The notes under the pieces are model-generated. The model was not told the DNA's origin and ran no database searches. It saw only the letters and a program-made list of their open reading frames with translations. A stretch of DNA of 64,000 nt, from positions 96,001 through 160,000 of IMG/VR virus record IMGVR_UViG_3300050821_001527. One strand, written 5' to 3'. A program made the position numbers and the translations under genes. Positions 1 through 64,000 of the stretch are shown here, in pieces. Positions within the stretch are counted from its first letter, which is position 1, and the number at the start of each line of letters is the position of its first letter. The DNA comes from a virus. Its lineage: Duplodnaviria; Caudoviricetes.

Positions 1-55
1 AACCCTGAGAAAGTCGCAGCGGTTGAATGTCGGAAGAACCGCAGATATGAGTCCC

Positions 56-691
56 TTAGTATTCATGCACGAATTTGAATTCAACCGGATGTTCGGAAAG
101 GAATCTTTCCATCGTCAGGAAGGTCTGCTTGATTCCATTATCACAAACGTTCCATGTGTGTCCGTGGCCGACTATAACATCTGCTTCCGGCGCAGCTTCG
201 TCTTTCAGGTTCCAGTTATAGATGACGCTTTTGATTTTTGATTCAGATGGAATAAACCCCTTGAACATTTCATGTGTGTAGAAATGGGAGTATCCAAGAG
301 ACTCCAAGGCTGGGTAGATTGTTCTGTTGCAAGTCCACTGTGGACAGCGGAATGCTTTGACGAAAGGAAGCCCAGCGTTACCAAATTCCCTCTCAGCCGC
401 GCCAATCGTATCCCTTGATTCGGCGTAGCTCTTATCCTTAAACTCCTCGGTAGAATGAAAAAGTCCATGAACCGCCAAACAGATATTGCCAGAAGATATG
501 AAACTTCGGATTGCATCGCACCATTTCCTGTTCCTAGACAACGGAAGGTAACTGTGCATTGGAGTGCAGAAAAAAGACATCTTGATACTTGGATACCTGC
601 TGACTGCCTTCTCAATAACATCGAGGCAGTTCTCCGGGCTTTTCCAATGCAAGTCGTCGTATTCGAGTATTAGGGTTTTCTTACCAGACAT
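56..691 (-). CDS. Polysaccharide deacetylase-like protein (NodB/DUF2334-type)
   Basis: N-terminal YDD motif, SFFCTP strand, AVHGLFH and GHGH metal motifs; in glycan operon. Confidence 0.65.
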   Translation of the reverse strand: MSGKKTLILEYDDLHWKSPENCLDVIEKAVSRYPSIKMSFFCTPMHSYLPLSRNRKWCDAIRSFISSGNICLAVHGLFHSTEEFKDKSYAESRDTIGAAEREFGNAGLPFVKAFRCPQWTCNRTIYPALESLGYSHFYTHEMFKGFIPSESKIKSVIYNWNLKDEAAPEADVIVGHGHTWNVCDNGIKQTFLTMERFLSEHPVEFKFVHEY

Positions 692-1173
692 GATGTTAGG
701 TTGTCGGTTGATGTAACATGAAGGATGTCAAAATACGGGCTAAACAGTTCTCGCATTCCGTCCTTGCTGATTCTCCAATAATCTCCGAATCCGGGTTCTG
801 CATGGTATGGATATAACCAAGGTGTGTCAACAATGGCATATCCTCCCCTGCATAGAATCCTGTTGATTTCTTTGGGGGCTGTCCAGATGGACTTTACATG
901 TTCCAAAACCTGAACACACACCACTACCCCCCATTCTCCGTCCTCAAACGCGGTTTGCGTTATGTCTCCAACAATGTCTGGGCGAAAGGAGGCATTAACG
1001 TCGAACGTCTTAACCTGAAAGTCTCCCCTGAACAAAGGTGTGTATTCGCCTCCGGGCGGGTCGCCAGCGATGCCCACATAGAGCATGTTCTTTTTCTCTG
1101 GTGGGTTCTTCTTTATTTCCTTCGTGTAGAAGGCCACGGCGTTGTCACAATCAATTCTGGTTTTGCTTCTCAT
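670..1173 (-). CDS. Class I SAM-dependent methyltransferase
   Basis: LYVG motif I variant, DIVGDI and CVQVLEHV motifs, L.RGG. Confidence 0.75.
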   Translation of the reverse strand: MRSKTRIDCDNAVAFYTKEIKKNPPEKKNMLYVGIAGDPPGGEYTPLFRGDFQVKTFDVNASFRPDIVGDITQTAFEDGEWGVVVCVQVLEHVKSIWTAPKEINRILCRGGYAIVDTPWLYPYHAEPGFGDYWRISKDGMRELFSPYFDILHVTSTDNLTSCLVRKP

Positions 1174-1853
1174 TAAAATCGTCCTTTGAAATAGGCTTCC
1201 CCGTATCGGGCGTGTTGACCCAAAGTGCTTTCCTGATGCTCTACAATTAGGGCGTTCTCCAAGTAATACATCGGGATGTTATTCCTGCCGCAGAACTGGG
1301 AAGTCTCCGTGTCCTCCATCCTGCCATCCGAGAAATTAACCTGCTGCAAGAGATTGGTGGGGATGATTTTGGCAAAGCCCCCTATGTGGTGGACTTTTCT
1401 GAATATGTAATACGTGTCCGTGTCCGGGGAGTATTTGACGGAATGGTCTTTGGATAACACTCCACCGGGGTTATTGATTAACCCAACTGGATACGGGCTA
1501 AACATGGCATTGGGAACCAGCTTGTTAATGGCCAGCACATGATTGAAGTAATCAGGGCTTCTCATTACCGCATCGTCGTCCATCTTCATGGTTAGCGGGA
1601 ACACGCACTTCTTTTTGAGGATGTTCATTGCTGCCCCGTCTTGCTTGACATCCTCCCAATGTTCAGTAGTTATCTTACTGGCGAAGCTAAGATTACTGAT
1701 GAACTTCTCCATATCCGGCGTTGGTCGCGCACCCATGAAAATCAAAAGGTGTTGGAAATCGCAGGCGGTAACATTGCCAAGCTGCTCCATAGACAGTAAC
1801 AGCTTTTTCAGGTAGTATTCCCTACTTATCGTTTTGGTAATAATGCTTATCAT
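1173..1853 (-). CDS. Glycosyltransferase, GT-A fold (GT2-like)
   Basis: MISIITKT..R start, MDDD DxD motif, EDTE; start moved to ATG 1853. Confidence 0.65.
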   Translation of the reverse strand: MISIITKTISREYYLKKLLLSMEQLGNVTACDFQHLLIFMGARPTPDMEKFISNLSFASKITTEHWEDVKQDGAAMNILKKKCVFPLTMKMDDDAVMRSPDYFNHVLAINKLVPNAMFSPYPVGLINNPGGVLSKDHSVKYSPDTDTYYIFRKVHHIGGFAKIIPTNLLQQVNFSDGRMEDTETSQFCGRNNIPMYYLENALIVEHQESTLGQHARYGEAYFKGRF

Positions 1854-2545
1854 ATAACAGACCAATCAATTACTGGCGACACCCAAGGCTCGTCAGCGTG
1901 AGTTGAATAACCCGGAATCGGGGTGTATAACTTTCTCCCCATTCTTGCCAACTCAAGAAATTTGTCATGGTCGCGTGTTATCGGCCCCATAGTGGAAAAT
2001 CTCTTATGAATTTCCATGTCCTTCATCAGAGTCCCAAAGCGACACGCGTATGTATTAGTGGTTGACGGCGTAGTTCTCCAATGGGAACTCTTTGTCACCC
2101 TAACCTCGGACAAAATCGGCGGATAATACAGAGCCTCGCTGTATTTGTCCGCATGGTCAAACAACGATATATAGTCGGCCTTTAGCTCGTCAATGCCTTC
2201 CAGCAGAATCGTGGGCCATCCGGGTCTATGCAGATAATCGTCTTCAACGATGTAGATTATTGTATCGTCAGGGAACTTAAACGACTTAACAAAATCCAAT
2301 AAAGATAGGAAGGCCGAGGCTTCGGTTCCGCAATTAGCAATCATGTTGGCTTTTCCGTTAAGGAAGTGCCCTTCGATTCCTCCCGCCGCCTCGTCGTAGA
2401 AAAAGTGCAAATCTGTCACCGACCTGTCCGCGCTCTTGAGCAGATTTTCAAAGCATCTCTCCCTGCTAAACCACGCAGGCTTTTCCTTGCTGGCCCCAAC
2501 ATCGGAGAAGTAGCAATGTCTGTTAAATACTTGTAGTCTTTTCAT
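1850..2545 (-). CDS. Glycosyltransferase, GT-A fold (GT2-like)
   Basis: IYIVEDDYLH DxD motif; start moved to MKRLQV at 2545. Confidence 0.65.
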   Translation of the reverse strand: MKRLQVFNRHCYFSDVGASKEKPAWFSRERCFENLLKSADRSVTDLHFFYDEAAGGIEGHFLNGKANMIANCGTEASAFLSLLDFVKSFKFPDDTIIYIVEDDYLHRPGWPTILLEGIDELKADYISLFDHADKYSEALYYPPILSEVRVTKSSHWRTTPSTTNTYACRFGTLMKDMEIHKRFSTMGPITRDHDKFLELARMGRKLYTPIPGYSTHADEPWVSPVIDWSVI

Positions 2546-3179
2546 GCAGCATGGATAGGTATTCTTTGTGCCAAGGCAAATGCCTGCCGTGGAACCCGAA
2601 TGAGTTTTTTGGCTGGTTTTCCTCCACATCATTCTCCAAAGCAAAGCGAGCGGCCACTTCAACAGGGGCGAATTTTATTCCATTTTTTTGTAAATAAATT
2701 CGGTTATGCAAACACAGAATGTTATCCTCTGGTTCCTTGTAGTCGAAAGTCGCGGGAACATTTTGGTTCAGGAGTTTCTTGCTCCTTAATGAAAACCCAC
2801 CATTGCCGACTCTGGCTATGCGGTTGGGCCATTGCCTCGGCCAAGGCGCACCGATGTAATCGTATTTGAGAAATTCCTTGTCCCACAGATGGGGATTGAC
2901 GATAAAACCATCCCACTGGACGAGAAGAACAAAGTCAGCCCCAACGTAACTCCCCAACTCACAGAGCATGAACTTGTTATATCCCACCAAATCCAATGGC
3001 TTTATTTTAACATGTAGAATTCTCGGGTCACGTAAGGGGTCAATGGGGGAAAGCAATCTGACGGAATTGAAGGTCATGCCCTGAGTCGAATGAATTAAGG
3101 CTCTGGATGAAGCGGCGACTTTATCGTCCTCGCTCCTTCCGTCCACGCAGATAAGGTCAACGTTGGTTAGGTCTTGCAT
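2523..3179 (-). CDS. DUF5672-family glycosyltransferase-like protein
   Basis: QWDGFIVNP, YDYIGAPW, VGNGGFSLRSKK, ED, FGFH motifs. Confidence 0.75.
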   Translation of the reverse strand: MQDLTNVDLICVDGRSEDDKVAASSRALIHSTQGMTFNSVRLLSPIDPLRDPRILHVKIKPLDLVGYNKFMLCELGSYVGADFVLLVQWDGFIVNPHLWDKEFLKYDYIGAPWPRQWPNRIARVGNGGFSLRSKKLLNQNVPATFDYKEPEDNILCLHNRIYLQKNGIKFAPVEVAARFALENDVEENQPKNSFGFHGRHLPWHKEYLSMLHEKTTSI

Positions 3180-3919
3180 GGCTTCATATTTGCCCTGACA
3201 ACATCCAAGGAGTAGTTCGGGTGCCAAGAGGCTGTCCCGTATTCTTGGGTGGCGTCGTTCATAGTTATGATTTCGACTTCCGCCTCGGGGCTGGCTAACG
3301 CTCCAATCCAAAATGAATATGAACCAAGGGACAAAACCATCTTGCGGTGGGAGGCTCCTATGACCAAGGTTTCGGAGGCGTTGTTGTATTTTAGTGTCTT
3401 GAACCCATATTTCTTCACCAGAGCGCGGGTGATGTCGTCATTCTCGTCGTGGCTGGCTATTACCCCGTTCTTAAAATCCATCAACGATAATCTGCGGTCA
3501 TAGTATTCAAACGGAAGGACACATGACTTTGGGACGGGGGCGGCAGGGCAACTATTCCTAATATGGATGAACACTGTCTCCGGGTCTGTATCCACCTTCT
3601 TGAAGGAAAACAGGTCGGCTAAATGCTCACCAAAGGCTCGGTGATTAACAACGGAAGGTTGTTGGCAATACGAGAGAATCATGGCTCCTCCATTCAGTTT
3701 CCTATCCATGAACTCGCCAGCGTTGTTTTCGTCTATTCGGTGGACTATCGAAAGCTTTCTTCCGAGTCTCAAGAATTTTGAACGCGCCAGATTGAAGGAC
3801 TGTTCGATGTCGCAATCCCAATACAGGTCGTTATTCTTGGATAGAAAACTAGCGTAGGCGTGGCGAAAAAGCTTGTTGCCTAAGTTAGTGTTCCATATCC
3901 CGAATGGGACGGTAATCAT
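3167..3919 (-). CDS. GT11 (alpha-1,2-fucosyltransferase)-like protein
   Basis: NLGNKLFRHA, FIHIR, GSYSFWIGAL motifs. Confidence 0.7.
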   Translation of the reverse strand: MITVPFGIWNTNLGNKLFRHAYASFLSKNNDLYWDCDIEQSFNLARSKFLRLGRKLSIVHRIDENNAGEFMDRKLNGGAMILSYCQQPSVVNHRAFGEHLADLFSFKKVDTDPETVFIHIRNSCPAAPVPKSCVLPFEYYDRRLSLMDFKNGVIASHDENDDITRALVKKYGFKTLKYNNASETLVIGASHRKMVLSLGSYSFWIGALASPEAEVEIITMNDATQEYGTASWHPNYSLDVVRANMKPCKT

Positions 3920-4260
3920 TACGGGCCTTTCGCTTGAGGGTGTGGCTTCTTCGTTCTCTTGGAATAGTCCGACTTGGCCTTTTCCTTGATTGGGTCATTG
4001 CCTAAAACACGCGCCCTCTTTTCGGACATTTCCGCACTCTTATCCCACATATCCCCTATCGTGTAATTCTTCTTGGAGGTTTTATCCGTGAAGTCTTTTT
4101 GGGAATGAGGATTGATTTTAGTGTCAATGGAGGCGTTGGGAATTGTGAAAATCCTATTCCATTTCACTCCGTTCTCCTCAAAGGTATGCGACTCGTTCAC
4201 TCTTTGAACGATTTCTCTGACCTCTTTCGAGGATGGGTGCTGGAATATGTAGATTGGCAT
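3919..4260 (-). CDS. FmdB-like (MPIY.F) small protein
   Basis: MPIYIFQH start typical of FmdB zinc-ribbon family but Cys ligands missing. Confidence 0.45.
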   Translation of the reverse strand: MPIYIFQHPSSKEVREIVQRVNESHTFEENGVKWNRIFTIPNASIDTKINPHSQKDFTDKTSKKNYTIGDMWDKSAEMSEKRARVLGNDPIKEKAKSDYSKRTKKPHPQAKGP

Positions 4261-4445
4261 TAGTTAGCCCAAATGAACTTCACCTTTTCAAGCGGGACGG
4301 TCACCCACTTGTTTTCCTTGTTCAAGACTTCCACGGTGACCTGTTCGGTTTTTCCGATAATCTTAGGCTCGCTGCAAGCCAGTTGATTGACCAAAATACC
4401 GGCGACTTCCGCCCCGGTTAGTTCTGCGCTAATGTTGAGTTTCAT
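4260..4445 (-). CDS. Hypothetical protein
   Basis: Fills operon gap, abuts neighbours. Confidence 0.55.
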   Translation of the reverse strand: MKLNISAELTGAEVAGILVNQLACSEPKIIGKTEQVTVEVLNKENKWVTVPLEKVKFIWAN

Positions 4446-4446
4446 G

Positions 4447-4755
4447 TTATTTTAGATGCTTCCCTTCGACGCCACGTTGCTGACGCTCATACGTCCTCGA
4501 TTGCTGGGCATATAATGCCGACTTGAGATGACCGATAGAGCAAAGAGTTTCCTCGGACGGGAACTTGTTGTAGAGACTCTGCATACGGTCAATCAACATT
4601 TTGAGGACTTCCTCGTTGGTTGTCCCGTCGTTGAGGGTGACAAGCTCGCCGGGATTGGCCGTAGGAGTCTTCTCGATAAACTGGATGGTCTGTCCAGCTT
4701 CCTTGTTCTCGAAATTCTCAAGAACGTATTTGTGTCCGGGTGTTAGGATTTTCAT
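4447..4755 (-). CDS. Tad1-like anti-defence (signal sponge) protein
   Basis: GH.Y..., I.F, G.TNEEVL..LIDR, FP..E, R..R..RGVEG pattern recalls Tad1/Acb2-hairpin family. Confidence 0.65.
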   Translation of the reverse strand: MKILTPGHKYVLENFENKEAGQTIQFIEKTPTANPGELVTLNDGTTNEEVLKMLIDRMQSLYNKFPSEETLCSIGHLKSALYAQQSRTYERQQRGVEGKHLK

Positions 4756-4758
4756 AAA

Positions 4759-5100
4759 TTAGTCAACCTTGAAGTGCATCAGTTCTCCGATGGGAGCCTT
4801 TGCTTCGGTTTCTACTGCAAGTTCCGATAAACGTGCGGGTGCGCCGTTTTGCTCCATGCAGGCGACGGCGATTCCGGCAATTTTTCTGATATTGTCCAGA
4901 CTTGGCCTTTCCGCTACCGGGCCTGAATCTGACTCCTTGATATACGCATCCTCCGCTTTTCGCAGGTAGGCGCGAAGGATGGTCAGATACTCACCGACAC
5001 GCTTGGGGTCAATCCAACCGTTTTCCTTGATAAGAGCGTCCTGATAATCCCTTTCGCCGTCAATCAGGGAGTAAACTTGCTGTCTAGTTAGAGGGTTCAT
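4759..5100 (-). CDS. Hypothetical helical protein (possibly MazG-like NTP-PPase fold)
   Basis: ERDYQD and IRKIAGIAVACME helices. Confidence 0.5.
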   Translation of the reverse strand: MNPLTRQQVYSLIDGERDYQDALIKENGWIDPKRVGEYLTILRAYLRKAEDAYIKESDSGPVAERPSLDNIRKIAGIAVACMEQNGAPARLSELAVETEAKAPIGELMHFKVD

Positions 5101-5818
5101 AATTTCTTGATTTCAAATCTTCCACGTCAAATGCGTCCGTCAGTTTATTCTTTGAGAAAAATCCCAAGAATCCAAAATTTTGTCCCTTGTCTTTCAGTTC
5201 AAGAACAAGGTTATCGGAGAATCCAATGGACGCCAGCTTGGACTTCAAATATTTAAGCTCGTTCGGGGAGTGTGGAATTTCAAAACATACGTTCTCCACG
5301 TTCCCAAAAGCCTGCTCATTCAACGATACGAAATCAAACAGGTAGGCACCAATGTTGATTTTTAAAAGATTGATACGCTGCTCGGTTATTAGTCCTTGTA
5401 GTATCTCAATCATGGACAGGGACAGAACATTCTCTCCGCTATCCGACGGCTGGATAGTCCCGTAGTCGAGGACGTGTTGGGAATTGATTTTTGGTTCAGG
5501 AAGCTTGAACGTGGTGTGTCTGTGAAACGCGGCAATCTGGTAAGGCGAAACTGCGTCAGTGAATACTTCCGTATTCTTCAACAGCATCCTGTAATTGTCC
5601 GCGAAAGGCTCGAAGGCGTAGCATTTCGTGTAATTCGCGGCCAAAGCAGCCAGAACAAAATACCCGCAATGTGCCCCAATATCAACAGCCACTATCCTGC
5701 TTCCGGCTTGGGGGTCAACATCCAATTTCTTGAGGCGATAAAAATTGGAATAAAATACCTTGTCCAAGTAATACTGGTCAGTGGAGTAGCTGCGGATATG
5801 GATGTTAGGCGTTTGCAT
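5084..5818 (-). CDS. FkbM-family methyltransferase
   Basis: VDIGAHCG, YAFEP, LLKINIG, CFEI motifs. Confidence 0.8.
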   Translation of the reverse strand: MQTPNIHIRSYSTDQYYLDKVFYSNFYRLKKLDVDPQAGSRIVAVDIGAHCGYFVLAALAANYTKCYAFEPFADNYRMLLKNTEVFTDAVSPYQIAAFHRHTTFKLPEPKINSQHVLDYGTIQPSDSGENVLSLSMIEILQGLITEQRINLLKINIGAYLFDFVSLNEQAFGNVENVCFEIPHSPNELKYLKSKLASIGFSDNLVLELKDKGQNFGFLGFFSKNKLTDAFDVEDLKSRNYEPSN

Positions 5819-6914
5819 CGAAGGTCTTGATTATGGATTCAGCGAGCTTCTCCTTGGAGAATTGGGTTTGTAACTTGAGTCCGGGAGAATTGAGTCTGCT
5901 CTGACCGACTCGCGCAATCACCTTTTCACATGCCGCGATAAAGGCTTCCTCGTCCCAAGTGAAGATGGAGCCTTGGTTGAATGGCTGTCCCTTTTGGAAG
6001 AACATTCCGTCGTATGCTTCTTCCTTGCCGTTAGTAGGAACGATAACAGAGTTTGACTCGTTTGACCAATCCGAATATCCGGGGCCGTCGAGGATTACCG
6101 CGTGTTTTCCGAGGGCGACAGATTGGAACTCTGGTAGCCCCCAGCCTTCGCCACCAGACATGCCAAGCACAATATCTCCCGAGTTGAGGAACTCGTTATA
6201 CGAGGCGTTTTCCTGCATGGAAGGAAGGAAAGTAACGTTGAACGGCTTTGGCTTTCCTTCAAGAATCAGATTGGCCGCGATATGGTTATTCTGTTGAGCG
6301 TTGATGAAGGGGTTGTAGATGGCACATTGCAGGGCGTAGCGGGAGTTGTTCCCATATTTCTTAATCCAAGCCTTAATCATCTTCAAGTGCTGCTTGCGCT
6401 TTTCAAACTTTCCGCAAATATTGAACACGATTCTCCCGTCGGGGAAGTATGTCTTGTTCGTGTTTTGGAAGTTATAAGAGTCGAACGCCAGCGGCATGTG
6501 CGACGTTTCAACCCCGAATTTCTTGAAGACTTCGCAGGTAAACTTGCTTGAGAAGAACGTCTTGTTATTTCTGGCGATGTTAAGCTCGACTGGCGTGGGA
6601 GCATCAAGTTCATAGAATGATAACAGGGTTTGCTTCTCCGAGAACGACTCCATTGAGCCATTAAGATGCCACAGCTTGAAAATGGGATTCGAGCGTTCGT
6701 GCATGTTGTAGGCTGCGTGAATACAGTCCTCCAACCATTTGAGAAATTCAGGGTCTTGCTTTTGAGAGGCGAGGTCGTATCCGCCACCCACCGGGAAAAG
6801 CCTGACATCATAATCTGCGCCCGTCTTTATCAGGTCATAGATAGTCCTGAGAATCAATACGGATGTTTGTCCGAACGATACTCCATTAACGGGTAGATTG
6901 AATGTCAGAATCAT
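5805..6914 (-). CDS. Glycosyltransferase family 4 (GT-B)
   Basis: GKFEKRK, SGGEGWGLPEFQSVALGK (Ex7E-like) motif. Confidence 0.8.
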   Translation of the reverse strand: MILTFNLPVNGVSFGQTSVLILRTIYDLIKTGADYDVRLFPVGGGYDLASQKQDPEFLKWLEDCIHAAYNMHERSNPIFKLWHLNGSMESFSEKQTLLSFYELDAPTPVELNIARNNKTFFSSKFTCEVFKKFGVETSHMPLAFDSYNFQNTNKTYFPDGRIVFNICGKFEKRKQHLKMIKAWIKKYGNNSRYALQCAIYNPFINAQQNNHIAANLILEGKPKPFNVTFLPSMQENASYNEFLNSGDIVLGMSGGEGWGLPEFQSVALGKHAVILDGPGYSDWSNESNSVIVPTNGKEEAYDGMFFQKGQPFNQGSIFTWDEEAFIAACEKVIARVGQSRLNSPGLKLQTQFSKEKLAESIIKTFDANA

Positions 6915-7116
6915 TTTTTCTTTGTTCGAGCGTTGATTTTATCTCGGCCCATAGGGTTTCCCATCGCTCCTTGAAGATTCCGCCTTTCGCATATCCATCT
7001 TCTCGGATTTTATCCACTCTCCAATAGCATGGAGAGCAGTAAAGGGCGTCCGTTGGTATCCTACACGGACATAGTAGGCAAACTTTCATAAGCGAAACGG
7101 GCGGCGGGATTGCCAC
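6886..7116 (-). CDS. Small Cys-rich hypothetical protein
   Basis: CxxC..CxxC, operon position. Confidence 0.4.
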   Translation of the reverse strand: MAIPPPVSLMKVCLLCPCRIPTDALYCSPCYWRVDKIREDGYAKGGIFKERWETLWAEIKSTLEQRKNDSDIQSTR

Positions 7117-7133
7117 CGCCCGTCACGAAGACA

Positions 7134-7451
7134 TTAAATGTCCAGTTCGGTCGGTTCGAGGACGGGCGCGGCAGCAGGCTTCGCGGCTGGTGCCTGAGCC
7201 TTCGGAGCCGGGGATGCGGCGGCAGGAGCGGGCTGACCGTTCCCTTCGCGGTTGGACAGGTAAATCTTGAAGTCCGGGTGCTTTGGTTCCTTCTTACCCT
7301 TGTTCTTGAATGCAACAAGGTTTACCTTCTGGTTGATTCCCCACTGATTGAGGTCAATGGAGAGAGAGATGAACTGTGCGCCGGATGCGGCCTTCTTGAC
7401 CCATACTGCGCCCAAGTCCTTCTCGAACTGCTTTTCATTTGGATTTTCCAT
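7134..7451 (-). CDS. DUF736-like (PC4/SSB-like) protein
   Basis: LGAVW.K..SG..FISL, K.P.HPDF.IY, Pro/Ala-rich tail with acidic end. Confidence 0.6.
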   Translation of the reverse strand: MENPNEKQFEKDLGAVWVKKAASGAQFISLSIDLNQWGINQKVNLVAFKNKGKKEPKHPDFKIYLSNREGNGQPAPAAASPAPKAQAPAAKPAAAPVLEPTELDI

Positions 7452-7467
7452 GTTATTTAGTTTCGGT

Positions 7468-8070
7468 TTATACTATGTCAGCGAAGTCCGTGCTACGGAG
7501 CTTCGTGCGAAGAAAATTCATTCCTCGCTCATGTAGATTGATTACCGTCTGAGACGAAATATTCATTTTTTCTGCAATTTGTTTCCACTCCTTCTTTTCC
7601 GGGGACAAATGGCGCATTTCAATGATTTGCGGGATTCTCTTATCCTTCATTTGGGACAGTAGATTTTTCAGGAAGTCGTAAGTCTCTTTGTTTTCCTCTT
7701 TCTCCCTTGAGCCGTGCATGGAGTCTGCATTATCCAGCATTTCCCTCATTTCGTCAGTGTCAACACTTATCAGACACTTCCTCTTGGTTATCGAATTCAG
7801 ACACAGAAATCTCGCGTAGTTGCAGATGTGGGTGGACAATTTCGCGCCCCTTTTAGGGTCGTATGTTTTAATGCAGTTAAATATAATGATATTTTTCTCA
7901 TTAAATATGTCCGTCGGACTGATACCTGAGTTGATTAACGCCGGGGTAAATTTGTGGCACATCTTGTAAAAGACGTTTTCATACCTTCGGCATAGTTCGA
8001 GGAAACTGTCATTACAACCGTCCTTCTTGACTCTACGAATCAAGGTTTTATCGGGGATATTGGTCATCAA
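7468..8070 (-). CDS. Sigma-70 family RNA polymerase sigma factor
   Basis: Region 2 YDPKRGAKLSTH; region 4 HTH WKQIAEKMNISSQTV. Confidence 0.85.
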   Translation of the reverse strand: MMTNIPDKTLIRRVKKDGCNDSFLELCRRYENVFYKMCHKFTPALINSGISPTDIFNEKNIIIFNCIKTYDPKRGAKLSTHICNYARFLCLNSITKRKCLISVDTDEMREMLDNADSMHGSREKEENKETYDFLKNLLSQMKDKRIPQIIEMRHLSPEKKEWKQIAEKMNISSQTVINLHERGMNFLRTKLRSTDFADIV

Positions 8071-8519
8071 TAAGGATAGACCATTTTTTTGAAATAAAAT
8101 TCACGAACGCACGGGACTGCCCCTGTATGATGTTTCTTAGCAAATATAGGCAGACATCCCCTTACCGGAGTAATGGTTACACTACTCTAGTAAGGAGATT
8201 CTGTATGCCGTTTCTTGAGGGCTTGAAATATTTAATGTGGTAAGCCACTCCACGCAGCATTGAAACTTTGTTAGTCAGCAGCTACCGGAAGTCCGGGGAT
8301 GCGAAAGGTCTTAAAACGCATTTACGCTGCCGTCCCCGTGCTTACGCACAACGGCGGGTGAGCCTCTACGATTTCTCGTAGCCTTTTTATTTTCTCGTCA
8401 AATCGAGAGCCTAGCCCTTGTTGCGTCTGTTTGGCTTCAGCGCGTCCGCGATGGAGCAACGTGGGAAAACCTTACTGTTTGTTCTCAGCAGGCTGAAAAT
8501 GGATACAACCATTTGTTCT

Positions 8520-8548
8520 ATACTACGGAAAGTTTACAAAGGAGTCAA
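8520..8548 (-). promoter_or_regulatory. Sigma70-type promoter of the minus-strand operon
   Basis: TTGACT-17-TAGTAT on minus strand. Confidence 0.6.
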
Positions 8549-8598
8549 GGATAAAATTCCGCTTGACAAAACTTCTGGTTATCAATTACACTTGAAAG

Positions 8599-8679
8599 GT
8601 GAACATTGGCCCTTTAATATTCTTCGGTTTGATTTTCTTGTATGCGGCTATTTTCTTCGCTAATATAAGGAAGACATGA
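8599..8679 (+). CDS. 26-aa membrane micropeptide
   Basis: GTG start 6 nt after TTGACA-18-TACACT; hydrophobic; ATGA overlap with next gene. Confidence 0.45.
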   Translation: MNIGPLIFFGLIFLYAAIFFANIRKT

Positions 8680-9029
8680 TAGACCAATTTCTAATTTGGG
8701 CGGTAGCTCTGGTGATGATTTTCATTTGGCTGGACACGGACGCGGTTGTGGAATATGCGGTTTTGCTCAATATTCCGCTGCCCCTCATCGTGGATTATCT
8801 GGCTTACAAGCAAACCCAAAACGTAACTTACCCCGATTTCCTAGCGTTTCACATGAATTCGTTCGGAACCCGCCTGCTGACGTGCCCATATTGCCTCACC
8901 GTGGTCTTGAACGCCATGTTCTACAGCATCTACGCGGGACTGCATTATACTTTCAACCCCATCGTCCTGTGTGTAAACATTGTAGTAGGGTGGGCGGTTT
9001 ACCCGTTCTTGTCCAAGGTCAGCAAGTAA
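8676..9029 (+). CDS. Membrane protein (DUF1360-like CPYC motif)
   Basis: Hydrophobic segments, LLTCPYC. Confidence 0.6.
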   Translation: MIDQFLIWAVALVMIFIWLDTDAVVEYAVLLNIPLPLIVDYLAYKQTQNVTYPDFLAFHMNSFGTRLLTCPYCLTVVLNAMFYSIYAGLHYTFNPIVLCVNIVVGWAVYPFLSKVSK

Positions 9030-9030
9030 A

Positions 9031-9507
9031 ATGCAGAGATTCATTAACAGGCTTAACGCCCAAAAGAGGGCGAATATAGGAGAACCTGTTGCAGCAAAGC
9101 AGACCGGGCTGGACGATACCTGTGCCTCCCAAACGGTTCTCGATGAGCCGCTATCAGCAAAAGAGATTGAATTTTATTTAAAAAAATTGGACACGCAAGC
9201 CAACACTTTACCGGAGAATACGGTTGTTTTTGACTCAATACAGGCTTTCGCGTCTTGGTATGAGGGTAATAAGCATAGCTTTAACGATAAACAGAACGTG
9301 GCCTTGGGAACGCTCGTCACCGTAAGGAACCAAATCAACCTCGGGTGTTCGTGCCGACTGCATATTCGTCAAAACATGGGCAACGATTACTTCAAGCACT
9401 TCTTCATTAAGAACGCTAATACCGACATTATTCCCTCCATCAAACAGGCGTTCGCAGGTCAAAACGTCATCTTGAAAGTCGGAGACGTTGAGTTCATGCG
9501 AATCTGA
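9031..9507 (+). CDS. Hypothetical protein
   Basis: 158-aa ORF in operon. Confidence 0.65.
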   Translation: MQRFINRLNAQKRANIGEPVAAKQTGLDDTCASQTVLDEPLSAKEIEFYLKKLDTQANTLPENTVVFDSIQAFASWYEGNKHSFNDKQNVALGTLVTVRNQINLGCSCRLHIRQNMGNDYFKHFFIKNANTDIIPSIKQAFAGQNVILKVGDVEFMRI

Positions 9508-9586
9508 TACACCTAATTCCAACAGTGGGAGTTGCTACGAAACAATTCTTTACACTCATGGAAAAATGCTGTAATATCTTCTTGCA

Positions 9587-12166
9587 ATGGATAATAAATT
9601 TGGTTACGAAGAATCTCTGGAAGCCTCGATTTCTTACTTTAACGGCGATGAACTGGCCGCGAAAGTCTTTCTCGACAAATACGCCCTGAAAAACGAGCAG
9701 TCCGAAATCTTGGAGAAGTCGCCGTATATGATGCACAGCAGACTGGCGAAGGAGTTTGCCCGCATCGAGAAAAACAAATTCAAGGTCGCCCTCACCGAAG
9801 CTGAAATATTTTCGTTCTTCGACAGGTTCAAATACATCGTCCCTCAAGGGTCGCCGATGTTCGGCATCGGTAACAATTTCCAAATCATTTCGCTGTCCAA
9901 CTGCTACGTTGTGGAAACGCCGAGTGACAGCATCGGCGGCATTCTAAAGACCGACCAGCAGCTTGCTCAGATTTCCAAGCGCAGGGGCGGCAATGGAGCA
10001 TCACTCAATTCACTTCGCCCTTCCGGTGCGCCGACCAAAAACTCCTCCCGTTCTTCAACCGGAGTTCCGTCTTTCGCAGAAAGATACTCCAACACGATTC
10101 GTGAGATTGGACAGTCTGGTCGTCGTGGAGCCTTGATGCTTACCTTGTCAGTTCATCACCCGGACTGCTGCAAGATTGACGACGCCCAATGGGAATCTCC
10201 TAAGAAAATCGTTCTCAAGGGTGACGCCGAAAAACAGGAGCGCGACATTGTTACCGACTCCCGATTCTACGACGAGAACAACGTTGACTTTTGCTCAATG
10301 AAGTTAAACAGAAAGAAAGTCACGGGAGCAAATATCTCCATCCAGCTTTCGGACGAGTTTCTCAACGCCGTTAAGAAGGGCACAAAATACGAGCAGCGTT
10401 TCCCTCTCGACTATAAGGAGAAGGGTGTCAAGCCGATGGTATCGAAGATGGTTGACGCCCGCAAGGTGTGGCAAAAAATCATTCATTGCGCGTGGCAGTC
10501 TGCCGAACCCGGATTGCTTTTTTGGGATTTGATTAGACAGTTCAACGCGGTTGACTGCTATGCAAAACATGGGTTCGCCACGGAGTCCACAAACCCTTGT
10601 TCCGAATTGCCGCTCTGCATACTCGACTCTTGCAGGCTGATGGTGCAGAACCTATACTCTTACGTTCTCCATCCGTTTTCCAAAGACGCAAGGTTTGACT
10701 ACGACTTGTTCTACGCCCACGCGAAAATCTCGCAGAGGCTCATGGATGATTTGATTGACCTTGAACTCGAAAAGATTTATCAGATTATCGCCAAAATCAA
10801 GTCAGACCCGGAACCCGAAGAAATCAAGAGAGAAGAACTGACGCTGTGGGAAAAGATAGCTGAGAAATGTTCCTCTGGTCGAAGGACTGGGCTTGGCGTT
10901 ACTGGTGAAGGCGATGCCATTGCCGCCGTAGGTCTGAAATACGGTTCCGACGAAAGCATTAAGTTCGTGGAAAAAATCCACAAGACTCAGAAACTTGCCT
11001 CATTCGATTCGTCCTGTGAAATGGCCCAAGAGATTGGGGCTTTCCCTGTTTGGGATTGGGAATTGGAAAAGGATTCGGCGTTTCTTCTTCAAATCAAAAA
11101 GGAGGATGAAGCTCTTTATGAGCGCATCAAGAAATACGGACGCCGTAATATTGCGAACCTGACGATTGCCCCTGCGGGAACAGTTAGCATTATGACGCAG
11201 ACTACTTCCGGCGTAGAGCCGTTGTTCGACATTAAGCCATACGAACGCCGCAAGAAAATCAACCCCAACGACAGTTCCTCTAGGGTGGACTTCACCGATA
11301 CTAACGGAGACAAGTGGCAGAAGTTCGAGGTTAAACATCCCAAGCTCCAAATATGGATGGATGTAACCGGGGAGAAGGACTGGAAGAAGTCCCCTTGGTA
11401 TGGTTCCTGCGCTCCTGATATTGACTGGAAGCAGCGCGTCAAACTGCAAGCCGCCGCGCAGAGGCACATTGACCACGCCATTAGCAGCACCATCAATCTC
11501 CCGGCAGAAGTCACCGAAGAAAAGGTAGCCGAGATTTATCTTGAGGCTTGGGAGAGTGGGTGCAAGGGGATTACGGTTTATCGTGAAGGATGCCGTAGTG
11601 GAGTCCTTATCCGCAAGGACAAGGAAGAAGGCCCGAAGATTACCAAGACCGTAGCTCCTAAAAGGCCAAAGAGTCTGGAAGGAAAGCTTCACTTCTTCAA
11701 TTTCCGTGGCGACAAGTATTTCGTTGCCGTGGGGTTATTGGGTGGAACACCGTATGAAATCTTCACCGGATTCAACAGCGAGAAAAAGCGCGACTTTATC
11801 CCGAAAGACTGTAATACTGGGCAAATCAAAAAGCACCGCAGAGGGCATTATGTATTCGAGTCCGCAACGGATGGCGAGACGTATGCTCTTAACAATGGTC
11901 ACTCCGACGACAACGCCGACGCTTTGACCCGCATGATTTCTTGCAGTCTTCGCCACGGCAGCGACATTGCCTTCGTCATTCACCAGCTTGAAAAAACTTC
12001 CGGCGACTTGTCCTCGTTCTCGAAGTGCTTGGCTAGAACGCTAAAGTGCTACGTCGAAAACGGTAAAGAGGTTTCCGGCGAAGAATGTTCGGAATGCGGA
12101 AGCAAGCTCCACAGGGAGAACGGCTGCATTATTTGCAAGAACTGCGGAAACTCAAAATGTGGATAA
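9587..12166 (+). CDS. nrdJ: Class II (adenosylcobalamin-dependent) ribonucleotide reductase with C-terminal TSCPD and Zn-ribbon
   Basis: SNCYV, RRGA, TNPCSE catalytic motif, IAPAGT, TSGVEP, CKGITVYR, C-terminal CxxC pairs. Confidence 0.95.
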   Translation: MDNKFGYEESLEASISYFNGDELAAKVFLDKYALKNEQSEILEKSPYMMHSRLAKEFARIEKNKFKVALTEAEIFSFFDRFKYIVPQGSPMFGIGNNFQIISLSNCYVVETPSDSIGGILKTDQQLAQISKRRGGNGASLNSLRPSGAPTKNSSRSSTGVPSFAERYSNTIREIGQSGRRGALMLTLSVHHPDCCKIDDAQWESPKKIVLKGDAEKQERDIVTDSRFYDENNVDFCSMKLNRKKVTGANISIQLSDEFLNAVKKGTKYEQRFPLDYKEKGVKPMVSKMVDARKVWQKIIHCAWQSAEPGLLFWDLIRQFNAVDCYAKHGFATESTNPCSELPLCILDSCRLMVQNLYSYVLHPFSKDARFDYDLFYAHAKISQRLMDDLIDLELEKIYQIIAKIKSDPEPEEIKREELTLWEKIAEKCSSGRRTGLGVTGEGDAIAAVGLKYGSDESIKFVEKIHKTQKLASFDSSCEMAQEIGAFPVWDWELEKDSAFLLQIKKEDEALYERIKKYGRRNIANLTIAPAGTVSIMTQTTSGVEPLFDIKPYERRKKINPNDSSSRVDFTDTNGDKWQKFEVKHPKLQIWMDVTGEKDWKKSPWYGSCAPDIDWKQRVKLQAAAQRHIDHAISSTINLPAEVTEEKVAEIYLEAWESGCKGITVYREGCRSGVLIRKDKEEGPKITKTVAPKRPKSLEGKLHFFNFRGDKYFVAVGLLGGTPYEIFTGFNSEKKRDFIPKDCNTGQIKKHRRGHYVFESATDGETYALNNGHSDDNADALTRMISCSLRHGSDIAFVIHQLEKTSGDLSSFSKCLARTLKCYVENGKEVSGEECSECGSKLHRENGCIICKNCGNSKCG

Positions 12167-12168
12167 TT

Positions 12169-12372
12169 ATGGACGAGCAACTTACATTTCCCTTCGATAA
12201 AAAGGTATTCGCCACGCAATTCCTTAGTGGGCTTGATATAAAATGCAATTTATCGAAAGCACTTGGCAAGGCTTACTGCCCCAAATGCGTCATCAGGCAG
12301 GTAGGAACCTGTAGTTGCCGTTTCTGCATGATTTGCCCAAAGTGCGGCGGGCACATGGAAGAAATTACTTGA
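12169..12372 (+). CDS. Small Cys-rich (Zn-finger) protein
   Basis: CPKC, CSCRFC, CPKC. Confidence 0.55.
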   Translation: MDEQLTFPFDKKVFATQFLSGLDIKCNLSKALGKAYCPKCVIRQVGTCSCRFCMICPKCGGHMEEIT

Positions 12373-12401
12373 CTTAAACCGCAATCCGTGTAGAATAGTA
12401 T

Positions 12402-12602
12402 ATGAAGAAGTCATTTGATTACGCCATCGGCGAGACAGTGGAATGGAACGGCATGACGTTGGTAAAGACCGTTCAAGGCACGGGTGAATTGACCAACCAA
12501 GAATCGGAAGAAATTTGGAAGTGCAAGAAGTCGGGGAAGAAGTATTCCCCCGCACTCCGATTCGAGCAGGGGTTGAGTGGCCCTGACTTCGAGAGTTACT
12601 AA
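12402..12602 (+). CDS. Hypothetical protein
   Basis: ATG 5 nt after TTGACT-16-TAGAAT. Confidence 0.55.
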   Translation: MKKSFDYAIGETVEWNGMTLVKTVQGTGELTNQESEEIWKCKKSGKKYSPALRFEQGLSGPDFESY

Positions 12603-12617
12603 TTTGTTCTTTGTAAT

Positions 12618-13001
12618 GGGGACGTAATGGTTTCGACATTTATTGTTGAAAGCCGAACGCAAGCACGGGATGATTGTTGGCCCGTTAAAAATTCAATCAA
12701 AACATAAATGCTAACAAAGTAGCACTTAGAAATGCAGTTGACTGCGGAGTAGTTCGCGGTTTTGCAGCATTTGCGATGGCTTAATGCCGTCCCGTCCACC
12801 ACTCCGATTCTCGCTACGAGTGAATGGGCGTAAAAACAGCGGGAAAAAACCCTAGAGCCGGTTCGAGGGTAACGGAACCGGATATTGATGGTGAGTTTTG
12901 CTGCCAGTGTAGCCAATCAAGAATATCAAAGGCTGATAAGCTTGTAGTGTTTTTCTTGCAAACGTAAGTGGACGCGGGTTCAACTCCCGCCGTCTCCACC
13001 A
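12618..13001 (+). ncRNA. ssrA: tmRNA; tag ANKVALRNAVDCGVVRGFAAFAMA* (12710-12784)
   Basis: GGGGACG..TGGTTTCGAC 5' end, T-arm GCGGG-TTCAACT-CCCGC, G3:U70, ACCA end, 384 nt, Ala-Asn-initiated tag. Confidence 0.95.
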
Positions 13002-13006
13002 TTTTC

Positions 13007-13122
13007 GGGGCTACTGGTCAGACTTGATGAACGAAAGCTAATACCGACAAACCGGATTGCTAGAGAATAGCATTTACGCAGGCCGTCATTGAGGCACGGT
13101 TTAACTCCGTGTAGCTCCACCA
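13007..13122 (+). ncRNA. Mini-tmRNA-like RNA (116 nt) with short frame ANTDKPDC*
   Basis: GGGGCTA/TAGCTCC acceptor with G3:U70 and ACCA, stemless D loop CTGGTCAGAC, P2-like helix, T-arm CACGG-TTTAACT-CCGTG. Confidence 0.75.
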
Positions 13123-13123
13123 A

Positions 13124-13504
13124 TTACGCCTGCTGGTTTACTTCGACATTGACTCCCAATGCCTTCAAACGGCTGACGAGAGAATCAACTTCCGCGCTTG
13201 CGGCATCAGCGGCAGTCTTAACGGCTTGTTGGGCGGTTGCTTGAGCAGTCTGGATGGCATCCTTGGCCACCTGAACCGGCTGATACTTTTCCTGAAACTT
13301 GGTCAACTGGTGACTGGCAATGCCGATTAACAGCAGCTTCCAATTCGCCTGAGTCAAATCAGCCCCGCTGGATTCGATAGCCGCCTTCACTTGAGGGAAC
13401 AGCGCGGTCAAGGTCGTGAGCAAAGCAATAACACGGCCCATTGAAATGTTGCCTTCCCCGTCCCCAAGGCCAAGGGTGTGCAGAAAATTCTGGAGTGCTT
13501 TCAT
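13124..13504 (-). CDS. Holin-like membrane protein
   Basis: Two hydrophobic helices, ISMGRVIAL motif, GTGTAATA promoter 6 nt upstream. Confidence 0.5.
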   Translation of the reverse strand: MKALQNFLHTLGLGDGEGNISMGRVIALLTTLTALFPQVKAAIESSGADLTQANWKLLLIGIASHQLTKFQEKYQPVQVAKDAIQTAQATAQQAVKTAADAASAEVDSLVSRLKALGVNVEVNQQA

Positions 13505-13510
13505 ACCTTT

Positions 13511-13518
13511 TATTACAC
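13511..13518 (-). promoter_or_regulatory. Phage GTGTAATA promoter motif
   Basis: 6 nt upstream of ATG 13504. Confidence 0.65.
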
Positions 13519-13543
13519 TAAAAGTAAATAAAAATTCAATTTA

Positions 13544-13831
13544 ATGGGTCTATTAGGTATGGAACTTGATAAATCATCGGTGGCCGAGAAGGATATATTT
13601 AACACCTTGCTCGCGCTGAAAAGTGTGACGTTTTTGGAGGAAGAATCCGCAAAGCTTCTCCGAAAGATGGACAGGCTTGAAGTGAGGCGTTCACTGAGCC
13701 GAGATTATGCGGAAAGGGAGCGTCTCTTGGCGCAGATAGAATCCCACCTACCCCAGTTGAGAGTCCTCAAGGCCAGATGTGACGTGGAGTATAGAAATAT
13801 TACCAACCTGTCTCGCCGCAAGATACAATAG
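13544..13831 (+). CDS. Coiled-coil hypothetical protein
   Basis: ORF, operon position. Confidence 0.55.
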   Translation: MGLLGMELDKSSVAEKDIFNTLLALKSVTFLEEESAKLLRKMDRLEVRRSLSRDYAERERLLAQIESHLPQLRVLKARCDVEYRNITNLSRRKIQ

Positions 13832-13978
13832 TCGTGAAAGACTATATTCTGGTTCTTGAAAAGAAAAAGCGTTACCAATACGGAGCCTTCCCCCGCACGA
13901 AGGCCGGTAGGGAGAACGCGAAGAAATACGTGAAGAAGCTTAAAAAGGAACACAATATGGACTTCGTTTTGAAGTAAC

Positions 13979-14164
13979 ATGAAAGACCTTGACGACATTA
14001 TTGCCCTTTTGAACGACATCATTCTGGTAAGCCGCGTCCAAGATGCGAAGCTTGACCCCATGAGGCCGGGGGAGGGTTTCGTGACTTTTCATATCAAGCT
14101 GGTGCGAGACAGATTACAGGAGATGAACGCCGGTTCGGGCAATCAGGAGACGAAAACATGCTAA
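13979..14164 (+). CDS. Hypothetical protein
   Basis: ORF, operon position. Confidence 0.55.
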   Translation: MKDLDDIIALLNDIILVSRVQDAKLDPMRPGEGFVTFHIKLVRDRLQEMNAGSGNQETKTC

Positions 14165-14439
14165 CGGTTGGGGTAATCAGGGAGTTGAATTTCATGTCAG
14201 AGTTGACCAGCCTGCCGCTCAAGGCGGATTTGTGCCTTTCTGACGTTTTGTGCCTGACGGTCAATATATCGAATAAAATTCTGACCGTCCATCACGAAGG
14301 GGAACTCATTTGGGAGGAGTCCTTGGATGATGAATTTGGGAACTTTGGCATCGAATCCTGCCACCGTATCGCTCAAATTCTGCAAGCCAAACACTCCAAA
14401 AGTGACTATAAACACCTGATTTACAGAGAAAAATCTTGA
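14158..14439 (+). CDS. Hypothetical protein
   Basis: Overlaps previous stop. Confidence 0.5.
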   Translation: MLTVGVIRELNFMSELTSLPLKADLCLSDVLCLTVNISNKILTVHHEGELIWEESLDDEFGNFGIESCHRIAQILQAKHSKSDYKHLIYREKS

Positions 14440-14473
14440 CCGTAACGGAAAACTCGTATATGCTGGTATTACG

Positions 14474-15061
14474 ATGTCGTGTGAAAAAACTCTGATTGAA
14501 AGAATCCAGACTGGGAAAGATGAAAAAGCGTTTGAAGAACTTATGGAGTTACATAGGGAAAGAACGCTTGGCTCCATAAAAAGCCAATGCCGTTTCTCTC
14601 CGGTTGACCCAAATGAAGTCTGGAATATCGCGCTCGTCAAGGTCTGGAACTCAATCGGGGCTTTTCGAGGCGACAGCAAATTCAGCACATGGCTGTATCA
14701 TATTGTCCGAAACGTCATTTATAATGAGTGGGCCAAACTGAATCGAATTTCCCGCAACGAGGTTCATCTTGAAAATATTGACACTCAGACCAGCGAATTT
14801 TCCACGTCAGAAACCCCGTTGTCAACAATTTCCAAGGAGGAATTTCAAGCCGAACTGGGTAATAGAATTTGCGGGTTGAAAATGGAGTTGGGGGAAAAGC
14901 ACAGGAAGGTTTTTGAATTAGTGTTTGAACAGGGCAAGTCTTACTCCGAAGTCGCGCAGTTGCTTGATTGCCCGCGTGGAACCGTAATGAGTCGAGTCTT
15001 TGCTGTCAGGAGAAAACTCCAAGCCGCCCTTGAAAAATATGAACATATTACAGCTAACTAA
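14474..15061 (+). CDS. ECF-type sigma factor (RpoE-like)
   Basis: AFEELM, FRGDSKFSTWLY.I..N, GKSYSEVAQLLDCPRGTVMSR. Confidence 0.9.
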   Translation: MSCEKTLIERIQTGKDEKAFEELMELHRERTLGSIKSQCRFSPVDPNEVWNIALVKVWNSIGAFRGDSKFSTWLYHIVRNVIYNEWAKLNRISRNEVHLENIDTQTSEFSTSETPLSTISKEEFQAELGNRICGLKMELGEKHRKVFELVFEQGKSYSEVAQLLDCPRGTVMSRVFAVRRKLQAALEKYEHITAN

Positions 15062-15587
15062 CAGCCCCAGCCGAATCGTGGTTGATTACGCGCTTCCCAA
15101 TCTTCCCGAGGAAGTCAAGGCTGCGGTTGCCGCCCCGGAATACTGCTTCTATGTCATGGGGTTCTTGGAGGCGAATACTATGTATGATTTCTCCGCTCAA
15201 CAGCTTTACAAGAAAAAAAAGGACGGCATCGAGGCCACGTATCACACCGGGATAATATTCTTCGGCGACACGTTCTACCTTGAAGGAGCCAAAGACCTGA
15301 ACCTTATCTACCGCGCTGTTTTTCACAAGGGAGTCCTTGAAGAAATTGAATTGCATTCGGCGGAATGGTATGACAATTCGGAACGAAAGCGCACGATGAA
15401 AAAGGTCATCGCCCGAATCGAGAACAAGGGCAAGCTGGAAAAGAACTGTCTCTATCGCTGGCTCTACGTTCCCTATAAGGTTTGCGCGGACGTTGTGCTG
15501 AAACTTGTCAGAACCTTGTTGTTCCTGATTTTTAGCTGGATTGATTATGGGTTTCTGTGGCTGCACAATCTTTTGACTCCGCTGTGA
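15039..15587 (+). CDS. Hypothetical protein with C-terminal hydrophobic helix
   Basis: Start MNILQ at 15039. Confidence 0.6.
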   Translation: MNILQLTNSPSRIVVDYALPNLPEEVKAAVAAPEYCFYVMGFLEANTMYDFSAQQLYKKKKDGIEATYHTGIIFFGDTFYLEGAKDLNLIYRAVFHKGVLEEIELHSAEWYDNSERKRTMKKVIARIENKGKLEKNCLYRWLYVPYKVCADVVLKLVRTLLFLIFSWIDYGFLWLHNLLTPL

Positions 15588-15605
15588 AAATCCGTATGAT
15601 AGACT

Positions 15606-15830
15606 ATGGAAACCGCTCCTAAAATTAAACTCGATGAAATGGAAGAATTGAACTGTGGCTCTTGCGGCCATAACCGATTTGTCCAGAAGATTACCATGCG
15701 CCGAATCAGCCCGCTTCAAATGACCGCCCTGACCGGGGGCGCGACGGACGCGAAGATTCAACCCTTCGGAATCATCTGCTGCGACAAGTGCGGAGCCATC
15801 TACGAAGCTCCCAAAATCATCACGAAATAA
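15606..15830 (+). CDS. Zn-ribbon protein
   Basis: CGSC and CDKC. Confidence 0.65.
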   Translation: METAPKIKLDEMEELNCGSCGHNRFVQKITMRRISPLQMTALTGGATDAKIQPFGIICCDKCGAIYEAPKIITK

Positions 15831-15840
15831 GGGCAATCTG

Positions 15841-15848
15841 GTGTAATA
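15841..15848 (+). promoter_or_regulatory. Phage GTGTAATA promoter motif
   Basis: 6 nt upstream of ATG 15855. Confidence 0.65.
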
Positions 15849-15854
15849 GATAGT

Positions 15855-16442
15855 ATGCCCATCCCAACACCTAGAACCGGCGAGCAGCAAAAGGACTTCA
15901 TCAACCGATGTATGTCGGACAAGACCATGATGGGGGATTTTACTCAGAACGACCAGCGTTTCGCCGTGTGCATCAACAAATGGGAAAAGTCGCATCTGAA
16001 AGAAAACTCCACCGCTGGACTCAGCATTGACGCTACCCAGCCCTTCAAAGTCCAGTTTTCCATCGAAGCCTCAACAGGAACCGAGGTACTCGGAAACGTT
16101 CTTACCAACATCATCCAGATGCAGGAACAGTTCCGCCTTTTTCGTTACAACCATAAGGCCAACGCAAGTGTTCTGGCCGCTTACGACAAGATGGACAAGG
16201 AGCTTGGAAGCATGGTTGACTATTTCATTGATACCTTTGGCAAAAGTCTGAAAGACTCCGAAGTCGAAATCAATGTGCTGGATTTCAAAAGCGGCCTTGC
16301 TCGTCAAGCCGTTGCCCGTCAATACAAGGACTACATGGTAAATATTCCCCAATTCCTGTCCGTGGGGTATGCCGAAGTCTTAGCGTTCAGGGATAGGGTC
16401 GTGGATGACCTTAGCGAGCTACAAACACTTTTAAGCGCGTGA
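15855..16442 (+). CDS. Phage protein: MPIP.P..E...FI.RCM...QR.AVC N-terminal motif plus ferritin-like helical domain
   Basis: N-terminal motif recurrent in phage head-associated proteins. Confidence 0.55.
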   Translation: MPIPTPRTGEQQKDFINRCMSDKTMMGDFTQNDQRFAVCINKWEKSHLKENSTAGLSIDATQPFKVQFSIEASTGTEVLGNVLTNIIQMQEQFRLFRYNHKANASVLAAYDKMDKELGSMVDYFIDTFGKSLKDSEVEINVLDFKSGLARQAVARQYKDYMVNIPQFLSVGYAEVLAFRDRVVDDLSELQTLLSA

Positions 16443-16984
16443 AACTAACCGCAAAGCTTTGCACTATCCTTCTGCTATTTTTGGCCTGCCAGTCTTTCGC
16501 CGGGACAAACTCTTGGTTCACCACGTTTAAGCAAAGGGTTCTTCTCTCCACCAACCAGTTCTATGCCGCGAAGGAGATGACTTATGAAATCACTCCTACG
16601 ATTTCCGCCCCCTCTTTCTTAGGCAAGCCCAATTACACCATTGGTATGTCTATGGAATATGAGTATTGGCAGACCCCAAGCATGGGCACGGGAATGGAAA
16701 TCGGCACCTACGACTACAAGCACTTCGTTGACCATATTTCTGTGATGGAAGATTACCGTATCGTTCCGTTCATTTCCCCGATTTGGAACCGCGTGGCTTT
16801 GGAGGGCAAGATTGCCACCGAACACTTCTTCGTGGACAACTCCCACGACATTGGATTCGGCCTTGGAGTGGACTTTGCTTTCACCAGAAGGATTCGAGGG
16901 GAGTTCGATTTCATGCAGCATTACCGCCTAGATAGCTCGAAAAACGGGGCTACTTTAAGGGTGGGACTGCAATGGGTATTTTAA
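16439..16984 (+). CDS. Secreted outer-membrane beta-barrel-like protein
   Basis: Signal peptide, alternating strands, terminal GLQWVF. Confidence 0.65.
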   Translation: MKLTAKLCTILLLFLACQSFAGTNSWFTTFKQRVLLSTNQFYAAKEMTYEITPTISAPSFLGKPNYTIGMSMEYEYWQTPSMGTGMEIGTYDYKHFVDHISVMEDYRIVPFISPIWNRVALEGKIATEHFFVDNSHDIGFGLGVDFAFTRRIRGEFDFMQHYRLDSSKNGATLRVGLQWVF

Positions 16985-17006
16985 TTTGGATTTTGGATAG
17001 GAGGTT

Positions 17007-17014
17007 GTGTAATA
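17007..17014 (+). promoter_or_regulatory. Phage GTGTAATA promoter motif
   Basis: 6 nt upstream of ATG 17021. Confidence 0.65.
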
Positions 17015-17020
17015 TAGGTT

Positions 17021-17518
17021 ATGAAATATTTCAATAAATTCATTCTCGGTTTGGCCTTGGTTGCCTCGCTGTTCCTTGGTGTTGGCTGTGCCACTGGCCC
17101 TCAAATCAACCCAGCCTTGGAACAGGCCGGTATCACCACGGCTGCTGCCGTTGGAACGCAAATCGCCATTACCCCGCCAACGGGTAACGCTGCAAATATC
17201 CCTTATTTCAAGGCCGGGGAAAGCGCCCTGAACGTCCTTTCGGGCGAAACCAACCAGCTTTCCATCGCGGATATTACTGCCGCCTTGGATAAGGCCATCG
17301 GCAACAACCAATATGCGAATCTAATTGCCCCATTGGTTTTGAACATCCTGAACGCTGACTTGCAGAACACTGGCACCAACTCTGTCGTCCAGAACCAGCA
17401 ATTACGCGATGCCTGCGGTTGGATTGCCACGGGTATTGGTGAAGGTTTGGGCAACGCCAATCTGCCACCGGCTTCCGTCGCGCTCAAGTTGAGCCTCGTC
17501 AAGCCGAACAAGAAGTAA
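17021..17518 (+). CDS. Lipoprotein
   Basis: Basic N-terminus, hydrophobic core, lipobox LGVGC. Confidence 0.7.
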   Translation: MKYFNKFILGLALVASLFLGVGCATGPQINPALEQAGITTAAAVGTQIAITPPTGNAANIPYFKAGESALNVLSGETNQLSIADITAALDKAIGNNQYANLIAPLVLNILNADLQNTGTNSVVQNQQLRDACGWIATGIGEGLGNANLPPASVALKLSLVKPNKK

Positions 17519-18426
17519 TGAAAGCGTTGTGCTTGCAGGGTGGCGGTATCCTCGGATACGGCCAGTCTGTGATGTTGAGCGAGCTAGAGTCGGGGCTTAA
17601 CAGCCCTAGCTCTGGCTTGTTTGACATTATAGGGGGCACATCTGTTGGTTCTATCGTCGGAGCGCACCTAGCTCTTGGCATCCCCGCCTCTACCTGCAAG
17701 CAGTTCTTTACTACTCACTCTCCGCTTATCTTCAAGAAAAACTGGCTTTCGCTTATCTCGGTGTTATGGGGAGCTAAATACAATTCCTCAATTATCGAAG
17801 CAAAGCTTCAAGAATGTTTGGGTGATGCAACCCTTGCAGATTGCAAGACCAGATTTATCGCCACGTCCTACGATTGGGCAACCGACAGGCCGGTCTATTT
17901 CAAGTCGTTCGAGAAGTCTTCTGAAACGAAAGATTGGGTGGTCTTGGGCTACGATAGCCCGATAAAGCTTTGGCAGGTTTGCCGAGCGTCGTCAGCCGCC
18001 CAAACCTATTTCCCGGCCTACAAGTATCAAGATATGATTTTGATGGACGGCGGGAACATCGGGGATAACGCCTGTGACATGCTCGTTATCTCAGAGTGCG
18101 CTCAAATCGCGCCATTGACCGAATGGCAGGTTTTGTCGCTTGGGGCGGGTGATACCGTCTGGAAGGAGCGTCCGAGCCTCATGGTCAATCCTAGTGCGGC
18201 TGTAGCGGGTTTGGCAACCATCAAAATTATCTTTTCAGCCGGGGAGTCCTCGGACGTTTACAAAGCTTACCAAATACTTGGGGATAAAAATTACTTGAGG
18301 GTGTCGCCTGACTTGGGGAATGGCTATGCTATTGACGACGCTTCCGTGAAAACCTTGAACGCTCTCGGTGCCGCTGCTGACAAAGCAGGAATCTTGAAAC
18401 TGTTCAAAGACTCGTTCGGGGCTTAA
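17518..18426 (+). CDS. Patatin-like phospholipase
   Basis: GGG oxyanion loop, GTSVG nucleophile elbow, SSAA, DGG. Confidence 0.9.
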   Translation: MKALCLQGGGILGYGQSVMLSELESGLNSPSSGLFDIIGGTSVGSIVGAHLALGIPASTCKQFFTTHSPLIFKKNWLSLISVLWGAKYNSSIIEAKLQECLGDATLADCKTRFIATSYDWATDRPVYFKSFEKSSETKDWVVLGYDSPIKLWQVCRASSAAQTYFPAYKYQDMILMDGGNIGDNACDMLVISECAQIAPLTEWQVLSLGAGDTVWKERPSLMVNPSAAVAGLATIKIIFSAGESSDVYKAYQILGDKNYLRVSPDLGNGYAIDDASVKTLNALGAAADKAGILKLFKDSFGA

Positions 18427-19004
18427 TCCAGCCTCAAAATCGAACCAATATAGCCCCCCTGCGTCTTGTTGGCTATAACCTTCACCTTGACTACCCTGTC
18501 CTTTGCCAGAACCCTGAACGTATCTTCTGCGTCAATCCCATCCCTAATACACTCGTTCCAATGAGCCTCTACGCGCTCTCGGTCATCCGGGTGAATAATG
18601 TTCTTCCATCCGTTCCCTAAAAACACCGTCGAACTTTTGCCAAAGAACTGGGCATACTTCTCATTGACCCAAGTGCAGAAACCTGTGGGGTCGCTTTCAA
18701 AAATCGGGATTTCTTGGTTTTCCATAATCCAACGCTGGCGATAGAAGATTTTTTCAGTAAGCTCGTTGTTACGGGTAATGTCTTTCTCCATTTTGGAGAT
18801 TTTATCTTTCAGGGAGGAGCCGTGGTTCGGGGTAAGTTCAGTAAATACAACCATCAGCCTTTCTCTATCCTGCTTGAGAGATACCACAGTTTTTCGCAGC
18901 CACCTAATCATAACATGGCCCGTTTTCCACAGAAAGCCTAGTCCAGCTATGGCAGCAGCGATAGTATAGTAGATATTCTCCGGTGATGTCAAGTGAAAAG
19001 TCAT
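18423..19004 (-). CDS. Membrane protein with C-terminal PAS domain
   Basis: One TM helix, ELTPNHGSSLKD motif, PAS (WVNE, LGNGWKNIIHPDD). Confidence 0.8.
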   Translation of the reverse strand: MTFHLTSPENIYYTIAAAIAGLGFLWKTGHVMIRWLRKTVVSLKQDRERLMVVFTELTPNHGSSLKDKISKMEKDITRNNELTEKIFYRQRWIMENQEIPIFESDPTGFCTWVNEKYAQFFGKSSTVFLGNGWKNIIHPDDRERVEAHWNECIRDGIDAEDTFRVLAKDRVVKVKVIANKTQGGYIGSILRLD

Positions 19005-19167
19005 ATTGTTCCTGCCAATAATTACACACATTGATTGGATAAGAGACATTTGTAGGGTAAATACGGACAAATTTTTTGAATAAAACACCCGTTCCGTGTA
19101 TCATATACTTGAAGGCGGAACTGTGTTCCCCTTCGTAAAAGTCGCCCAAGGGCGCAGAAAGGCAAAA

Positions 19168-20028
19168 ATGTATCGCTACGATACCGAAGTAGAAATACTG
19201 GTCAATGGGAAACCAGTCCGCAAATACTCCCACGAAGGCAAAACCTTCATTCAGGCCAACCGAGGCACTCCCTACGCAATCAGAGTCAAGAACAACTCCC
19301 CAAACAGGCGCATGTTCAATGTTTCTGTTGACGGGGTAAATGTCGTCAACGGTCAGCCCGCAGGTTCCTCGAACCTTGGATACGTCATTCCCGGTTATTC
19401 GTCTTACGAAGTCGTCGGTTTCCGCACGTCCAACGAGGAAGTCCACCCGTTCAAATTCAACATCAAGGAGCGCAGCTATGCCGCGAAATCCGATGAAACC
19501 CAAGGTGATACGTCGAATTGTGGCGTGATTGGGGTTGAGGTTTACGAGGAAAAAGAGAAGCCACAGCCTGTCGTTAAGCACGTTCACCACTACCACAAGG
19601 AGAAGGAATACATTCCTTACGACCCATATCCGTGGCGTTCAAGACCTTGGCGTCCTTGGAGCGAGCCTATCTGGACGTGTAATTTGGGCGACTCTGGTGC
19701 TGGGGAAATGCTCCGCAGTTCTTCCGCGACACGCGGCCTGAGTGCGGGAAACATCACCGCCAAGTGTGCGAACATGAGCTTCTCGGCGGAATCCGCTAAT
19801 CTGGCCGGTGCCGAATCATGGAGTGCCGGGACAGAATTCTCGAAAGATGCTGTGGAAGACCGTGTTACCACAACCAGTTTCGAGATTGGAAGCCTGTTGA
19901 CGACCTTTGAAATCTTCTACGACTTCAAGGAAGGCTTGCTCAAGACTGGCGTTCCTATCACGAAGGAGGCTAAAGTCGCAGCCCCTTCCGCGTTCCCGAG
20001 CCGCTTCTGCAAGCCGCCAAGGGATTAA
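19168..20028 (+). CDS. Conserved phage hypothetical protein
   Basis: VSVDGVNV, GYV, GFRTSN, GVIGVEVYEE motifs. Confidence 0.7.
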   Translation: MYRYDTEVEILVNGKPVRKYSHEGKTFIQANRGTPYAIRVKNNSPNRRMFNVSVDGVNVVNGQPAGSSNLGYVIPGYSSYEVVGFRTSNEEVHPFKFNIKERSYAAKSDETQGDTSNCGVIGVEVYEEKEKPQPVVKHVHHYHKEKEYIPYDPYPWRSRPWRPWSEPIWTCNLGDSGAGEMLRSSSATRGLSAGNITAKCANMSFSAESANLAGAESWSAGTEFSKDAVEDRVTTTSFEIGSLLTTFEIFYDFKEGLLKTGVPITKEAKVAAPSAFPSRFCKPPRD

Positions 20029-20045
20029 AATTCAATAAATATGCA

Positions 20046-20080
20046 GCCCGCCCTTAGAGATGGGGGCGGGTTTTTTCTTT
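20046..20080 (+). terminator. Intrinsic terminator
   Basis: CCCGCCC/GGGCGGG stem then T-run. Confidence 0.8.
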
Positions 20081-20362
20081 TCAGAAAGCCCTTGACACAA
20101 ACAGAAAACTCGCGTAATCTTAGTAAAGATGAGCGAAGTTCGAGAGTCGAAAAAGATTCTTGAAAAAAGTTCAAAAAAGATTTGACATTAGGTGAAAATC
20201 TGTGTAATATAGTTTTGAAGATGAAATTTAGTTCGACAATTAGTAAACAGCGTAGAGGCGAGAGCCTCGATAGGGCTTTGTGCCCCGTGCTGCAAACTAA
20301 TTATGCGTGGACGGGGGAAACTATGGGCGGCTAATCGAACCCTAAAAAGGTAAGAAAGGTCG

Positions 20363-20392
20363 CCCGAGAGAGAAATCTTTCGGGTTTTTTGT
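20363..20392 (+). terminator. Intrinsic terminator after a 37-codon ORF (20221-20334)
   Basis: CCCGA..TCGGG stem then TTTTTT. Confidence 0.65.
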
Positions 20393-20432
20393 TTTGTCGG
20401 TAAGTCGGAAAGTCAGGCAGAAAAGAAAAAGC

Positions 20433-20461
20433 TTGACAAGGTTAGAAAAGTCGGATACAAT
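20433..20461 (+). promoter_or_regulatory. Sigma70-type promoter of the tRNA array
   Basis: TTGACA-17-TACAAT. Confidence 0.75.
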
Positions 20462-20681
20462 GGGTTGAGCGGTGAGTGAAGCTCCCCAAAAAGAATTTAG
20501 GCTTAGACCAGTAGATGTGCCTTAAACATCATGCTGCGTTCGGTATCGCCAGCAGGGTTGTCCCTGAACAGATATTTGAGCGACTGAAACAGGTGTTCTC
20601 CTTGTATCGTTTACCCGAGCAAGTCGAGATACTGTTAAGTGTTATGGGATTCATCAGTCTAGCAGAAAAATCCCAATATTT

Positions 20682-20755
20682 GCGGTAGTGGTGAAATAGT
20701 ATCACACGACGTTGCCAACGTTGAAGCGTCGGGGCAGAACCGACTTACCGCACCA
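20682..20755 (+). tRNA. tRNA-Gly(GCC)
   Basis: Cloverleaf, loop TTGCCAA, T-loop GGCAGAA, CCA. Confidence 0.85.
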
Positions 20756-20833
20756 ATTACTTCTCGCAGGAGTGCGATGGGCCAATCCAAAAGGTTCGCC
20801 CGCTAAAAACTCCCCGTCCAACGACGGGCATAC

Positions 20834-20905
20834 ATCCAGTTGTTCAAGAGAACAATGCGAACTCCAAATCCGCAGAGCAGGGCGCGATACCTTGACTGGA
20901 TGCCA
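20834..20905 (+). tRNA. tRNA-Trp(CCA)
   Basis: Loop CTCCAAA, G73, T-loop CGCGATA, tiny D loop. Confidence 0.75.
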
Positions 20906-20906
20906 T

Positions 20907-21386
20907 TTAATGAGGGTTGTGTTTGACGACCCTTTCGCATAGAGCGATAAACTCGTCAACCGAAAGGTCTTGTTTAGCGTAGTTCACTTCGCTAGTAACC
21001 AAGCCACAGTTCGCCAGAGATGATTCGCCGCCTTTTGAAACTGCGACGATATGGTCTAGGGAATAGGTTTCCGGCTTGGAAATGTCAATTCTTTCACCAG
21101 TAAGATAGCAGCGTGGCTCACTTCCGATTTTATCCTTGAGTTGTTGAACGGTGAATTTGACGACTTTTGGGCGCACAGAACTTCTTCGATTGCCCCTGTA
21201 AAACGTCGCAATCTTAGAAACGAGAGGATTAGTTTCTCGGTAGTTTTTGGTGTTCTTTTGCATAGAAAGCTTTCTGTTCGGGCTGAAACGGTAGATAAGA
21301 GTCCATTTTGAGATTCCGGTTTCCTTGGCAACCGCGTCATAGCTCATTCCGTCAGTAAGCATTTTTTGAATTTTTTCATCGTTCAT
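20907..21386 (-). CDS. HNH homing endonuclease with N-terminal HTH
   Basis: CYLTG, SLDHIVAVSKGG..SLANC, N.AK; GTGTAATA 6 nt upstream. Confidence 0.85.
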   Translation of the reverse strand: MNDEKIQKMLTDGMSYDAVAKETGISKWTLIYRFSPNRKLSMQKNTKNYRETNPLVSKIATFYRGNRRSSVRPKVVKFTVQQLKDKIGSEPRCYLTGERIDISKPETYSLDHIVAVSKGGESSLANCGLVTSEVNYAKQDLSVDEFIALCERVVKHNPH

Positions 21387-21392
21387 ACAAGA

Positions 21393-21400
21393 TATTACAC
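21393..21400 (-). promoter_or_regulatory. Phage GTGTAATA promoter motif
   Basis: 6 nt upstream of ATG 21386. Confidence 0.65.
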
Positions 21401-21437
21401 TTGCAAATTGCCAGTGGGAACTTGCAATGACGATTTT

Positions 21438-21509
21438 GGGCGTGTGTAGAAGGCTACTGGTTTGCTTTGCAAGCAAATTGTCGGGGAGCGTTACCCCGCA
21501 TGTCCACCA
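21438..21509 (+). tRNA. tRNA-Ala(TGC)
   Basis: G3:U70, loop TTTGCAA, T-loop AGCGTTA. Confidence 0.85.
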
Positions 21510-21515
21510 ATTTTA

Positions 21516-21678
21516 CGGGTGTTGGCGAAAGTCAGTCAAGCTGACAGCGGAACCGTTAGAAAACCCGCCAAACGCAACCTCAAGTGTGGAGAATACTGGC
21601 TCATATAATTGCCTGAAAAGGCGATACAATGGGGGTTTTTAATGTCTCCTTGTGGGTATAACTCCCACACACCCGCCA
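21516..21678 (+). ncRNA. tRNA-like RNA with ~110-nt insert replacing the anticodon loop
   Basis: CGGGTGT/ACACCCG-CCA, T-arm GTGGG-TATAACT-CCCAC, inner TAGAAAACCC/GGGTTTTTA helix. Confidence 0.55.
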
Positions 21679-21679
21679 A

Positions 21680-21875
21680 TTTCAGTAGCATTAGCGGTTA
21701 AGGCAATACGATTAGTTACGTGAGCCTCCGTCCACAAGGTAGTGGGTATAATCAAGAAACAAGTGACTCGGTGCCTAAAAGGAGTCATCCCAATGAGCGG
21801 GCGAAAGCTTGTCGCGTTCACCGATTACAAGGTGCATTGGTGCGATAAATGCAGGGTGCGAATCCCAAGCTGAAA
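21680..21875 (+). ncRNA. Structured RNA ending in a T-arm-like hairpin
   Basis: TTTCAG/CTGAAA closing stem, GGG-TGCGAAT-CCC, internal hairpins. Confidence 0.4.
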
Positions 21876-21997
21876 GTATTTCTATCGGCATCAACACAAT
21901 GAACACACCGGCTTAAATGAGTTTCATAACTATGTTGAGTTAGCCGCGTGGTGCTGGTGAGTCGGCGGGTAATCAATCCCGTATGGAGAAAAGTTTC

Positions 21998-22071
21998 GGG
22001 GTTGTGGTTCAATAGCAGAACGGCGGATTCGCAATTCGCAGACGACGGCGCGATACCGTCCTACTCCACCA
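21998..22071 (+). tRNA. tRNA-Ala(CGC)
   Basis: G3:U70, loop TTCGCAA, T-loop CGCGATA. Confidence 0.85.
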
Positions 22072-22081
22072 ATTTCAATTT

Positions 22082-22158
22082 CCGGCCTGCCGTTTGGGTG
22101 CGAGTCCCAAGTTTAAGCAAGTGAAAGCGGCTAACTAGCATAGGTCAATGGTCGGCCA
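22082..22158 (+). ncRNA. Circularly permuted tRNA-like (Y-RNA-like) RNA 1
   Basis: CCGGCC/GGTCGG closing stem; T-arm TTGGG-TGCGAGT-CCCAA precedes D-arm-like TAGCATAGGTCAATG. Confidence 0.5.
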
Positions 22159-22162
22159 ATTT

Positions 22163-22236
22163 GGGGTCATAGTTCAATAGTAGAACGCGAGGCTGGCAGT
22201 CTTGTAATCAGAGTGCGATTCTCTGTGGCTCCACCA
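22163..22236 (+). tRNA. tRNA-Ala(GGC)
   Basis: G3:U70, loop CTGGCAG, T-loop TGCGATT. Confidence 0.85.
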
Positions 22237-22343
22237 ATTTCTGAAACGTTCGGGATGGTGTAACGCGCTTTGGCGGTTCATTCGCCATTGCGAACTTCCG
22301 TTGTATCGAGAGAAGCGAAACGGCGTTTCGGGCAAACTTTAAT

Positions 22344-22437
22344 GGCCGGTGTCCCCATCGGGAGTCTGTAAAACTTCTATGCTTACAAATGTGATGGGAA
22401 GTTGCACCGAAGGAGCGTTACCTTCACCGCGCCACCA
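22344..22437 (+). tRNA. D-armless tRNA-Tyr(GTA)-like RNA
   Basis: Loop CTGTAAA, 10-nt D replacement, 31-nt variable region, T-loop AGCGTTA, ACCA. Confidence 0.6.
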
Positions 22438-22449
22438 ATTTCTTCTTGA

Positions 22450-22648
22450 CCGAAAACCAGACCTGTAAACCGAATGTCCCGGTAGGTTGCACGTATTGGT
22501 GAGTAAGAGGACACAGGAAGGAAAATTTTCATCCACTGGCGCACTGGCGCTAGTGCGAGATTCGGGGTGGGTGGCAATGAAGACCGAAGCCCCGACAACG
22601 CGAAACCTGCAAAAAGTGGTTTAACTACCGAGAGAGAGGACTCGGCGT
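22450..22648 (+). ncRNA. Unknown pseudoknotted structured RNA
   Basis: Crossing pairings CCGAA/TTCGG and GTAGGTT/AACCTGC, nested CCTG/CAGG and TGTCC/GGACA. Confidence 0.4.
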
Positions 22649-22651
22649 AAT

Positions 22652-22727
22652 GGTGGTATTGATGTAATAGTTAGCATCTTCCCCTGTGAAGGGAACTGTG
22701 CGGGTGCGAATCCCGTATATCACCCCA
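22652..22727 (+). tRNA. tRNA-His(GTG)
   Basis: G-1:C73, loop CTGTGAA, T-loop TGCGAAT. Confidence 0.9.
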
Positions 22728-22753
22728 ATTTCATTCACGTAGAACATGAAAGT

Positions 22754-22761
22754 GTGTAATA
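22754..22761 (+). promoter_or_regulatory. Phage GTGTAATA promoter motif
   Basis: 6 nt upstream of ATG 22768. Confidence 0.65.
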
Positions 22762-22767
22762 AAAGTT

Positions 22768-23214
22768 ATGAGCAGCGTTGACTCACTCGAAAACCACGAC
22801 CAGTTCCATTTGGAACAACTGCACAAGCTTTCCTGTCAAAGCGGCTCGAAGGACATTCTCGTTATTGACGATAGCACGGGCGACTTGATGGACATTCAGA
22901 AGATTATGAACCTCAAGTATGCAGACCAATTTCACGTAAGGTATTGTCTGGACGCTGAAAAGGGGATTGAGATTCTCAAGGAAAACAATTTCTTTTTGGT
23001 TTTGCTCGATTTCAAGATGCCGAAGTTGAACGGTCTTGAAGTAATCGAGACGGTAAACAAGATGAAGCAGAACGTTCCGTTCGTAGTTTTGACGGGATAC
23101 GGCGACCCATCCATGCGCGAAGCATTGACAAGATTGGGCGTAATGCTCCTGTTGGACAAGCCAATCACGGAGAAGAAGCTGGACATGCTCCTGACTTTGA
23201 CTCACGCGAAATAA
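22768..23214 (+). CDS. Stand-alone response-regulator receiver (CheY-like)
   Basis: ILVIDD, LLD.KMP..NG, VVLTG, DKP. Confidence 0.9.
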   Translation: MSSVDSLENHDQFHLEQLHKLSCQSGSKDILVIDDSTGDLMDIQKIMNLKYADQFHVRYCLDAEKGIEILKENNFFLVLLDFKMPKLNGLEVIETVNKMKQNVPFVVLTGYGDPSMREALTRLGVMLLLDKPITEKKLDMLLTLTHAK

Positions 23215-23219
23215 TTTCT

Positions 23220-23296
23220 GGCCGCATAGCTCAAATAGATAGAGCAGCACCCCGCGAAGGTGAAGGTTGTAGGTGCGACTCCTACTGTGGCTACCA
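23220..23296 (+). tRNA. tRNA-Arg(GCG)-like with 6-nt anticodon loop
   Basis: CACC-CGCGAA-GGTG lacks U33; rest of cloverleaf intact. Confidence 0.6.
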
Positions 23297-23493
23297 TTTT
23301 CCCGCATAGTCCGTTGAGCAGCCCCGTAGCAACGAGGAAACAAAAGCTTGATGGTTCAGCCAAGCCGTGCGCCAGCGCGGTATTTGCGTGGTGCGAGTCC
23401 ACGGGGAACGATTTATCCCCCTGCTGGTATAGTCCAGCGAAGTAGGTGAGGCTAACCTATGAGTGGTTCGTAACGCACAAGAGGGAATTTTAT

Positions 23494-23576
23494 GGGCATG
23501 TAACCGAAGCAGTCCTCGAAACTGATTAACCGTAATTATGTTGCAAATGTGGGTGAGATTCCCTCCATGCCTACCA
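23494..23576 (+). tRNA. D-armless tRNA-Arg(TCG)-like RNA
   Basis: GGGCATG/CATGCCT-ACCA, CAGT-CCTCGAA-ACTG, long variable region. Confidence 0.55.
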
Positions 23577-23662
23577 ATTTCTCTGTTTGACAATCGAGCC
23601 TAAATAGTCTGCACAGACGGCGCGGGTTCGTAGATGTTGTGCGAAACGGAGGATTCATTTCT

Positions 23663-23755
23663 GTTCCCGTAGCTGAAAGACAGCCGGTGCCCTTATAAAG
23701 CACTTAATCGCTAGATTGGCGTAAGACTCAGGAGCGTTACCTGACGGGAATACCA
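23663..23755 (+). tRNA. tRNA with TAT (Ile) anticodon and long variable arm
   Basis: Loop CTTATAA, D arm GCTG-AAAGA-CAGC, V hairpin TAATC/GATTG; 7/5 or 8/4 fold possible. Confidence 0.7.
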
Positions 23756-23762
23756 AATTTTA

Positions 23763-23846
23763 CGCATCGTGACATAAGCGCGAATAGCACAGCCACACGT
23801 CTCAAAAATGTGAGTTTTAAGGGTGCGAGTCCCTTCGATGCGACCA
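23763..23846 (+). tRNA. tRNA-Leu(CAA), short V, expanded D region
   Basis: Loop CTCAAAA, T-loop TGCGAGT. Confidence 0.7.
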
Positions 23847-23852
23847 ATTTAT

Positions 23853-23928
23853 GTGCCTATGATGGAATAGCATACATACCAGCCTCAGAAGTTGGGTTTT
23901 GCAGGTGCGAGTCCTGCTAGGCATACCA
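23853..23928 (+). tRNA. tRNA-Leu(CAG), short variable loop
   Basis: Loop CTCAGAA, V=GTTTT. Confidence 0.8.
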
Positions 23929-23933
23929 TTTCC

Positions 23934-24017
23934 CGCTCCGTGACCTTGTAGCGAACAGCACAGCTTGCCGTCTTAGACACGGTGGTTTTGCAGGTGCGAG
24001 TCCTGTCGGAGCGACCA
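23934..24017 (+). tRNA. tRNA-Leu(TAG), short V, expanded D region
   Basis: Loop CTTAGAC, T-loop TGCGAGT. Confidence 0.75.
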
Positions 24018-24022
24018 ATTTA

Positions 24023-24110
24023 GCCAGTGTGGTGAAAGAGCAGACACACCATCTTGAGAAGGTGGCGCGAATAAAGTAGCGTGTAGGTGCGAATCCTATC
24101 ACTGGCACCA
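24023..24110 (+). tRNA. tRNA-Leu(GAG)
   Basis: Loop TTGAGAA, long V arm. Confidence 0.9.
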
Positions 24111-24192
24111 ATTTCCTAATGGAAGGTCTGTTAGGACACAGTAGCAGTCGAGATTCTAACCGCCTCGCCGGGGCGTTGCTACACGGCATTAC

Positions 24193-24267
24193 GGTCTATT
24201 GTTGAATGAGTTATCATAGTTCCCTGTCACGGAGCAATAACGGGTGCGAGTCCCGTATAGACCGCCA
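24193..24267 (+). tRNA. tRNA-Asp(GTC)
   Basis: Loop CTGTCAC, G73. Confidence 0.9.
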
Positions 24268-24345
24268 TTTTACGGCTGAGTTAGCGATTCCTGCGCGTGG
24301 GAACGAGACGATTCACTTCGTTTAACTGATGAAGCCGCCAATTTT

Positions 24346-24422
24346 GGGATAGAAGGTAAAGTAGTGGAACCGTTCCGTTGTCTGCGGAAAAAAAGTGGGT
24401 GCGACTCCCATCTATCTCGCCA
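24346..24422 (+). tRNA. tRNA-Asp(GTC), atypical loop TTGTCTG
   Basis: Cloverleaf, G73, U37. Confidence 0.75.
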
Positions 24423-24517
24423 TTTTGTCAGAGAAGTCCGTCAACCATGCGGTTGACCCGTATGGAGAACGTCGAGTTCAGACATATTGTATAGCTGGCC
24501 ACTTAGGACTTCCGTTC

Positions 24518-24595
24518 AGTCAGTGAGGGAGTAAGATAACCCCGACGCCTGCAAAGCGTTTCGTATAGTCGGAGCATTACCGACACTGACTTCCA
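24518..24595 (+). tRNA. tRNA-Cys(GCA)
   Basis: Loop CTGCAAA, U73, T-loop AGCATTA. Confidence 0.85.
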
Positions 24596-24599
24596 TTTC

Positions 24600-24676
24600 G
24601 TCCTAATGGTGTAAGGGAATTACAACACGGTAGTCTTCGGACTACAGATGCAAGCCAACTATTGCAAGGGACTCCA
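24600..24676 (+). pseudogene. Degenerate tRNA-like gene with anticodon arm capped by C-TTCG-G
   Basis: D arm and CCA present; GTAGTC-TTCG-GACTAC; 8-nt T-loop. Confidence 0.45.
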
Positions 24677-24680
24677 ATTT

Positions 24681-24757
24681 CGGTTTGTCGCCTAGTGTTC
24701 ATGGCACTCGCCTTGGGAGCGAGCATAACGCGGGTTAAAATCCCGCCAAGCCGACCA
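24681..24757 (+). tRNA. tRNA-Pro(TGG)
   Basis: CGG start, loop CTTGGGA, T-loop TTAAAAT. Confidence 0.85.
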
Positions 24758-24765
24758 TTTTTTAG

Positions 24766-24843
24766 ACGGGGTATAATGTCAGCAGCTAGACGGCTCCCTT
24801 CGGAGGGGAGAGGCCGTGGGTGCGAATCCCACTACCCCGACCA
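24766..24843 (+). tRNA. tRNA-Pro(CGG)
   Basis: Loop TTCGGAG, T-loop TGCGAAT. Confidence 0.9.
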
Positions 24844-24847
24844 TTTA

Positions 24848-24919
24848 TGCAGGAAGAATGAGATTCAAGCGGGCCTCATAAGCCTACCCCCGTGGACGCG
24901 ACTTCCACTCCTGCTTCCA
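24848..24919 (+). tRNA. tRNA(CAT)-like, reduced D arm
   Basis: Loop CTCATAA, T-loop CGCGACT. Confidence 0.55.
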
Positions 24920-24963
24920 TTTTTTATCGAACAGAAACCGTTCTCCGATATAATAGATATTTA

Positions 24964-25041
24964 CGCGGGGTGGACAAGTAGTAAGTCGTTGGCCTCATAA
25001 GCCAAATATCGTCAGGTGCGATTCCTGACCTCACGCAACCA
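24964..25041 (+). tRNA. Initiator-type tRNA-fMet(CAT)
   Basis: CGCGGGG start, C1:A72 mismatch, loop CTCATAA. Confidence 0.8.
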
Positions 25042-25044
25042 TTT

Positions 25045-25461
25045 ATGGAAGACGCCGTTCTCAACACGCAAAAAGCCTTGGACACCGCATTGGCATCATT
25101 GAATGCGCTGGCTAAAAAAGATTACGTTCCTCCGACAACCCCCGACATTGACCCCGAAACTGAAATGCCGATTAAAGGGAATGGCACGGAAGAATATGAT
25201 ACCGAAGACGCTTACGAGGATGGGGAAGAAGCAGTCCGTCTGTGCATTGAAATTGCCCAGTTGAGGCTAGAGGTCGAGGGCCAGCCCCGCCGTGCTATCG
25301 TCAACACGGAAAAGGCGGCAGAAATCCGAGCAAGGGGAGCGATTGACAAGGTAAGACCAGAGCGTCACCTGAGCGTTTCTCCCGAACTTATCAAGAGTAT
25401 CGAACATTCCGTAGCTAAACCGGAAATGATGTTCTTCGTTTTGGAAGAACCCAAGGAATAA
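25045..25461 (+). CDS. Acidic hypothetical protein
   Basis: 138-aa ORF between tRNAs. Confidence 0.65.
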   Translation: MEDAVLNTQKALDTALASLNALAKKDYVPPTTPDIDPETEMPIKGNGTEEYDTEDAYEDGEEAVRLCIEIAQLRLEVEGQPRRAIVNTEKAAEIRARGAIDKVRPERHLSVSPELIKSIEHSVAKPEMMFFVLEEPKE

Positions 25462-25467
25462 GATTTC

Positions 25468-25542
25468 GCGTTGTTGGCAGAGAAGTGATGCGCTTGCCTT
25501 CCAAGCAAGTTTAAGTGGGAGCATTACCCACACAACGCTCCA
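25468..25542 (+). tRNA. tRNA-Gly(TCC)
   Basis: Loop CTTCCAA, U73. Confidence 0.9.
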
Positions 25543-25545
25543 ATT

Positions 25546-25970
25546 TGTCCGAAGCTATAATCCCCGTGCGTAATAGCACTAAGCGCAAGTAGGCCGAAAG
25601 GCAGAACCGTGATGGTGGATGAACTGCTCGTCTAAAATATCGGCTACATAATTTAGTCAGGTCGTCGGTCTGTCGTTGCGGTGAGCAATCACCAAGCCTA
25701 TGGGACGGCGGCTCGAAAAGGTATCCGTAAGCTGGCAGGAATCGCTTGTGCAAGATTCCACTACCGAAGGAGAATGCGGCGAAAGCCAAGTTCGTTCGCA
25801 CTTGTAGTAGGTCAGTCATCTCAGCCGAGGCAGGCATTTTCAAAATCGTTAGGGTTAGTCCAACCACGGTAAAACGTGAGAGGGGTCATAAAAGACTGCA
25901 AGCGTCACCCTGCCTAAAACCCCCTGTTGGTGAGTGGATAGTTGAAAACGAGGTCAGCGATGACCTGACT
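25546..25970 (+). ncRNA. Candidate large (~425 nt) structured ncRNA
   Basis: No credible ORF or tRNA; GNRA-capped hairpins at 25593, 25680, 25778, 25952. Confidence 0.55.
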
Positions 25971-25973
25971 TTT

Positions 25974-26049
25974 AGCCGCATGGTGAAATTACAATCACAC
26001 AATCCTGCGAAGATTGAAGTCCCGGTGAGATTCCGGGTGCTGGCTACCA
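25974..26049 (+). tRNA. tRNA-Arg(GCG)
   Basis: Loop CTGCGAA, T-loop TGAGATT. Confidence 0.85.
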
Positions 26050-26053
26050 TTTT

Positions 26054-26128
26054 GCGACATAGGTGTTTATAGATACACGCGAGTCTTCCAAACTTGAGTA
26101 GTGAGTGCGATACTCACACGTCGCTCCA
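26054..26128 (+). tRNA. tRNA-Gly(TCC)
   Basis: Loop CTTCCAA, U73. Confidence 0.85.
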
Positions 26129-26192
26129 ATTTATGCACCCAAAACTTGCAAGTTACTCGACCCATGAATCGAGTGTGGTGCAACCAATTTAT

Positions 26193-26267
26193 TCCCTAGT
26201 AGTGTCAAAGTAGCACGTCTCCCTGTTAAGGAGTTTAGTGTTGGTGCGAGTCCAACCTTCGGAACCA
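26193..26267 (+). tRNA. tRNA-Asn(GTT), mismatched acceptor
   Basis: Loop CTGTTAA. Confidence 0.7.
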
Positions 26268-26279
26268 TTTAGTCAGCAT

Positions 26280-26364
26280 TCCAGAGTAGGAGAATTGGTA
26301 AACCCAGCGGACTGTTAATCCGCCGCGAAAGCAACTGCTCGTTCAAGTCGAGCCTCTGGAGCCA
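26280..26364 (+). tRNA. tRNA-Asn(GTT) with long variable arm
   Basis: Loop CTGTTAA, V hairpin GC-GAAA-GC, canonical GG/TTC elbow, G73. Confidence 0.85.
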
Positions 26365-26474
26365 TTTTCAAGACATTTCCCCTGACGAAAGCTCTACGAT
26401 GTAGAACATCGCACCAGCAAGTCATGGTTACATGACGTGTCCGTGGACGCACGGAAGCGGGGAGTTTGAATTTT

Positions 26475-26552
26475 GCATCCGTCAACCAAACGCGTAAATG
26501 ACTCGGGCTTTTAACCCAAAGGATGTGGTCACGCAAGCCACCGGATGCACCA
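26475..26552 (+). tRNA. tRNA-Lys(TTT)
   Basis: Loop CTTTTAA, T-loop CACGCAA. Confidence 0.75.
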
Positions 26553-26670
26553 ATTTCTACCTGAACACAAGTGCTATGTCATCGAGCCAAGTCACGGTTA
26601 TTGTGTATCGTGAAAATTCCGTTGACAATGTAGCAATGCGCGAGAAAGACGCGCACGGGTTCCTTTTCAT

Positions 26671-26744
26671 AGGGATATAGTATAAAAGTAGAACGGCACC
26701 CTGACACGGTGAAGGCGAAGGAGCGTTACCTTCTATCCCTACCA
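26671..26744 (+). tRNA. tRNA-Val(GAC)
   Basis: Loop CTGACAC, T-loop AGCGTTA. Confidence 0.9.
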
Positions 26745-26750
26745 TTTTAT

Positions 26751-26831
26751 GAGAATCGAGACGCGGGTGCATATCCCGCCTGCCTGTTTAAATACTTGCA
26801 GTAGCTTAGTAGCAGAGCGCGATTCGTCTCC
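26751..26831 (+). ncRNA. Circularly permuted tRNA-like (Y-RNA-like) RNA 2
   Basis: GAATCG/CGATTC closing stem; T-arm, loop-closed CTGC/GCAG acceptor, then D arm TAGCTTAGTAGCAGAGC. Confidence 0.75.
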
Positions 26832-26838
26832 CTTTTAC

Positions 26839-26917
26839 GGAACGGTAACTCAAATGGGTCAAGAGTGTTCGCCCGATTAGCGAAAGGTTGTGGACTCCCA
26901 AGCCACTCGTTCTACCA
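26839..26917 (+). tRNA. tRNA-Ile(GAT), loop CCGATTA
   Basis: Cloverleaf with irregular T-loop. Confidence 0.65.
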
Positions 26918-26922
26918 ATCAC

Positions 26923-26995
26923 GGTTCCATACGATAAAGCAGTCCCCATGCCCGATTAGCGTGGTGTCTTGGTGCGAGTCCAAGTGGAACTACCA
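26923..26995 (+). tRNA. tRNA-Ile(GAT), loop CCGATTA
   Basis: GGTTCCA/TGGAACT, T-loop TGCGAGT. Confidence 0.7.
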
Positions 26996-27000
26996 TTTAC

Positions 27001-27076
27001 TGCCCTTTAGCTCATTCAGCAGAGCGGCGTCTTGATAAGGCGAAGGTGGTCGGGGCAGAGCCGACAAGGGCAACCA
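27001..27076 (+). tRNA. tRNA-Ile(GAT)
   Basis: Loop TTGATAA, T-loop GGCAGAG. Confidence 0.9.
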
Positions 27077-27079
27077 ATT

Positions 27080-27244
27080 ATGAAACCATACGGATTGACA
27101 AAGAAAATCCTACACAACCATCCCGATGTTCACCCGCCGAAGGGCTGGGTCAACTGGTGGGAAAGCGAAACGAGGGACTGTCTCCGCAAGAAAGCAGAAC
27201 GCCAACAGGCGAAAAAACAGATTTTACAAGATTTGGCTTCGTAG
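27080..27244 (+). CDS. Small basic hypothetical protein
   Basis: MKPYG start; stop TAG is nt 8-10 of tRNA-Lys. Confidence 0.6.
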   Translation: MKPYGLTKKILHNHPDVHPPKGWVNWWESETRDCLRKKAERQQAKKQILQDLAS

Positions 27245-27311
27245 CTCAAGCGTCAAGAGCAGCCGCCTTTTAAGCGGAAGCGTCCGGGCAGTCAATCCGG
27301 TGGGGCCACCA
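27235..27311 (+). tRNA. tRNA-Lys(TTT)
   Basis: Loop CTTTTAA, T-loop CAGTCAA. Confidence 0.85.
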
Positions 27312-27457
27312 ATTTATAAACACCTAGACCGTGTGCGATACCGGCATGGTTTCGTGAGTCGGCTATGTCGAAGCCGAAGAAGATTCGCGGGACTTGGAGT
27401 GTGAAAGAAGCACGGGTGTATTTTTTTGAATAAAAAGCGGATTCGTTTATCATAGGT

Positions 27458-27835
27458 ATGCAAAACGTTTATCTGAACCGCGACGAACTCCTGCCGATTG
27501 TCAAGGAGAACAAGCAAAAGCACGACAACATTTTTTCCACAGCCGTTTCCGGCTATTGGGTCAAGGCCGAAGAAATCCTGAACGGCAAACTGAACAAGGT
27601 CAAAGCCAAGCAGCAAGTTGACAATTACCTTGGACTCAGCTATCCCGAAGACCATTCTGATGAATATGACCGAGTAATCAGGATGCTGGAACTTTCGTCT
27701 GATGACAAGATTCAGCTTACGTCTTCCGAGTTTGATTGCTATGTTCGCAATCAATGGAACTGGCGCAAGGCGTTCTTGACGGTCAATTCAACATACATTT
27801 CGGACTGGAACCCCATTTCCGGGGCTTCATTCTAA
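27458..27835 (+). CDS. Conserved-looking phage hypothetical protein
   Basis: P.DHSDEYDRVIRMLE motif. Confidence 0.7.
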   Translation: MQNVYLNRDELLPIVKENKQKHDNIFSTAVSGYWVKAEEILNGKLNKVKAKQQVDNYLGLSYPEDHSDEYDRVIRMLELSSDDKIQLTSSEFDCYVRNQWNWRKAFLTVNSTYISDWNPISGASF

Positions 27836-27915
27836 CAGTCTTGGTCGAGGCGTGGGTTCGATTCCGCCGTGTGGCTCCATGCCGCACGTAGCTTAGTGGC
27901 AGAGCGCGACCTGTT
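27834..27915 (+). ncRNA. Circularly permuted tRNA-like (Y-RNA-like) RNA 3, Thr/Gly-type acceptor
   Basis: 3' half (GGTCG, TTCGATT T-loop, CGTGTGGC-TCCA), 1 nt, then 5' half (GCCGCACG, D arm, CGACC); ends pair AACAG/CTGTT. Confidence 0.8.
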
Positions 27916-27916
27916 C

Positions 27917-27991
27917 GGGGCTATGGTGCAGAAGTAAGCACGTTAGGTTCTCAACCTGAAAACGTCGGAGCGTTACCGACTAGCCCTACCA
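27917..27991 (+). tRNA. tRNA-Glu(CTC)
   Basis: Loop TTCTCAA, T-loop AGCGTTA. Confidence 0.85.
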
Positions 27992-27997
27992 ATTTAC

Positions 27998-28073
27998 GGG
28001 GGAGTGGTGCATAAGTAAGCACGGTTGGCTTTCACCCAGCAGAAGCTCGGAGCGTTACCGGCCTCCCCTACCA
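27998..28073 (+). tRNA. tRNA-Glu(TTC)
   Basis: Loop CTTTCAC. Confidence 0.85.
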
Positions 28074-28078
28074 TTTCT

Positions 28079-28156
28079 GTAGCTGACCAGTAAGTCGTCG
28101 TCTGCTCTGGCTTTCAACCAGATGTGTAGTGGGTGCGAGTCCCACCAGCTATGCCA
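28079..28156 (+). tRNA. tRNA-Glu(TTC)
   Basis: Loop CTTTCAA, irregular D arm. Confidence 0.75.
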
Positions 28157-28219
28157 TTTCCGGGGTGCGCCTCGTCAATTCGTTGATAGGACGGCGAATA
28201 TATCACCCCACTTTTTCTC

Positions 28220-28297
28220 GGTTCCGTGGTGTAAATGGATTAAGCACAAGAGACTTTGACCCTCTTAGCTCCGGGTGCCAGCCGGACGGAACTGCCA
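28220..28297 (+). tRNA. tRNA-Gln(TTG)
   Basis: Loop CTTTGAC. Confidence 0.8.
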
Positions 28298-28304
28298 TTT
28301 TTAT

Positions 28305-28380
28305 TCCCTCTTGGATTGTAATAGTAGCAACTCGGGCTTTGAACCCGAAAGCGGTGGGGCAGAACCATCAGAGGGAGCCA
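28305..28380 (+). tRNA. tRNA-Gln(TTG)
   Basis: U1:A72, loop CTTTGAA, G73. Confidence 0.9.
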
Positions 28381-28465
28381 TTTATCGGGGTAAGGGTGTA
28401 TTCGTGTAACGACCACTCGGAAGGAGTCTGGAAGCTTACGGACAAACTTCGTCCCCATCTATTTT

Positions 28466-28541
28466 CGGAGTGTATTGTCAACAGCAGACGGCCCGCCTTG
28501 GAAGTGGGAGGTAGTTGGGGCAGCACCAACCATTCCGACCA
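28466..28541 (+). tRNA. tRNA-Pro(TGG)
   Basis: Loop CTTGGAA, T-loop GGCAGCA. Confidence 0.9.
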
Positions 28542-28545
28542 ATTT

Positions 28546-28728
28546 ATGAACACTGAAAAAATCGTAGGTCAAGAATATCCAGCCGAATGTCTCGTTGATT
28601 CCAAGACGGGTCTGCCGGTGATGATTCGTCATACCGAAGATTCGGACAGGATTCGTCAGTTGGCGAAGGCCAGCGCGGAGAACCTTCTGAGGGCTTTGCG
28701 AGACGAAACGGGGCTGACGCCCATTTAA
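28546..28728 (+). CDS. Hypothetical protein (60 aa)
   Basis: ATG just after tRNA-Pro. Confidence 0.55.
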   Translation: MNTEKIVGQEYPAECLVDSKTGLPVMIRHTEDSDRIRQLAKASAENLLRALRDETGLTPI

Positions 28729-28733
28729 TTTAC

Positions 28734-28809
28734 GGGTCTATAACTCAAATAGATAGAGCCTCGCCTTCTAAGCGATGGGATTCAGGTGCGACTCCTGATA
28801 GACCTACCA
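28734..28809 (+). tRNA. tRNA-Arg(TCT)
   Basis: Loop CTTCTAA, T-loop TGCGACT. Confidence 0.9.
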
Positions 28810-28852
28810 TTTCTAGTATAGCCACATGGCGTTTCACAAGTGCTTCAACTAG

Positions 28853-28860
28853 GTGTAATT
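28853..28860 (+). promoter_or_regulatory. Phage GTGTAATT promoter motif
   Basis: 6 nt upstream of ATG 28867. Confidence 0.6.
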
Positions 28861-28866
28861 CTAGGT

Positions 28867-29343
28867 ATGGGCCACAAAGCTACAAACGAACAACTGGCGG
28901 TTATTATCGCAGAGTCTATTTCCTTCTCTGAGGCAATGAGAAAATGCGATATGAAGCCAAGGGGAGCGTCTTACCAATGGTTTCAAAAACGAGTTAAGAA
29001 GCTCGGATTAGACACGTCTCATTTTAAGGGATACTCGGCTGGTGGTCTGGAAAGGGCCAAGCAGATAAAGAAGCATTGGTCGGAGATTCTTGTTTTAGGA
29101 GACGGTTCGGGCAGAGAAAGGTCAGAGCCTCTTAGGAGGGCTTTTAAAGAATACTGCTTAGAGCAGGCAGTCCCACATATTTGCAACGTCTGCAACGTCT
29201 GCAAGATGGAACCAATTTGGAATGGCCAGCCAATGATATTTCAAATTGACCACATCAATTCAATCAATTTCGATAACAGACCGCTGAACCTTCAATGGAT
29301 TTGCGGCAACTGTCATCAACAGAAAAATTCTAACGGCTACTAA
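28867..29343 (+). CDS. HNH homing endonuclease
   Basis: LGLDTSHF.G N-terminus, CxxC, QIDHINSI..DNR..NL..ICGNCH. Confidence 0.9.
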   Translation: MGHKATNEQLAVIIAESISFSEAMRKCDMKPRGASYQWFQKRVKKLGLDTSHFKGYSAGGLERAKQIKKHWSEILVLGDGSGRERSEPLRRAFKEYCLEQAVPHICNVCNVCKMEPIWNGQPMIFQIDHINSINFDNRPLNLQWICGNCHQQKNSNGY

Positions 29344-29410
29344 GCTAATCAAGTGAAAGCAGCGGACTGAAAATCCGTGGAGTTTGGCGCGATACCAAAA
29401 GTAGCCACCA
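29335..29410 (+). tRNA. tRNA-Phe(GAA)
   Basis: Loop CTGAAAA, T-loop CGCGATA. Confidence 0.9.
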
Positions 29411-29415
29411 ATTTT

Positions 29416-29563
29416 GGGTATATGTTGTAATGGCAGCAAAAAGGGCGGGAGAGTCGAGGGAATAGCAGACCAACTATAGCTCTGTAAGCCTAGTAGCTCG
29501 ATTTGAAAACCTGAATACTCGTCTATACGAGTGGCCTCGGTTCGATTCCGGGTATATCCACCA
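29416..29563 (+). tRNA. tRNA with ~52-nt hairpin insert in the anticodon loop, long V arm, G3:U70
   Basis: GGGTATA/TATATCC-ACCA, D arm with GG, ACTCGT/ACGAGT V arm, TTCGATT T-loop; identity unresolved. Confidence 0.65.
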
Positions 29564-29567
29564 ATCT

Positions 29568-29646
29568 CCGTCAGTAGCTCAAATGTGGTAAGAGCGTTGG
29601 TTTGAAACACCAAAGGTTGTCGTTCCCCAAACGACTTGACGGGCCA
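29568..29646 (+). tRNA. tRNA-Phe(GAA)
   Basis: Loop TTGAAAC, T-loop TCCCCAA. Confidence 0.75.
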
Positions 29647-29666
29647 TTTTAAGTGTATAATTCTGT

Positions 29667-29921
29667 GTGGAAGCACTAGCAAAACAGACCCTTCAATGTG
29701 ATGACTGCAAGAAAGTCATTGACACCCGCCGCGATACTGACCTTGAGGACAGCATCCAAGCGAAGTTGAAGAACCTCAAGGGCGACCCGCAGGTTTATCA
29801 TTTCTGCGCGGAAAGCTGCCTTGCCTCCTTTTTGCAGAAGCGCATCAAGAAAAAGAACGCCCGCGCCTCATACGACGCTTTCGCCTACGAGATTGATTTG
29901 TCCGGGGCAAAGGTTAAATAA
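29667..29921 (+). CDS. Small Cys-containing hypothetical protein
   Basis: CDDC, FC..SC. Confidence 0.6.
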   Translation: MEALAKQTLQCDDCKKVIDTRRDTDLEDSIQAKLKNLKGDPQVYHFCAESCLASFLQKRIKKKNARASYDAFAYEIDLSGAKVK

Positions 29922-30130
29922 TGAAATTTTCATCTTTCGCCAAGCTTGTGTTGATTTTCGGGGCAGCGATTATGCTCCTTGATGGTTGCGCTCTCGTTGG
30001 TTGTAATCACGCATTCCCGCAAGTCGAATGGTATTGGTCAGCCGATGCTAAAGCCTGTCGCAAGGAACACGCGATGGAAGCCCAGTGGCGACAGTCCGCA
30101 ACAAACAATTTAAGGCAGTCGTTCAAGTGA
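29921..30130 (+). CDS. Small lipoprotein-like protein
   Basis: Signal peptide with LDGC; stop lies in next tRNA. Confidence 0.55.
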   Translation: MKFSSFAKLVLIFGAAIMLLDGCALVGCNHAFPQVEWYWSADAKACRKEHAMEAQWRQSATNNLRQSFK

Positions 30131-30184
30131 ACAAGATGCTCTCATAAGGCGTCAAGGATGGAGCGTTACCATCGTCTGCTACCA
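30114..30184 (+). tRNA. tRNA(CAT) elongator Met or Ile2
   Basis: Loop CTCATAA, 4-nt D loop. Confidence 0.75.
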
Positions 30185-30189
30185 ATTTC

Positions 30190-30266
30190 GGATTCGTAGC
30201 TCAAATGCTAAGAGCAGCCGGTTCTTACCCGGAAGGTTGTGGCTCGTCAAGCCACCGAGTCCACCA
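30190..30266 (+). tRNA. tRNA-Lys(CTT)
   Basis: Loop TTCTTAC, T-loop TCGTCAA. Confidence 0.85.
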
Positions 30267-30344
30267 TTTATGGCCGTCAGCCTGAACCCCATCAGGCTAG
30301 TCCACCAAGGACGATGCAGAGGGTTATGCAACGGCATCCATTTC

Positions 30345-30416
30345 GCCAGTGCCGTCAGCACGGATTCGAGTTTTGTAAACTTGAAGCAGTCGGGGCAGCA
30401 CCGACCTCTGGCTCCA
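30345..30416 (+). tRNA. tRNA-Thr(TGT)
   Basis: Loop TTTGTAA, CAGC D tetraloop, U73. Confidence 0.8.
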
Positions 30417-30420
30417 TTTC

Positions 30421-30556
30421 GCCGTTCTAGTTCAATGTAGAACACGTCTCTCGAAAAGCCGATAGGCTCCCTGAACGGAGCAGTTAGTGGGGTGTTTGCC
30501 CTGCGATGTAATAAGGCCAGATGAACTGCTGGTGCCAAGTCCAGCGAACGGCTCCA
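30421..30556 (+). tRNA. Thr-type tRNA body with ~62-nt insert in the anticodon loop
   Basis: GCCGTTC/GAACGGC-TCCA, D arm GTTC/GAAC, anticodon stem CGTCT/AGATG. Confidence 0.7.
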
Positions 30557-30626
30557 AACTAGGCTGCGCGTGGTAGCCTCAGAGGGGTGAAAGTCCCTAA
30601 CCACGACAAATTTAATTCAATTTAAT

Positions 30627-30701
30627 CGCCCGTTCTGAATAATAGTAGTTCGTCGCGCTCTGAACGCGAAGGCGGTGGGGCAGAACCATCACGGGTGGCC
30701 A
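30627..30701 (+). tRNA. tRNA-Gln(CTG)
   Basis: Loop CTCTGAA, G73. Confidence 0.85.
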
Positions 30702-30706
30702 TTTAC

Positions 30707-30780
30707 GCGGGATTAGCTCAAAAGTAGAGCGAGTCGTTTACACCGACAGGACGAGGGAGCATTACCTTCATTCCGCACCA
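30707..30780 (+). tRNA. tRNA-Val(TAC)
   Basis: Loop TTTACAC. Confidence 0.9.
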
Positions 30781-30785
30781 TTTAC

Positions 30786-30862
30786 GCAATCGAAGCTACA
30801 GCAGACCGGCTCCCGGCTCTTAACCGGATTTGGTGAGGTTGCAACTACCTCCGATTGCACCA
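30786..30862 (+). tRNA. tRNA-Lys(CTT)
   Basis: Loop CTCTTAA, T-loop TGCAACT. Confidence 0.8.
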
Positions 30863-30866
30863 TTTC

Positions 30867-30946
30867 GCGGTCTTAGCTTAAACGGATAAAAGCCCTTCGC
30901 TCTTAACGAATGAGATGTCGCCCTCCAAGCAGGACAGACCGCACCA
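30867..30946 (+). tRNA. tRNA-Lys(CTT), aberrant T arm
   Basis: Loop CTCTTAA, 3-bp T stem with large loop. Confidence 0.65.
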
Positions 30947-31006
30947 ATTTGATTACACCCCTGCCGCCTCTTGACAATGCGTAATCGCAGGGGTTTTTCC
31001 ATTTAT

Positions 31007-31092
31007 GGCCGTGTGTAGCGTAAGGGAAAAGCAGAACCGATAGACTTAAAATCTGTTGCTACTTGAGGGTGCAAGACCGTCCACGGCTACCA
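31007..31092 (+). tRNA. tRNA-Leu(TAA), expanded D region, 8-nt V
   Basis: Loop CTTAAAA, T-loop TGCAAGA. Confidence 0.75.
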
Positions 31093-31111
31093 ATTTAGTG
31101 TAATGTTTGTC

Positions 31112-31189
31112 ATGGACAACTCAAAGCCTTGGTGGAAAGAAGAATGGTTTGAAACTTGGCTGAAAATTGCCCGCCGTCAGTTCTCGTAA
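31112..31189 (+). CDS. 25-aa Trp-rich micropeptide
   Basis: ATG 6 nt after GTGTAATG (31098-31105). Confidence 0.45.
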   Translation: MDNSKPWWKEEWFETWLKIARRQFS

Positions 31190-31193
31190 ATGC

Positions 31194-31201
31194 GTGTAAT
31201 A
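31194..31201 (+). promoter_or_regulatory. Phage GTGTAATA promoter motif
   Basis: 6 nt upstream of ATG 31208. Confidence 0.65.
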
Positions 31202-31207
31202 AGAAGT

Positions 31208-31966
31208 ATGGGAAAGTTACTAAGACTCGGAAGAAAGCAAGCCCGCTTCGACAAGCGCACTTTGAAGCTGGAAGACTACATTTCTGCTGATTTACAGTTC
31301 CCCCGCAAGGTTGTTTGGCAGAACAAGATTCCAAATTGGGGCATGATGCTTAACGACCAGTTGGGAGATTGCACCTGTGCCGCTGCCGGTCACATGATTA
31401 TGAACTGGACGGCCAATGCGGGCGTCCTCGTCACCCCAAACGACAACCAAATTCTTTCCGCTTACGAAGCCGTTGGGGGATACAACCCAAATGCCGCTCC
31501 CGACGCCAATGGAAACAACCCAACCGATAACGGTGCCGTTGAACTTGACGTTTTGAAGTATTGGCAGGGAACCGGAATCGCCGGTCACAAAATCGGGGCT
31601 TACGTCAGCATTGACCCGAAGAACAGACGCCACTTGAAGTTGGCTATCTGGCTGTTTGGGGGAATTTACACAGGTGTCAACCTCACGCAAGCGGACATGG
31701 ACGCCACCAACGCAAACCAGCCTTGGAAATACACCACCGGTTCCTCGATTGGCGGTCACGCCATTCCTGCCTTGGGATTCAACCAGCACGGCTTTCAATT
31801 CATTACATGGGGAGCCGTTCAAACGGCCACTCCTGAATGGGTCGCCAACCAAACCGAAGAAGTTTACGCCTTGATTTCCGCAGATTGGCTTGAAAACAAT
31901 GGCAATGCTCCCTCTGGTTTTGATGCTCAACAACTTGCCGCCGACTTAAAAAGCGTCCAAAACTAA
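31208..31966 (+). CDS. Papain-like (C1-type) cysteine peptidase
   Basis: DQLGDCTCAA catalytic Cys, GGHAI catalytic His, ITWG. Confidence 0.8.
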   Translation: MGKLLRLGRKQARFDKRTLKLEDYISADLQFPRKVVWQNKIPNWGMMLNDQLGDCTCAAAGHMIMNWTANAGVLVTPNDNQILSAYEAVGGYNPNAAPDANGNNPTDNGAVELDVLKYWQGTGIAGHKIGAYVSIDPKNRRHLKLAIWLFGGIYTGVNLTQADMDATNANQPWKYTTGSSIGGHAIPALGFNQHGFQFITWGAVQTATPEWVANQTEEVYALISADWLENNGNAPSGFDAQQLAADLKSVQN

Positions 31967-32010
31967 TTCAAAATATTTGCTTGGGCCAAGCCATCCGGGT
32001 ATAATATGGC

Positions 32011-33357
32011 ATGAGTCCGTCGTCTAATGCCGTTCAGCCGCTCAAGGTAGTTTTTTGCACTACCTGCAAGGGCCGCGTAAGTCACATCAAGAAAACCCTC
32101 CCCAAGAATTTGGCCGATAATCCCGGCGCGACCTTTATCCTTCTGGATTACAATGATAGTGGTGAATTAGCTTACCACGTCCGCAACGCCTGCCAGTCCG
32201 AAATTAAAGAGGGCAGGCTGGTGTATTATCAATACCGAGACAATGTTCCCTTCCGCATGGCTCACGCCAAAAACATGGCGCACAGGCTCGGAATCATGGA
32301 AGGCGCGGATATTCTGGTGAACTTGGACGCCGACAATCGCACGGGCGAAGGCTTCGCTGAATACATCGCGGAAAACTTCACCCGCACCCGCAACGACCCG
32401 CAGGAAATTTTCATGTGGAGCAGGATGATTAAAGGGGTTCTGAAACGCGGAATCACCGGGCGCATTGTGGTCAGCAAAAACGCTTTTCTTCTCGCTGGCG
32501 GATACGACGAACAGTATGCCACTTACTCCCCGGACGATAAAGATTTTGAAGCCCGCTTACGCAGACTGGGATTCTGTGCCCAAGAGATTGACAGCAAGTA
32601 TCTGGACGCGGTATATCACGACGACAACGTAAGATTCAAGGAATACGCCCATTTGCTTGAGACGAGCGCAGCATACGAAACCCCCTGCATCTCTCCGCAC
32701 AACCGCGTAGTCAATAACGGTAAATTTGGTTGCGGGGTTGTTTACAAGAATTTCGACGAGACTCCAATCACGCTTGCTCCGGTTCCTACCCGTATTTTTG
32801 GCATCGGGATGCACAAGACCGCAACGACCTCTTTAAGCGAAGCCCTGACCATCCTTGGGCTAAAGTCGGGTCATTGGGAACACCCGCGCTGGGCTAGACA
32901 AGTCTGGTCTGACATGAAGAATGTCGGTAGCTCTCCATCCGTGGAAAAGTATTATGCGCTTAGTGATTTGCCAATCGGAATTCTGTTTAGAGAATTGGAC
33001 GTGGCTTATCCGGGGTCGAAGTTCATCCTGACTGTCCGCGATGAATATGAATGGTTGAAGTCGGTTGAGAAACACTTTGATAGAAACATCAATCCCTACC
33101 GTAATTCATGGGACAACGATGCCTTTACCCACAGACTACACAACGAAATCTATGGACAGAGAAAATTCTCTTACCGTGTGTTCGTGGAGAGATACAGGAA
33201 GCACAACGCGGAAGTCTTGGAGTATTTCAAGGACAGACCGAATGATTTGCTGGTTATGAACGTTGACGATAAGACTGGATGGACAGAGCTATGCGCCTTT
33301 TTGGGCCAGCCAGTTCCTTCTATGAGCTATCCGAGAAAGTTCGTGACCAAGAAATAA
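32011..33357 (+). CDS. Glycosyltransferase (GT2/GT7-like) fused to P-loop sulfotransferase
   Basis: N-terminal LDAD, GGYDE..DD.DF..RL; C-terminal IFGIGMHKTATTSL, P.SKFILTVR, W..LC.FL. Confidence 0.85.
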   Translation: MSPSSNAVQPLKVVFCTTCKGRVSHIKKTLPKNLADNPGATFILLDYNDSGELAYHVRNACQSEIKEGRLVYYQYRDNVPFRMAHAKNMAHRLGIMEGADILVNLDADNRTGEGFAEYIAENFTRTRNDPQEIFMWSRMIKGVLKRGITGRIVVSKNAFLLAGGYDEQYATYSPDDKDFEARLRRLGFCAQEIDSKYLDAVYHDDNVRFKEYAHLLETSAAYETPCISPHNRVVNNGKFGCGVVYKNFDETPITLAPVPTRIFGIGMHKTATTSLSEALTILGLKSGHWEHPRWARQVWSDMKNVGSSPSVEKYYALSDLPIGILFRELDVAYPGSKFILTVRDEYEWLKSVEKHFDRNINPYRNSWDNDAFTHRLHNEIYGQRKFSYRVFVERYRKHNAEVLEYFKDRPNDLLVMNVDDKTGWTELCAFLGQPVPSMSYPRKFVTKK

Positions 33358-33370
33358 ATTGAATTTTATT

Positions 33371-33460
33371 GGAAGATAAAGTAGTGAGGCAGCTACAACG
33401 CGGTGCTAACGCGATTGCCCCTCTAAAGGGGGTGGGGTTCGAGTCCTCTATCTTCCGCCA
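33371..33460 (+). tRNA. tRNA-Ser(GCT)
   Basis: Loop GTGCTAA, long V, TTC T-loop, G73. Confidence 0.9.
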
Positions 33461-33465
33461 AATTT

Positions 33466-33678
33466 ATGACCACTAACGAAAAAATACTAGCGACACTCGG
33501 CGAGATGCCAGCGGGCGCGAAAATCATGTATTTCGCATTTGACGGCGACACGGGAGAGCTTTTGTCTGCTGTATATTTCAACAAGACGTATTTCCTGAAT
33601 GGACGAGAGGACGTGGCCGAAAAAGCTGCCGAACGCTTGGGTTCGGAAGTCTGCTCCAAGATGCCAGAAGCTCCATAA
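33466..33678 (+). CDS. Hypothetical protein
   Basis: ATG right after tRNA-Ser. Confidence 0.6.
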   Translation: MTTNEKILATLGEMPAGAKIMYFAFDGDTGELLSAVYFNKTYFLNGREDVAEKAAERLGSEVCSKMPEAP

Positions 33679-33718
33679 ATTTCTTGACTTCCCATGAAAA
33701 TTTTCATAGGATAATGGG

Positions 33719-34432
33719 GTGTTAATCAAGACTTACAAGGCCAGCGATGAAGTAAAAATCGTTACGATAAACGTGACGAAATTTCCACTGGTCATAATCA
33801 CAGACAGCCATACGAACGTAGCCAACGTCCGTCAACTCAAGGAGTTGTATCCAGACAGTCCGTTCGTTAGTCTCGGAGACATTACTTTTCTCTTTGCCAA
33901 ACCGGGCGAAAAATACAACGCAAGGTCTGTCCAGTATTTCATTGACAACAAAATCCCCTGCCTCAAGGGAAACCATGAAGAACACCTTGTCTCCTGCGCG
34001 GCCTCTGATAACGGGGACAGTCTGGTGATTTTCAAGGCCATCCCGCGATTCGACGAGCATTCCAGCCTGTATGACAAATACGACCTGTCGCAGCAGCATA
34101 CGGATTATCTCAAGGGTCTGCCAATGGGCTTCAAGCTGGTTTTGCCGAATAAGGACGAGTATCTTTGCTTCCATAACCGTCCGTCCGATTTGTGGAGTTT
34201 CACAGAGGAAGCCTTTACACAAGAAGCCTTTGAAAAGACCTACCCGCTTTCGGAGCGAACCAAGTCGGTTATCATTGGCCACAATCATCGCCATTTTGTC
34301 AAGCAATATCCTTCCGGCAAGAGCCTGACGTGTATCGGCAGGTTGAGCGTTGACGGCGATTATGCGCTCTTGACCGAGCGAGGGATTGAGCAAAAAAGGC
34401 TCCCGAAGTCCTTGACTTACTTAGAAAAGTAA
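33719..34432 (+). CDS. Calcineurin-like metallophosphoesterase
   Basis: DSH, GD, GNHE, FH, GHNH motifs. Confidence 0.85.
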   Translation: MLIKTYKASDEVKIVTINVTKFPLVIITDSHTNVANVRQLKELYPDSPFVSLGDITFLFAKPGEKYNARSVQYFIDNKIPCLKGNHEEHLVSCAASDNGDSLVIFKAIPRFDEHSSLYDKYDLSQQHTDYLKGLPMGFKLVLPNKDEYLCFHNRPSDLWSFTEEAFTQEAFEKTYPLSERTKSVIIGHNHRHFVKQYPSGKSLTCIGRLSVDGDYALLTERGIEQKRLPKSLTYLEK

Positions 34433-34448
34433 CGTAGTATCATTTTAC

Positions 34449-34526
34449 GCATCAGTATTGGCACTCTTTCCTAAAGAGGACGCGCATAATTGGACGATGT
34501 GGGTTCGACTCCCTCCTGATGCACCA
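34449..34526 (+). tRNA. D-armless tRNA-Arg(CCT)-like RNA
   Basis: GCATCAG/CTGATGC-ACCA, CTCT-TTCCTAA-AGAG, 8-nt D replacement, 20-nt V. Confidence 0.6.
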
Positions 34527-34532
34527 ATCTAC

Positions 34533-35006
34533 ATGAAAGAAACCATTTGCCCATCTTGCGAGAACGAGATAGACCCCGAGGTTTGTCATTGCGGAGACGC
34601 AATCAAGAATCACTCGTTTCTCAACAGTAACCACGGCCCAATCCCTATGGGATGCACCTGTGGATACGCAGAACCGCCGCCGAAGCCGCTCAAGATGTAT
34701 ATTTTGGTCAAGGCGTCCCTGCCGTCTCACAAGATGATTGTGGTCGCCCACGGGGTTCTAATGGCTCACAAAGCCTTCTCTCACCTGATGTTCGAGAACA
34801 CGAAGACCTACCACGAATGGTTGGAAAAATCCTTCCGCAAGGTGGTCTGCGAAGTGAGCGATGGAGATTTTGAAAGGTTCAAGCAGTTCGATGACAAGGT
34901 GATTGTCACCGAATCCGGCTTGGATAACATGGAAGTCGGGATGGTGTTTTGCCCCCGACAGGAATGGCCGAAAGCCTTCAAGTTCCTCTCCATGAGCAAA
35001 TACTGA
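34533..35006 (+). CDS. Peptidyl-tRNA hydrolase 2-like protein with N-terminal Cys/His finger
   Basis: KMYILVK, VAH, W....RKVVC, terminal P..F..L pattern of Pth2. Confidence 0.7.
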   Translation: MKETICPSCENEIDPEVCHCGDAIKNHSFLNSNHGPIPMGCTCGYAEPPPKPLKMYILVKASLPSHKMIVVAHGVLMAHKAFSHLMFENTKTYHEWLEKSFRKVVCEVSDGDFERFKQFDDKVIVTESGLDNMEVGMVFCPRQEWPKAFKFLSMSKY

Positions 35007-35078
35007 TTTACGATAGCCGTCACACGCCCGCTGGCGGTCAATCCAGATTGCGGGCTTTAGAGTTCTCTGGAATTGTAT

Positions 35079-35153
35079 GCCTTGTTCGTCTAAAAGTAAA
35101 GACACGTCATTGGTAATGATGAAACGACGGAGCGTTACCGTCACTCGGCTCCA
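35079..35153 (+). tRNA. tRNA-Thr(GGT)
   Basis: Loop TTGGTAA, U73. Confidence 0.85.
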
Positions 35154-35157
35154 TTTT

Positions 35158-35603
35158 ATGAAACTCTTATCCCAAGAGGAAGCGGACGAGCAGAAAGCCC
35201 AAGAAAACTTTGAGAACCAAATCAGAGATACTTGCAGGGCGTTCTGTCGCGGTTTGCTAGACCGTCAGAAGCTCGCTGGTTATCACGGCTGGAATTTGAG
35301 CAACACAACACTCGAAACCGCTTACAGTATCGGCTGGAACTATGATTTCTCCAAGCCGTTATGAAAAAACTTTGCCCGAAATGCAAGGTCGAACTGGAAT
35401 TAGTTCCGGCCTGCCCGACTGGTTGGAGCGACGAGCATCTAGCCTGTCCGAAATGCGACGGGACATTCAATCTCGGTGATGGGACGTATATGCTCATGCC
35501 CGATGACGAGTGGGAATGGCTTAAAAAAGTGAGGGCGCAATGGAAAGCTTCCGCCGAATTTGGTTGGAAGGGCACCTACGACGATGTTGATTACATCCGT
35601 TAA
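35158..35603 (+). other. Two small hypothetical CDS (35158-35364; 35361-35603, the second Cys-rich)
   Basis: ATGA-coupled ORFs. Confidence 0.55.
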
Positions 35604-35643
35604 AAGACTTGACAATCCCTGAAAATACCCCTAATATCAGAAG

Positions 35644-36183
35644 ATGACAGGAATCCTTAGTAAAACTAAAGTCTATACCATCGGAGCGATGCAGTATGAG
35701 AATGGCGAAGGTTGGCGCAACAGGGTGAAGGAAGTCCTTTACCCAATGGGAGTCACGGTTTTCGACCCCTATCACAAGCCGTTCATCAACGAAGTCAAAG
35801 AGGACGAGGAAGCCCGCTCCTGCCTTAAAGAGTGGATGGAGAACGGCGAGTTCGACAAGGTGGCCGGAAGGATGAAGGCCGTTCGTCGTGATGATTTACG
35901 CTTGGTTGACTTGAGCGATTTTTTCATCGTTTACATCAACCCGACGATTGCCTCTTGGGGCAGCGCCGAGGAACTGTATTGGGCGAACCGCTTGAAGAAA
36001 CCCATCTTCATTTGCATCGAAGGCGGAAAGAAAAAGACGCCTTACTGGTTGATGGGCACAGTCCCGCACAAGTATATCTATGATGACTTGGAAGATATTT
36101 TGACAGTCCTCACCAAAATCAACGACGGTGAGAAGGTCATTGATAATGACAGATGGCGTTTGCTCAAGCCGGAATACCGATAA
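35644..36183 (+). CDS. Nucleoside 2-deoxyribosyltransferase-like protein
   Basis: VYTIGAM, WR, FDPY, DL..VD.SD, GSAEEL. Confidence 0.75.
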   Translation: MTGILSKTKVYTIGAMQYENGEGWRNRVKEVLYPMGVTVFDPYHKPFINEVKEDEEARSCLKEWMENGEFDKVAGRMKAVRRDDLRLVDLSDFFIVYINPTIASWGSAEELYWANRLKKPIFICIEGGKKKTPYWLMGTVPHKYIYDDLEDILTVLTKINDGEKVIDNDRWRLLKPEYR

Positions 36184-36186
36184 TTT

Positions 36187-36468
36187 ATGCCATACATTGA
36201 GAAGAAAGACCGAGAAAAACTCGATTCCGAAATCGAGGACGTTATTGACGCTCTCACCAACCACGGGTTTAAAACCGCAGTCGTGGGGGACGTGAACTAC
36301 GTTTTCTCCAAAATCATCTGGACGTTGTTCCAGAAAAACCGCAGCTACACGAACGGTAACAACCTAGTCGGGGTGCTGGAATGTGTGAAGCAAGAGTTTA
36401 TCCGCCGTCAGCTTAATCCCTACGAGAACGAGAAGATTGCTCAAAACGGGGACATTTGTGAAGCTTAA
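36187..36468 (+). CDS. Conserved phage protein (MPYI...R; GDVNY; PYE..K...NGD)
   Basis: Recurrent motif family usually next to NDT-like genes. Confidence 0.7.
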   Translation: MPYIEKKDREKLDSEIEDVIDALTNHGFKTAVVGDVNYVFSKIIWTLFQKNRSYTNGNNLVGVLECVKQEFIRRQLNPYENEKIAQNGDICEA

Positions 36469-36623
36469 ATGCGACAGATGTAAAAAACCCATTAAGCACC
36501 CCGGCGCGTTGGTTTTCAGTCCACCAAAGGGAAAAAACTGTCAGAAGTTCCACATTTGCGAATATTGCTGGTTTGAATTGAATCTTTGGGTTCAAGGAAT
36601 CCAATACCGCAGGATAATTTAAC

Positions 36624-36695
36624 GCCTTTGCCTTCAGCAAGGCCACCGCTTTCGTAAAGCGGCGGAAGTCGGGGCAGCACCGACCATTGGCTCCA
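36624..36695 (+). tRNA. tRNA-Thr(CGT)
   Basis: Loop TTCGTAA, CAGC D tetraloop, U73. Confidence 0.85.
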
Positions 36696-36698
36696 TTT

Positions 36699-36899
36699 AT
36701 GTTCTGGTTCACCAAAAAGACAATATGCCCAAGCTGCATCAAGGATAAAACCGTGCCAGCCGACGCCCGACTGCAACTCTGCAAGTCCTGCGCGAAAGAC
36801 TCCGAGTATTTCGTATTCCGCCTGCCGGGAGACAAGTATATCGTCATCGTGGCTCTCAAGGCAAGGAAGCAAGCCTTTACCGTCAAGAAGGTGAATTAA
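36699..36899 (+). CDS. Small Zn-finger hypothetical protein
   Basis: CPSC, CKSC. Confidence 0.55.
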   Translation: MFWFTKKTICPSCIKDKTVPADARLQLCKSCAKDSEYFVFRLPGDKYIVIVALKARKQAFTVKKVN

Positions 36900-37024
36900 A
36901 ATTCAATTTATACCCGTTCCGAATGAGAGAGACGAGAATTCCGTCTCATGGCAGAAAGGTCGCCCCTTACGAGTCATAATCTTGGCAGCGGACAGAGATG
37001 GTGCGATGCCCGTCTCCGGGGTTT

Positions 37025-37115
37025 GGATAGTCAACCAGTCAGGGCTACTGGAACCGTCTCGAAAGCGGATTGTCCCCGATGAGGGGATGGGTTTCGATTA
37101 CTCGGCTATCCGCCA
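37025..37115 (+). tRNA. tRNA-Ser(CGA)
   Basis: Loop CTCGAAA, long V, G73. Confidence 0.85.
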
Positions 37116-37261
37116 TTTATGCACCCGGAAATTCGTTGCGACAAGTGCAAGCATTGGACATTAACCAAGCCAGAGGTCAAACACGGCTGGTGCAACGTGT
37201 TCCAATACCAAACTGAAGCCGGTGCGGGAGTCAGGTTGAGCAGCCCGAGAAAATTCATCCC

Positions 37262-37582
37262 ATGTCCGTCATTCCAGAAACTAAAGTCGTAAATATCCGT
37301 TTCGAGCCTTACGACGTTTACGTTGGCCGCGCCGGGATGGGACTGTCAGGAGAGTTTGGGAACTCGCATCCCGTGGACAAATATTGCTGGCTCTGTAAAA
37401 AGGTGCATAACCGAAAAGAGTCCATCGAGGCTTTCCGAAAAGATTTTCAGAAACAAATCCAAGACCCGGTATTTCGAGCGCGAGTATTGACGCTGAAAGG
37501 GAAAAAGCTTGGTTGTTTCTGCCACCCGGCCCCGTGTCACGCAGGCGTTTACAAAGAGTGGCTTGATAATTTGGTAGAGTAA
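37262..37582 (+). CDS. DUF4326-family protein
   Basis: YDVYVGR, FGN, L.GKKLGCFCHP.PCH. Confidence 0.85.
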   Translation: MSVIPETKVVNIRFEPYDVYVGRAGMGLSGEFGNSHPVDKYCWLCKKVHNRKESIEAFRKDFQKQIQDPVFRARVLTLKGKKLGCFCHPAPCHAGVYKEWLDNLVE

Positions 37583-37666
37583 ATAATCCGGCGATTATCA
37601 CCGCCTTGAAAGCGGCTGGAACGTGCTAATACCACGTTTGGGGGTCGGCACCTCACTTTACCGCCA
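37573..37666 (+). tRNA. tRNA-Ser(TGA)
   Basis: Loop CTTGAAA, long V, G73. Confidence 0.85.
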
Positions 37667-37731
37667 ATTTGGATTACGTCCGATATATGTTACATAATGT
37701 CGCTTAACGACTCATATATAAGACGTTATCT

Positions 37732-37825
37732 GGAACAGACAAGCCGTGGAGAACGGTCTGTGATTGGAAATCACAAGGCTCGCGCTTATACCGCGAGTTC
37801 GGAGCGTAACCGAGTTGTTCCGCCA
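37732..37825 (+). tRNA. tRNA-Ser(GGA)
   Basis: Loop TTGGAAA, long V, G73. Confidence 0.85.
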
Positions 37826-37830
37826 TTTTA

Positions 37831-37864
37831 GCCCTTACCCCTTGACCGGGGTAGGGGCTTTTTT
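37831..37864 (+). terminator. Intrinsic terminator closing the tRNA array
   Basis: GCCCTTACCCC/GGGGTAGGGGC stem then T-run. Confidence 0.85.
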
Positions 37865-37907
37865 ATTGCCTTGACACCAACAGAAAACGCGGCTATTATT
37901 GATAATA

Positions 37908-38435
37908 ATGAGCCACGAAAGACGTTCAGTATTGCAGGACTGGGTGATGGAATTGCCGTTCATGCAGCAGTCGGTATTGATTGCCGCCATGCGCGGAGCC
38001 GACGGCGTGAACAAGATGCACCCTTCAAAGTATTTGGGCCGCTGGCTTCGACGCTGCATTGTTATTTCAGCTTTTGACCGCAAAGCCTTGGATGACCCTT
38101 ACTATCCCGGTGGAGGCTCCTATACCGGCCCTAGCGTGACTGGTGACGAACTGGGTGCCTCTACGGATTGGGAAAAGCCCATGAATAAAAAGGTCAAGGC
38201 TTACATGGACAGCATGGATGAAATTCCGCTCCATTATCACTTGCACCTGCTTCACGCGGTTGAAATTTTGGGATACAAGCATTCCAACGAGCGAGTCAGG
38301 GCTTGGTGGTTACAGACTTACAAGGCTCTCGCGCACGACATGCACTTGGCGGTGGAAACCGAAGAACAACTCAATGCCCGCCTGAACGATAACGAGTCCG
38401 ACTGGCGCAAGGACGAAACCAGATTTAAGAAATGA
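37908..38435 (+). CDS. Conserved phage hypothetical protein
   Basis: QQSVL..A.RG.DG, P.HY..HL.HA..ILGY. Confidence 0.7.
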   Translation: MSHERRSVLQDWVMELPFMQQSVLIAAMRGADGVNKMHPSKYLGRWLRRCIVISAFDRKALDDPYYPGGGSYTGPSVTGDELGASTDWEKPMNKKVKAYMDSMDEIPLHYHLHLLHAVEILGYKHSNERVRAWWLQTYKALAHDMHLAVETEEQLNARLNDNESDWRKDETRFKK

Positions 38436-38861
38436 ACCTCCCACACAAAACCGCCCTGCACGAAATTTCGCTTAACCTTTCTACCCCCAATATGGGAGAG
38501 CGCGAGAAGTCGTGGCGCAAATTCGCCGCAGGCATGGAGAATTTTATCATGGGACTCCGCAAGCCCTGCGAATACGCGGTTCCATGCAAGTTTTGCGATA
38601 CGTGTAAAACCAATAGCGAGATTGAATCATTTCTGGCCAAGTAAAATGCACCTATGGGAAATATATTGGTTGTGTGCCGCGCTCCTGACTTGGATGTTTG
38701 AGTTAAGGGCTTACCTTGCTGGTGAATACGGCCAGCAGAGGGATATGTTCAATATTGACTACGAGAAGGTAGGGATAATGGGTGTGTGCCTGTTCTTCTT
38801 TTGCTTGGTGTTTTGGTGGACTTTTTGGTTGGCGATGATTTTCGGTAGGATTAAGCGATGA
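38432..38861 (+). other. Two small CDS (38432-38644; 38646-38861 membrane)
   Basis: Coupled ORFs. Confidence 0.55.
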
Positions 38862-39676
38862 AAACGAAATGGATAATTGAAAACTTCACGGATTCCGAAG
38901 ACTACCGCGAGCTTATTCAGGCGGTGAAAGATTCGGGACGCTCCTGCTTTGTCATTGATAAAAACAATCATTTTGACTTTGACCCGTCCGGGTTCGCAGA
39001 GAACGACAGGGTTATTGTCCAAGGCTCTATCCAGATGACAAAGAACATCGGAAGTCGTCTGCCCAAAGGTTGTTTTCCTGTCGCTTTTTCTTCGTGGGAG
39101 AACTATCTATGCACGTCCTATTACCCGCATTTCCGCAGATTTTTGTTCAACGATAATCATGCGGTTACGACTGTAGCCAATCTGAAAGAGGACAAGTTCT
39201 ACTTTTACAAGACATTCGGCAAGGACGCCCTTATCTTTATTCGTCCCGACAGCGGGGAAAAAAGCTTTTCTGGCCAGCTTCTCGACCTGCAAGATTTTGA
39301 TAGGTTTTGGAAGGGCGCGGTTCATGGCGGCGGAAACTGTGCCGACAATGACACTATTTTCGTTTCAACCCCCAAGAATATCAACGGGGAATGGAGATTC
39401 GTGTGCGCTCCGGGTGAGATTATCGCTTACTCGACTTATCAATACCAAGGCCAACGCACTCTTATTCCTTCCGCTCCAACCGGGGCCATTGATAAGTGCA
39501 AGGAAATTTTGGCCGTGGGCTACTATCCCGACCCGATTTTTTGCGTGGATATTTGCGAGGACGCGGACGGTAATTTCTGGCTGCTTGAACTTACGTCGTT
39601 CTCGTCTGCCGGACTATATGCTTCCGACAAAAGAAAAATTGTCGCTAAGGTCAATGAAATCGTAGAATCATTATGA
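38858..39676 (+). CDS. ATP-grasp protein (R2K/DUF4343-like)
   Basis: FIRPDSG.K.F.G, EWRF, CVDI, LLE..SFS.AGLY. Confidence 0.8.
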   Translation: MKTKWIIENFTDSEDYRELIQAVKDSGRSCFVIDKNNHFDFDPSGFAENDRVIVQGSIQMTKNIGSRLPKGCFPVAFSSWENYLCTSYYPHFRRFLFNDNHAVTTVANLKEDKFYFYKTFGKDALIFIRPDSGEKSFSGQLLDLQDFDRFWKGAVHGGGNCADNDTIFVSTPKNINGEWRFVCAPGEIIAYSTYQYQGQRTLIPSAPTGAIDKCKEILAVGYYPDPIFCVDICEDADGNFWLLELTSFSSAGLYASDKRKIVAKVNEIVESL

Positions 39677-40110
39677 GCCGTGATATACGCTGCCGAGTAT
39701 GGCACCCCGAGCATGACAGGATGATTTACTTTCATCCCCTCTATATGATTTTTGAGGGAGAGAGGCACATACTTACTGCCGACGCGGTTAAAGACCTACC
39801 ACACACTTTCATGGCCGAAGATGCCCCGGTGATGCTCTCTACTGGTCTGAAAGACAAGAACGACAAGGAAGTTTTCGCCGGGGATATTGTCGTGCTGGAC
39901 GAGGAATACGAAGGTAGGGAAGCCTGCTCTCCGACCATCCCCGGAAAGAGTCAGGCGATGGAAGTCTATTACGACGAAGAATTTTCGATGTTCAAGCTTC
40001 GTCGCGGGGCCGAAAGGAACTATCTGCCGATTTCTTGGCGCAGTAAATACGTCGTTGAAGTTATCGGCAATGTTTACGAGAACCCCAAGCTTTTGAAGGA
40101 GACTAAATAA
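39673..40110 (+). CDS. YopX-family protein
   Basis: TGLKDKN.KEVF.GDIV, EVIGNVYENP.LL. Confidence 0.85.
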   Translation: MSRDIRCRVWHPEHDRMIYFHPLYMIFEGERHILTADAVKDLPHTFMAEDAPVMLSTGLKDKNDKEVFAGDIVVLDEEYEGREACSPTIPGKSQAMEVYYDEEFSMFKLRRGAERNYLPISWRSKYVVEVIGNVYENPKLLKETK

Positions 40111-40394
40111 TGTTCGATATATTGAAATTTTTTAAGCCGAAGGTAGGACAAAAGACTTCCTACAATCCAAGTAGCCGCCGCGCCTTTTTCAGAAAACTGG
40201 GCGGGGCCGCAATCGTTGCAACGGTGGCTCCGAAGTTGATTGCCACGCAGAAAATCACCCCTGAGAATTACGAGTCAACGTTTAAGGCCAATTCCCGTCC
40301 CGCCTTGGATGGCATTTATTGCTCAGGCGTATCATCGGGGGTATCTGGCCGATACTATATTACGGGCATGGGCGGCTTTCCGTTTTCGGGATAA
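40110..40394 (+). CDS. Small protein with twin-arginine-like signal
   Basis: SRRAFFRKLGGAAIVA. Confidence 0.55.
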   Translation: MFDILKFFKPKVGQKTSYNPSSRRAFFRKLGGAAIVATVAPKLIATQKITPENYESTFKANSRPALDGIYCSGVSSGVSGRYYITGMGGFPFSG

Positions 40395-40397
40395 TCT

Positions 40398-41260
40398 ATG
40401 CAAGACTGGATTTTCAAAGTCGGCAACTCCATCAATCGAATCGCCACTCACGATTCCAGTGACGGCGGGACGTGGAACGACGGCACCATATTGACGGAAT
40501 ATGGCATGGTAGATTGTATGGCCCAAGGTTCAAGCAATTTTACGCCGCACAGCCGATTTGATTTCGTCCACAAGGGTAAATGCTACAGCCGTTCTTACGA
40601 CAGGCGTTTTACCAAGCGTGGCCTGTCCATGATTGCAAAACGCTTTGCCAAGGAAATTTCGGAAACAAGATAACATGAAACTCACCAAAAAACTCATATC
40701 GCGCTGTGCCCCCATCATCAAATACAACGAAGCGGGGGAACGCCTGCTCGTCGGATACCGCCGCAAGTCCTCGGTGTCCAAAAAGGCCCGCGATACCTAC
40801 ATGCTTTCGATGCCGCAGGTTTTACCGCCAGTCATTGCACCGGACGGAAACCCGCTCTCGAAAATCGTAAGGGATTTGGTCGAGAAGGCCCAATCGGAAA
40901 TTGACAAGGAAAAACTGGAACAAGCCCTAAAGGAAGCCGAAGCCAATGAAAAAGCATCTTAACAAGATTATCGCCCTGTTCGCGGCGGGAGGGCTAGTGA
41001 TAGGTGGCTATCATTTCGGCTCTCAAAGCAAACCTCGCCCGCGCATAATGCTCTATTGGACGAATCCCATGTCGGCCAATACGAATGCGTTCGTCGAGAT
41101 ATGGGCGACCACCAACCTGCATAACTGGAACCTCAAGACTACCATCCCGTCCAGTCAAACCAATATCTACTTCCCGACCACGGAGATTGCGGAATTTTTC
41201 CGACTCAGAAATGCCTTGGTTTCTGGAAGTGTGACGCAGTATTCGGGCTGGAACCAATAA
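40398..41260 (+). other. Three hypothetical CDS (40398-40673; 40675-40962; 40946-41260 membrane-anchored)
   Basis: Contiguous same-strand ORFs. Confidence 0.55.
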
Positions 41261-41838
41261 TGAAAATCACCCCCAACAGTTTCTTCGACGGGGATTTCTA
41301 TAAGATAAATCTCAACGTTTATCTGTCGAACGGAGGCTTCAAGGATTGCCAGAAGCCCGAAGTCGCGCAAAGGCTGATAAACAAGTTGGGGCGTTTGACG
41401 TGGGGCGGATACGGGGAAAACCGCAAGGATATTTTTCAAAACAGTTATCTGGCCAAGACGGGGAACTTTTATCACTTGGGGGTTGACATTAACGTTCCAA
41501 AGGGAACGCCGGTTAAGGCTCCATTCGATTGCGAAGTCCTGCAAGCGTGGCCCGACCCCGATACCGACATTGGTTGGGGCGGAAGGGTCATCCTCAAGGC
41601 AAGCGATTGGCTACCGTTGCTTGTTCTCGGTCATTTGCACCCAAAGAAACTGCCCTTTTGCCGAGCCTACAAACAGGGAGAAGTTCTTGGGGAAGTCGGG
41701 ACATGGCCGCTCAACGGGAACACGTTTGAACATCTGCATGTCCAATGTATCAAGCATAATAAATTCGATAAATTTGACGGCTACGGAAGTCTTGCCCAGT
41801 TGAGGCACAACCCCGACCCGATGGAAGTAGATTTTTAG
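41260..41838 (+). CDS. M23-family peptidase-like protein
   Basis: HLGVDI...GTPV.AP, GH, G.VG..NG...HLH. Confidence 0.8.
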   Translation: MKITPNSFFDGDFYKINLNVYLSNGGFKDCQKPEVAQRLINKLGRLTWGGYGENRKDIFQNSYLAKTGNFYHLGVDINVPKGTPVKAPFDCEVLQAWPDPDTDIGWGGRVILKASDWLPLLVLGHLHPKKLPFCRAYKQGEVLGEVGTWPLNGNTFEHLHVQCIKHNKFDKFDGYGSLAQLRHNPDPMEVDF

Positions 41839-41840
41839 GC

Positions 41841-41869
41841 TTGACAACAACCGAATGATTTGATAGATT
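41841..41869 (+). promoter_or_regulatory. Sigma70-type promoter of rnpB
   Basis: TTGACA-17-TAGATT. Confidence 0.7.
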
Positions 41870-41871
41870 GA

Positions 41872-42140
41872 GGGTTCTGTTTTAAGAGCAAGTCCTACGC
41901 TGTGACGGGTGTAAGCCCCGGCATAGAGGACAAGTTCTCGGCTCTACAGCAGCCGTGGGAGGGAAAACCCGCTATTCACCACATGGTATGAGCAATCCTA
42001 AAGTCCCAAAGGCTAGTGCTGGCCGTAGTAAAGGGAAGGTTGGAGCAGCGACTATTAGCACGTCGCCACCGTAAGGTGAGAAAAATGTAGGACACCCGCA
42101 AGGGAACATAACCGAGGCCATTGCTCTTAAAACAGAATCT
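41872..42140 (+). ncRNA. rnpB: RNase P RNA, reduced (~269 nt)
   Basis: 19-bp P1, P2 GTCCTAC/GTAGGAC, GAGGACAAGTTCTCGG / AACATAACCGAGGC P4, P18 GTAA loop, J18/2 AGAAAAAT, P19 GCAA loop. Confidence 0.9.
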
Positions 42141-42161
42141 TTGGTAGCGAGTTGGTTTTTG

Positions 42162-42169
42162 GTGTAATA
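42162..42169 (+). promoter_or_regulatory. Phage GTGTAATA promoter motif
   Basis: 6 nt upstream of ATG 42176. Confidence 0.65.
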
Positions 42170-42175
42170 TCAGGT

Positions 42176-42787
42176 ATGAACAGTGGTATCTACTTGATAA
42201 CCAACATAATCAACGGCAAGAAATACATCGGGTCTTCGTCAAGATTGCATAGGCGTTGGCGCGAACACGTTAGAGATTTGGAGAGGGGAGTTCATCAAAA
42301 CCCCTATTTTCAAAAGGCATGGGACAAACATGGCCTTGCGAGCTTCCAATATTCCGTGCTTGAGGAATGTGATAGGACTCAACTCCTTGCGAGAGAGTCA
42401 TTTTGGATAGAAGCCCACCAGAGCTTTCAGAGGGAATTGGGATATAACCTATGCCGATTCCCTCAACATTATGCCCTTGGCCTCAAACGCCGTCCTGAAA
42501 CGATTGCCCGTATGAGCAAAGCTCTTAGCGGCCAAAACCATCCCGGTTGGGGCAAGAAGCTCCCCAAGTCTCAAGTTAAAAAAATGGCAGATGCTCAACG
42601 AGGGGTTTCTAAACCTACTTCCGGCAGCGAAAGGAAGATATTTGAATTGCTGTCGCCCGAAGGCAAACTCTTGAGAATAAAGGGATTAAGAGTATTTTGT
42701 CGTGAGCAAGACCTTAGCCCTTCCATGATTTGTCGGGTTCTCAGTGGGAAACAGGCCGTTCATAAAGGGTGGTCACTATCTTCTTAA
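42176..42787 (+). CDS. GIY-YIG homing endonuclease with NUMOD3-like repeats
   Basis: SGIY.I.N..NGKKYIGSS, R..H, GYN, N.P.WGKK. Confidence 0.9.
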   Translation: MNSGIYLITNIINGKKYIGSSSRLHRRWREHVRDLERGVHQNPYFQKAWDKHGLASFQYSVLEECDRTQLLARESFWIEAHQSFQRELGYNLCRFPQHYALGLKRRPETIARMSKALSGQNHPGWGKKLPKSQVKKMADAQRGVSKPTSGSERKIFELLSPEGKLLRIKGLRVFCREQDLSPSMICRVLSGKQAVHKGWSLSS

Positions 42788-42811
42788 AACAGTGTAATAA
42801 AAGGTAATAAT

Positions 42812-43477
42812 ATGAAATATTTTACCTTATTGGTGTTGGCCCTTTGTTTGGGATTCGGGTTTCAATCCTATGCGGGTTTTTCGTTTTCGGTCAAGCCACG
42901 TCATTCCATTTTCGCGCCTGCCGCAGCCCCAACGACTGCTTTGCAGCTTCAATTACTGGCTTTACAGCAACAGTTTAACACCCAAAGCCGCAAACTGGAT
43001 TTGGTCAATCAGGCTAAAAACCTCGTAAATGGCAACGCTTTAGACAAGGTTGACCTCATGTGCCTCGAATTGGAAGCCGTGAGCCGTATTGAGAAACTTC
43101 CTTATATCAAGGACGGGCCGAGTGATACTTTGGCTGATTTGCCGAACTGGACTGTCCATGTCATGTCTTTTCTCCCGCCGCCCATTTCCTCGACCAACCC
43201 GCCAGTCGGAACCGCTGCCCAATTACAGGCTCAAATCAGCAGCCTCGAAATCCAAGTAACCATTCAGGAACAACAACTTCTGGAGATTCAGGCGTCGGCC
43301 AACAACCCGTCTCAAATCGTCAATGACGCTTGGTGGCAGAGCCAAGTGGACTGGGCAGCTTGGACGATGGCGTCTGTGGCTCAAACCCTTGCATTGCCGG
43401 TCAGCACCCCCATTTCTAACCTTCCTGCTTGGGCAGCTTCCGTCATGCTTCGTTTGCCACCCAATACCAAACTCTAA
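42812..43477 (+). CDS. Secreted protein with repeated LP.W motif
   Basis: Signal peptide; two similar coiled-coil halves. Confidence 0.6.
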   Translation: MKYFTLLVLALCLGFGFQSYAGFSFSVKPRHSIFAPAAAPTTALQLQLLALQQQFNTQSRKLDLVNQAKNLVNGNALDKVDLMCLELEAVSRIEKLPYIKDGPSDTLADLPNWTVHVMSFLPPPISSTNPPVGTAAQLQAQISSLEIQVTIQEQQLLEIQASANNPSQIVNDAWWQSQVDWAAWTMASVAQTLALPVSTPISNLPAWAASVMLRLPPNTKL

Positions 43478-43482
43478 AACGT

Positions 43483-43653
43483 ATGAGGGTTATCCTTCTC
43501 TTGATAGCCTTGCTAACGTGTTCTGGTTGCGAGAGTTACTCTCATACCGGAAAGTGGGCACCTGACGGCTTTAATTTCACCGAATATCACGCCCTTGGCA
43601 CACCATTTAGGGGAGACACCCTTGCTGCCGGTTTTAGTTGGAGCCTCAAGTAA
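43483..43653 (+). CDS. Small lipoprotein
   Basis: MRVILLLIALLTCSGC. Confidence 0.55.
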   Translation: MRVILLLIALLTCSGCESYSHTGKWAPDGFNFTEYHALGTPFRGDTLAAGFSWSLK

Positions 43654-43695
43654 CTTCTCCTTGACAATCCCTGAAAATCTCCCTAGTATTTAGGG

Positions 43696-44331
43696 ATGAC
43701 TGATTTCTTAGACAGAAGCACCGTTTTGGTTCTGAACTCGCTCTATCAACCGATAGGGACGATTTCTCCCAAGAAGGCGCTGGTTGCCCTTAATTCGGCC
43801 TCAGACCAATGTGATATAGCCGCCAAAGCTATTGACATTCAGTATGCTGTAGGCGAAGACGGCAAGTATGACCTCGAAACCGTGGAGACGTTTACTCCAT
43901 GTTCTTTTGAGGAATGGCTGAACGTTACTGTTCGTCCGGGGCTTGACCAGATTATTCACACGTCGAAGATGCAGATTCGCTGCCCGACTGTGGTAATCAC
44001 GAACTACAGCAAGATTCCCATGCGTCGTTTCAGGGCCACGAAGTCCGTCCTTTACGAAATGCAGAAGGGCATCTGCGGTTATTCGGGCGTCAAGTGCAAC
44101 CCGAAGCAACTCAACATCGAACACAAGCTTCCGCGCAGCAAGGGCGGGAAGGACACGTTCGAGAACCTGATGCTCGTCAAGAAGGAAATCAACTTCGCTC
44201 GCGGCAACAAGCCGATGAAGGAACTTGGCCTCAAGCCGCTGTTCCGCCACCAAGAGCCGAAGCCGATTCCGGCGAGCTTCACAATCAAGACGGCTGTGCA
44301 TCCTGATTGGGGTTATTTTATTCAAAAATAA
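43696..44331 (+). CDS. HNH endonuclease (McrA-like)
   Basis: VLVLN..Y.PI, CGYSG, NIEH.LPRSKGG.DTFENL, N..RGN. Confidence 0.85.
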   Translation: MTDFLDRSTVLVLNSLYQPIGTISPKKALVALNSASDQCDIAAKAIDIQYAVGEDGKYDLETVETFTPCSFEEWLNVTVRPGLDQIIHTSKMQIRCPTVVITNYSKIPMRRFRATKSVLYEMQKGICGYSGVKCNPKQLNIEHKLPRSKGGKDTFENLMLVKKEINFARGNKPMKELGLKPLFRHQEPKPIPASFTIKTAVHPDWGYFIQK

Positions 44332-44410
44332 CCAATAAAATTCAGAGCGGGGTCATCGAAAGGTGGCCCCGCTTTTTTGTTAGTATGGGCGGGGACGAGA
44401 TAGAATAGGT

Positions 44411-45011
44411 ATGGAAATTAAGCATACGGACGGCAAAGTCACGGATACCAGTGACATGGATGACATTACGGCGATGATTTTGGAGAAGGCCGAGGAATTT
44501 CGCATTATGTGCAATGAAAACGGGCGTCCTTTCGTGCTTATCGTCGAAGCCAACCCCAAGAAAGTCCACCACAATATGTTTTGGGGCTTGAACCGCGCCG
44601 GTCTGCATCCCGGCAAGAACGAGAAAGACAGCCAAACCTGTTTTAACAACATGATGGAAATGGTCAATGGCTTCGTCAGGCACATTTCCAACGGGGTATT
44701 CACAATCGGCAGACCGCAGCAATAATTTACTTGACTTTGCCCGAACAAGGGTATATCATCAGGTAATGAAACTTAAATTTATCCTATCCTTGGTCGTCCT
44801 TGCCTTTTACGCCCTCGGACTCAAATTGGTGGACTTCTTCTACTCCCCGATTACCGGCACACTTTCCGCACAGCAAGTGAATGACTCCACCACCGATTAC
44901 GCATTAGCCAAGTTTGTCCGTGACGGGCATCTTCAAGGCTCCATGCTCATTCTCACGGTGCTGGCCATCGTCCTGATTTGGCTTATCGTCCCCAACCGCA
45001 AAACCGTTTAA
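44411..45011 (+). other. Two CDS (44411-44725; 44766-45011 two-TM protein)
   Basis: ORFs with promoter-proximal starts. Confidence 0.55.
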
Positions 45012-45039
45012 CTGTCCCTAATCAAAAAAAACAAAAACA

Positions 45040-46059
45040 ATGAAAACACTAAAGTCCCTGCTCATGCTCGCAATGCTCGGCGGTCTGTTGACCGTCACGG
45101 GCTGTATCAAACCCCCGAAGGTGCCAACCTGCGTCGAAATCAAGCCGAATGCTACGGCATGGGTTATCCCGCTGGACGGGAACTCCCAATCAGGACAGGC
45201 TCAGTTCAACTCCGTTGCCTTCTTGGAGGCCAAGAAAGTCGCCACCAAGCGCATCTGGATTGACAAGGTGGAACAGCCCATTGGCCGTTTCAGTTGGGAA
45301 ATTCAATGGATTGATGCCGTCAGGGTTATCGCTGTTGACCGCTCCCTCGTTACCCGCGAATGGACTGCCGATGCCGAAACCGGGACTGCTCAAGCCGACC
45401 AGAGCATCCACGTTAATACCAAGGACAACATCGGTTTGAAAATCGGCATTAACATCACTGTCAGCATTGACGAAAGTGACGCCTCGACGTATCTGTATTA
45501 CCACGGCGAACGCCCTTTGGCTGACGTGACCGACCAGAACCTACGTGGTTTCGTCCTGACAACCTTGAGTGGCGAAGTGGCATCCATGAATCTTGTGGAC
45601 TTCCAAGAAAATCAGGCGGTTATCTACAAAAAATTGTCTGACGTTGTGACCGCCGAATGCAAGAGCAAGGGTATCACCGTGCAGAGTATCGGCAACGCGA
45701 AGGGCTGGCAGTTCATTGACCCGAAGATTCAGGAGTCAATCAACAAGAGTTACATCGCTCAACAGGACAACAAGACGGCGGAAATGGAACAGAACGCCAC
45801 CAAGACGCGCAACGCCACCGCCGTCCTCGTCAATGCGAACGAGAACTCCATCAAGGTCGCTACCGCGCAGGCCCAAGCTGACGCAGCTATCAAGCTCGCG
45901 TCTGCCAAGGAAGCCGCCTCGTTCCAGAACGAGTTGCAAATCAACCTGCTGCTCGCGCAAGCGAAAATGGCGATGGCTACCAAGTGGAACGGCTCGATGC
46001 CCGCGAGCATCCTACCAAGCACGTCACCGCTGCTGTTGAACCTTGGCGACGGCAAGTAA
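45040..46059 (+). CDS. SPFH/Band-7 domain lipoprotein
   Basis: Lipobox VTGC, TKDNIGL.I.I, DP.IQESI, Ala-rich coiled coil. Confidence 0.75.
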   Translation: MKTLKSLLMLAMLGGLLTVTGCIKPPKVPTCVEIKPNATAWVIPLDGNSQSGQAQFNSVAFLEAKKVATKRIWIDKVEQPIGRFSWEIQWIDAVRVIAVDRSLVTREWTADAETGTAQADQSIHVNTKDNIGLKIGINITVSIDESDASTYLYYHGERPLADVTDQNLRGFVLTTLSGEVASMNLVDFQENQAVIYKKLSDVVTAECKSKGITVQSIGNAKGWQFIDPKIQESINKSYIAQQDNKTAEMEQNATKTRNATAVLVNANENSIKVATAQAQADAAIKLASAKEAASFQNELQINLLLAQAKMAMATKWNGSMPASILPSTSPLLLNLGDGK

Positions 46060-46158
46060 AGTTTATCAGCCAATACCCGAGACGCCCGCCAGCGAAAGTT
46101 GGTGGGCGTTTCCTATTTTTACTTGACATTTATTGCCATTTATCGTATTATTTTGAAT

Positions 46159-47151
46159 ATGGAAACCAACGAACGAATCTCTACGCCCAAACTCGAATCC
46201 CTTATGGAATATCTGGAATACCAGTATCCGGCCACCAAGGGGGATATTAAATTGAAACACTTGTGCGCGGAAATTTCGTGCCTCGCCGGGGAGCGCGACA
46301 CCTACAAGGAAGTTTACGAAAGCGCGGTGAAGGACTTGAGCGACCTGCGAGTATTTTTGAGTGGGGGAACGCCGGAAACTTATTCCCTGCACATCAAAAT
46401 CTTGGCAGACACGCTGCTCAAACAGGCAAGAGATTTATTATTCACCAAAAGGCTTATCGCCACCCAAGCCCTTTGGAATTGGCAGACGGGCGACCTTGTG
46501 CATGTGGTCAGTTCCAATAGGACGTATGTGCAAGCCTGCGTTGACCGCTATAACGACAATTTGGGGGCGAGCAATCGCCTCCGCGCCACGGTTGTCCCCG
46601 CCAACGACGCTGCAAGGGTCATTTGGATGCTTGAAAATGAGTCTTGAGGAACTAATTTGGAGAAAATACCACGAATACTTCCATGAGCTTGGGGTCGCTC
46701 CAAAGACCCTTTCCCTTAGCTATCAAACGTATTACAGGGAATTCCATCAGACTCTCGCCCTACATGACTGGATTGGGCTTGGGTGTCATAGAGGACAGGA
46801 ATTTAGAGGCATGAAAATCAAATGGGTGCAGAAAAAGGGCCATATTCAATGCCTTCCGCGCCCGAAAAAGTATTTGACTTATGCAGAAACGTCAGCTAGT
46901 ATGAATGTATGACTAGATACTCTGGAAAAGCTTGGGCCGAAATCCTCAAGGTCGAGATTCTCGAACCGACGGGATGGGATAACGCCACGCACTATGAAAA
47001 CGGCTTGATTGGCAAGCTGGAATTCTGCAATCGCGCTTCCAACAGCAAGCTCAAGACCCAAACCGCCTCGACCCGCCGCGAAGCTTCTGAGAAGCTCCAA
47101 CAGCACTTCAAGAATAATGAGTTGCTGAGAAAATCCGCCGAATCGAAATGA
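46159..47151 (+). other. Three hypothetical CDS (46159-46647; 46637-46912; 46909-47151)
   Basis: Coupled ORFs. Confidence 0.55.
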
Positions 47152-47498
47152 TTAGGCTGGCAATCATAGGCGGGAGGGATTTTGAGGACTGGGACTCTGC
47201 CAAGCTGTTTTTTGACCGTTGGTTTTTCGGTCGAAAGCTGGAATGTATCGTCTCTGGCGGGGCCGTGGGTGCTGACGCCATTGGTGCGCGACTGGCGAAG
47301 TTATATGATATTCCGCTAGTCGAATACCTTCCCGATTGGGCGACCTACGGTAAACGTGCTGGCTTCATGCGTAACGAGACAATCATCAGAGATTGCACCC
47401 ACGTCCTCGCCTTTTGGGACGGCGTGAGCAAGGGCACGAAGAACAGCCTCGGATGGGCGAAACTTCTCAAGAAGCCTACATTTATTTCATTTTATTGA
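47148..47498 (+). CDS. SLOG-superfamily (YspA/DUF2493-like) protein
   Basis: AIIGGRDF, IVSGGA.GAD, W..YGKRAG..RN, AFWDG.SKGT. Confidence 0.85.
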   Translation: MIRLAIIGGRDFEDWDSAKLFFDRWFFGRKLECIVSGGAVGADAIGARLAKLYDIPLVEYLPDWATYGKRAGFMRNETIIRDCTHVLAFWDGVSKGTKNSLGWAKLLKKPTFISFY

Positions 47499-47503
47499 AT
47501 TTT

Positions 47504-48549
47504 ATGTTTAAACAAGCATACTACTTTTTCGACAGGGAAGTCTTTAGCAAGCTCCCGTATGGCACCACGACCAAGACAAGCAAGCTCTTTGAAAGGGCGG
47601 AAATGGTCATTGGGGAGGACGGGAAGATTCTCAAGGGTGGGGTTGGCCTTATCGGTTGGCTGGCTCCCGAAGCCCTTGGGATATTGAGGAAAAGCTATCG
47701 CGGGCAAATCGTGTTGACGGCGGCACCTTTATGAAAAAATTTAAAGGTGTGCCGGTCAAAGTTCTTCGCCCTCTGGTTGTAAAACAGCCTTACGTCGCCG
47801 GTAAGCCCCAACAAGGGACTCCCATCGTGGACAAGGAAGGCACTTGGGTTCAAGTCGAAATACTCCGTGGTGTTGATAAAGGAAATCGCAGGCCGCTAAC
47901 TTTGGAACAACTAACATGAAACAATCACCCTTTCAAAAATGGTATGTAAAAAACATCAAGGGCACCAGTATGGATTTGGGCGTGGGTGACGGAGCAACCC
48001 GAGGATGGAACGGGGCCATTCTGAAAATCCTTCGTCGCATCCAATACCGAAATCGTATTTTCGAGGGAAACTGGCAGCACGAAGATATTGACACCCTAAT
48101 ATCCGAATTGAAAGAAATGCTTGAAGAATGAGTAAAACCTACGCCATTTCCGAGGAACACTACGAGGCAATCAAGAAATTTGCCCGTAATTTCGCCTACC
48201 ATGACAGGGATTGCGGAATGCACCCGAGTAACATGATGTCCCTAGAGGACTATTGCACTTGCGGATATTCCGACTGGATTGCCTATTTGAAGAAAAAGGA
48301 AGCCACCTTAAAGGAAATTGACCCTTCCAAAATTCTCGCATGATACCCGACCATCTACAAGCCCTTCTGGACAAGCTCTCATTAGATAAACTTGATTACA
48401 GGGAGGAGGGTAACTTTTATCACCACCTTGCGGAAGTGACCGGCGCGGCTGATGCCGAGTGTCTGGACAAGTGCGTGGAAAGAATTTTGGGAGCCTCCCA
48501 CGCCGACTTTAGAAAGGCGTTCGACCTGACTATCGGTAAAACTCCTTGA
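47504..48549 (+). other. Five small hypothetical CDS
   Basis: 47504-47734, 47731-47919, 47916-48131, 48128-48343, 48340-48549, ATGA-coupled. Confidence 0.55.
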
Positions 48550-48608
48550 CTTATACCGCATTTTCCTCTATCATAAAAGAAAAAGAAAAAGAATAAAAGA
48601 GGAAAAAG

Positions 48609-49247
48609 ATGAGAACATTTTTTACATCGGATACACACTTTCACCATGCCAATATTATCAAGTATTGCAATCGTCCATTCAGGGACACGGCTGAAATGAA
48701 CAACACCATTATCACCAACTGGAACGCAAAAGTTGGGGGGAATGACCTGATTTACCATTTGGGAGATTTCGCCTTCGGGCGCGAGGACTGGCATCTGACC
48801 ATGCTCCTTGAAAAGCTGAAAGGCAAGATTATCTTCCTCAAGGGGAACCACGACAGACTCGCTTGGCGCAACCGTCAGCGTTTCTTCGCCTGCTCTGACT
48901 CGTATCGAGAGATTGAAGTCAACGGCCAAGAGATTACCCTGTGTCATTACGCTTTGCGCGTTTGGAACAAGAGCCATCATGGAGCATGGCACCTTTACGG
49001 GCACAGCCACGGCACCCTGCCCGATGACCCGCATTCCCGCAGCTTCGATTGTGGAGTGGACAGCCATAACTTCACGCCATTATCGTTCGAGGAAGTCAAG
49101 GTTATCATGGATAAGAAACTTTGGAAGCCGATTGACCACCACGGCGAAAGACAGGAAGGCGGCGGGGTTGGTCTAAGCGCAGAAGATTACGCGAAGGCAG
49201 ACCGTAAACGCCAGTATGAACAACTGAAAAAGGAATTTGAATTATGA
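48609..49247 (+). CDS. Metallophosphoesterase
   Basis: FTSDTHF.H, HLGDF, GNHD, LCHY, LYGHSH, DCGVD. Confidence 0.9.
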   Translation: MRTFFTSDTHFHHANIIKYCNRPFRDTAEMNNTIITNWNAKVGGNDLIYHLGDFAFGREDWHLTMLLEKLKGKIIFLKGNHDRLAWRNRQRFFACSDSYREIEVNGQEITLCHYALRVWNKSHHGAWHLYGHSHGTLPDDPHSRSFDCGVDSHNFTPLSFEEVKVIMDKKLWKPIDHHGERQEGGGVGLSAEDYAKADRKRQYEQLKKEFEL

Positions 49248-49660
49248 GTTGGAAATTTTGGAAGAAAAAAGTCACACCAGCACCAAAGCCAGAGCCGGTA
49301 ATTCCCGTGCCCGAGCCTCGTTGTTACGTTAAGGCTATCTTGAAAGACCTTGACGACAAGGTTAATTGGGAAGCAAAATACGAGGGCGATTCGAGATTTC
49401 TGTCCTACTCGAACAAGTCCCCAAACCAATACAGACTCCATATCTCAAATAGCGGTTGGTATAGCGGCTGCTACGTCTATGTCAGCTTGGAAGGAATTTC
49501 TTCCAGCGAAATGCAATTCACCGCTCACGAAAGGGAGCTTGTTGGGGAAAAAGCCGCCAAGTTACTCAAATGGATGGACGAAAAACTTTCCCAGTCCAAG
49601 GTGGAGGCAGACGAGAAAAAGTTGAAGAAGCTGTTCCCCGAATGCTATCCGCGCAAATGA
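49244..49660 (+). CDS. Hypothetical protein
   Basis: Coupled ORF. Confidence 0.55.
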   Translation: MSWKFWKKKVTPAPKPEPVIPVPEPRCYVKAILKDLDDKVNWEAKYEGDSRFLSYSNKSPNQYRLHISNSGWYSGCYVYVSLEGISSSEMQFTAHERELVGEKAAKLLKWMDEKLSQSKVEADEKKLKKLFPECYPRK

Positions 49661-50052
49661 TTTACTACCTATTCTTAGACGACGTTCGTAAGCCGTTCCA
49701 AGTCACATGGGAGGAACTCCCCTTGGTGAACTGGACTGTCGCCAGAAGCTATGACGACTTCGTAAAGCTTGTAACTTTGATGGGCGTCCCGTCCTGCGTG
49801 TCCTTCGACCACGACTTAGCGGACGAACATTACGAGGATTACCGCGCCGTGGCCCCAAACGAGGCGAGAATCATTGACCCCCTCAAATTAAATTACAAAA
49901 AATATAAAGTCAAAAGTGGATACCACGCCGCCAAGTGGCTCGCGGCCTACTGCGCCAAGCATAAGCAACCCATCCCCGAATACCATATCCACACACTCAA
50001 TCACATAGGCCGACGCAATATCAGCAACCTTCTGGAAGGGGCCAAGAAATGA
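49657..50052 (+). CDS. Cyclic-phosphate-processing receiver-like domain protein
   Basis: LFLDD.R, ARSYDDF, SFDHDL, GY..A.WL, H..N..GR.NI. Confidence 0.75.
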   Translation: MIYYLFLDDVRKPFQVTWEELPLVNWTVARSYDDFVKLVTLMGVPSCVSFDHDLADEHYEDYRAVAPNEARIIDPLKLNYKKYKVKSGYHAAKWLAAYCAKHKQPIPEYHIHTLNHIGRRNISNLLEGAKK

Positions 50053-50270
50053 AATACGTCTGCTACATGAATTACTACGGGTGGGCGAAGTTCGATGAAT
50101 ACAATGTCTTGATGTTTACTGACAGGGATATTGACCACGCCACCGAATTCAACAATGAGGATGCCGCGTATGCAGCACTCTGGAAGAATTCCGGTTACGA
50201 AGGCCACGTCCTGCAAAAGACTGAAAGCACCCGCATGATTGGACTTGACAGCCCGGAATATAAGAGGTAA
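50049..50270 (+). CDS. Hypothetical protein
   Basis: Coupled ORF. Confidence 0.5.
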   Translation: MKYVCYMNYYGWAKFDEYNVLMFTDRDIDHATEFNNEDAAYAALWKNSGYEGHVLQKTESTRMIGLDSPEYKR

Positions 50271-50279
50271 TATTGGTAT

Positions 50280-51056
50280 ATGATTGAACAGCTTTCGAGC
50301 AAGAATCAGCGCATCCTTGTTTTCGCCGACCCGCATCAGGAGATTGACAAGGTGAGCAACATTCTGAAAAGGGAACAGGCCGACAAGGTGGTTTGTTTGG
50401 GTGACTGGTTTGACAGTTTTCATCTTGAGAACGTCCGCTACAGCATCAAGACCGCCGCCTATCTTCAAAAGCTGGTCTTCCAACCCAACTTCCTTACCCT
50501 GTTCGGGAACCACGACGTTCATTACTTTTGGGGCAAGAACGAACACGCGCTTTGCAGCGGGTGGACGAAGGATAAGGACAAGGCCATCATAGGCGCGTTC
50601 GAGGGCAAGATGGCGGAAGTCAGGGACAAATTTCAGTGGTTCGTCTGGATTGACGACTATCTTTGCACCCACGCCGGGGTTCATCCTTACCACTTCCCTC
50701 CCATGCTTGAAGCCGACAAGAAAGGCATCAGCACATGGTTGAAGAAAGCCGGTGAACACGCAGAATTGAGTCTCGCCAGTGGAGGCTCGCATTGGTTCTT
50801 CCGTGCCGGGGAAGCCAGAGGCGGCAGTCAAAGAATCGGCGGAATCGTTTGGGCGGATTTTGATGACGAGTTTGAACCGATTGACGGGGTTAAGCAGTTG
50901 GTGGGCCACACCTATCATCGCCGCGCCGTCACGCATTACTCGAACAGGAATCTCGCCCGTGCCGAAGCGAACGATTTGGACATTGACTGCAATCTAACGG
51001 AGTATCTAATCATTCACAACGGCAAACTCGAAATCAAATCCTACTACGATTTATGA
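50280..51056 (+). CDS. Metallophosphoesterase
   Basis: D.H, LGDWFD, GNHD, THAG, QLVGHT, DIDC. Confidence 0.85.
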   Translation: MIEQLSSKNQRILVFADPHQEIDKVSNILKREQADKVVCLGDWFDSFHLENVRYSIKTAAYLQKLVFQPNFLTLFGNHDVHYFWGKNEHALCSGWTKDKDKAIIGAFEGKMAEVRDKFQWFVWIDDYLCTHAGVHPYHFPPMLEADKKGISTWLKKAGEHAELSLASGGSHWFFRAGEARGGSQRIGGIVWADFDDEFEPIDGVKQLVGHTYHRRAVTHYSNRNLARAEANDLDIDCNLTEYLIIHNGKLEIKSYYDL

Positions 51057-51318
51057 TGGCAACCCTGAAAAAGTCCGTAGAAGTCGAAGGCCAGAAACTC
51101 GAAAAGGGAGCATTCGGGAAAGTCCTTGGTCATTGCTGGAATGAGGCCCATGAGGATTCTGTCTATGTCGAATTCCCAGCGGGAAAATTTCCTGTGGATA
51201 AAGCCTTGGTTGACTTAAAATAATCATGGGCAGAATCTTGGAATACTTTTCTGAACCACCGAATGAGAATGATTTCTTCGGAGTAAATTTACGCGAAACA
51301 ATACAAACACTTCCTAAA

Positions 51319-53711
51319 ATGAGCAAAGCAACAAAAATCCTACTCGTTCTGTCCCTTCTAACGGTCATTTGGACAGCAGACGTAATCGTCGGCCACTACC
51401 ACCACCCTGTCGCCCCGGCCCCTTCACAAAGGTCGCTGGTTTATGGTGTGAGCAATTACATCAAGGACGCCAACCACATTATCCTTCTTGGCAACCGCAT
51501 TGGAGTCGTGGGAACGAACAACCTGTTCATTTTGGGAGGATGGGACGCCAGCCTGCCGGTTATCTCCACCAAGATTAGCGAAAGCGAGTTTCAGACAATC
51601 AGCAACGTTATTGTGAGGGCGGCAATCGAAAAAAGCAAGCAACCACGCCCGCAAGCCAAGGTTGTTCCCGCGCCCGCAGCCCCAACCAACGCTCCAAACC
51701 CACTCGACCACCCCTAATGAAGCTCTATGTAGTCCAAAATCGTGAAGGTAAGTTCTTCCGTTCGGTAGGCTACAACGGAGGACATACGGGCGGTGTCAAG
51801 GGGAACTGGGTTGACACTCTCGACAAGGCGAAATTCTATGCCAAAATCGGTCAGGCCAAAAGCCGAGTCACTTTCTTCTACAAGGCGTGGCCATCGTTCG
51901 GATGCCCCGATATTCTCGAATTTGAGATAGACGTGGCGATGGCGAAAGTCCTCGACATGAAGGCTGCTACTGACAAGAAAATTGCCAAGGCCCGCAAGGT
52001 TGAAGCAGAAAAACAGAGCGAACGCGCCGAAAGACACAGGCAATATCTGGAAAGTGAGCAGGCCAGAATCGCCAGCGAGCTTAAAAAATTGAATTAAATA
52101 TGGACAAGGAAATAGCTCTTGACCTTCTCAAAGATACCTTTGACGAGGAAATTGCCCATTTGAGGTTGCGTATCATTCGTGACGCGCAGGCTCCGCGTTT
52201 TGAGGCTTTACGTGCCACGCACCCGGAAATCCACGCGGATTTTGTGAAGGCGCGAACCGGCCCGCATGAAGTGCTGCTGCAAGCCCGCAGAAAACGCATA
52301 CAAGTTCTCACCAAGCTTATCGAAAATGGATAAACCCACACAATCAGGCGCGGGTAAAGGAGACAAACCCCGCCCAACCAATCCAAAAGTTTTCGCGGAG
52401 AATTTTGATGCGATTGATTGGGGACATGCCCCCAAAATCACGGATGCCGCGCTCCATCAGTTTTATAAGAACACCTGTAACACCCGACAGGTTTCATTCG
52501 CGGAATTCAAAAGGAACTATTATGCTACTAGCAGCCCTAACAGGTAGGGAGATTTTTGCGGTGCTGTTTTGGGCCATGCTGATTGTTTCCGCATTTATGT
52601 GTGGAAAGGAAAGCTCTTGACAACCAAAGAGTAATGGGATAATATTAGGTATGACTTTTCTTAATGTCGAACAAGTAATGGACGGGCAGAACGGGACTAT
52701 TACAAGAGCCATCATCTGCACCGCAGTCGTCGCGGAAACCTTCGTGGAAGCGATTCAGAAGTTGAAGGACAACGCTGCCAGGATAAATCTCAAATGGGAA
52801 GTCGAGAAGGAGGACGACCAAGACTTTGAATACGTCATTAAGCAGGCGTATCCGGTCTATGGCTCCATGAAGAATCGCCAGTTGAGGATTATATGATATT
52901 AATTCTTACCGAGCAGCCCATGAATGGCTCGAAATCAATGGCCGTTTACACAACGGGCGTCGAGGCTGACTCTTTCAAGGAGGCTGTGGCGCGTGTTAAA
53001 AACGCCGGGGCGGAAAAGAATCTCAAGCCTGTAATCCATTCGGATAACGATGCGGAATTTTCATTTACCATTCCGTCCGATATGTTTCCGATATTTGGGG
53101 TCATGCGTAACTCGGCTCTGAAAATGCTATGAGCAAGCTCAATAACACCGTGGTCTGTAAACATTGTCAGGCCGAAATGAAGGCAATTTACGCGGTCTGC
53201 CCGGTTTGCGGCATGAGACAGGACGGCAAGAATACAACCGAGCTATGTCAGAAGTGCGGGACGCAATATCTCAAGGGCGGCTCCTGCGATTGCGAGGGCG
53301 AGACACGATTGTTCTTTGGTCGCCCGATTAGGAAAGATACCACGGCGCAGTTTTTCCAAGACCCGTTGACCATCGAAGAATTTAAGGCGACCATCGCAGG
53401 CAGCTTCGACGCTTTCGCGCAGAACATGAAAACTATCGGTCATGCCGGGGACAAACACGTCGAGCTATGGGCCGAGCAATACCTTGCGTGGCTGGAAATT
53501 GAACAGGAACGATAATATGGACTGGTGCTGCGAAGATTTGAAAAGAAATTTCACGCTGTCTGTGGATTACCAAGACATTCGTGAACTCTATAATGGCAAG
53601 TGTCCGTATTGCAAATCCGTAGCGAAGATTGGAGCGGAAAGGCCGGTTGGCAGAGTCATCCCCATGTCCGAGTTAAAGGCTTGGGCCGAAAAAACGTGGA
53701 GTCCTCTATGA
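51319..53711 (+). other. Run of small hypothetical CDS (51319-51717, 51717-52097, 52100-52333, 52651-52896, 52893-53132, 53129-53515 and shorter)
   Basis: Contiguous coupled ORFs; 52651 and 52893 products resemble each other. Confidence 0.5.
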
Positions 53712-54094
53712 GAGAGATAAGATTCCGCGTTTGGGACAAAAAGTATCAGCGATTCGTCAGCATCGAACCATTTGATACTGACCTGAACGACACGTTCGCC
53801 AACGACTCTTTCATCTTCCAGCAATGGACTGGCCTGCAAGACAGGAATGGCAAGGATATTTACGAAGGCGACATAGTTAGTGTCTATGACCCGGACAACA
53901 AGTTCGTGGTATCTTTTGGGAAAACGGAAAGGCAAGTTCTTTCCTATGATGGGCACACGATATTGCCCATTGAAATCGTTGGGTTCTATTTCAAGGCTCT
54001 GGATAACGGTCAGCCTTACTATAGCATCACCAATAATACCTTGGGCGAACACGACCTTAAAGGCACAATAGTCGTAGGACACGTTTTAAGCTAA
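53708..54094 (+). CDS. YopX-family protein
   Basis: MREIRFRVWD, QWTGLQDRNGKDIYEGDIV. Confidence 0.9.
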   Translation: MREIRFRVWDKKYQRFVSIEPFDTDLNDTFANDSFIFQQWTGLQDRNGKDIYEGDIVSVYDPDNKFVVSFGKTERQVLSYDGHTILPIEIVGFYFKALDNGQPYYSITNNTLGEHDLKGTIVVGHVLS

Positions 54095-54100
54095 CACAAT

Positions 54101-55192
54101 ATGAACAACACCGACCAAGAATACTTCCGTCTCCTGCGCCTTATCCTCGATAATGGCCGCACGAAAGTCAATCGAACCGGCGTGGATACCATCGGCGTTT
54201 TCGGCGCACAGGCGCGTTTCAATCTCGCCGAAGGCTTCCCACTTCTAACTACCAAGAAAGTCTTTCTCAAGGCCATCATCCACGAACTGCTCTGGTTCAT
54301 CAAGGGCGACACGAATATCAAGTATCTGGTTGATAACGACGTTCACATTTGGGACGAGTGGGCCTACAAGCGTTTCTGCGATGCTCAAAAAGGGACGGAC
54401 GGAGTTATTACGAAAGCCCTTATTGACCAAAAGCAATTCATTCAGAATATCAAGGAATTTCCTGAATTTGCCGCTAGATGGGGCGACCTTGGAGAAGGCA
54501 CCTACGGAGGCATGTGGAGGGCGTTTCCTTACTACCGCGAATACGATGACGGCGAGGATGGTTCCGACTGCGCTACTATACAACGCGCCCATGAAACGAT
54601 TGACCAACTCAAAAAAGTCGTGGATAAGCTGAAAACCAATCCCGATGACCGTCGCATGATTGTCAGCGCGTGGCATCCTTACTGGGTTGACCATTGTGCC
54701 CTACCGCCGTGTCATTGTCTTTTCCACTTCAACACGGAAGAACTAACCGTCTCTGAGCGACTGGACGTGTATCACAAGGGAGGCTACAACTTGCTTCCGA
54801 AGTATCTTGGCGCGGACGATGCCACGGCGCACAAGAATCTGGATGATATTGGCGTTCCCAAACGCAGGCTTAACTGCTTGCTCTATCAACGCTCCTGTGA
54901 CACGTTCTTAGGCGTTCCATTCAATATCGCCAGCTACGCGCTCTTGACGAGCATGATTGCCAAGGTGGTCAACATGGTTCCCGGCGAGTTTGTCCACACC
55001 TACGGCGACTTGCACATTTACAAGAACCATCTGGAACAGGTCAAGGAACAGCTTTCGCGCAAACCGTTCGACAAGCTTCCTACCTTGAAACTGAACCCCG
55101 CCGTCACCGATTTATTTCAATATAAATACGAGGACATTTCAGTCATGGGATATGAATGTCATCCCGCCATCAAAGCCCCCATCGCTGTCTAA
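54101..55192 (+). CDS. thyA: Thymidylate synthase
   Basis: [46 protein letters not shown]. Confidence 0.97.
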
Positions 55193-55193
55193 T

Positions 55194-55648
55194 ATGAAAA
55201 CCAACGAACGTAAAGACGCGGAAGAAATCGTCAGAAGGCTGCGCGAGCGCAATCCCGCAGCTTTCAATGGACTCATAGACGAGAACATTACATTGGAGGA
55301 CTTCGCTGAAATAGTCATTGTCCAATACAAGGCTTTCAACGCGGGAGCCAAAGAGTTGAGGCCCGACAAGAACGTAAAGGTTCCAGATTACGTTTGGTCA
55401 ACCGAAGGCTACGACCCAAGCAGATTGCCAAAATGAAATTCGACCACGAACATTGCGATAAGTGCGAGAAAGTAACCCCGCACTACAACGGGAAGTGCGG
55501 CCCCTGTGAAACGGCAGCGGGAAACAAGGCCCGCCGCCTGCACTTTGCTTCCCTAAAGGGCTTGACAGTTGAGGAAAGGCTTGATAGGATTGAAAAGTGG
55601 CAATACGAAATGCAAATCAGTCCCCCGTGGATTGAGCCAACCTACTAA
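55194..55648 (+). other. Two small hypothetical CDS (55194-55436; 55433-55648)
   Basis: Coupled ORFs. Confidence 0.5.
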
Positions 55649-55857
55649 ACCATGAACTACCGAAACGAAATACCTGCTGGAATCCCCCGAAATAAGACCG
55701 AACTGCGAGAAATGCAAGCCGCCCAAGTCAAGACCCCTCCGCTTACGGCTGGATTGGTTATTTTGGGTGCGGCGTTCGTCATTTTACTGGGCGTTTTGAC
55801 GATTATCCACATGGTTCGCTAATACGAATCAATAAAATTCAATAAATTGAAATAAAT

Positions 55858-56361
55858 ATGGCAACTTTTCGCGCAATCGTGGCAATGGGTGAAAATCGTG
55901 AAATCGGCGAGGGAGACAAGATTCCTTGGCGTCTCAAGGCCGATATGCAGCACTTTAAACGCACCACCATGAACGGCCATGTCCTTTTTGGCCGCAAGAC
56001 GTTTGATTGCCTGCCCAATAAGACCCTCGTAAACCGCACCATTTGGGTTCTGACGCGCCGTAACCCTGACGGATGGACTAAGACGACCAACCACGGTCTG
56101 ACGCTCTCCTGCGCCACCAACGTCGTGGAATCGCTATCCCAGCTTCCCGACGGACAGGACTATTGGGTTTGTGGAGGTTCTCAAATCTATTCCCTGCTCT
56201 TGGACAAGCTGGACGAGGTAGTCTGCACCCATGTTTCGGGTAAATTTTCCCAAGCGGACGCCCACATGTCTGCATTCGAGCATCTTTTCGCCCGAAAAGA
56301 CATCTTGACTACCGGCGAAGGATACAGTATCGTCAGGTATTATGATAAGATTACTGGTTAG
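55858..56361 (+). CDS. folA: Dihydrofolate reductase
   Basis: IG..IPW.L..DM.HFK..T, GRKTF, LP..R, GG.QIY. Confidence 0.93.
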   Translation: MATFRAIVAMGENREIGEGDKIPWRLKADMQHFKRTTMNGHVLFGRKTFDCLPNKTLVNRTIWVLTRRNPDGWTKTTNHGLTLSCATNVVESLSQLPDGQDYWVCGGSQIYSLLLDKLDEVVCTHVSGKFSQADAHMSAFEHLFARKDILTTGEGYSIVRYYDKITG

Positions 56362-56636
56362 AATTTTCTGCGCTTTAGTTTTTGGGAAGCAGCCCCATTT
56401 TCATACGTGGGGCAAATGGGAAACTGAATGCCGCAGCACTTGGTCAAGACAGCATCGCCAATGTCGCACCTGTGGCAAGGAACAATCTAGGATATTTTAA
56501 GTGTTGAAGATGGCCCTGCCGATGCCTTTGACGAAGAACCAAAGGTTATTCCAGCGCAGGACGAGAATGCTCAATAGGAAGCATTGAACATTGAGTAGCA
56601 AACTTTCGAGACGTTCGTTCACTTATTATATTACAC

Positions 56637-57227
56637 ATGGATGGCCTGAAAAACAGAACTGGTTGGCAGAATGCCAGCAGCCTCAAAGCTTCCGCGACTG
56701 AAAGCAGCTTCGCACAGGCCATGAGCGCGGCTTTCGTGGGAACGGATTTTCGTTTGAGGCATAAGCCAAGGGAGTTCCGAAACATCTATCTACAAATTCC
56801 CTTGGATGCAGCCATCGCCGCCTCCATTTATCAGCCGATTAAGCCTTACAAGCACGGTGTTATTCCCGACTATGCCATTGACAACATTGTCACTGGGAAA
56901 ACGCTCTACGTCGAAGTCAAACGTCAGGATGGCTGGGTGGAGGGAAAGACCAGTTCGGCAGGGAGAGGAAACGCCCATGAAAGGTCTTGTAAATTCTTTA
57001 CGCCCGGATTGCTGCAAATTTTAAGGGCCAAAGGGAAGCTGGATGATTCAGTTTTGCCGTTTTGGGCCGTATATCAGGGAGATATTGCGCGTGACCCGAA
57101 GCGTGTCCGTGAAATCCATTGCTGGTTCAGCGGGTATTCCAACCACTTCTTTCTGTGGCAGGACATAAATATCTCGCATCCTTTAGTTACCCATTTTCAA
57201 ACCAAACTGAAACAAATCCTCGAATGA
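56637..57227 (+). CDS. MunI-like type II restriction endonuclease
   Basis: PD..EVKRQDGWVEGK..SAGRGNAHERSCK.FTPGLL, PFW.V..GDI.RDPKRVREI as recalled for MunI. Confidence 0.85.
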   Translation: MDGLKNRTGWQNASSLKASATESSFAQAMSAAFVGTDFRLRHKPREFRNIYLQIPLDAAIAASIYQPIKPYKHGVIPDYAIDNIVTGKTLYVEVKRQDGWVEGKTSSAGRGNAHERSCKFFTPGLLQILRAKGKLDDSVLPFWAVYQGDIARDPKRVREIHCWFSGYSNHFFLWQDINISHPLVTHFQTKLKQILE

Positions 57228-58798
57228 ATCCCATCCCTCTAATCCCGTTCGACAAACCCGAGTGGCGCGTGGTCAAAGAAAAGCACGTCCGCTACAAGAT
57301 TGTCAACTACAAGAAATATTACCAGCGTTCGCCCGGAACACCGCGCAACGGCAAGACGATTTTCGTTTATGACTTCGGTGACGGGTTGAACGTCATTCGC
57401 ATGAGCTATTCCGCCTCCAAGGGTGCAACCGGAGTGGAATTCGCCCGCCAAGGAGCCGACACGTTTCGTTTGCGTGTCAGGAACGGCAGGCTGGTCATTT
57501 GGAAAACCCAACTTACCCCGGACAGGGGCCGCATCGTCCGCAATGTTTCCAACCGCATTGACGACCTGAAAAGAATTTTGCTGAACTTTGGCAATAAGAA
57601 TACCTATTCCAAACCTTTCCAGAAGCCTGAACCAAAGCCTAAGCAGGAACAGTCCGATGAAATCCCCCTGAGCCACAGAATCTCCGAGCTTATGGACAGT
57701 AGTAGCGACTGGCCAGAAGTTACGAAAACCCAAGTGCGTGTGATTAAGTCTGTAAACGCACGTCTGAACAAGATTTTGATTCACTTCCTCAAGCGTCACG
57801 GAATCAAGTTCAAATACGGCAGGGACTTCTTCGAGAATCTGCGTGTCGCCTGCTATCCCTTCACGGAAGGTTTCGCCCTCAAGAGCAATTCGCTCAACGC
57901 GGTTTACTCGCGCCATTTTATTCACGGGGACATTAAGCATGTAGTCAAGAAATGCTTCGGCACGGACGGCGGAAAGCTTACCCGCATGGTCTGCGAACGA
58001 ATCCGTAAAGACCAAAACTTCGATGTTCTGTGTCTAGGCGCGGTCATCAAGGGACTCATGCCCGTGGATTATGTCTATCAGGCTTTGGAGAAGGCCAACG
58101 TCACCAAAATCAAGGACGTTGACAAAAATCGAGTAGGCGTCAAATTGAACGTCGTCAGGGCATTACTCAAGAACTACAACGCCTCCCGCGTTTTGAAGCT
58201 CGTTCTCGACGAGAATTTCGGAGAATGGTATTTCAACGACTCCATCATCATTTACGGCCAGCGTAAAGCCGAGCCTGACTTCCAGATTATCGAAAAGCCG
58301 AAAAGCTGGCAGGAAATACACGACTATCTCGCGCCCCGCCGTCTAGCAGCTTCCGTCAAGACCGAAGAAATGGAACTGCCCGTCTCGCCGAAATACAAGG
58401 AGATAGACGGATTGGAATACGAAGGATTCAAGATAGAAGTCCCCAAGCACACGAACGACCTTGTTTCCTACGCCAACCAGATGCAGAACTGTATTCGCTG
58501 GTATGGCTCACAGGTAGTCGCCAAGCAATGCAACATCCTTGGTATCTACAAGGAGGATAAGCTGGTTTACAACATTTCGATTCGCAGCAAGGTCATTGAC
58601 CAGTTCAGGGGTAAGTGTAATTCCGAACCAGACCCGGAGGATAAGTCAAAGATTCTCAAGGCTCTCTTGGAGAAGGGAATCATTTCCTCGCTACCCGACG
58701 ACAGACGAGACTCTTTGGCTCTGGCCCGCGCAGTTATCGCCCCGCCCGTCCCGGTTCCCCTTGTAGTGGCAAACGACGACGGAGGCGTTCCATTCTAA
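57224..58798 (+). CDS. Large protein with C-terminal PcfJ-like domain
   Basis: P....DL..YA.QM.NCI..Y, I.QFRG..N. Confidence 0.75.
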   Translation: MNPIPLIPFDKPEWRVVKEKHVRYKIVNYKKYYQRSPGTPRNGKTIFVYDFGDGLNVIRMSYSASKGATGVEFARQGADTFRLRVRNGRLVIWKTQLTPDRGRIVRNVSNRIDDLKRILLNFGNKNTYSKPFQKPEPKPKQEQSDEIPLSHRISELMDSSSDWPEVTKTQVRVIKSVNARLNKILIHFLKRHGIKFKYGRDFFENLRVACYPFTEGFALKSNSLNAVYSRHFIHGDIKHVVKKCFGTDGGKLTRMVCERIRKDQNFDVLCLGAVIKGLMPVDYVYQALEKANVTKIKDVDKNRVGVKLNVVRALLKNYNASRVLKLVLDENFGEWYFNDSIIIYGQRKAEPDFQIIEKPKSWQEIHDYLAPRRLAASVKTEEMELPVSPKYKEIDGLEYEGFKIEVPKHTNDLVSYANQMQNCIRWYGSQVVAKQCNILGIYKEDKLVYNISIRSKVIDQFRGKCNSEPDPEDKSKILKALLEKGIISSLPDDRRDSLALARAVIAPPVPVPLVVANDDGGVPF

Positions 58799-59265
58799 TG
58801 CAAAACAAAACATTCGGTTTCCAAACCCAAATGGCGATAGGCGACAAGGGAGAGCAGGACTTCAAACAATACTACGCTCATCTAGGCCCGGTCAAAAGCG
58901 AGGATAGGGCGATTGACTTCATTCTGGCCGATGGCACGACTGTCGAACTAAAATCCGACAGCTACCCGATGGAAAAGACCGAGAACTTTTTCATGGAAAC
59001 TTTGAGCGATACCAAGTCCGGCAAGCTTGGGGGTGTCTTTAGGGCAAGGAATGATAAAATTCATTTTTTTGTATATTATTACCCCGCCAACAAGACGTTC
59101 TTCTGGTTCGAGGTTGAAAAACTTTGTGCCGAAGTCGAAAGGCTGATTGGCACCGGAAAATACAGGGTCAAGTCCATCAAAAACAGGTCATGGACTACCG
59201 AGGGTTACGCCCTGTCCCGCAGCCTGTTCGAGAAGGTCATGCTGAGAAAAGACGTTTTTCCTTGA
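58798..59265 (+). CDS. PD-(D/E)XK nuclease-like protein
   Basis: GE..F, DF...VELKSD, N.F.E. Confidence 0.6.
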   Translation: MQNKTFGFQTQMAIGDKGEQDFKQYYAHLGPVKSEDRAIDFILADGTTVELKSDSYPMEKTENFFMETLSDTKSGKLGGVFRARNDKIHFFVYYYPANKTFFWFEVEKLCAEVERLIGTGKYRVKSIKNRSWTTEGYALSRSLFEKVMLRKDVFP

Positions 59266-59296
59266 CTTTAGGCGTAAATACTGTCAATATCAGTAA

Positions 59297-60466
59297 ATGA
59301 AAATCTACGCCGAAAACACTCGCGTCCCAATCAAGTCTTGGTGTGAAAACCCGGAAGCCGGGGCTATCAAGCAGGCCGAGAACATGGCCAACCTGCCATT
59401 CACTTTCAGACACGTCGCCCTCATGCCCGACACCCATCAAGGCTTTGGTATGCCTATCGGTGGAGTTCTGGCTACCGATAACGTCATCATTCCGAACGCT
59501 GTCGGAGTTGACATTGGGTGCGGTATGTGTTCCATCGAATCCAACATCCAAACTTGGGACAGGGAACTGTTGACGGAAGCCATCAAGGAAATCCGCTACA
59601 ACGTTCCTGTCGGATTCAGCCGCCATCTTACCGCGAAGCCTGTGGACAAGCTGCCCGCCAGCACGTCCCCGAACGCCTACTATGAGAAGTTCCTTGAGCC
59701 GTCCCTGTTCCAACTCGGAACCTTGGGCGGCGGGAATCACTTCATCGAATTACAGAAGAACCCGAACGGAAATCTGTGCGTGATGATTCACTCTGGTAGC
59801 CGCAACATCGGGAAGCAGGTTGCCGACTATTACAACAAGCTCGCCCTCGCTCTGAACCAGCGTTATTTCAGTCAGGTCACGAAGGAAACCGACTTGGCGT
59901 TCCTGCCGCTTGACTCTGCCGAGGGTCAGGCTTACTTGGCGGAAATGACTTACTGTGTCGCGTTTGCCTTGGCGAACCGCATGGAAATGATGAACGCTTG
60001 CCAGCAAGCCATCTACAAGGTTTTCAAGCCTTTGCAACAGGTCGAGTTCACGAACTTCATCAACATTCCGCACAATTATGCGAAGGTTGAAAAGCACTTC
60101 GGCAAGGAAGTCGTCGTCCACCGCAAGGGCGCGACGAATGCCAGCGAGGGCGTCATTGGGCTAATCCCCGGCTCGCAGGGCACCAAGAGCTACGTGGTGC
60201 GCGGCAAGGGTAATCGTGAGAGCTTCGAGAGTTGCTCCCACGGCGCAGGCCGCAAGATGGGCCGCATGGTCGCCAAACGCACTCTGAACATCGAAGACGA
60301 GCAACGCAAGCTGGACGAACTTGGAGTCATTCATGCCGTCCGCGCCAACTCTGACTTGGACGAGGCTCCGGGTTCCTATAAGGACATTGACGTGGTTATG
60401 AGCGAGCAAACCGACCTGATTGACGTTATCGAAGAACGCACTCCTTTGGGAGTCGTGAAGGGGTAA
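59297..60466 (+). CDS. rtcB: RtcB RNA 3'-phosphate/5'-OH ligase
   Basis: MPDTH.G.G.PIG, GVDIGCG, GTLGGGNHFIE, HSGSR, HN, HRKGA, SHGAGR, DEAP.SYK. Confidence 0.97.
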   Translation: MKIYAENTRVPIKSWCENPEAGAIKQAENMANLPFTFRHVALMPDTHQGFGMPIGGVLATDNVIIPNAVGVDIGCGMCSIESNIQTWDRELLTEAIKEIRYNVPVGFSRHLTAKPVDKLPASTSPNAYYEKFLEPSLFQLGTLGGGNHFIELQKNPNGNLCVMIHSGSRNIGKQVADYYNKLALALNQRYFSQVTKETDLAFLPLDSAEGQAYLAEMTYCVAFALANRMEMMNACQQAIYKVFKPLQQVEFTNFINIPHNYAKVEKHFGKEVVVHRKGATNASEGVIGLIPGSQGTKSYVVRGKGNRESFESCSHGAGRKMGRMVAKRTLNIEDEQRKLDELGVIHAVRANSDLDEAPGSYKDIDVVMSEQTDLIDVIEERTPLGVVKG

Positions 60467-60823
60467 GGGGGCTATCCCCCATTTACGTTATGGGCTAATC
60501 GTGCTATGATGGAGTATGAAGTCAAAAATGAAAAAATTAGTCCATCAATGTTCAGCCGCAATATACGCGGCGACCAGCATTAAACCCGAGTTCACTGAAC
60601 TTGGGGAGTTCGTGTTATGGCAAATCGCGGTGGGTGTCGGCGATAAGGAGTCTTATCTCGACGCCCCGCGACCATGCCACAAAGACAGATAAATATGAGC
60701 AGACGATACAAGCAAGACGACGATACGACCCTGATGGGGATTGGGATGTTTTTCTTGTTCGTGGTTATCTCCTGAGTAGAAACCCTTGACACCAACCGAA
60801 AGCTGGGCTATTATTATAGAACG

Positions 60824-61243
60824 ATGAAAATACAGCAAAAATCTCCCCCTCCCGAAAAGCGAATTCTCGACAGCGGTTCCCGCCAGCAGTTTAAAACCGG
60901 CTCAGTCCGTGACACTTCCGAGGGTAAGGGGCGATTCGATTTGCTCCCGTTTTACGCTCTTTTGAAGGTCGCGCAGCACTTTGAGGAAGGTGCGAAGAAA
61001 TACGCGGAAGACAACTGGCGCAAGGGCCAGCCCGCTTCCCGCCTGTTTGATAGCTGCCAACGTCATTTGGCGAAATACGCAATGGGGTTCGAGGACGAGC
61101 CGCATTTGACCGCTGCCGCGTGGAATCTGCTTGCGCTTATCGAAACGCTCAAGCGAGTTGAGCTTGGTCAACTTCCGGCTGAACTAAACGATTTCCCGCG
61201 TGTCAAGATGGAATTTGACACCAAAGAGGACAAGAAAATCTAA
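60824..61243 (+). CDS. dATP/dGTP diphosphohydrolase-like (DUF5664-type) protein
   Basis: GK.RFDLLP, GAKKY..DNW.KG, RHL, HL.AAAWN. Confidence 0.85.
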   Translation: MKIQQKSPPPEKRILDSGSRQQFKTGSVRDTSEGKGRFDLLPFYALLKVAQHFEEGAKKYAEDNWRKGQPASRLFDSCQRHLAKYAMGFEDEPHLTAAAWNLLALIETLKRVELGQLPAELNDFPRVKMEFDTKEDKKI

Positions 61244-61458
61244 TGGAAAAGCATGGTTTAATGGCGCGATACCCGAGGGACACAGGACACCACTCTTGGG
61301 CGAGCCGTGACTATGAGGATGTGGATTGCAAGGCGGTTGGATGCCTTTTCAATCTACAAGAGAAATGTTCCGTTCCGTCCAGATGCAAGATAAATAGCGA
61401 AGGAAGATGCGAGGGATTTATGGCGCGTCCGACGCCCAAAAAAATTGACGGAGATTAA
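61243..61458 (+). CDS. Small Cys-rich protein
   Basis: C....C, C, C, C spacing. Confidence 0.5.
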   Translation: MEKHGLMARYPRDTGHHSWASRDYEDVDCKAVGCLFNLQEKCSVPSRCKINSEGRCEGFMARPTPKKIDGD

Positions 61459-61625
61459 CATGCCCAAGACACAAGAACGTCCCAGTAAGAAAAAGGTGGA
61501 GAAATCCAGCCAACCCAAATCCGCGCCCGCAACGGAGCGCACGTCTCCGCGTCATTTGGGGTTTGGGCTTTACGATACGAGTGGCGGGCATTTAGGCTTT
61601 GGACTCTACAAGGTGGACAGATAAC

Positions 61626-62258
61626 ATGACAGACCGAGAACGCATCCTTTCAGCCGTGGTTTCCGAACTGGCAACGACACAACTTTTGTGTCGTGGCGGG
61701 TATTCGGAGCAGGATTTTAAGGGGCGTGGCTTGGGTGATACAGATGCTCCTTACGTTCATTTTGCGTATTATCGTGAGCCTGTCGCGGGTGATTTGGTCT
61801 TAGCTAAGACCGGCCATAACAGCGAGTGGAAAATTGGCTGGTATGTTCGCCGTCTTGATGCAGCTTTGGGTGGAGCAGTTATCCGCGAAATTGGTTCTGA
61901 AAGACTTTGTAACTACAGTAACGAGGGATTTGTCCCTATCGTTGGCATGTATAAGTCGGAAATACTGGAAGGGTTGCAATATAAGATTTCCAGACTCGTT
62001 CAGATGGCCTTTAAGAAGGGTGACGAATATTCCTACAGGTTTGCGGGAGTAGAATTCGTTGAAGGAAATAAGGCGATTATTTGGGTGCGTGAAGTTTGGG
62101 GCGGTTTATCCAAGCCTTCAAAACCGTTCTCAATCGAACTGATTTACGACAAGAAGACGACTATCAAGAAGATTCTGGAAGTCCTCCGCGCTGGCGGATA
62201 CGGAACAAGAAAATTCGAGTTGGTGAATCCCGACCCGTCCCCAAATTTAATTCAATAA
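61626..62258 (+). CDS. Hypothetical protein
   Basis: 210-aa ORF. Confidence 0.65.
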   Translation: MTDRERILSAVVSELATTQLLCRGGYSEQDFKGRGLGDTDAPYVHFAYYREPVAGDLVLAKTGHNSEWKIGWYVRRLDAALGGAVIREIGSERLCNYSNEGFVPIVGMYKSEILEGLQYKISRLVQMAFKKGDEYSYRFAGVEFVEGNKAIIWVREVWGGLSKPSKPFSIELIYDKKTTIKKILEVLRAGGYGTRKFELVNPDPSPNLIQ

Positions 62259-62260
62259 AT

Positions 62261-62881
62261 ATGAGAATGCAAACAGTAAGATACAAGGCGTTTAATCCCG
62301 AGCTTCCCGTCATCGCCCCCAAGCGTGGGACTGCGAGTGCTGCCGGTTATGATTTGACCTACGTGGGCTATCCGGTCATTCTTGAACCGGGCAAGCGTTA
62401 TGCCTTTCCCACGAATCTCATTCTTGAAATACCTGAGTCGTTTTACGGACGCATCGCCCCTCGTTCCGGCCTCGCCTTCAAACAGGGCATTGATGTTCTC
62501 GCCGGGGTCATAGACTCTGACTACAGGGGCGAAGTCAAGGTAATCCTCGTTAATTTGGGGGACAAGTCAGCTTCGTTTTTGAACGGGGACAAGATTGCTC
62601 AAATAATCTTTGAGCGTTATTACGACTTCGTGGTTGAGCCTGCCGACCAGCTTGAGGAATCCGAGCGCGGCGAAGGCGGTTTCGGAAGCACCGACAAGAA
62701 AAGCAAGGTAGAGTTACTCTGCAAAATCTGCGGAGGCTCATGGGATAAAGCGCACAGTGATACGGTGGGGTGTCCTGTCAAGAATGAGGAAGTAGTCTGC
62801 GCGACTTGCGGGGCACCCCCGGCATTTCCTACGGCTGTCAAAACGCCTTATTACTGCTCGTCTTGTCAAGGAATGGCCTAA
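62261..62881 (+). CDS. dut: Trimeric dUTPase with Cys-rich C-terminal extension
   Basis: AGYDL, APRSGLA, GVIDSDYRGE, IAQ, RGEGGFGST. Confidence 0.95.
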   Translation: MRMQTVRYKAFNPELPVIAPKRGTASAAGYDLTYVGYPVILEPGKRYAFPTNLILEIPESFYGRIAPRSGLAFKQGIDVLAGVIDSDYRGEVKVILVNLGDKSASFLNGDKIAQIIFERYYDFVVEPADQLEESERGEGGFGSTDKKSKVELLCKICGGSWDKAHSDTVGCPVKNEEVVCATCGAPPAFPTAVKTPYYCSSCQGMA

Positions 62882-62884
62882 TTT

Positions 62885-63739
62885 ATGAATACGACAGTCA
62901 TCTATCATCGTGCTGACTATGACGGGATTTTCTCCCGCGAAGTAGCCAAGCGTTTCCTTCCGGCCACGACCAATTACATTGGTTGGGACTACGGCGACCC
63001 CGTGCCGGAAATTCCGCTGGATACTAAGTTGTATATGATTGACCTGTCTATTGACGCCTTAATGACCTTTCCGGGGCTTATCTGGATTGACCATCACAAG
63101 TCGGCGATTGAAAAGTTTCCCGCCGCGCTCAAGGGCTATCGCATTGACGGGGTGGCGGCTTGTCGTTTGGCCTATCAATGGTTCCTGAAAGAACAACGCG
63201 ACCTTGCCGGGATGGTTTGGATGCTCCCCGACAAGCTGGAATTTGATGAACGCAGGGTTGAAGAACCCCTTGCACTTACTCTGGCGGGTGAATACGATGT
63301 TTGGGTGCATAAGGGTGATGGCGCGGTAGAGTTCCAATTTGGCCTTGACGCCCAACCGGAACTTGATTGGGACGAGCTATTCGACTCAGCCGATTACGTC
63401 AACAAGCTTGTCGGCGAAGGAGCGATTGCCATGCGTTGTTACACCAAGCGTGACGCCGTGAATGTCACGGAGCGCGGGTTCATTCACCAATGGGAAGGTC
63501 TGAATTTCCTCACGTTGAATACCGTTCGCAGCAACTCGAACAGCTTCGCCGCAAGGGACGTTCCTGAAACCGGCCACGACGCTTTGATGACCTACTTCTG
63601 GAATGGCAAGGTCTGGACATTCTCGCTCTATCACGCGAAGCACAACAAGGAAATTGACCTTTCCGCCATCGCCTCGAAATACAAGGGTGGCGGGCACAAA
63701 GGAGCCTGTGGATTCCAGTTGGCCCAACTCCCGTTCTAA
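62885..63739 (+). CDS. DHH/DHHA1 phosphoesterase
   Basis: IYH.AD.DG, D.S, IDHH.S, GGGH.GA.GF. Confidence 0.88.
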   Translation: MNTTVIYHRADYDGIFSREVAKRFLPATTNYIGWDYGDPVPEIPLDTKLYMIDLSIDALMTFPGLIWIDHHKSAIEKFPAALKGYRIDGVAACRLAYQWFLKEQRDLAGMVWMLPDKLEFDERRVEEPLALTLAGEYDVWVHKGDGAVEFQFGLDAQPELDWDELFDSADYVNKLVGEGAIAMRCYTKRDAVNVTERGFIHQWEGLNFLTLNTVRSNSNSFAARDVPETGHDALMTYFWNGKVWTFSLYHAKHNKEIDLSAIASKYKGGGHKGACGFQLAQLPF

Positions 63740-63740
63740 C

Positions 63741-64000
63741 ATGAAATTTTTCAAAAATCTGTTCGCCAAACGTCCACCATCCGAAAAACCCTCACCACCG
63801 AAGGCCGGGGACAGATTCGTGGACAAGGTTTGGGGCGATACCATTCTCGCCATTACCCAAATAAGCGATAAGGGCGACCTGATTCGCTACAGGTTCGACC
63901 AGATTGATGGCAAGAACTACGAAGGCTTGAAATATCGCAGCCTATGCACTATGCCCGTTTGGTTGCTGAAAAGTCAATATAAGTTCCTTGACAGGAAGTA
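63741..64000 (+). CDS. Hypothetical protein, truncated by window edge
   Basis: Open frame from ATG 63741 to end. Confidence 0.5.
   Translation, partial: MKFFKNLFAKRPPSEKPSPPKAGDRFVDKVWGDTILAITQISDKGDLIRYRFDQIDGKNYEGLKYRSLCTMPVWLLKSQYKFLDRK

What the first reader, a model, noticed from the sequence alone, without database searches (positions are those of the whole stretch)
29416..29563. G3:U70 long-V tRNA with a hairpin insert in the anticodon loop
Seen: canonical elbow, Ala identity pair G3:U70 with A73, a class II V arm, and about 52 nt (29451-29502, GTCGAG/CTCGAT stem) inserted just before TTGAAAACC, the usual tRNA-Ser(UGA) loop and stem. It is too short for a group I intron. Inference: a protein-spliced intron (nuclease plus RtcB) that would yield a Ser-codon reader with Ala identity, or an unspliced decoy.
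Basis: partly seen in the sequence, partly recalled or inferred. Interest (0 to 1): 0.7.

Follow-up and report, generated by a model that had tools for sequence, protein, structure and literature searches.

The report
Orphan alanine-type tRNA look-alike with insert
A 203-kb soil phage carries, inside its roughly 50-gene tRNA cluster, a 148-base gene that is a well-formed tRNA body with the alanine recognition mark and about 51-56 extra bases where the anticodon loop should be; its nearest relatives lack it and nothing shows it is spliced, so it is more likely a non-decoding tRNA look-alike than a split serine tRNA.

Summary
Window 29416-29563 is a tRNA-derived gene, set in phase in a large phage tRNA array. 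It has a perfect 7-bp acceptor stem, an encoded CCA, a canonical D/T elbow, a long variable arm, and G3:U70 with A73. In this array that acceptor signature occurs only in the three tRNA-Ala genes and in this element.

The anticodon arm is interrupted by 51-56 nt. The GTCGAG/CTCGAT hairpin exists but is no better than chance, and the insert folds no better than shuffled sequence.

Deleting the insert restores only a weak anticodon stem of 3-4 pairs, in two competing registers. ARAGORN calls tRNA-Ser(UGA) plus a 51-nt intron only below its default threshold.

The phage already has an uninterrupted tRNA-Ser(UGA), with G73. Its genome encodes RtcB but no splicing endonuclease, and I found no bulge-helix-bulge motif above chance and no known ribozyme. 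Two syntenic relatives lack the whole gene. I found no homologue anywhere I searched. Metatranscriptome contigs carry the unspliced form.

My best reading (0.4) is an unspliced, non-decoding tRNA mimic that is probably charged with alanine. The rivals are a protein-spliced intron (0.3) and a functionless relic (0.2).

Earlier notes of this scan describe similar insert-bearing tRNA-shaped genes in other phages. None is shown to be related in sequence to this one.

The parts
29416..29422 (+). Acceptor stem, 5' strand (GGGTATA), with G3 of the G3:U70 pair
   Evidence: Pairs 7/7 with 29553-29559
29425..29439 (+). D arm: stem TTGT/GCAA and loop AATGGCA with G18 G19. ARAGORN's alternative pairs TTGT with AAAG (29440-29443) around an 11-nt loop
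   Evidence: Sequence; ARAGORN drawing
29441..29450 (+). Two overlapping candidate 5' strands of the anticodon stem: AAGGG (29441-29445) or CGGGA (29446-29450)
   Evidence: Each gives only 3-4 standard pairs with ACCTG at 29509-29513
29451..29501 (+). The insert: 51 nt in ARAGORN's register, or 56 nt (29447-29502) in the canonical-spacing register. It holds an outer helix (29451-29458 with 29497-29504) and an inner helix GCAGA/TCTGT (29465-29469 with 29481-29485) around an 11-nt loop
   Evidence: Stability and helix length are at chance level. It is single copy in the genome
29502..29513 (+). Anticodon-loop-like TTTGAAA (TGA at 29504-29506), followed by the 3' strand of the anticodon stem, ACCTG
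   Evidence: Sequence; ARAGORN relaxed call as tRNA-Ser(tga)
29516..29533 (+). Long variable arm: 7-bp stem with a 4-nt loop
29536..29552 (+). T arm with the canonical loop TTCGATT. Most tRNAs of this array have G at position 55 instead
29553..29563 (+). Acceptor stem 3' strand (TATATCC, with U70), discriminator A73, and encoded CCA
59297..60466 (+). RtcB RNA ligase gene. This is context only: it is the ligase the splicing reading would need
   Evidence: Pfam PF01139, E 4.3e-108
37573..37666 (+). Uninterrupted class-II tRNA-Ser(UGA) with G73. It makes a second Ser(UGA) decoder unnecessary
   Evidence: It is homologous to tRNA-Ser(UGA) at L105 7445-7538

Best explanation
The element is an accessory, lineage-specific gene for a tRNA-shaped RNA that does not decode.

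It is transcribed with the tRNA array. Its perfect acceptor stem, canonical elbow and encoded CCA should let RNase P and 3'-end trimming release it as a 148-nt RNA. G1:C72, G2:C71, G3:U70 and A73 should let the host alanyl-tRNA synthetase charge it.

It has no 5-bp stem with a 7-nt loop. In that place it carries a long irregular arm of about 73 nt, so it cannot present an anticodon to the ribosome.

What is shown: the anatomy, the alanine-type acceptor signature, the presence of the unspliced form in RNA libraries, and the absence of the gene from relatives.

What is inferred: that it stays unspliced, that it is alanylated, and that it acts as a mimic. Possible roles are a decoy for a host tRNA-directed enzyme or a carrier of alanine. 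No partner is known.
For: - The tRNA shell is intact and in phase with the array.
- The G3:U70/A73 signature is shared only with the three tRNA-Ala genes.
- No canonical anticodon arm is present, and only 3-4 pairs remain after any excision.
- Rfam and default ARAGORN do not call a tRNA here.
- The phage already has intact tRNA-Ser UGA, CGA, GGA and GCU and a Tyr(GUA) anticodon arm, so no decoder is missing that this gene would supply.
- Searches of the phage genome found no EndA, no ribozyme hit and no bulge-helix-bulge motif above chance.
- RNA-library contigs carry the full-length unspliced sequence: X2 contig 28403-30702, and JGI contig L188, which is identical to window 27315-30701. In those libraries contigs break near several tRNA boundaries and depth is uneven, unlike the DNA runs. 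This argues for RNA and against DNA carry-over.
- The same array holds another insert-bearing tRNA-shaped gene at 30421-30556. I also read two more outside the window.
Against: - No homologue was found, so there is no conservation or covariation to show that the long arm is a selected structure.
- The insert is no more stable than shuffled sequence.
- The nearest syntenic relatives lack the gene. This fits an accessory gene, but it also fits junk.
- The 3' half of a normal anticodon loop and stem (U33-like T, TGA, AA, ACCTG) is kept. A pure mimic would not need it.
- No partner protein was identified. The genome search found no TROVE/Ro60, FemAB, LPG-synthase C domain or AlaRS.
- Charging was not tested.
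Confidence: 0.4

Rival explanations
1. The gene is an intron-containing tRNA. An unidentified endonuclease, from host or phage, cuts out 51-56 nt at position 31/32 or 32/33, and the phage RtcB joins the halves. The product is a class-II tRNA with anticodon UGA that AlaRS charges, so UCA and related Ser codons would be read as Ala.
For: - RtcB is encoded 30 kb downstream.
- A 320-nt circular RNA from the same array in metatranscriptome X4 shows that array transcripts are cut and joined in vivo.
- ARAGORN, with introns allowed and its threshold at 95%, models tRNA-Ser(tga) of 97 nt plus a 51-nt intron.
- The 3' half of the anticodon loop and stem is intact.
- The insert shows no sign of being a selected structure, which an intron need not be.
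- Lak megaphages were reported to have tRNA genes with unexplained introns (PMC6784885).
- Long-variable-arm tRNAs with G3:U70 insert Ala in E. coli (PMC5389517).
Against: - No EndA and no archease are in the phage.
- Bulge-helix-bulge motifs are at chance level (9 found against 5.7 expected) and none lies at the proposed junctions.
- No known ribozyme matches at E up to 10.
- The intron position is non-canonical.
- The restored stem has only 3-4 pairs, and needs either an odd D arm or mismatches at both stem ends.
- An intact tRNA-Ser(UGA) exists.
- An Ala-charged UCA reader would also mistranslate the phage's own proteins.
- No gene with and without the insert exists among relatives. They lack the whole gene.
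Confidence: 0.3
2. The gene is a functionless relic. A tRNA gene picked up from a host or another phage, suggested by its canonical elbow in an array of rewired elbows, had its anticodon arm destroyed by an insertion or rearrangement. It is still transcribed and processed only because it sits in the array.
For: - It is absent from both syntenic relatives. In L219 a spacer of about 40 nt takes its place.
- The neighbouring ORF84 is an orphan and is also absent there.
- The gene lies next to a homing-type HNH endonuclease gene.
- The insert has no above-chance structure.
- There is no paralogue in the genome.
Against: - All four shell helices are perfect or near perfect, and the tertiary-contact bases U8, A14, G18, G19, A21, G53:C61 and T54-C56 are in place. 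That is not expected after long neutral decay.
- There is no target-site duplication and no similarity of the insert to any mobile element.
- Without relatives, the age of the gene cannot be estimated.
Confidence: 0.2
3. The gene is a miniature tmRNA-like rescue RNA: an alanine-charged tRNA-like domain followed by a very short reading frame (GCA GAC CAA CTA TAG at 29465-29479).
For: G3:U70/A73 as in tmRNA. A 4-codon frame starting with an Ala codon and ending in a stop can be read in the insert.
Against: - The phage has a full tmRNA at 12618-13001.
- There are no pseudoknots.
- The only tmRNA-type Rfam match is a 10.2-bit, E 6.4 hit to permuted tmRNA that spans the T arm and the next gene.
- A normal D stem and a variable arm are present.
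- A frame this short is expected by chance.
Confidence: 0.03

Closest known systems
'Enigmatic' introns in tRNA genes of Lak megaphages (Devoto et al. 2019, PMC6784885)
   Same: A phage tRNA gene longer than expected, with an insert too short to self-splice in the anticodon region. The excision mechanism is unknown.
   Different: In Lak phages the same tRNA occurs with and without the insert, and the inserts are identical across cohorts. Here relatives lack the whole gene, no second copy of the insert exists, and the stem restored by excision is poor.
Archaeal/eukaryal protein-spliced tRNA introns (bulge-helix-bulge, EndA/TSEN, RtcB)
   Same: The insert size is in their range, and an RtcB ligase is encoded by the same genome.
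   Different: No EndA was found, no bulge-helix-bulge motif lies at the putative junctions, the insert is at 31/32 or 32/33 and not at 37/38, and the setting is bacterial and phage.
Long-variable-arm tRNAs with G3:U70 (allo-tRNAs of Acidobacteria and others; Mukai et al. 2017, PMC5389517)
   Same: A long variable arm combined with G3:U70. In that paper such tRNAs inserted alanine in E. coli. The paper raises soil bacteria and phages, and possible non-translational roles.
   Different: Allo-tRNAs are defined by an 8/4 or 9/3 acceptor/T architecture and have a normal anticodon loop. This gene is 7/5 and has no anticodon loop.
YrlA-type Y RNAs and other non-decoding tRNA-like RNAs of bacteria and phages (Rfam RF02553)
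   Same: A tRNA-like body joined to a non-tRNA arm, located in a phage tRNA cluster with RtcB in the genome.
   Different: YrlA is circularly permuted, with no free acceptor end, and works with Ro60. This gene has normal topology with CCA. No TROVE gene is present. The RF02553 match is 17.2 bits against a cutoff of 69 and spans two genes.
tmRNA tRNA-like domain
   Same: An alanine-accepting (G3:U70, A73), non-decoding tRNA-like RNA.
   Different: There are no pseudoknots and no credible tag frame. A D stem and a variable arm are present. A bona fide tmRNA is encoded elsewhere in the window.

Membership tests
Canonical tRNA (Rfam RF00005 / ARAGORN) | 7-bp acceptor stem, D arm with G18 G19, and 5-bp T stem with T54-T55-C56 loop | tested here: met
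Canonical tRNA (Rfam RF00005 / ARAGORN) | 5-bp anticodon stem closing a 7-nt loop, and a model score above threshold | tested here: not met
   63 nt lie between the best stem strands. The only Rfam tRNA hit is 15.1 bits (cutoff 29) on the 3' part. ARAGORN at default settings finds nothing
Bacterial tRNA-Ser | Long variable arm | tested here: met
   7-bp stem, 29516-29533
Bacterial tRNA-Ser | Discriminator G73 (established SerRS identity knowledge; the phage's own tRNA-Ser genes read here have G73) | tested here: not met
   A73 at 29560. G73 in tRNA-Ser GCU and in tRNA-Ser UGA and CGA (read)
Bacterial tRNA-Ser | Ser anticodon presented in a 7-nt loop | tested here: inconclusive
   This holds only after a hypothetical removal of 51-56 nt
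AlaRS substrates (tRNA-Ala, tmRNA) | G3:U70 wobble pair, supported by A73 and G2:C71 | tested here: met
   the signature is shared only with the three tRNA-Ala genes of the array. Actual charging was not tested
Protein-spliced tRNA intron (BHB / EndA / RtcB) | Bulge-helix-bulge motif placing both splice sites in 3-nt bulges | tested here: not met
   9 BHB-like arrangements against 5.7 in shuffles, and none at the proposed junctions
Protein-spliced tRNA intron (BHB / EndA / RtcB) | Splicing endonuclease available | tested here: not met
   PF01974 is absent from the 203-kb phage record, while the controls ring. The host genome is unknown
Protein-spliced tRNA intron (BHB / EndA / RtcB) | RtcB-type ligase available | tested here: met
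   PF01139, E 4.3e-108, at 59297-60466
Protein-spliced tRNA intron (BHB / EndA / RtcB) | Spliced junction present in RNA | not testable with these tools
   Only contigs of the RNA runs could be laid, and contigs drop rare forms
Group I intron in tRNA | Catalytic core of about 200 nt or more, and a match to RF00028 | tested here: not met
   The insert is 51-56 nt. No Rfam hit at E up to 10
Small self-cleaving ribozymes (hammerhead, twister, pistol, hatchet, HDV-like) | Match to the Rfam covariance models | tested here: not met
   No such family among the matches at E up to 10 in 29300-29700
YrlA / Y RNA | Permuted tRNA-like module, Ro60-binding stem, and a Ro60 (TROVE) gene | tested here: not met
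   Normal topology with a free CCA end. RF02553 scores 17.2 bits against a cutoff of 69. No TROVE gene
allo-tRNA (Mukai 2017) | 8/4 or 9/3 acceptor/T-stem architecture | tested here: not met
   The architecture is 7/5. The definition is from PMC5389517
Lak-type phage tRNA intron | The same tRNA gene found with and without the insert in related phages | tested here: not met
   Syntenic relatives L219 and L105 lack the whole gene

The most novel reading that the evidence does not exclude
The insert is a real mini-intron. A nuclease not yet known in bacteria or phages removes it and the phage RtcB rejoins the halves. The product is an alanine-charged class-II tRNA that reads UCA/UCN serine codons. 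That would be a phage-encoded, splicing-gated Ser-to-Ala recoding tRNA.
Probability: 0.2. Interest if true: 0.85.

Novelty: new variant of a known kind. Interest (0 to 1): 0.42.

Why it matters
Protein-dependent tRNA splicing is not known in bacteria or their viruses. Phage tRNA clusters nevertheless keep turning up tRNA genes with short inserts, and phages often carry RtcB.

This example is anatomically clean. It has a perfect shell and an unambiguous alanine acceptor signature, and it lies in a genome where RNA cutting and joining visibly happens (the circular RNA at 25652-25971).

If the RNA is spliced, it would show a new splicing route and deliberate Ser-to-Ala recoding. If it is not, it adds an alanine-type member to the poorly understood set of non-decoding tRNA mimics that large phages carry.

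At present it is a single orphan sequence without conservation, which limits what can be concluded.

Tried and rejected
- **Homologue searches, all negative or chance hits.**
  - blastn against 50,697 phage records. Only generic 3'-half tRNA matches of 32 nt or less came back.
  - An exact T-arm/acceptor word in IMG/VR and in GTDB genomes.
  - Three motif patterns built from insert loops plus TTGAAAA or the T loop. They gave 2, 71, 11 and 6 hits, all coding sequence or unrelated tRNAs on inspection.
  - A conserved tRNA-Arg(TCT) word, meant to fish out relatives' arrays from JGI metagenomes: 0 hits.
  - BLAST and a single-sequence covariance model (R1) over 37 whole phage records, 151 Acidobacteriota genomes and 7 relatives' loci. 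Only ordinary tRNA-Ser, tRNA-Ala and similar matched. One of the 151 genomes, G062, is unpublished; nothing here rests on it.
- **Relatives by protein.**
  - RtcB relatives are at most 58% identical and not kin.
  - Terminase relatives are short fragments.
  - The 258-aa neighbour gave L082, L104, L179 and L180, none with the array, and L105, which has it.
  - ORF84 has no homologue.
  - The HNH search finally gave the informative syntenic contig L219.
- **Spliced junction.** No joint at the element appears in the contigs of two RNA and two DNA runs. Contigs drop rare forms, so this says nothing about absence.
- **Bulge-helix-bulge scan.** At chance level.
- **Nested permuted tRNA.** Rejected by inspection of the sequence. 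The 38 nt inside the outer helix are too few to hold a T arm, an acceptor hairpin and a D arm.
- **tRNA-Tyr origin.** The insert has GCAGA and CTGTAAG, which resemble a Tyr anticodon arm as I recall it for E. coli. No helix closes around CTGTAAG, and a separate Tyr(GUA) arm exists at 22361-22377.
- **tRNA-Phe reading of TTGAAAA.** The flanking stem has only 3 pairs.
- **Partner enzymes.** Archease, Rnl2-type ligase, TROVE, FemAB, the LPG-synthase C domain and AlaRS are all absent from the phage.

Full report
**Setting**

The window is bases 96001-160000 of a 202,882-bp IMG/VR virus record, estimated 91% complete. The DNA is found in soil metagenomes.

Window 20.6-37.8 kb is a very large tRNA array on the + strand. 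Nearly every unit carries an encoded CCA followed by (A)TTT. Most units have non-standard T loops with G at position 55 (TGCGAGT, AGCGTTA, GGCAGAA, CGCGATA) and D loops without GG. As a result ARAGORN finds only 17 tRNAs and Rfam 20.

The window also encodes a tmRNA at 12618-13001 and an RtcB ligase at 59297-60466 (Pfam E 4.3e-108).

**The observation**

Window 29416-29563 (148 nt) begins 5 nt after the CCA of tRNA-Phe(GAA) 29335-29410 and ends 4 nt before the next tRNA-Phe-like gene at 29568-29646. Its parts are:
- a perfect 7-bp acceptor stem (GGGTATA with TATATCC), including G3:T70
- A73 and CCA
- a D arm, TTGT / AATGGCA / GCAA, with G18 G19
- a canonical T arm, CTCGG / TTCGATT / CCGGG
- a 7-bp variable arm at 29516-29533

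I tabulated 47 array units. G3:U70, together with G1:C72, G2:C71 and A73, occurs only in the three tRNA-Ala genes (21438, 21998, 22163) and in this element. The alanine-type acceptor end is therefore not an accident of a wobble-rich array.

Between the D arm and the variable arm lie 73 nt (29441-29513) where 17 are expected. It is not remarkable:
- 17% of shuffles of this stretch give a helix at least as long.
- The insert and its sub-parts fold no better than shuffled sequence, with z from -0.4 to +0.2.
- The whole gene has z -0.83.

**Does removing the insert make a tRNA?**

Only weakly, and in two competing registers.

With canonical spacing (one base after the D stem, two before the variable arm), the anticodon stem is 29441-29445 with 29509-29513. 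That gives A.G, A:U, G:C, G:C, G.A. Removing 56 nt then leaves the loop C/TTTGAAA.

ARAGORN finds nothing with introns allowed at its default threshold. At 95% of the threshold it calls tRNA-Ser(tga), 97 nt, with a 51-nt intron at 29451-29501. To do so it uses CGGGA with ACCTG (C:G, G.U, G:C, G:C, A.A), a D stem with one mismatch around an 11-nt loop, and a 2-nt connector.

By contrast, the other insert-bearing gene of the array (30421-30556) has a perfect 5-bp stem, CGTCT with AGATG, a normal 5' half-loop and an insert at 37/38. ARAGORN calls it at its default threshold.

**Is a Ser(UGA) decoder needed?**

No. The array holds:
- an uninterrupted class-II tRNA-Ser(UGA) with G73 at 37573-37666
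- tRNA-Ser(CGA) and tRNA-Ser(GGA) nearby
- tRNA-Ser(GCU) at 33371-33460
- a Tyr(GUA) anticodon arm at 22361-22377

The intact tRNA-Ser(UGA) has an orthologue in a related phage contig, L105 7445-7538. The element's A73 and G3:U70 are not Ser-like. They are Ala-like.

**Splicing machinery**

The phage encodes RtcB. It encodes no EndA-type endonuclease, no archease and no Rnl2-type ligase.

A brute-force scan found 9 bulge-helix-bulge-like arrangements against 5.7 in shuffles, and none sits at the proposed junctions. Rfam at E up to 10 over 29300-29700 reports no ribozyme or intron family. It gives only the two flanking tRNAs, a 15-bit partial tRNA match and a 17-bit YrlA match that straddles two genes.

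**RNA evidence**

Two soil metatranscriptome runs hold the region. In them, contigs break near several tRNA boundaries and depth is uneven, from 5 to 70 and up to 242 in one spot. The DNA runs give one continuous contig at flat depth. The RNA libraries therefore appear to reflect RNA.

RNA contig X2 #14 (28403-30702) carries the element unspliced. So does a JGI contig, L188, which is identical to window 27315-30701. The unspliced precursor or product thus exists as RNA. These are contigs, so a rare spliced form cannot be excluded.

The same data show that cutting and joining does happen in this array. Run X4 has a circular 320-nt contig at depth 242, with its joint at 25971 to 25652 give or take 2 nt. 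The DNA runs do not have this joint.

**Relatives**

No homologue of the element was found in any collection I could search. The list is under Tried and rejected.

The useful result came from the neighbouring HNH gene. An ENA contig, L219, encodes a 66%-identical HNH and keeps the local order: Arg(TCT), HNH, Phe, Phe', Met(CAT), Lys(CTT). In the alignment the two flanking tRNA-Phe genes are conserved, with compensatory changes in their stems. The 148-nt element is missing, and about 40 nt holding a TTGACA...TATCAAT promoter-like pair take its place.

A second syntenic contig, L105, also lacks the element. The two small ORFs downstream are likewise specific to this phage.

So the element is a lineage-specific addition to a conserved array. 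It is not an interrupted copy of a conserved tRNA, and no version without the insert is known. It has no paralogue in the genome. Its canonical elbow stands out among the rewired neighbours, which suggests acquisition from outside.

**Weighing**

Three observations favour an RNA that stays 148 nt long and cannot decode: the intact, alanine-marked shell; the missing anticodon arm; and the redundancy of the Ser reading. Three more weigh the same way: the lack of any recognisable excision signal or nuclease, the presence of the unspliced RNA, and other tRNA-shaped genes with inserts in the same genome.

AlaRS reads the acceptor stem alone, which is established knowledge. tmRNA is charged this way, and long-variable-arm tRNAs with G3:U70 inserted Ala in E. 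coli (PMC5389517). Alanylation of the mimic is therefore a reasonable inference, though untested.

Against this reading, nothing shows that the long arm is a selected structure, and no partner is known.

The intron reading keeps real weight. Supporting it are RtcB, proven RNA joining in the array, the intact 3' half of an anticodon loop, and the Lak-phage precedent (PMC6784885).

A recently acquired, broken gene is the third possibility.

My odds are:
- unspliced functional mimic, 0.4
- spliced tRNA, 0.3
- relic, 0.2
- other, 0.1

**Comparison with the known**

The element works most like the non-decoding tRNA mimics of phage tRNA clusters. Under the rival reading it works like the unexplained Lak-phage tRNA introns.

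It is not a member of the following families, because a defining feature was tested and not met in each (see Membership tests):
- canonical tRNA
- tRNA-Ser
- YrlA
- allo-tRNA
- tmRNA
- group I introns
- bulge-helix-bulge introns

Earlier notes of this scan describe comparable insert-bearing tRNA-shaped genes in other phages, including one first read as Ser(UGA) with a 58-nt insert. I could not show any sequence relation between them and this element.

Noticed in passing
window 25652-25971 (joint ambiguous by 2 nt): RNA run X4 has a circular 320-nt contig at depth 242, more than 10 times its flanks. Neither DNA run has the joint. The circle coincides with a raiA-motif-like RNA: RF03072 over 25659-25966, 54.9 bits, E 1.8e-12, full model length, below the gathering score of 101. 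Its 3' end lies 1-3 nt before the next tRNA (Arg GCG, 25974/5-26050), and its two ends pair as AGTCAGGTC with GACCTGACT. A phage-encoded, circularised raiA-like RNA is not mentioned in the one raiA paper I checked (PMC10861870).
   Followed up: partly
window 30421-30556: A second insert-bearing tRNA-shaped gene, 136 nt. It has a perfect acceptor, D and T arms, and a perfect 5-bp anticodon stem (CGTCT with AGATG) around 69 nt. The stretch starts CTCGAA, which is a normal 5' half-loop. ARAGORN calls it Ser(cga) with a 62-nt intron at the canonical 37/38 site. The body is class I with U73, and an intact class-II tRNA-Ser(CGA) exists near 37020-37115.
   Followed up: partly
window 20682-37825: In the array, roughly 40 of about 50 tRNAs have G at T-loop position 55 (TGCGAGT, AGCGTTA, GGCAGAA, CGCGATA) and D loops reading AG where GG is normal. 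Only a few, among them this element, Ser(GCU) and Asn 26280, keep the canonical GG with TTC.
   Followed up: partly
window 23763-23846, 23934-24017, 31007-31092; L105 2959-3042: The tRNA-Leu genes (CAA, TAG, TAA) are 84-86 nt but have short variable regions. The extra length sits between the acceptor stem and the anticodon stem, in an enlarged D region. The form is conserved in the related contig L105.
   Followed up: no
window 26839-26917 and 26923-26995: Two adjacent tRNA-like genes have the anticodon loop CCGATTA, with C instead of the near-universal U at position 33.
   Followed up: no
L105 6813-6903: The related phage contig carries a class-II tRNA whose anticodon loop reads TTCTAAA (anticodon CUA). 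It is a candidate amber suppressor. I saw no counterpart in this window.
   Followed up: no
window 28840-29343 and L219 778-1266: The HNH endonuclease ORF ends inside the first bases of the following tRNA-Phe, both in this phage and in the 66%-identical relative.
   Followed up: partly
window 22072-22162: A 91-nt gap unit has paired ends (CCGGCC with GGTCGG, then CCA). A T-arm-like hairpin comes first and a D-arm-like part second, which is a permuted tRNA-like order. The genome has no TROVE/Ro60 gene.
   Followed up: no
L219 1307-1351: In the relative, the spacer that takes the place of the element carries a TTGACA-N17-TATCAAT promoter-like pair. An internal array promoter may have been displaced or replaced in this phage.
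   Followed up: no

Follow-up and report, generated by a model that had tools for sequence, protein, structure and literature searches.

The closest precedents for the RNA described here are the species 1 and 2 RNAs of T4 and the tRNA inserts of Lak megaphages. The T4 species are 120–140 nt in length, are located in the phage tRNA cluster and have no known function (PMC9697503). The Lak inserts are conserved stretches of 80–115 nt in tRNA anticodon loops, including that of tRNA-Thr, mostly without a match in Rfam; their exons retain the cognate anticodon and a canonical elbow, an allele free of the insert is known, and a TTC-type loop is present in those inserts that are shown (PMC6784885). 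To date, phage 'tRNA introns' have been called from sequence only. When engineered tRNA scaffolds with a cargo substituted for the anticodon loop are expressed in E. coli, they undergo processing and prove stable (PMC3753655). In addition, the tRNA regions of phages are known to counter tRNA-cutting defences (PMC11555353).

The stretch of DNA analysed here, referred to as the window, has a length of 64 kb and comprises bases 96001–160000 of a linear phage record of 202,882 bases, which is about 91% complete. It carries a long tRNA array and a tmRNA. Within the array, a 136-nt RNA resembles T4 rnaC and rnaD (NC_000866, 70908–71171) in size, tRNA-cluster location and tRNA-like ends, and the predicted fold of rnaC likewise has a terminal stem and a T arm. 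However, rnaC differs by its long hairpins and canonical TTC loop, its predicted fold is without a D arm plus anticodon stem, and no Thr acceptor was seen. The family model described below gave no match to rnaC or rnaD, and no homology of sequence or structure was found. Compared with the Lak introns, the 136-nt RNA has no cognate anticodon, no canonical elbow, no insert-less allele in the collections scanned and no T loop in the insert, and its closing helix is limited to 3 bp.

Anatomy of the RNA

The features of the locus are as follows, with positions counted in the window and member counts referring to the family described in the next section.

30345..30416, +, intact tRNA-Thr(UGU), 4 nt upstream of the 136-nt RNA; gene order matched in L106 only
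30421..30556, +, complete RNA gene of 136 nt; tRNA body of the Thr type, anticodon loop occupied by a folded domain
30421..30427, +, acceptor stem 5' strand; G1-C2-C3 constant (13/13), positions 4–7 vary with compensation
30430..30443, +, D arm; 4-bp stem with two covarying pairs, 6-nt loop without GG; extra hairpin in the loop in two homologs
30445..30449, +, anticodon stem 5' strand; partner 30519–30523, both-side changes in 3/5 pairs
30450..30457, +, relic anticodon-loop strand, 7–8 nt; U33 and the last two A invariant
30458..30460, +, closing helix 5' strand, 3 bp; partner 30515–30517, 2/3 pairs covary, no extension to an acceptor-length stem
30466..30481, +, hairpin A; 5 bp, four covarying; 6-nt loop with an invariant AAC at its end
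30482..30486, +, junction linker; invariant UUA
30487..30504, +, hairpin B; 7 bp, one of them an invariant G.U; loop of 4 nt, UU invariant; also retained in L159, the distant variant
30505..30514, +, 3' junction linker; invariant GAU and one A
30515..30518, +, closing helix 3' strand and one unpaired variable base
30519..30527, +, anticodon stem 3' strand, then the variable loop (4 nt); equivalent of U48 invariant, opposite A15
30528..30545, +, T arm; 5 bp, four covarying; non-canonical 8-nt loop without TTC, invariant CC and A
30546..30556, +, acceptor 3' strand, U73 discriminator and CCA; U73 in 13/13, CCA encoded in 11/13
59297..60466, +, phage RtcB RNA ligase gene; any action on the 136-nt RNA is conjectural

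The original prediction described a Thr-type body with a 69-nt anticodon loop, and the coordinates bear this out. The acceptor (30421–27/30546–52) forms 7/7 pairs, with U-CCA after it. The D stem is 4 bp long, and the anticodon stem (30445–49/30519–23) and the T stem are 5 bp each, the former including one G.U. The loop, 30450–30518, is exactly 69 nt long and starts with CTCGAAA. It consists of a relic strand of 7–8 nt, a domain of 59–61 nt built as a three-way junction, and one final base; the domain in turn comprises a 3-bp closing helix, two hairpins and conserved linkers. The proposal that the loop holds small hairpins was only partly correct: AGCC/GGCT is unsupported across homologs, its inner pairs forming in 6/13 and 9/13, and the 5-bp hairpin at 30466–81 and the 3-bp closing helix (30458–60/30515–17) had been overlooked. 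The 3' linker may pair with 30483–30486, since three pairs form in 12–13/13 members, albeit with little covariation. The insert had also been called unrelated to a second case in the same array, and no similarity to the shell at 29416–29563 was found.

Conservation and covariation

The Rfam tRNA model scores the 136-nt RNA at 33.2 bits, above its gathering score of 29 (E 1.2e-5), ARAGORN in intron mode calls it Ser(CGA) i(36,62), and its folding z is -2.1. Together with the homologs described below, these results speak against a chance resemblance. The same 136 nt are present in an independent assembly (L154), so the RNA is no assembly artefact.

Homologs were found by two routes. A pattern made of the Thr acceptor, the D arm, a long gap and the Thr 3' end led to L040, and patterns of the insert led to L056 and seven distinct metagenome members. 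The second route used no insert sequence; relatives were sought through an unrelated 72–75-aa protein that is encoded in the vicinity of the RNA in four loci. Full members were present in four of the nine loci obtained in this way (L157, L161, L163 and L164; 94–142 bits), and the same nine yielded the distant variant L159 (36 bits). The family has 13 distinct members including the query and 12 beyond it, with pairwise identities of 62–97%, eight members having come from patterns that fix parts of the insert. All 13 sit among tRNA genes of large, uncultured phages, and the similarity between phages starts and stops at the ends of the RNA.

The consensus has seven helices, in which 98.9% of the pair cells of the 13 members pair. 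Changes on both sides were found in 21 of the 36 base pairs, spread over all seven helices; none of 500 shuffles reached this count, and slid controls gave 3–7 pairs. A MAFFT alignment that was not fitted to the model returned the same fold and also 21 pairs. Such counts are inflated by the relatedness of the sequences, yet several pairs show three or four types. The 5-bp anticodon stem of the original prediction is borne out, since its two upper pairs are replaced by U-A and by C-G or G-C among the divergent members. The family has 53 invariant positions. In one member, L157, the first acceptor pair is broken and CCA is not encoded, which counts against the function proposed below.

The domain is 82–95% identical to that of the query in 11 of the 12 homologs, and the relic loop strand falls to 50%. 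The whole RNA is 83–90% identical between phages against 52–80% for the best-matching true tRNAs, a comparison partly biased by the exact-pattern search. Random insertions without conserved boundaries had been named as the outcome that would speak against the prediction; the homologs instead show a conserved insert, fixed boundaries and compensatory changes, which indicates that the RNA is under selection.

Some of the relatives are elaborated or rebuilt. The members at L163:7932–8091 and L164:8103–8258 have an added hairpin of 25–26 nt in the D loop. The variant at L159:9144–9281 keeps the Thr acceptor, the 8-nt T loop and hairpin B with its UUA and GAU flanks; the remaining domain is rebuilt. 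This variant is followed by a 56-aa ORF, as in L040 and L099.

Exact 5' patterns gave one chance match in viral contigs and none in metagenomes, a pattern of the D arm plus CTCGAAA found only ordinary Arg tRNAs and chance matches, BLAST against isolate phages gave no match for the 136-nt RNA, and a scan of genome contigs gave 10 matches, none of which scored with the family model. Look-ups with the sequences of four members led to no further genome. No published description of the family was found in a literature coverage that was incomplete.

Several local pairings were tried and rejected. A hairpin of the relic strand with 30461–65 seemed supported in the first nine members, but the divergent ones weaken it, two of its positions pairing in 5/13 and 9/13 members; one invariant U-A was retained. 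Pairing of the anticodon stem with the nearer GAUG, the minimum for the single sequence, has no compensatory change, whereas the distal stem has it. A nested tRNA remnant inside the insert amounts to 3 bp and has no T arm. The hairpin B loop as a mimic of a Thr anticodon (YGU in 11/13) has two exceptions and the wrong loop shape, and is a weak lead.

Relation to tRNA-Thr

The 136-nt RNA shares with bacterial and phage tRNA-Thr (RF00005) the acceptor GCC/GGC-U-CCA, U8-A14, A15-U48, the D, anticodon and T stems and a short variable loop. It differs by its 69-nt loop and 8-nt T loop, and by the lack of G35-U36, of a conserved anticodon and of GG in the D loop. The odd T loop is kept even where canonical TTC loops prevail in the tRNAs of the phage. 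Among the CCA-ending tRNAs of the 396 called in these loci, GCC/GGC together with U73 was found in 11/11 Thr tRNAs and in no other type. The anticodon stem and its flanks resemble Thr(GGU) of this genome, the relic strand is one change away from the Thr(CGU) loop of L156, a related phage, and no copy of the insert was found elsewhere in the genome. The RNA presumably descends from tRNA-Thr by an insertion just 3' of the anticodon.

It has the cloverleaf and CCA of a decoding tRNA-Thr, with the Thr-type acceptor pairs and U73. The 7-nt loop with NGU is missing, and NGU occurs in no register of any of the 13 members; the would-be anticodon triplet reads CGA, UGA, UAA, UCA, AUA or UAG. Bacterial Thr identity needs anticodon bases besides the acceptor pairs (PMC9976931), which makes Thr charging of the 136-nt RNA doubtful. 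The conservation of the acceptor could reflect descent and processing needs alone.

The phage has three Thr tRNAs (TGT 30345–30416, GGT 35079–35153 and CGT 36624–36695), and each carries GCC..GGC-U-CCA, as the original prediction had noted in likening the acceptor to theirs. It also has Ser tRNAs for GCU, CGA, UGA and GGA, the genuine Ser(CGA) being that at 37025–37115. Since the genome thus already has full sets of three Thr and four Ser tRNAs, the 136-nt RNA is surplus to both sets.

Alternative explanations

One alternative is that the tRNA body carries a device of RNA only, the domain either binding a metabolite as an aptamer or cleaving itself as a ribozyme. The three-way junction and the invariant linker bases would suit such a device, and so would the loops of hairpins A and B, which are complementary over 4 nt in 11/13 members; a similar loop-loop layout is found in purine riboswitches and hammerheads. 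However, the loop-loop pairing shows no covariation, the junctions read from the sequence have no hammerhead core, and none of the riboswitch and ribozyme families of Rfam 15 matched at the gathering score. The only match was Twister-P5, with 11.4 bits against 37.6 (E 4.5), over the T arm. Of the riboswitch-like cargo proposed earlier, a conserved folded domain is supported. A cis-acting riboswitch is not, as the RNA ends in CCA and there is no fixed downstream gene available for regulation. An RNA-only device is thus improbable.

The relic strand might alternatively serve as bait for anticodon nucleases of the host, in line with the nuclease decoy offered by the original prediction. Within the strand, U33 and two A are invariant, cuts could be repaired by RtcB, and the tRNAs of phages have a known role against tRNA-cutting defences (PMC11555353). 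Against this, published escape from such defences is by a supply of functional tRNA, and the bait does not explain a domain of 60 nt. Anticodon nucleases are anticodon-specific, but the triplet is free to change, and the drift of the anticodon argues against an anticodon-specific decoy. It is therefore doubtful that this is what the RNA does.

The original prediction also raised an intron. A nuclease would excise the domain of 60–62 nt, and the RtcB of the phage would join the halves into a tRNA. The insert lies just 3' of the anticodon, near the canonical 37/38 site, its ends pair in the covarying 3-bp helix, RtcB is encoded by the genome, a Ser anticodon would result in 8/13 members, and tRNA introns have been reported for Lak phages, although by a mechanism that was not established (PMC6784885). 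A short insert near 37/38 and an RtcB-type ligase are also shared with the BHB introns of archaea and eukaryotes. However, this is a bacterial virus with no conserved bulge-helix-bulge (the four central pairs form in 8, 12, 7 and 9 of the 13 members), and no splicing endonuclease (PF01974) was found in the genome, which is 91% complete. No splice register leads to Thr or to any one amino acid, and the best give a mix of Ser, Leu, Tyr and stop or use closing-helix bases. A search of homologs for insert-less alleles, suggested as a check, found none in 1.6 Mb of loci or in a T-arm scan of viral contigs. RNase P would find neither a T arm nor a 7-bp stem in the insert. In most cases the relic loop is less conserved than the domain, whereas splicing to a working tRNA predicts the opposite. 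RtcB is absent from two relatives, a weak point as these are fragmentary. By the established identity rules, a short-armed Thr body with a Ser anticodon would suit neither synthetase. Again, because Thr identity uses anticodon bases besides the acceptor pairs (PMC9976931), a spliced product would probably be uncharged. As for group I introns, the insert of 62 nt has no such core and no Rfam match. Introns of that group have a catalytic core of about 200 nt or more, an exon U at the 5' site and a terminal G. Taken together, splicing is very unlikely.

A tRNA-Thr pseudogene in decay, or a selfish insert that spread together with HNH homing endonucleases, is still less probable. In L157, L161 and L164 the RNA is immediately preceded by an HNH gene, but an adjacent one is missing in this genome and several others, the insert was not copied from elsewhere in the genome, compensatory changes occur in every helix, and the conservation exceeds that of true tRNAs.

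Finally, a tRNA-Ser(CGA) with an ordinary loop and a giant variable arm, for which 30445–49 can pair 4/5 with 30457–61 around a 7-nt CGA loop in this genome alone, has a negligible probability and is refuted by the covariation: the local stem pairs in only 3–5/13 homologs at three positions and has a predicted pairing probability of 0.0, the distal stem pairs in 12–13/13 with covariation, the end is U73 with a Thr acceptor rather than G73, the variable loop is 4 nt and the real Ser(CGA) lies at 37025–37115.

Proposed function

The 136-nt RNA is very probably conserved, unspliced and non-decoding. If so, the chances that it is a protein-binding decoy or adaptor appear about even. The best explanation as a whole, held with similarly divided confidence, would be a stand-alone, unspliced, non-decoding RNA derived from tRNA-Thr, with the body as a scaffold and the domain binding a partner, whose identity is a guess. 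The odd T loop is kept, a hairpin in the D loop is tolerated, and members are more alike than true tRNAs, a comparison affected by the ascertainment; this is consistent with a molecule that is under its own selection and does not pass through the ribosome.

The RNA would be co-transcribed with the tRNA array and, like its neighbours, released by RNase P with 3' trimming or CCA addition. A nucleotidyltransferase of the CCA-adding type (PF01743) is encoded by the genome, and a scan for promoters and terminators gave background level only. The tRNA body may act as a natural scaffold giving processing and stability. The engineered scaffold of Ponchon and Dardel likewise keeps the acceptor, D and T arms and offers the anticodon loop to a cargo (PMC3753655); it is artificial, whereas the cargo here is natural and conserved, and it is an analogy for the mode of working, not for the family. 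The invariant single-stranded bases of the domain may build a compact tertiary structure to which a protein binds, probably a factor of host translation or defence. Pairs 4–7 of the acceptor drift while U73 and the first three pairs are fixed, which suggests that a factor recognising the acceptor ends of tRNA-Thr reads GCC/GGC-U-CCA; ThrRS or an acceptor-targeting toxin would be possible readers. During infection, the RNA would then act as a decoy or an adaptor.

The neighbouring genes vary among the loci, and no ORF accompanies every member; this variation speaks against both a riboswitch acting in cis and a dedicated partner encoded next to the RNA. A SpoU methylase lies downstream in four loci, yet was not found in G000–G002, and the 56-aa ORF follows the RNA in four loci and was not found in this genome. 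Among candidate partner genes, no class IIa synthetase anticodon domain and no PF09414 RNA ligase was found. The combination of a tRNA-mimic domain with an extra domain is shared with tmRNA (RF00023) and YrlA (RF02553). In contrast to these, the 136-nt RNA has no G3.U70 and no tag ORF, its D stem is present and its arms are not permuted, no Ro60 (TROVE) gene was found, and there is no match to either family in Rfam.

Other unusual tRNA-like elements

The array of this phage holds further irregular units. A back-to-front tRNA-like element at 27838–27925 of the window presents the T arm and GGC-U-CCA first, followed by the matching 5' acceptor strand and the D arm. The units at 22345–22437, 29416–29563, 13007–13122, 24272–24340 and 30271–30340 are D-armless, have an extended anticodon stem or are unclassified; that at 13007–13122 is similar to a unit following the homolog in L102. 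The ORF at 34458–35006 has a weak match to the peptidyl-tRNA hydrolase PTH2 (E 0.001, below the cut-off), and this ORF is also found next to the homolog in L106.

A second RNA family of 139–141 nt was found in other viral contigs (L039:886–1025(-), L041:2978–3118, L042:2280–2419, L047:9503–9641 and 10126–10264, and also in L044, L046, L048 and L049). It has the same Thr-type acceptor end, a canonical T loop, a variable 'anticodon' loop and an extra arm of about 65 nt in the variable region, and Rfam reports it as tRNA only. In L100 and L103, a 47-nt RNA gene about 85 nt downstream of the homolog shares its acceptor with that homolog and has a T-like hairpin and U-CCA, with no D or anticodon arm; it forms a natural minihelix. 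Unusual Thr tRNAs include a tRNA-Thr(GGU) of 69 nt with a shortened anticodon stem (L100:1351–1419(-)) and a tRNA-Thr(UGU) of 86 nt with a long variable arm (L163:5583–5668). A 143-nt tRNA-like unit at L162:8249–8391 has a D arm resembling that of the 136-nt RNA and a long insert between the D and anticodon arms.

The 72–75-aa protein (L040:8907–9134(-) and 111 homologs) belongs to no Pfam family and marks these phage tRNA arrays; it is absent from this genome. A major-vault-protein-like gene stands beside the tRNA array of a related phage (L162:11888–14443), and short AlaRS-like genes (PF01411) are located beside arrays at L156:11737–12552 and L162:18452–19165.

Implications

As judged from the aligned sequences, the 136-nt RNA represents a real, conserved and uncatalogued RNA family of the tRNA-shaped type from phage tRNA clusters. 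An ARAGORN-style intron call, here Ser-CGA, can mask a conserved non-coding RNA, and tRNA counts and intron claims in large phages therefore need checks against homologs. The function of the T4 species 1 and 2 RNAs is still obscure, and the family provides a small, well-aligned and easily synthesised case with a structure backed by covariation. If the RNA binds a host tRNA-handling or defence protein, an RNA route would be added to phage counter-defence. A more specific and rather speculative reading, which we consider possible but unlikely, is that large phages have evolved natural tRNA-scaffolded RNAs whose Thr-type end and compact aptamer-like domain together trap a host enzyme that reads tRNA-Thr, either a synthetase or a tRNA-targeting defence toxin, or else carry threonine outside the ribosome, the domain taking the place of the anticodon. 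If this were true, it would be an RNA-based counter-defence or adaptor that has not yet been described.

Follow-up and report, generated by a model that had tools for sequence, protein, structure and literature searches.

An intergenic RNA gene of approximately 270 nt lies at positions 41872-42140 on the plus strand of the window (the whole stretch of soil-phage DNA that was analysed, 64,000 nt in length), between a gene for an M23 peptidase (41260-41838) and a gene for a GIY-YIG/NUMOD3 homing endonuclease situated directly 3′ of the RNA (42152-42787, plus strand, probable start ATG at 42176), both identified by Pfam. The phage record in IMG/VR comprises 202,882 bp, is 91% complete, and bears a tmRNA and a large tRNA array. 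The plus strand of 41872-42140 folds with a minimum free energy of −100.8 kcal/mol (z = −4.3 versus dinucleotide shuffles), and the fold is closed by a long terminal helix (P1) that contains a 17-nt perfect inverted repeat.

A predicted sigma-70-type promoter (TTGACA, a 17-nt spacer and TAGATT, with a TG upstream) was found at 41841-41869 on the plus strand; it ends 2 nt 5′ of the P1 helix and its predicted start is at approximately 41876. Promoters of this type lie directly upstream of the RNA in 15/27 members of the family described below, 12 of the 15 having the exact TTGACA. In two soil metatranscriptomes, each from a different study, assembled contigs were identical to the window over 41888-42668 and 41957-42107, and such RNA-library contigs show presence only, not strand or level, with contaminating DNA as a possible source. 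One of them, X3, begins at 41888 and extends from the RNA into the endonuclease ORF. None of the RNA-library contigs lay on the upstream peptidase gene, and parts of the window lacking coverage by RNA runs do not indicate silence. Taken together with the conservation reported below, the phage RNA gene is genuine, conserved and apparently expressed.

A family of related RNAs in uncultured phages

Homologues were collected through gapped sequence patterns. A first pattern of three RNase-P-like blocks gave 62 matches, among which only L074 and L086 were true homologues, and a repeated 192-nt family among these matches turned out to be a prophage gene. A pattern built from the region common to the window, L074 and L086 yielded 13 viral loci, and a variant of it 32 metagenome loci, bringing the running total to 28 distinct sequences. 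Because these patterns fixed CR-IV, CR-V and the loop of hairpin H1, and so imposed part of the apparent conservation of these parts, a further, independent scan was run with J5/15 and L15/P15 as its sole anchors, which relieved this constraint. It returned 26 loci, of which 16 were new and distinct, and the 16 new members again carry GAGGAAGUUC, GAGAUAAAUGU and (A/C)CAGAANNNNGGCUA. The invariance of the H1 loop, on the other hand, proved to be a pattern artefact, since the independently found members show other loops. In total, the family comprises at least 44 distinct members with RNA sizes of about 240-310 nt, all from uncultured phage or metagenome contigs, several of which are 100-350 kb long.

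No true copy was found by pattern scan in 185,579 prokaryote species (one genome per species), and the sole match there was a chance one inside a Francisella aminotransferase-like ORF. Searching both strands of the window RNA against Rfam 15, at the gathering threshold and at E ≤ 10, gave no family matches, and Rfam searches at seven relatives and six larger relatives (13 loci) placed no RNase P or other family on the RNA. In single-family searches of the phage genome, RF00010 found only an irrelevant 34-nt hairpin, while RF00011 (type B) and RF02357 (type T) gave no match at E ≤ 10; the gathering score of RF00010 is 100 bits, and a genuine bacterial rnpB scores 333 bits in the same search. 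Among 50,697 deposited phage genomes, BLAST found no match to the window RNA or to either of two members close to the consensus, and an nhmmer profile of the family, searched against 0.93 Mb including the E. coli rnpB, did not recover rnpB. Other routes to homologues were unproductive as well: an exact CR-I 16-mer in viral contigs had 14 matches, all by chance in high-GC coding DNA; the upstream M23 peptidase had no relatives in viral contigs; and terminase synteny led only to short fragments far from the RNA. A full-text literature search found no phage-encoded RNase P RNA, and the phage RNA family appears to be undescribed.

Covariation supports an RNase P-like secondary structure

Run on 27 sequences, RNAalifold returned P3, two hairpins towards the 3′ end, a helix of pseudoknot type and a long-range P4 in which one U is unpaired; the full model was then derived by reading the alignment. 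A column-based test was limited to the helices that MAFFT aligns in register (P2, P3, P4, P5, P6, P15, H1 and P18), the registers of P16 and P17 being inconsistent. Statistically, standard pairs occupied 95.5% of 1225 pair cells in the 27 sequences, compared with 33-41% when the 3′ partner was slid by 1-3 columns. Compensatory changes on both sides were found in 36/46 pairs, and the covariation score was 0.661 against 0.193 in the control, neither value being reached in any of 500 shuffles. Further, in a register-free test, the energy of the duplex between the 5′ and 3′ windows of one and the same sequence was set against that obtained with permuted partners. For all 11 helices, 0/2000 permutations reached the observed mean, with z values of −11.9 (P1), −10.9 (P2), −11.6 (P3), −10.9 (P4), −8.9 (P5), −6.9 (P6), −3.4 (P7), −5.3 (P15), −7.6 (P16), −11.3 (H1) and −8.7 (P18).

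The independently found members were used as a replicate. P15 was complementary in 16/16 of them, though the scan pattern permitted non-complementary combinations, and the covariation of H1, P18 and P5 was replicated. The same 16 members had little power for P4, and the P2 partner-swap, for which windows were crudely defined, was not significant in them. The covariation across the 27 homologues backs this structure, and the proposal of the sequence-only reading, that the locus encodes an RNase P-type RNA whose catalytic domain is intact, is supported.

From 5′ to 3′, the elements follow the order P1, P2, P3, P4 5′, P5 5′, P6 5′, P7 5′, a hairpin, P7 3′, P5 3′, J5/15, P15 5′, P16 5′, P17 (the loop of which is P6 3′), P16 3′, L15, P15 3′, H1, P18, J18/2, P2 3′, J2/4, P4 3′ and P1 3′ (all window coordinates are on the plus strand). 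P1 pairs 41872-41891 with 42121-42140, and P2 pairs GUCCUAC (41892-41898) with GUAGGAC (42087-42093), with double changes in 5/7 pairs. The P3 hairpin (41900-41926) was 96% paired and compensatory in 7/9 pairs. It is followed at 41927-41941 by J3/4 and the P4 5′ strand, which together hold the CR-I-like AGGACAAGUUCUCGG and a bulged U at about 41935, the one unpaired U in the RNAalifold output; P4 was 97% paired and its four variable pairs were all compensatory. The P5 5′ strand (41942-41944) pairs with 41990-41992 and showed double changes in all four pairs. At 41947-41951, the P6 5′ strand forms a pseudoknot with the P17 loop (about 42017-42021), which was seen by RNAalifold and had 6/6 pairs compensatory.

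What remains of the specificity domain lies at 41955-41982. There, P7 (GUGG/CCAC, 41955-41958 / 41979-41982) encloses GAG, a hairpin of GGG-AAAA-CCC (41961-41970) and the loop GCUAUUCA, such that P7 is separated from the single hairpin by an internal loop, GAG / CGUUAnnA, which is conserved. The two P5 strands stand 43 nt apart in the window, as against 40-101 nt among the first 27 members and 164 nt in E. coli; the earlier description of a tiny specificity domain is thus right as to its being very small, but not as to a size of 85-90 nt. In larger members the P7 frame is unchanged and the hairpin alone is expanded and branched. We considered these members as S-domain intermediates and rejected this, since they share the same P7 frame and lack recognisable CR-II/III.

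Downstream of P5, the C-A-A of J5/15 (equivalent to E. coli C247 A248 A249) and the P15 5′ strand UCC occupy 41993-41998, the AA being invariant (27/27). P15 was 100% paired with double changes at all three pairs. P16 (TCCC/GGGA) lies at 42004-42007 / 42033-42036, and P17, with stems read from the alignment, at 42011-42014 / 42021-42024, its stem variants being GGCU/GGCC, GAAU/AUUC, CGUAU/AUACG and GGG/CCC. The stretch 42038-42044 consists of the L15 GGU (42038-42040) and the P15 3′ strand GGA (42042-42044), and every one of the 27 aligned members has the GGU (in the same column in 26, offset by one column in the other). Between P15 and P18, an extra hairpin, H1 (42048-42066), with a 5-bp stem and the loop UAUUAGCAC, was 100% paired and compensatory in 5/5 pairs; it recurs with differing loops in 16/16 independently ascertained members. 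P18 (CACC-GUAA-GGUG), which covaries, and J18/2 with the CR-IV-like AGAAAAAU span 42067-42086. Within J2/4, the alignments show a P19-like hairpin, CCC-GCAA-GGG (42095-42104), only in the window and L074, where J2/4 is 13-14 nt long compared with 4-9 nt in the remaining members. The remainder of J2/4 and the P4 3′ strand, containing the CR-V-like AACAUAA-CCGAGGCC, lie at 42105-42119.

Several helix assignments in the sequence-only reading had to be revised based on this model. P1, P2, P3, the bulged-U P4, P18 and a P19-like hairpin were recognised correctly there, while the hairpin called P15 (42048-42066) is H1. The statement that L15 lacks GGU does not hold, as GGU at 42038-42040 stands directly 5′ of the covarying P15 3′ strand, at the same spacing as E. 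coli G292 G293 U294. Similarly, P6, P16 and P17, which were said to be absent, are all present: the TCCC/GGGA and GGCT/GGCC helices assigned to P10/11 and P12 are P16 and P17, respectively, and the P17 loop pairs with the stretch that follows P5 to form P6.

The core matches the type A catalytic domain of E. coli M1 RNA

RNase P is the enzyme that trims tRNA precursors, and its RNA is among the few universal ribozymes. Using the authentic E. coli rnpB as the reference, we compared structurally equivalent junction positions, aligned by hand. Anchored junction identities to E. coli M1 RNA amounted to 40/43 for the family consensus and 37/43 for the window, and segments that had never been in any search pattern gave 22/24. 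In J3/4 and the P4 5′ strand, the phage GAGGAAGUUC corresponds to E. coli GAGGAAGUCC (G61-C71, A65 skipped; consensus 9/10). At the P5 3′ end and J5/15, the phage C-AA ... AAA corresponds to C247 A248 A249 ... A254-A256 (consensus 6/6), and in L15, the P15 3′ strand and J15/18 the phage GGUU-GG-GC corresponds to G292 G293 U294 A-GG-GC (through C301; consensus 7/8). The phage J18/2, AGAUAAAUG, agrees with E. coli AGAUGAAUG (A328-G336) at 8/9 positions in the consensus and 7/9 in the window, while the phage ACAGAA..GGCU of J2/4 and the P4 3′ strand matches A347-A352 and G356-U359 at 10/10 positions in the consensus and 8/10 in the window. Member L117 shows the exact canonical GAGGAAAGU spacing. 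The window copy departs from the family consensus at 6/87 conserved columns, two of which make up a compensatory P6 pair. The unusual bases of its core are a U at the position equivalent to G350, which is also seen in member L155, one additional C in J3/4 and a mismatch of A with C in the outer pair of P4.

The features that define type A RNAs were then examined one by one. P4 has its bulged U and, on its flanks, CR-I and CR-V sequences that resemble GAGGAAAGUCC and ACAGAANNCGGCU, respectively, and P1, P2 and P3 are present with P2 crossing P4 in the core pseudoknot. The J5/15 adenosines and J18/2 are in place, CR-IV recurring in members found without requiring it, and the P15-L15(GGU)-P16-P17 arm with the P6 pseudoknot, which sets type A apart from type B, is present too. 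No match at or above the gathering threshold of the RF00010 model was obtained, and P8-P14 with CR-II/CR-III are absent, only P7 and one variable hairpin standing between the P5 strands. Assignment to type B is opposed by the lack of an RF00011 match and by the presence of P6, P16 and P17, and H1 resembles the type B P15.1 in position only. Assignment to type T is opposed by the lack of an RF02357 match, and the phage junction sequences match the bacterial consensus instead.

Compared with E. coli M1 RNA, the phage RNA thus has the same helices P1-P7 and P15-P18 in order, the same P2/P4 and P6 pseudoknots and bulged-U P4, the same CR-I, CR-IV and CR-V sequences and A248/A249 equivalents, and the L15 GGU at equal spacing from P15. 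It differs in having no P8-P14, no CR-II/CR-III and no L18, L8 and L9 docking partners, in having H1 where E. coli has a 6-nt J15/18, and in a J3/4 that is usually one A shorter; moreover, the phage gene is viral, stands beside tRNA genes and is missed by the Rfam model. In the absence of P8-P14 and CR-II/CR-III, the canonical elbow-reading specificity module is missing, just as the sequence-only reading had it. Since there was no Rfam match and no sequence-profile bridge to E. coli, the case for homology rests on this hand-aligned, structure-anchored comparison, which is its principal weakness, and we are highly confident that the RNA at 41872-42140 is homologous to RNase P RNA. In our structural model, its fold is that of the bacterial type A catalytic domain with a vestigial specificity domain.

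A similar design is found in archaeal type T RNase P, which works with a hairpin-like S-domain (PMC13462272). Both retain the conserved core and P15-17/P6, both have an S-domain of roughly one stem (P7-P9 in type T) with an internal loop, which is a likeness in design and not membership, and type T RNA likewise evaded earlier bioinformatic detection. In contrast, the phage RNA has bacterial-type sequences, P18 and H1, is viral, and presumably pairs with a single bacterial protein and not with Pop5, Rpp30, Rpp29 and L7Ae. Type T RNA has been proposed and modelled to hold a single T-loop against the tRNA elbow (PMC13462272), and the GAG / CGUUAnnA loop of the phage RNA occupies the position of that proposed T-loop. 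By analogy in this placement, the conserved internal loop could still contact the tRNA elbow.

Linkage to tRNA genes and a homing endonuclease neighbour

Genes for tRNAs were found in 22/28 loci of the family, at a distance of <1 kb in 19 and <100 nt in nine, and all of the tRNAs at family loci (178/178) lie on the strand of the RNA. CCA is encoded by approximately 90% or more of the neighbouring tRNAs, which matches the retained GGU. A gene for the protein subunit RnpA (PF00825) was not found in the window phage or in four large carrier records.

The endonuclease gene shares a short repeat with the RNA, an 11-mer, TCTTAAAACAG, being found both in the P1 3′ strand (42125-42135) and at the endonuclease stop codon (42782-42792). 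The gene is single-copy in the window phage genome. Orthologues with 45-47% identity directly follow the RNA in L104/L139 and L115/L143, and the endonuclease accompanies only three of the first 28 distinct members. An apparent second RNA copy after the L104 endonuclease was instead a tRNA-like gene that shares the promoter and leader module. A group I intron or endonuclease-carrying ribozyme found no support, as Rfam gave no match and the flanking ORFs are complete and separate. T4-like phages carry free-standing GIY-YIG homing endonucleases, for example the Seg proteins, of which SegB lies in the tRNA region of T4. The present arrangement resembles them in that a GIY-YIG/NUMOD3 gene adjoins a conserved gene with which it can home, and differs in that the conserved neighbour is an RNase P-like RNA. 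This fits a free-standing endonuclease that travels with a conserved RNA gene and is no part of the ribozyme.

The reduced RNA is more widespread than rewired tRNAs

The sequence-only reading had further proposed that the reduced RNA co-evolved with rewired-elbow (A18/G55) and D-armless tRNAs as an orthogonal pair, and had suggested examining the co-occurrence of the reduced RNA with G55 tRNAs. We therefore counted which bases occupy T-loop positions 54-56 in the tRNAs neighbouring each member of the family. U54-U55-C56 T-loops dominate at most loci (25/26 in L104, 20/23 in L105, 14/18 in L134, 9/9 in L109, 7/8 in L137, 6/6 in L115 and 6/6 in L130), and G55 (UGC/AGC) is dominant only in the window (13/16), L128 (6/7), L123 (10/12) and L138 (2/2). 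The expected co-occurrence therefore fails, and the proposed co-evolution is not supported, given the canonical tRNAs in most carriers of the reduced RNA. The terminase of the G55 carrier G003 (= L107) is 50% identical to that of the window phage, and for the other three large carriers no relative was detectable. Among the broader group of phages having the RNA in common, G55 seems to be a lineage trait. The canonical tRNAs in most carriers indicate that the S-domain reduction is older and wider than the G55 trait, which the RNA reduction may at most have permitted.

Proposed function and alternative explanations

Based on the structural model, we consider it likely that the RNA is an active RNase P enzyme that works with the host RnpA. 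It would be transcribed from its own sigma-70 promoter beside the phage tRNA genes and would assemble with host RnpA, the most likely partner because no phage RnpA copy was found, and the holoenzyme would then cut the 5′ leaders off the phage's many CCA-encoding pre-tRNAs. In such an enzyme, P4, J3/4, J18/2 and J2/4 would build the active site, with the leader bound by the protein. The L15 GGU would base-pair to the 3′-CCA, and the A248 equivalent would touch nucleotide −1; as both are retained, the acceptor end would be read in the ordinary bacterial way, while long-range measurement of the elbow by canonical interleaved T-loops would not be used. Isolated C-domain constructs and the Mycoplasma-derived 'Micro P' can cleave pre-tRNA although they lack the full specificity domain, particularly when the protein subunit is present, and it is this capacity of the bacterial catalytic domain that makes activity of the phage RNA plausible. 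Those RNAs are laboratory truncations or keep P10-P12, whereas the phage family is natural, selected and S-domain-minimal. We infer that the RNA could be catalytic, could use the host RnpA, and could benefit the phage through extra or host-independent processing capacity for its tRNA arrays.

Three other explanations were weighed against an active enzyme of this kind. An orthogonal system, in which the reduced ribozyme is specialised for A18/G55 and D-armless tRNAs that host RNase P handles poorly, would accord with the loss of the canonical elbow-reading module, with the G55-dominated tRNA sets of the window phage and three other carriers, and with the related terminase of G003. We regard it as unlikely, given that most carriers have canonical UUC T-loops, that no RNA feature in the alignment distinguishes the G55-associated members, that the standard CCA and −1 contacts are retained, and that contact with the elbow could still be made by the conserved internal loop, as has been proposed for type T. 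Still less probable, in our judgement, is a decoy or modulator that binds host RnpA or pre-tRNA ends and thereby redirects or inhibits the host RNase P. An animal virus encodes an RNase P-like RNA, of the eukaryotic nuclear type, that has been discussed as a possible decoy (PMC3001073); it is virus-encoded like the phage RNA but lacks a tRNA-array context. The missing S-domain would suit such a role, and so would the failure to find a phage RnpA, which means that the RNA must compete for the host protein. Nevertheless, a sponge needs neither the conserved bulged-U P4, J18/2, J2/4 and A248/A249 equivalents nor an L15 GGU fixed by a covarying scaffold of P15, P16, P17 and P6, and the location inside tRNA operons that need 5′ processing points to activity.

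That the locus holds something other than an RNase P RNA, whether another structured RNA tied to the GIY-YIG endonuclease (intron-like or a homing site) or a decaying host-derived fragment, we consider very improbable. The failure of Rfam RNase P models to match it and of nhmmer to connect it with E. coli could be read in this way, as could the endonuclease directly 3′ with its flanking 11-nt repeat. However, the endonuclease is missing from nearly all of the first 28 distinct members, there is neither a match to an intron family nor a split exon, and the 40/43 anchored identities come with an identical helix topology including two pseudoknots. A decaying fragment is excluded by purifying selection and abundant compensatory change across at least 44 sequences.

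Implications for phage tRNA maturation

The covariance models now in use overlook this phage class, and viromes are therefore probably under-annotated for RNase P RNAs. Structural and engineering work could also draw on the family, a compact ribozyme of which dozens of natural variants exist. A more tentative extension, to which we give rather little credence, is that a phage-dedicated pre-tRNA enzyme with relaxed elbow dependence, formed with the host protein, let some lineages, this phage's among them, evolve A18/G55 and D-armless tRNAs. If this were true, a partly orthogonal tRNA maturation would have been built on little more than a catalytic domain, and the rewired tRNAs might evade host enzymes or defences aimed at tRNAs. 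Should the RNA prove active, it would represent a bacterial RNase P that is natural and selected yet has hardly any specificity domain, which bears on whether the catalytic domain alone is the sufficient, ancestral enzyme and on how much the elbow-measuring domain contributes in vivo, and tRNA 5′ maturation would join the tRNAs, tmRNA and synthetases among the translation functions of large phages.

Homing-type endonucleases and conserved sequences flanking the RNase P-like RNA

Orthologous GIY-YIG/NUMOD3 homing endonuclease genes follow the RNase P-like RNA immediately on its 3′ side in three distinct phages. They were located at 42152-42787 in the window, at about 3176-3799 (−) in L104 and at 1716-2309 (+) in L115, the latter two being loci of the same RNA family. 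The stop codon of the window gene is overlapped by an 11-nt repeat of the 3′ strand of the RNA. An HNH endonuclease ORF (43696-44331) lies 0.9 kb downstream of this gene, and thus two different homing-type nucleases are found inside 2.2 kb of the window. A promoter-plus-leader module, TTGACA ... AGTTCTTTGAATTT, was found in L104 (about 3030-3100, minus strand), where it occurs twice, preceding both the RNase P-like RNA and a long tRNA-like gene positioned after the endonuclease.

Another conserved, GC-rich stretch directly follows the RNA in several members of the family, being found at about 2390-2480 in L099, on the minus strand just 3′ of the RNA in L101, and just 3′ of the RNA in L145, L152, L155 and L158. 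With sequences such as GGGUGC...ACGACA or GACGCCC.UAAGG...GGGCUGCG.AGGUGACGC, this stretch may be a second structured RNA.

tmRNA, terminase and tRNA sets of the window phage and other G55 phages

The window also encodes a tmRNA (12618-13001; Rfam, 140.5 bits), for which ARAGORN predicted an unusual tag peptide.

G55 T-loops (UGC/AGC in place of UUC) predominate in the tRNA sets of three other uncultured phages, at loci L128 (corresponding to the L107 RNA), L123 (the L108 RNA) and L138. The terminase of one of these phages, G003, shares 50% identity with that of the window phage. The large-subunit homologue of G003 (G003:C1:11397-14501) matched in two pieces within a single 1047-aa open frame, a pattern suggestive of an in-frame insertion such as an intein.

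Nearly every phage tRNA gene, at 22163-33460 of the window and in related loci, encodes the 3′-CCA, consistent with processing by an RNase P retaining the CCA-binding GGU.

Follow-up and report, generated by a model that had tools for sequence, protein, structure and literature searches.

A solitary MunI-family restriction endonuclease gene in a large soil phage whose genome lacks CAATTG and many other type II restriction sites

A restriction enzyme unaccompanied by its methylase is, as a rule, deadly for its owner. Endonucleases II (denA) and IV of phage T4 destroy the DNA of the host cell, and the denA gene adjoins the nucleotide-metabolism genes nrdB, td and frd. The restriction enzymes of chloroviruses are thought to degrade host DNA (PMC7019647). 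A solitary restriction enzyme, PacI, is found in Pseudomonas alcaligenes, and the genome of this bacterium is devoid of the PacI site (Ershova et al., 2012; PMC3488263). Solitary restriction-enzyme genes have also been counted in phages, with 12 of them present in 831 phages (Oliveira et al., 2014; PMC4176335).

The gene described here is carried by an uncultured, large, lytic-type soil phage. It lies in the window, the whole 64-kb stretch of phage DNA that was analyzed, and the features in and around it are as follows:

54101..55192, + strand: thymidylate synthase ThyA, 363 aa (PF00303)
55858..56361, + strand: dihydrofolate reductase, the last Pfam-assigned gene upstream of the endonuclease gene (PF00186, E 8.7e-31)
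56342-56500: 52-aa open reading frame between the dihydrofolate reductase and endonuclease genes, taken from a mechanical list of open reading frames and not in the gene calls
56501..56636, + strand: A/T-rich leader of 136 bp ahead of the endonuclease gene, lacking a Shine-Dalgarno sequence and any HTH or methylase gene
56637..57227, + strand: solitary gene for a MunI-family type IIP restriction endonuclease, 196 aa (PF11407, 1d02, PADLOC)
57224..58798, + strand: PcfJ-like gene, 524 aa (PF14284, E 5.1e-11), with gene calls in four other assemblies
58831..59265, + strand: 144-aa open reading frame with a D...ExK-like pattern (AIDFIL ... VELKS), from a widespread viral family
59297..60466, + strand: RtcB RNA ligase (PF01139), the marker used for syntenic relatives

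The first-pass annotation had noted a near full-length match to MunI, and this is borne out by the Pfam profile RestrictionMunI (PF11407), which matches the 196-aa open reading frame with E 2.6e-61 and 207.2 bits (cut-off 25) over profile positions 8-192 of 193. In a sequence search, the MunI crystal chain 1d02 aligns with residues 4-195 of the phage protein through its own residues 6-201 (E 1.4e-57), and the REase_II model of PADLOC finds the same protein (E 6.5e-60). An AlphaFold2 model of the endonuclease (pLDDT 82.7) has the two MunI chains 1d02_B and 1d02_A as its top PDB matches, far ahead of all others (E 4.6e-21 and 1.2e-20; TM 0.74-0.77). Altogether, 2462 homologues of the endonuclease were found at E <= 1e-5 in a search of 5.8 billion proteins. 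A family alignment of 32 sequences was built from the phage protein, 27 database homologues among the closest to it and four homologues encoded on viral contigs. In this family the phage endonuclease occupies an isolated branch and is 57-65% identical to its homologues (mean ~61%). It nevertheless keeps 53 of the 53 invariant columns; measured against the consensus shared by >=90% of the sequences, it differs only by G15S, A21T, F146Y and L194I, all four of which are conservative substitutions, and by the absence of a Gly after Met1.

The residues P77-D78, E93 and K95 of the phage protein occupy the PD...ExK catalytic positions in the 1d02 alignment and are invariant in the 32 sequences. In MunI we take the corresponding catalytic residues to be D83, E98 and K100 (numbering after Deibert et al., 1999), with phage D78, E93 and K95 as their equivalents. 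The 1d02 chain carries Ala at position 83, as is consistent with a D83A crystal mutant. The loop G109-R116 (GRGNAHER) is identical to residues 114-121 of MunI in the 1d02 alignment; across the 32 sequences of the family, A113 is almost invariant and the other seven positions are fully so. This loop, G-R-G-N-A-H-E-R in MunI 114-121, is presumably the part that reads CAATTG, and the stretch that holds it, AGRGNAHERSCK, is the same in the phage protein and in MunI. The whole segment running from the ExK motif through the loop (KRQDGWVEGK...AGRGNAHERSCK.FTPGLL) is identical or near-identical to that of MunI and of the 31 homologues. Because catalytic motif and recognition loop are those of MunI, the predicted specificity is the same. 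Membership in the MunI family and the predicted CAATTG specificity are thus well supported, and the endonuclease is intact and probably active.

The endonuclease gene sits between the dihydrofolate reductase gene and the PcfJ-RtcB pair, in a block together with genes for ThyA, dGTP diphosphohydrolase, dUTPase/dCTP deaminase and dCMP deaminase. The phage genome also encodes nucleoside 2-deoxyribosyltransferase-like and dGTP/dATP diphosphohydrolase-like proteins. The ATG of the PcfJ-like gene overlaps the stop codon of the endonuclease gene (ATGA at 57224-57227), and because of this overlap the two genes are probably co-transcribed and translationally coupled. Shine-Dalgarno-like tetramers precede 23% of the phage genes against 18% in the background, so that a leader without such a sequence is normal for this phage, and this scarcity is a hint of translation like that in Bacteroidota; a scan for promoters and terminators yielded nothing above the level of shuffled sequences. 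The 144-aa open reading frame further downstream has no Pfam or PDB sequence match; its atlas neighbors are viral clusters, one of them with NOV_C in 18% of its members, and its motif pattern suggests that it is possibly a PD-(D/E)xK nuclease.

Neither flanking gene is a methyltransferase according to its Pfam label, the upstream neighbor being a dihydrofolate reductase and the downstream one PcfJ-like, just as had been noticed at first reading. The gene calls and Pfam likewise gave no HTH controller upstream of the endonuclease gene, the 52-aa open reading frame lying outside the Pfam scan. In contrast, an MT-A70 methylase gene is adjacent to the endonuclease gene at all six homologue loci that we examined. 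Four of these (L001-L004) are viral contigs that carry both R and M genes; the other two (L060 and L061) are the cellular loci of two of the closest database homologues, 63% and 65% identical to the phage enzyme, with an HTH_3 controller upstream and MT-A70 downstream of the endonuclease gene. The four viral contigs contain CAATTG in observed over expected numbers of 2/2.0 (L001), 8/11.5 (L002), 4/4.4 (L003) and 3/9.3 (L004). The constant pairing of MunI homologue and MT-A70 at these six loci makes MT-A70 the relevant methylase family.

A cognate methyltransferase encoded elsewhere, which would have spoken against a solitary enzyme, did not appear in searches of the entire genome. The phage record comprises 202,882 bp with a CheckV completeness of 91%, and three other assemblies join its right and left ends through 164 bp, which results in a closed genome of ~203,046 bp. 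Because this junction closes the genome, nothing sizeable is missing and there is no place for a hidden methylase. Six-frame profile searches of the whole genome for N6_N4_Mtase (PF01555), N6_Mtase (PF02384), C5 DNA_methylase (PF00145), the D12 class (PF02086) and MT-A70 (PF05063) detected none of these DNA methyltransferases, and MT-A70 was absent from the six frames even at E <= 1. A Pfam scan of the 138 open reading frames of >=110 aa, together with the labels around the gene, likewise yielded neither a DNA methylase nor another family of restriction enzymes, and no modification genes of the PurZ or DpdA type were found in the genome.

The window contains 0 copies of CAATTG. The corresponding expectation is 16.2 from base composition, 26.0 and 31.4 from Markov models of order 1 and 2, 13.4 from the maximal-order Markov model, and 25.7 +/- 4.9 from dinucleotide shuffles. 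The first-pass annotation had reported the absence of CAATTG alongside dozens of half-sites, and exact counting confirms both, with 82 copies of CAATT[ACT] and 54 of [AGT]AATTG and a hexamer count that falls below every expectation (13.4-31.4). Its figure of roughly 15 expected copies is the zero-order value. The proposed genome-wide count gives the same picture: CAATTG is absent from the entire 202,882-bp record and from the 164-bp junction, against an expectation of 45 (maximal-order Markov) to 106 (order 2), so that the site does not occur at the expected frequency. When codons were shuffled synonymously within each gene, keeping every protein and the codon usage of each gene, 200 shuffles contained 44.4 +/- 5.9 copies, with a minimum of 28. 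The half-sites are plentiful throughout the genome (CAATT, 272; AATTG, 175). Among 155 Gln-Leu pairs, none is encoded as CAA-TTG (19.5 expected), while 39 use CAG-TTG and 70 combine CAA with another Leu codon; in the other two reading frames, CAATTG occurs 0 times against 15.9 and 11.0 expected copies. The absence of CAATTG is hence achieved through synonymous codon choice.

CAATTG is only one of many sequences missing from this genome. Zero copies in 203 kb were counted for 45 of the 64 palindromic hexamers, CAATTG among them, and the loss extends to many other recognition sequences, several type IIS words included:

GATC: 0 observed, 599 expected
GTAC: 1 observed, 447 expected
CCWGG: 1 observed, 414 expected
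GGWCC: 0 observed, 441 expected
GTMKAC: 0 observed, 124 expected
RGGNCCY: 0 observed, 180 expected
CCTNAGG: 0 observed, 32 expected
GCTNAGC: 0 observed, 33 expected
GGTCTC: 0 observed, 79 expected
CTCTTC: 2 observed, 115 expected
CACGAG: 1 observed, 60 expected

Close counterparts of these words are retained, as is seen for CCSGG (370 observed, 430 expected) and CGTCTC (73 observed, 87 expected), and GTYRAC is near its expectation except for its two palindromic members. The palindromes TAATTA, TAGCTA, TATATA, ATATAT, AAATTT and TTGCAA have all been kept, and no enzyme is known to recognize them. Two other origins of this pattern were considered and rejected. A structural avoidance of palindromes does not agree with the retention of palindromes that lack a known enzyme, nor with the different fates of the close pairs CCWGG and CCSGG or GGTCTC and CGTCTC. 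Further solitary restriction enzymes that would stand behind the other 44 words are unlikely as well, for no other such family was found in the 138 open reading frames; the nuclease families that Pfam, whose cover of restriction enzymes is incomplete, recognizes in these frames of >=110 aa are HNH and PDDEXK_1 only. The purge bears the stamp of selection by numerous type II systems. It follows known enzyme specificities and so implies exposure to exceptionally diverse host restriction systems; most commercial six-cutters would leave this natural DNA uncut. As 44 further palindromic hexamers have been purged without a matching enzyme in the phage, the lack of CAATTG alone cannot be credited to its own endonuclease, and restriction pressure from the hosts is enough to explain it. 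The earlier proposal that the phage protects itself by site avoidance thus stands in so far as the genome is free of the site and the enzyme cannot cut it; the avoidance, however, is not specific to the enzyme.

RtcB and PcfJ led to five syntenic relatives, of which 10-21 kb each were compared with the phage. Their RtcB proteins are 70-74% identical to that of the phage, and they share with it the order Metallophos - cREC_REC - Metallophos - thymidylate synthase - RtcB - dGTP diphosphohydrolase - dCMP deaminase - dUTPase, with ThyX in the relatives at the place where the phage has ThyA. None of the five has a MunI gene within the 10-21 kb compared, and L092 displays the PcfJ-RtcB synteny without it. 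The numbers of the 45 forbidden words and of CAATTG in these relatives (observed/expected) are:

L092: forbidden words 9/80; CAATTG 2/7.0
L093: forbidden words 36/164; CAATTG 13/16.4
L094: forbidden words 16/117; CAATTG 10/10.6
L096: forbidden words 2/157; CAATTG 0/13.0, with no MunI gene in the syntenic 21 kb
L097: forbidden words 42/169; CAATTG 4/11.3

The broad purge is common to the clade and CAATTG is a variable member of it: the site stands near its expected number in L093 and L094, is depleted in L092 and L097, and is lost altogether from L096. Because relatives without a MunI gene in the compared DNA share the purge, the clade-wide purge predates the gene. Since L096 is free of the site without MunI in its syntenic region, outside pressure alone can purge CAATTG, and MunI-type systems are common, as the 2462 homologues show. 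The avoidance of CAATTG is therefore probably older than the endonuclease gene, and in the simplest history loss of the site came first, after which a bare endonuclease gene could be carried without harm.

Beyond the syntenic relatives, 51 viral loci related through ThyA show no synteny around the gene and differ greatly in GC content. No MunI homologue was found in these 51 loci, in 32 whole viral records related through ThyA or in 19 terminase relatives. Five whole records of ThyA relatives in which the site was counted, all of them distant relatives, contain CAATTG, and site avoidance is only mild in the 19 terminase relatives. A megablast search of positions 54000-60500 against a phage collection returned no matches, a tblastn search of the same collection with the enzyme returned a single match truncated at the end of a contig (MT836404.1), and a PcfJ-based search of IMG/VR found no relatives. 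Among the relatives searched, the endonuclease gene is confined to one lineage and hence is no conserved part of the life cycle of the clade.

Several properties of the gene speak to how long it has resided there. Back-translation of the protein with phage codon usage predicts 9.8 +/- 2.9 forbidden words, but the gene has none, and a count of zero was reached in 0 of 5000 back-translations; six homologous genes carry 3-9 such words each. The codon score of 0.133 per codon is inside the interquartile range of the phage genes, and the GC content of the gene is 49.1% against 49.7%. At least four samples contain the same gene and its context with >=99.97% identity. Purged words, adapted codons and the isolated branch together point to a long residence in the lineage, and that every conserved position is nevertheless intact argues for purifying selection. 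In a site-free genome the gene is harmless, and it could persist for some time under little selection. As to expression, one soil metatranscriptome contains 100%-identical contigs over 56397-56771 and 56809-56959, spanning the leader and roughly half of the gene from its start, a low and patchy signal for which carry-over of DNA is possible, and a second has contigs over neighboring genes. The contigs of both RNA libraries leave 56971-58038, where the endonuclease gene ends and the PcfJ-like gene begins, uncovered, which in such patchy data is not evidence of absence.

The explanation that we favor, and regard as reasonably probable though well short of assured, is that of an active, methylase-less MunI-type enzyme that is tolerated in a site-free genome after a clade-wide, host-driven purge, and that is turned on host or rival DNA. 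The restriction systems of the hosts, rather than the enzyme of the phage itself, would have driven the broad loss of type II sites by way of synonymous codons, and the resulting site-free genome would have allowed the enzyme to be tolerated without a methylase or a controller; it is because the complete ~203 kb genome has no CAATTG that the phage tolerates the bare enzyme. With no targets of its own, the phage could express the enzyme freely in the infected cell, where it would cut any DNA bearing unmethylated CAATTG. The most likely target would be the host chromosome, leading to host shut-off, and the fragments may then feed the adjacent ThyA, dihydrofolate reductase, dUTPase, dCMP deaminase and RNR; co-infecting phages and plasmids would be further possible targets. 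A nuclease that is unable to touch the phage genome and is placed among nucleotide-supply genes fits fragmentation of the host chromosome and recycling of its nucleotides. We infer that the enzyme is catalytically active, specific for CAATTG, expressed during infection and directed at foreign DNA, most likely as an offensive nuclease against the host or its rivals. A host that possesses a MunI-type system would methylate CAATTG, and its chromosome would be immune to the enzyme.

The origin of the site-free state could also be read the other way round, with the endonuclease acquired first, perhaps together with a methylase, CAATTG removed under selection against self-cutting, and the methylase lost later. 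The four viral contigs described above, each of which has an R and an M gene, would offer a starting point for this course of events; L093 and L094 keep CAATTG close to expectation (13/16.4 and 10/10.6) and have no MunI gene in their compared DNA, of the 16 forbidden palindromes still present in L094, 10 are CAATTG, and all five whole records of ThyA relatives contain the site. Yet the 44 other palindromic hexamers and the many additional sites were purged without a matching phage enzyme, and the same holds for TCATGA, TCGCGA, GTTAAC, CCATGG and CTTAAG, which this phage has eliminated relative to its kin. When, in addition, CAATTG is fully absent from L096 (13.0 expected) without MunI in the syntenic 21 kb and partly depleted in L092 (2/7.0) and L097 (4/11.3), a purge caused by the phage's own enzyme appears unlikely. 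We consider it quite unlikely, too, that the phage carries the gene along as a harmless passenger, a restriction gene once captured that serves no role and has nothing to cut or is unexpressed or inactive. Its restriction to one lineage among the relatives searched, the lack of toxicity in a site-free genome and the lack of a recognizable promoter in our scan would suit such a passenger, and unexpressed or inactive solitary enzymes have been discussed (Ershova et al., 2012; PMC3488263). An unselected gene, however, should have decayed during the long residence to which the purge of about ten forbidden words and the adapted codons testify, whereas this one has an intact frame and all 53 of 53 invariant residues despite its isolated branch (57-65% identity). 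The predicted translational coupling to the next gene and, weakly, the RNA-library contigs over the gene also count against a passenger.

A different question is which DNA the enzyme would attack. That it serves to keep out rival elements with unmethylated CAATTG (phages that co-infect or superinfect, prophages and plasmids), and not to degrade the host chromosome, is in our judgment rather unlikely, though as mechanistic an alternative as host fragmentation: relatives that likely compete for the same hosts carry CAATTG, and the viral restriction enzyme HHPV4I is described as excluding other viruses (PMC10101028). The position of the gene in a nucleotide-metabolism block and not among early or exclusion genes points away from this role, as does the finding that exclusion by chloroviruses, when tested, was not due to their restriction enzymes (PMC7019647). 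If, on the other hand, the protein had become a nickase, a DNA-binding regulator or a nuclease of repair or recombination, the missing CAATTG would be irrelevant. An isolated branch with ~61% mean identity, in a family related to EcoRI and MluCI, whose sites differ (PMC4081073), leaves some room for such a change, but the segment from ExK to the loop is identical or near-identical to MunI and 31 homologues and the departures from the consensus are few and conservative, which makes it very improbable. Hardly credible, finally, is a hidden protection by an unrecognized methyltransferase, a host methylase or base hypermodification, with the site absence being incidental. Many open reading frames are without a family assignment, and the nucleoside 2-deoxyribosyltransferase-like and dGTP/dATP diphosphohydrolase-like proteins might be enlisted for it; however, a genome with zero CAATTG has nothing to protect, its near-total, site-specific purge speaks for phage DNA that type II enzymes can reach, the searches turned up neither a known DNA methylase family nor PurZ or DpdA, and ThyA, dihydrofolate reductase and dCMP deaminase indicate ordinary thymidine synthesis.

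More tentatively, as a possibility with less than even prospects, we put forward that the purged genome acts both as a shield and as a license to take up bare restriction genes as weapons, and that the MunI gene, active and under selection, encodes an offensive nuclease that fragments the DNA of host and rivals alike and now locks CAATTG out. If this were true, sequence composition would be a third viral route by which a nuclease discriminates between own and other DNA, beside methylation and base replacement; self and non-self would be told apart purely through sequence composition, and a classical host defense would have been turned into a phage weapon.

Comparison with the known systems places the phage gene as follows. 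With R.MunI and R.MfeI (CAATTG; 1D02, PF11407), the phage protein has in common its length, fold, PD...ExK motif and recognition loop, but the gene has neither the MT-A70 methylase nor the HTH controller of the MunI restriction-modification system. Like the genes surveyed by Oliveira et al. (PMC4176335), it is a phage-borne restriction gene that has no methylase partner; those genes were only counted, their site content, integrity and function being outside that survey. The phages studied by Rusinov et al. (2018; PMC6286503) evade restriction by ridding themselves of type II sites, as this phage does, but the extent of the purge differs (here 45 of the 64 palindromic hexamers along with numerous further sites in 203 kb), and a comparably complete purge was not found in a non-exhaustive search of the literature. 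Like the chlorovirus enzymes and T4 denA, the endonuclease would be a sequence-specific viral nuclease that spares its own genome and is able to fragment host DNA; chloroviruses and T4 are protected by methylation (through an adjacent methylase) or by hydroxymethylcytosine, whereas this phage, in which no modification genes were found, would be protected by the absence of the site. A parallel in this respect is PacI, a type II enzyme that has no methylase either and is safe because the genome encoding it is totally devoid of its site. PacI, however, belongs to the HNH enzymes, recognizes 8 bp and is encoded on a bacterial chromosome, while the phage enzyme is of the PD-(D/E)xK type, with a 6-bp site of which 44-106 copies would be expected and which disappeared as part of a general purge. 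Self-protection by site absence has PacI as its precedent in bacteria, and would here extend to a phage.

Across the entire genome of the whole phage record (G000, of which the window covers positions 96001-160000), the recognition sites of type II restriction enzymes have been almost wholly purged. Zero copies were counted for 45 of the 64 palindromic hexamers, and palindromes that, to our knowledge, no enzyme recognises were kept. The purge likewise extends to shorter, degenerate and non-palindromic words: GATC, GGWCC, GTMKAC, RGGNCCY, CCTNAGG, GCTNAGC and GGTCTC are each present in 0 copies and GTAC and CCWGG in 1 copy each; the similar words CCSGG and CGTCTC occur at normal counts.

Among the relatives reached through RtcB/PcfJ, the most complete purge is that of the syntenic locus L096. 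Genes for free-standing nucleases (PDDEXK_5, Endonuclease_7, HNH, GIY-YIG and LAGLIDADG-like) are also densely packed in this locus, and are located as follows:
L096:17-1323, 3081-3566, 8286-9026 and 14324-15205, free-standing nuclease genes

The last base of G000 is linked to the first via 164 bp in three other assemblies, one of which provides the following locus:
L089:9805-9968, 164-bp bridge between the ends of G000, end of a RuvB-WHD-like gene (322 aa)
The genome is therefore complete at ~203,046 bp, and it is circularly permuted, or circular in assembly; the record label (linear, 91% complete) is at odds with these bridged ends.

The MunI and PcfJ genes lie in a variable slot into which a replacement of the thymidylate synthase also falls. 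ThyA and DHFR are encoded here (window 54101-56361), while the syntenic relatives L092, L093, L094 and L097 carry ThyX (Thy1), a non-orthologous replacement. A further open reading frame points weakly to NOV_C, which has a restriction-endonuclease-like fold:
window 58831-59265, ORF of 144 aa with a D...ExK-like pattern, member of a large, nearly all-viral family without Pfam assignment

Shine-Dalgarno motifs are wanting in the 25 nt upstream of 208 genes across the genome (23% of genes versus a background of 18%), and the leaders are rich in A/T. These features hint, speculatively, that the host, for example a member of the Bacteroidota, initiates translation independently of SD motifs.

In the IMG/VR contig L001, an MT-A70 methylase adjoins the MunI homologue (L001:1058-1666), whose product, compared by eye, is nearly identical to the MunI chain of the 1d02 alignment; this contig may be Mycoplasma-derived DNA rather than virus. 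Site avoidance is far weaker in the relative L095 (54/166 for the 45 words; 47/68 for GATC), whose RtcB is 70% identical and which carries the following gene:
L095:13292-14590, adenylosuccinate-synthetase-like (PurZ-type) gene, near RtcB
This fits a phage in which base substitution stands in for site avoidance.
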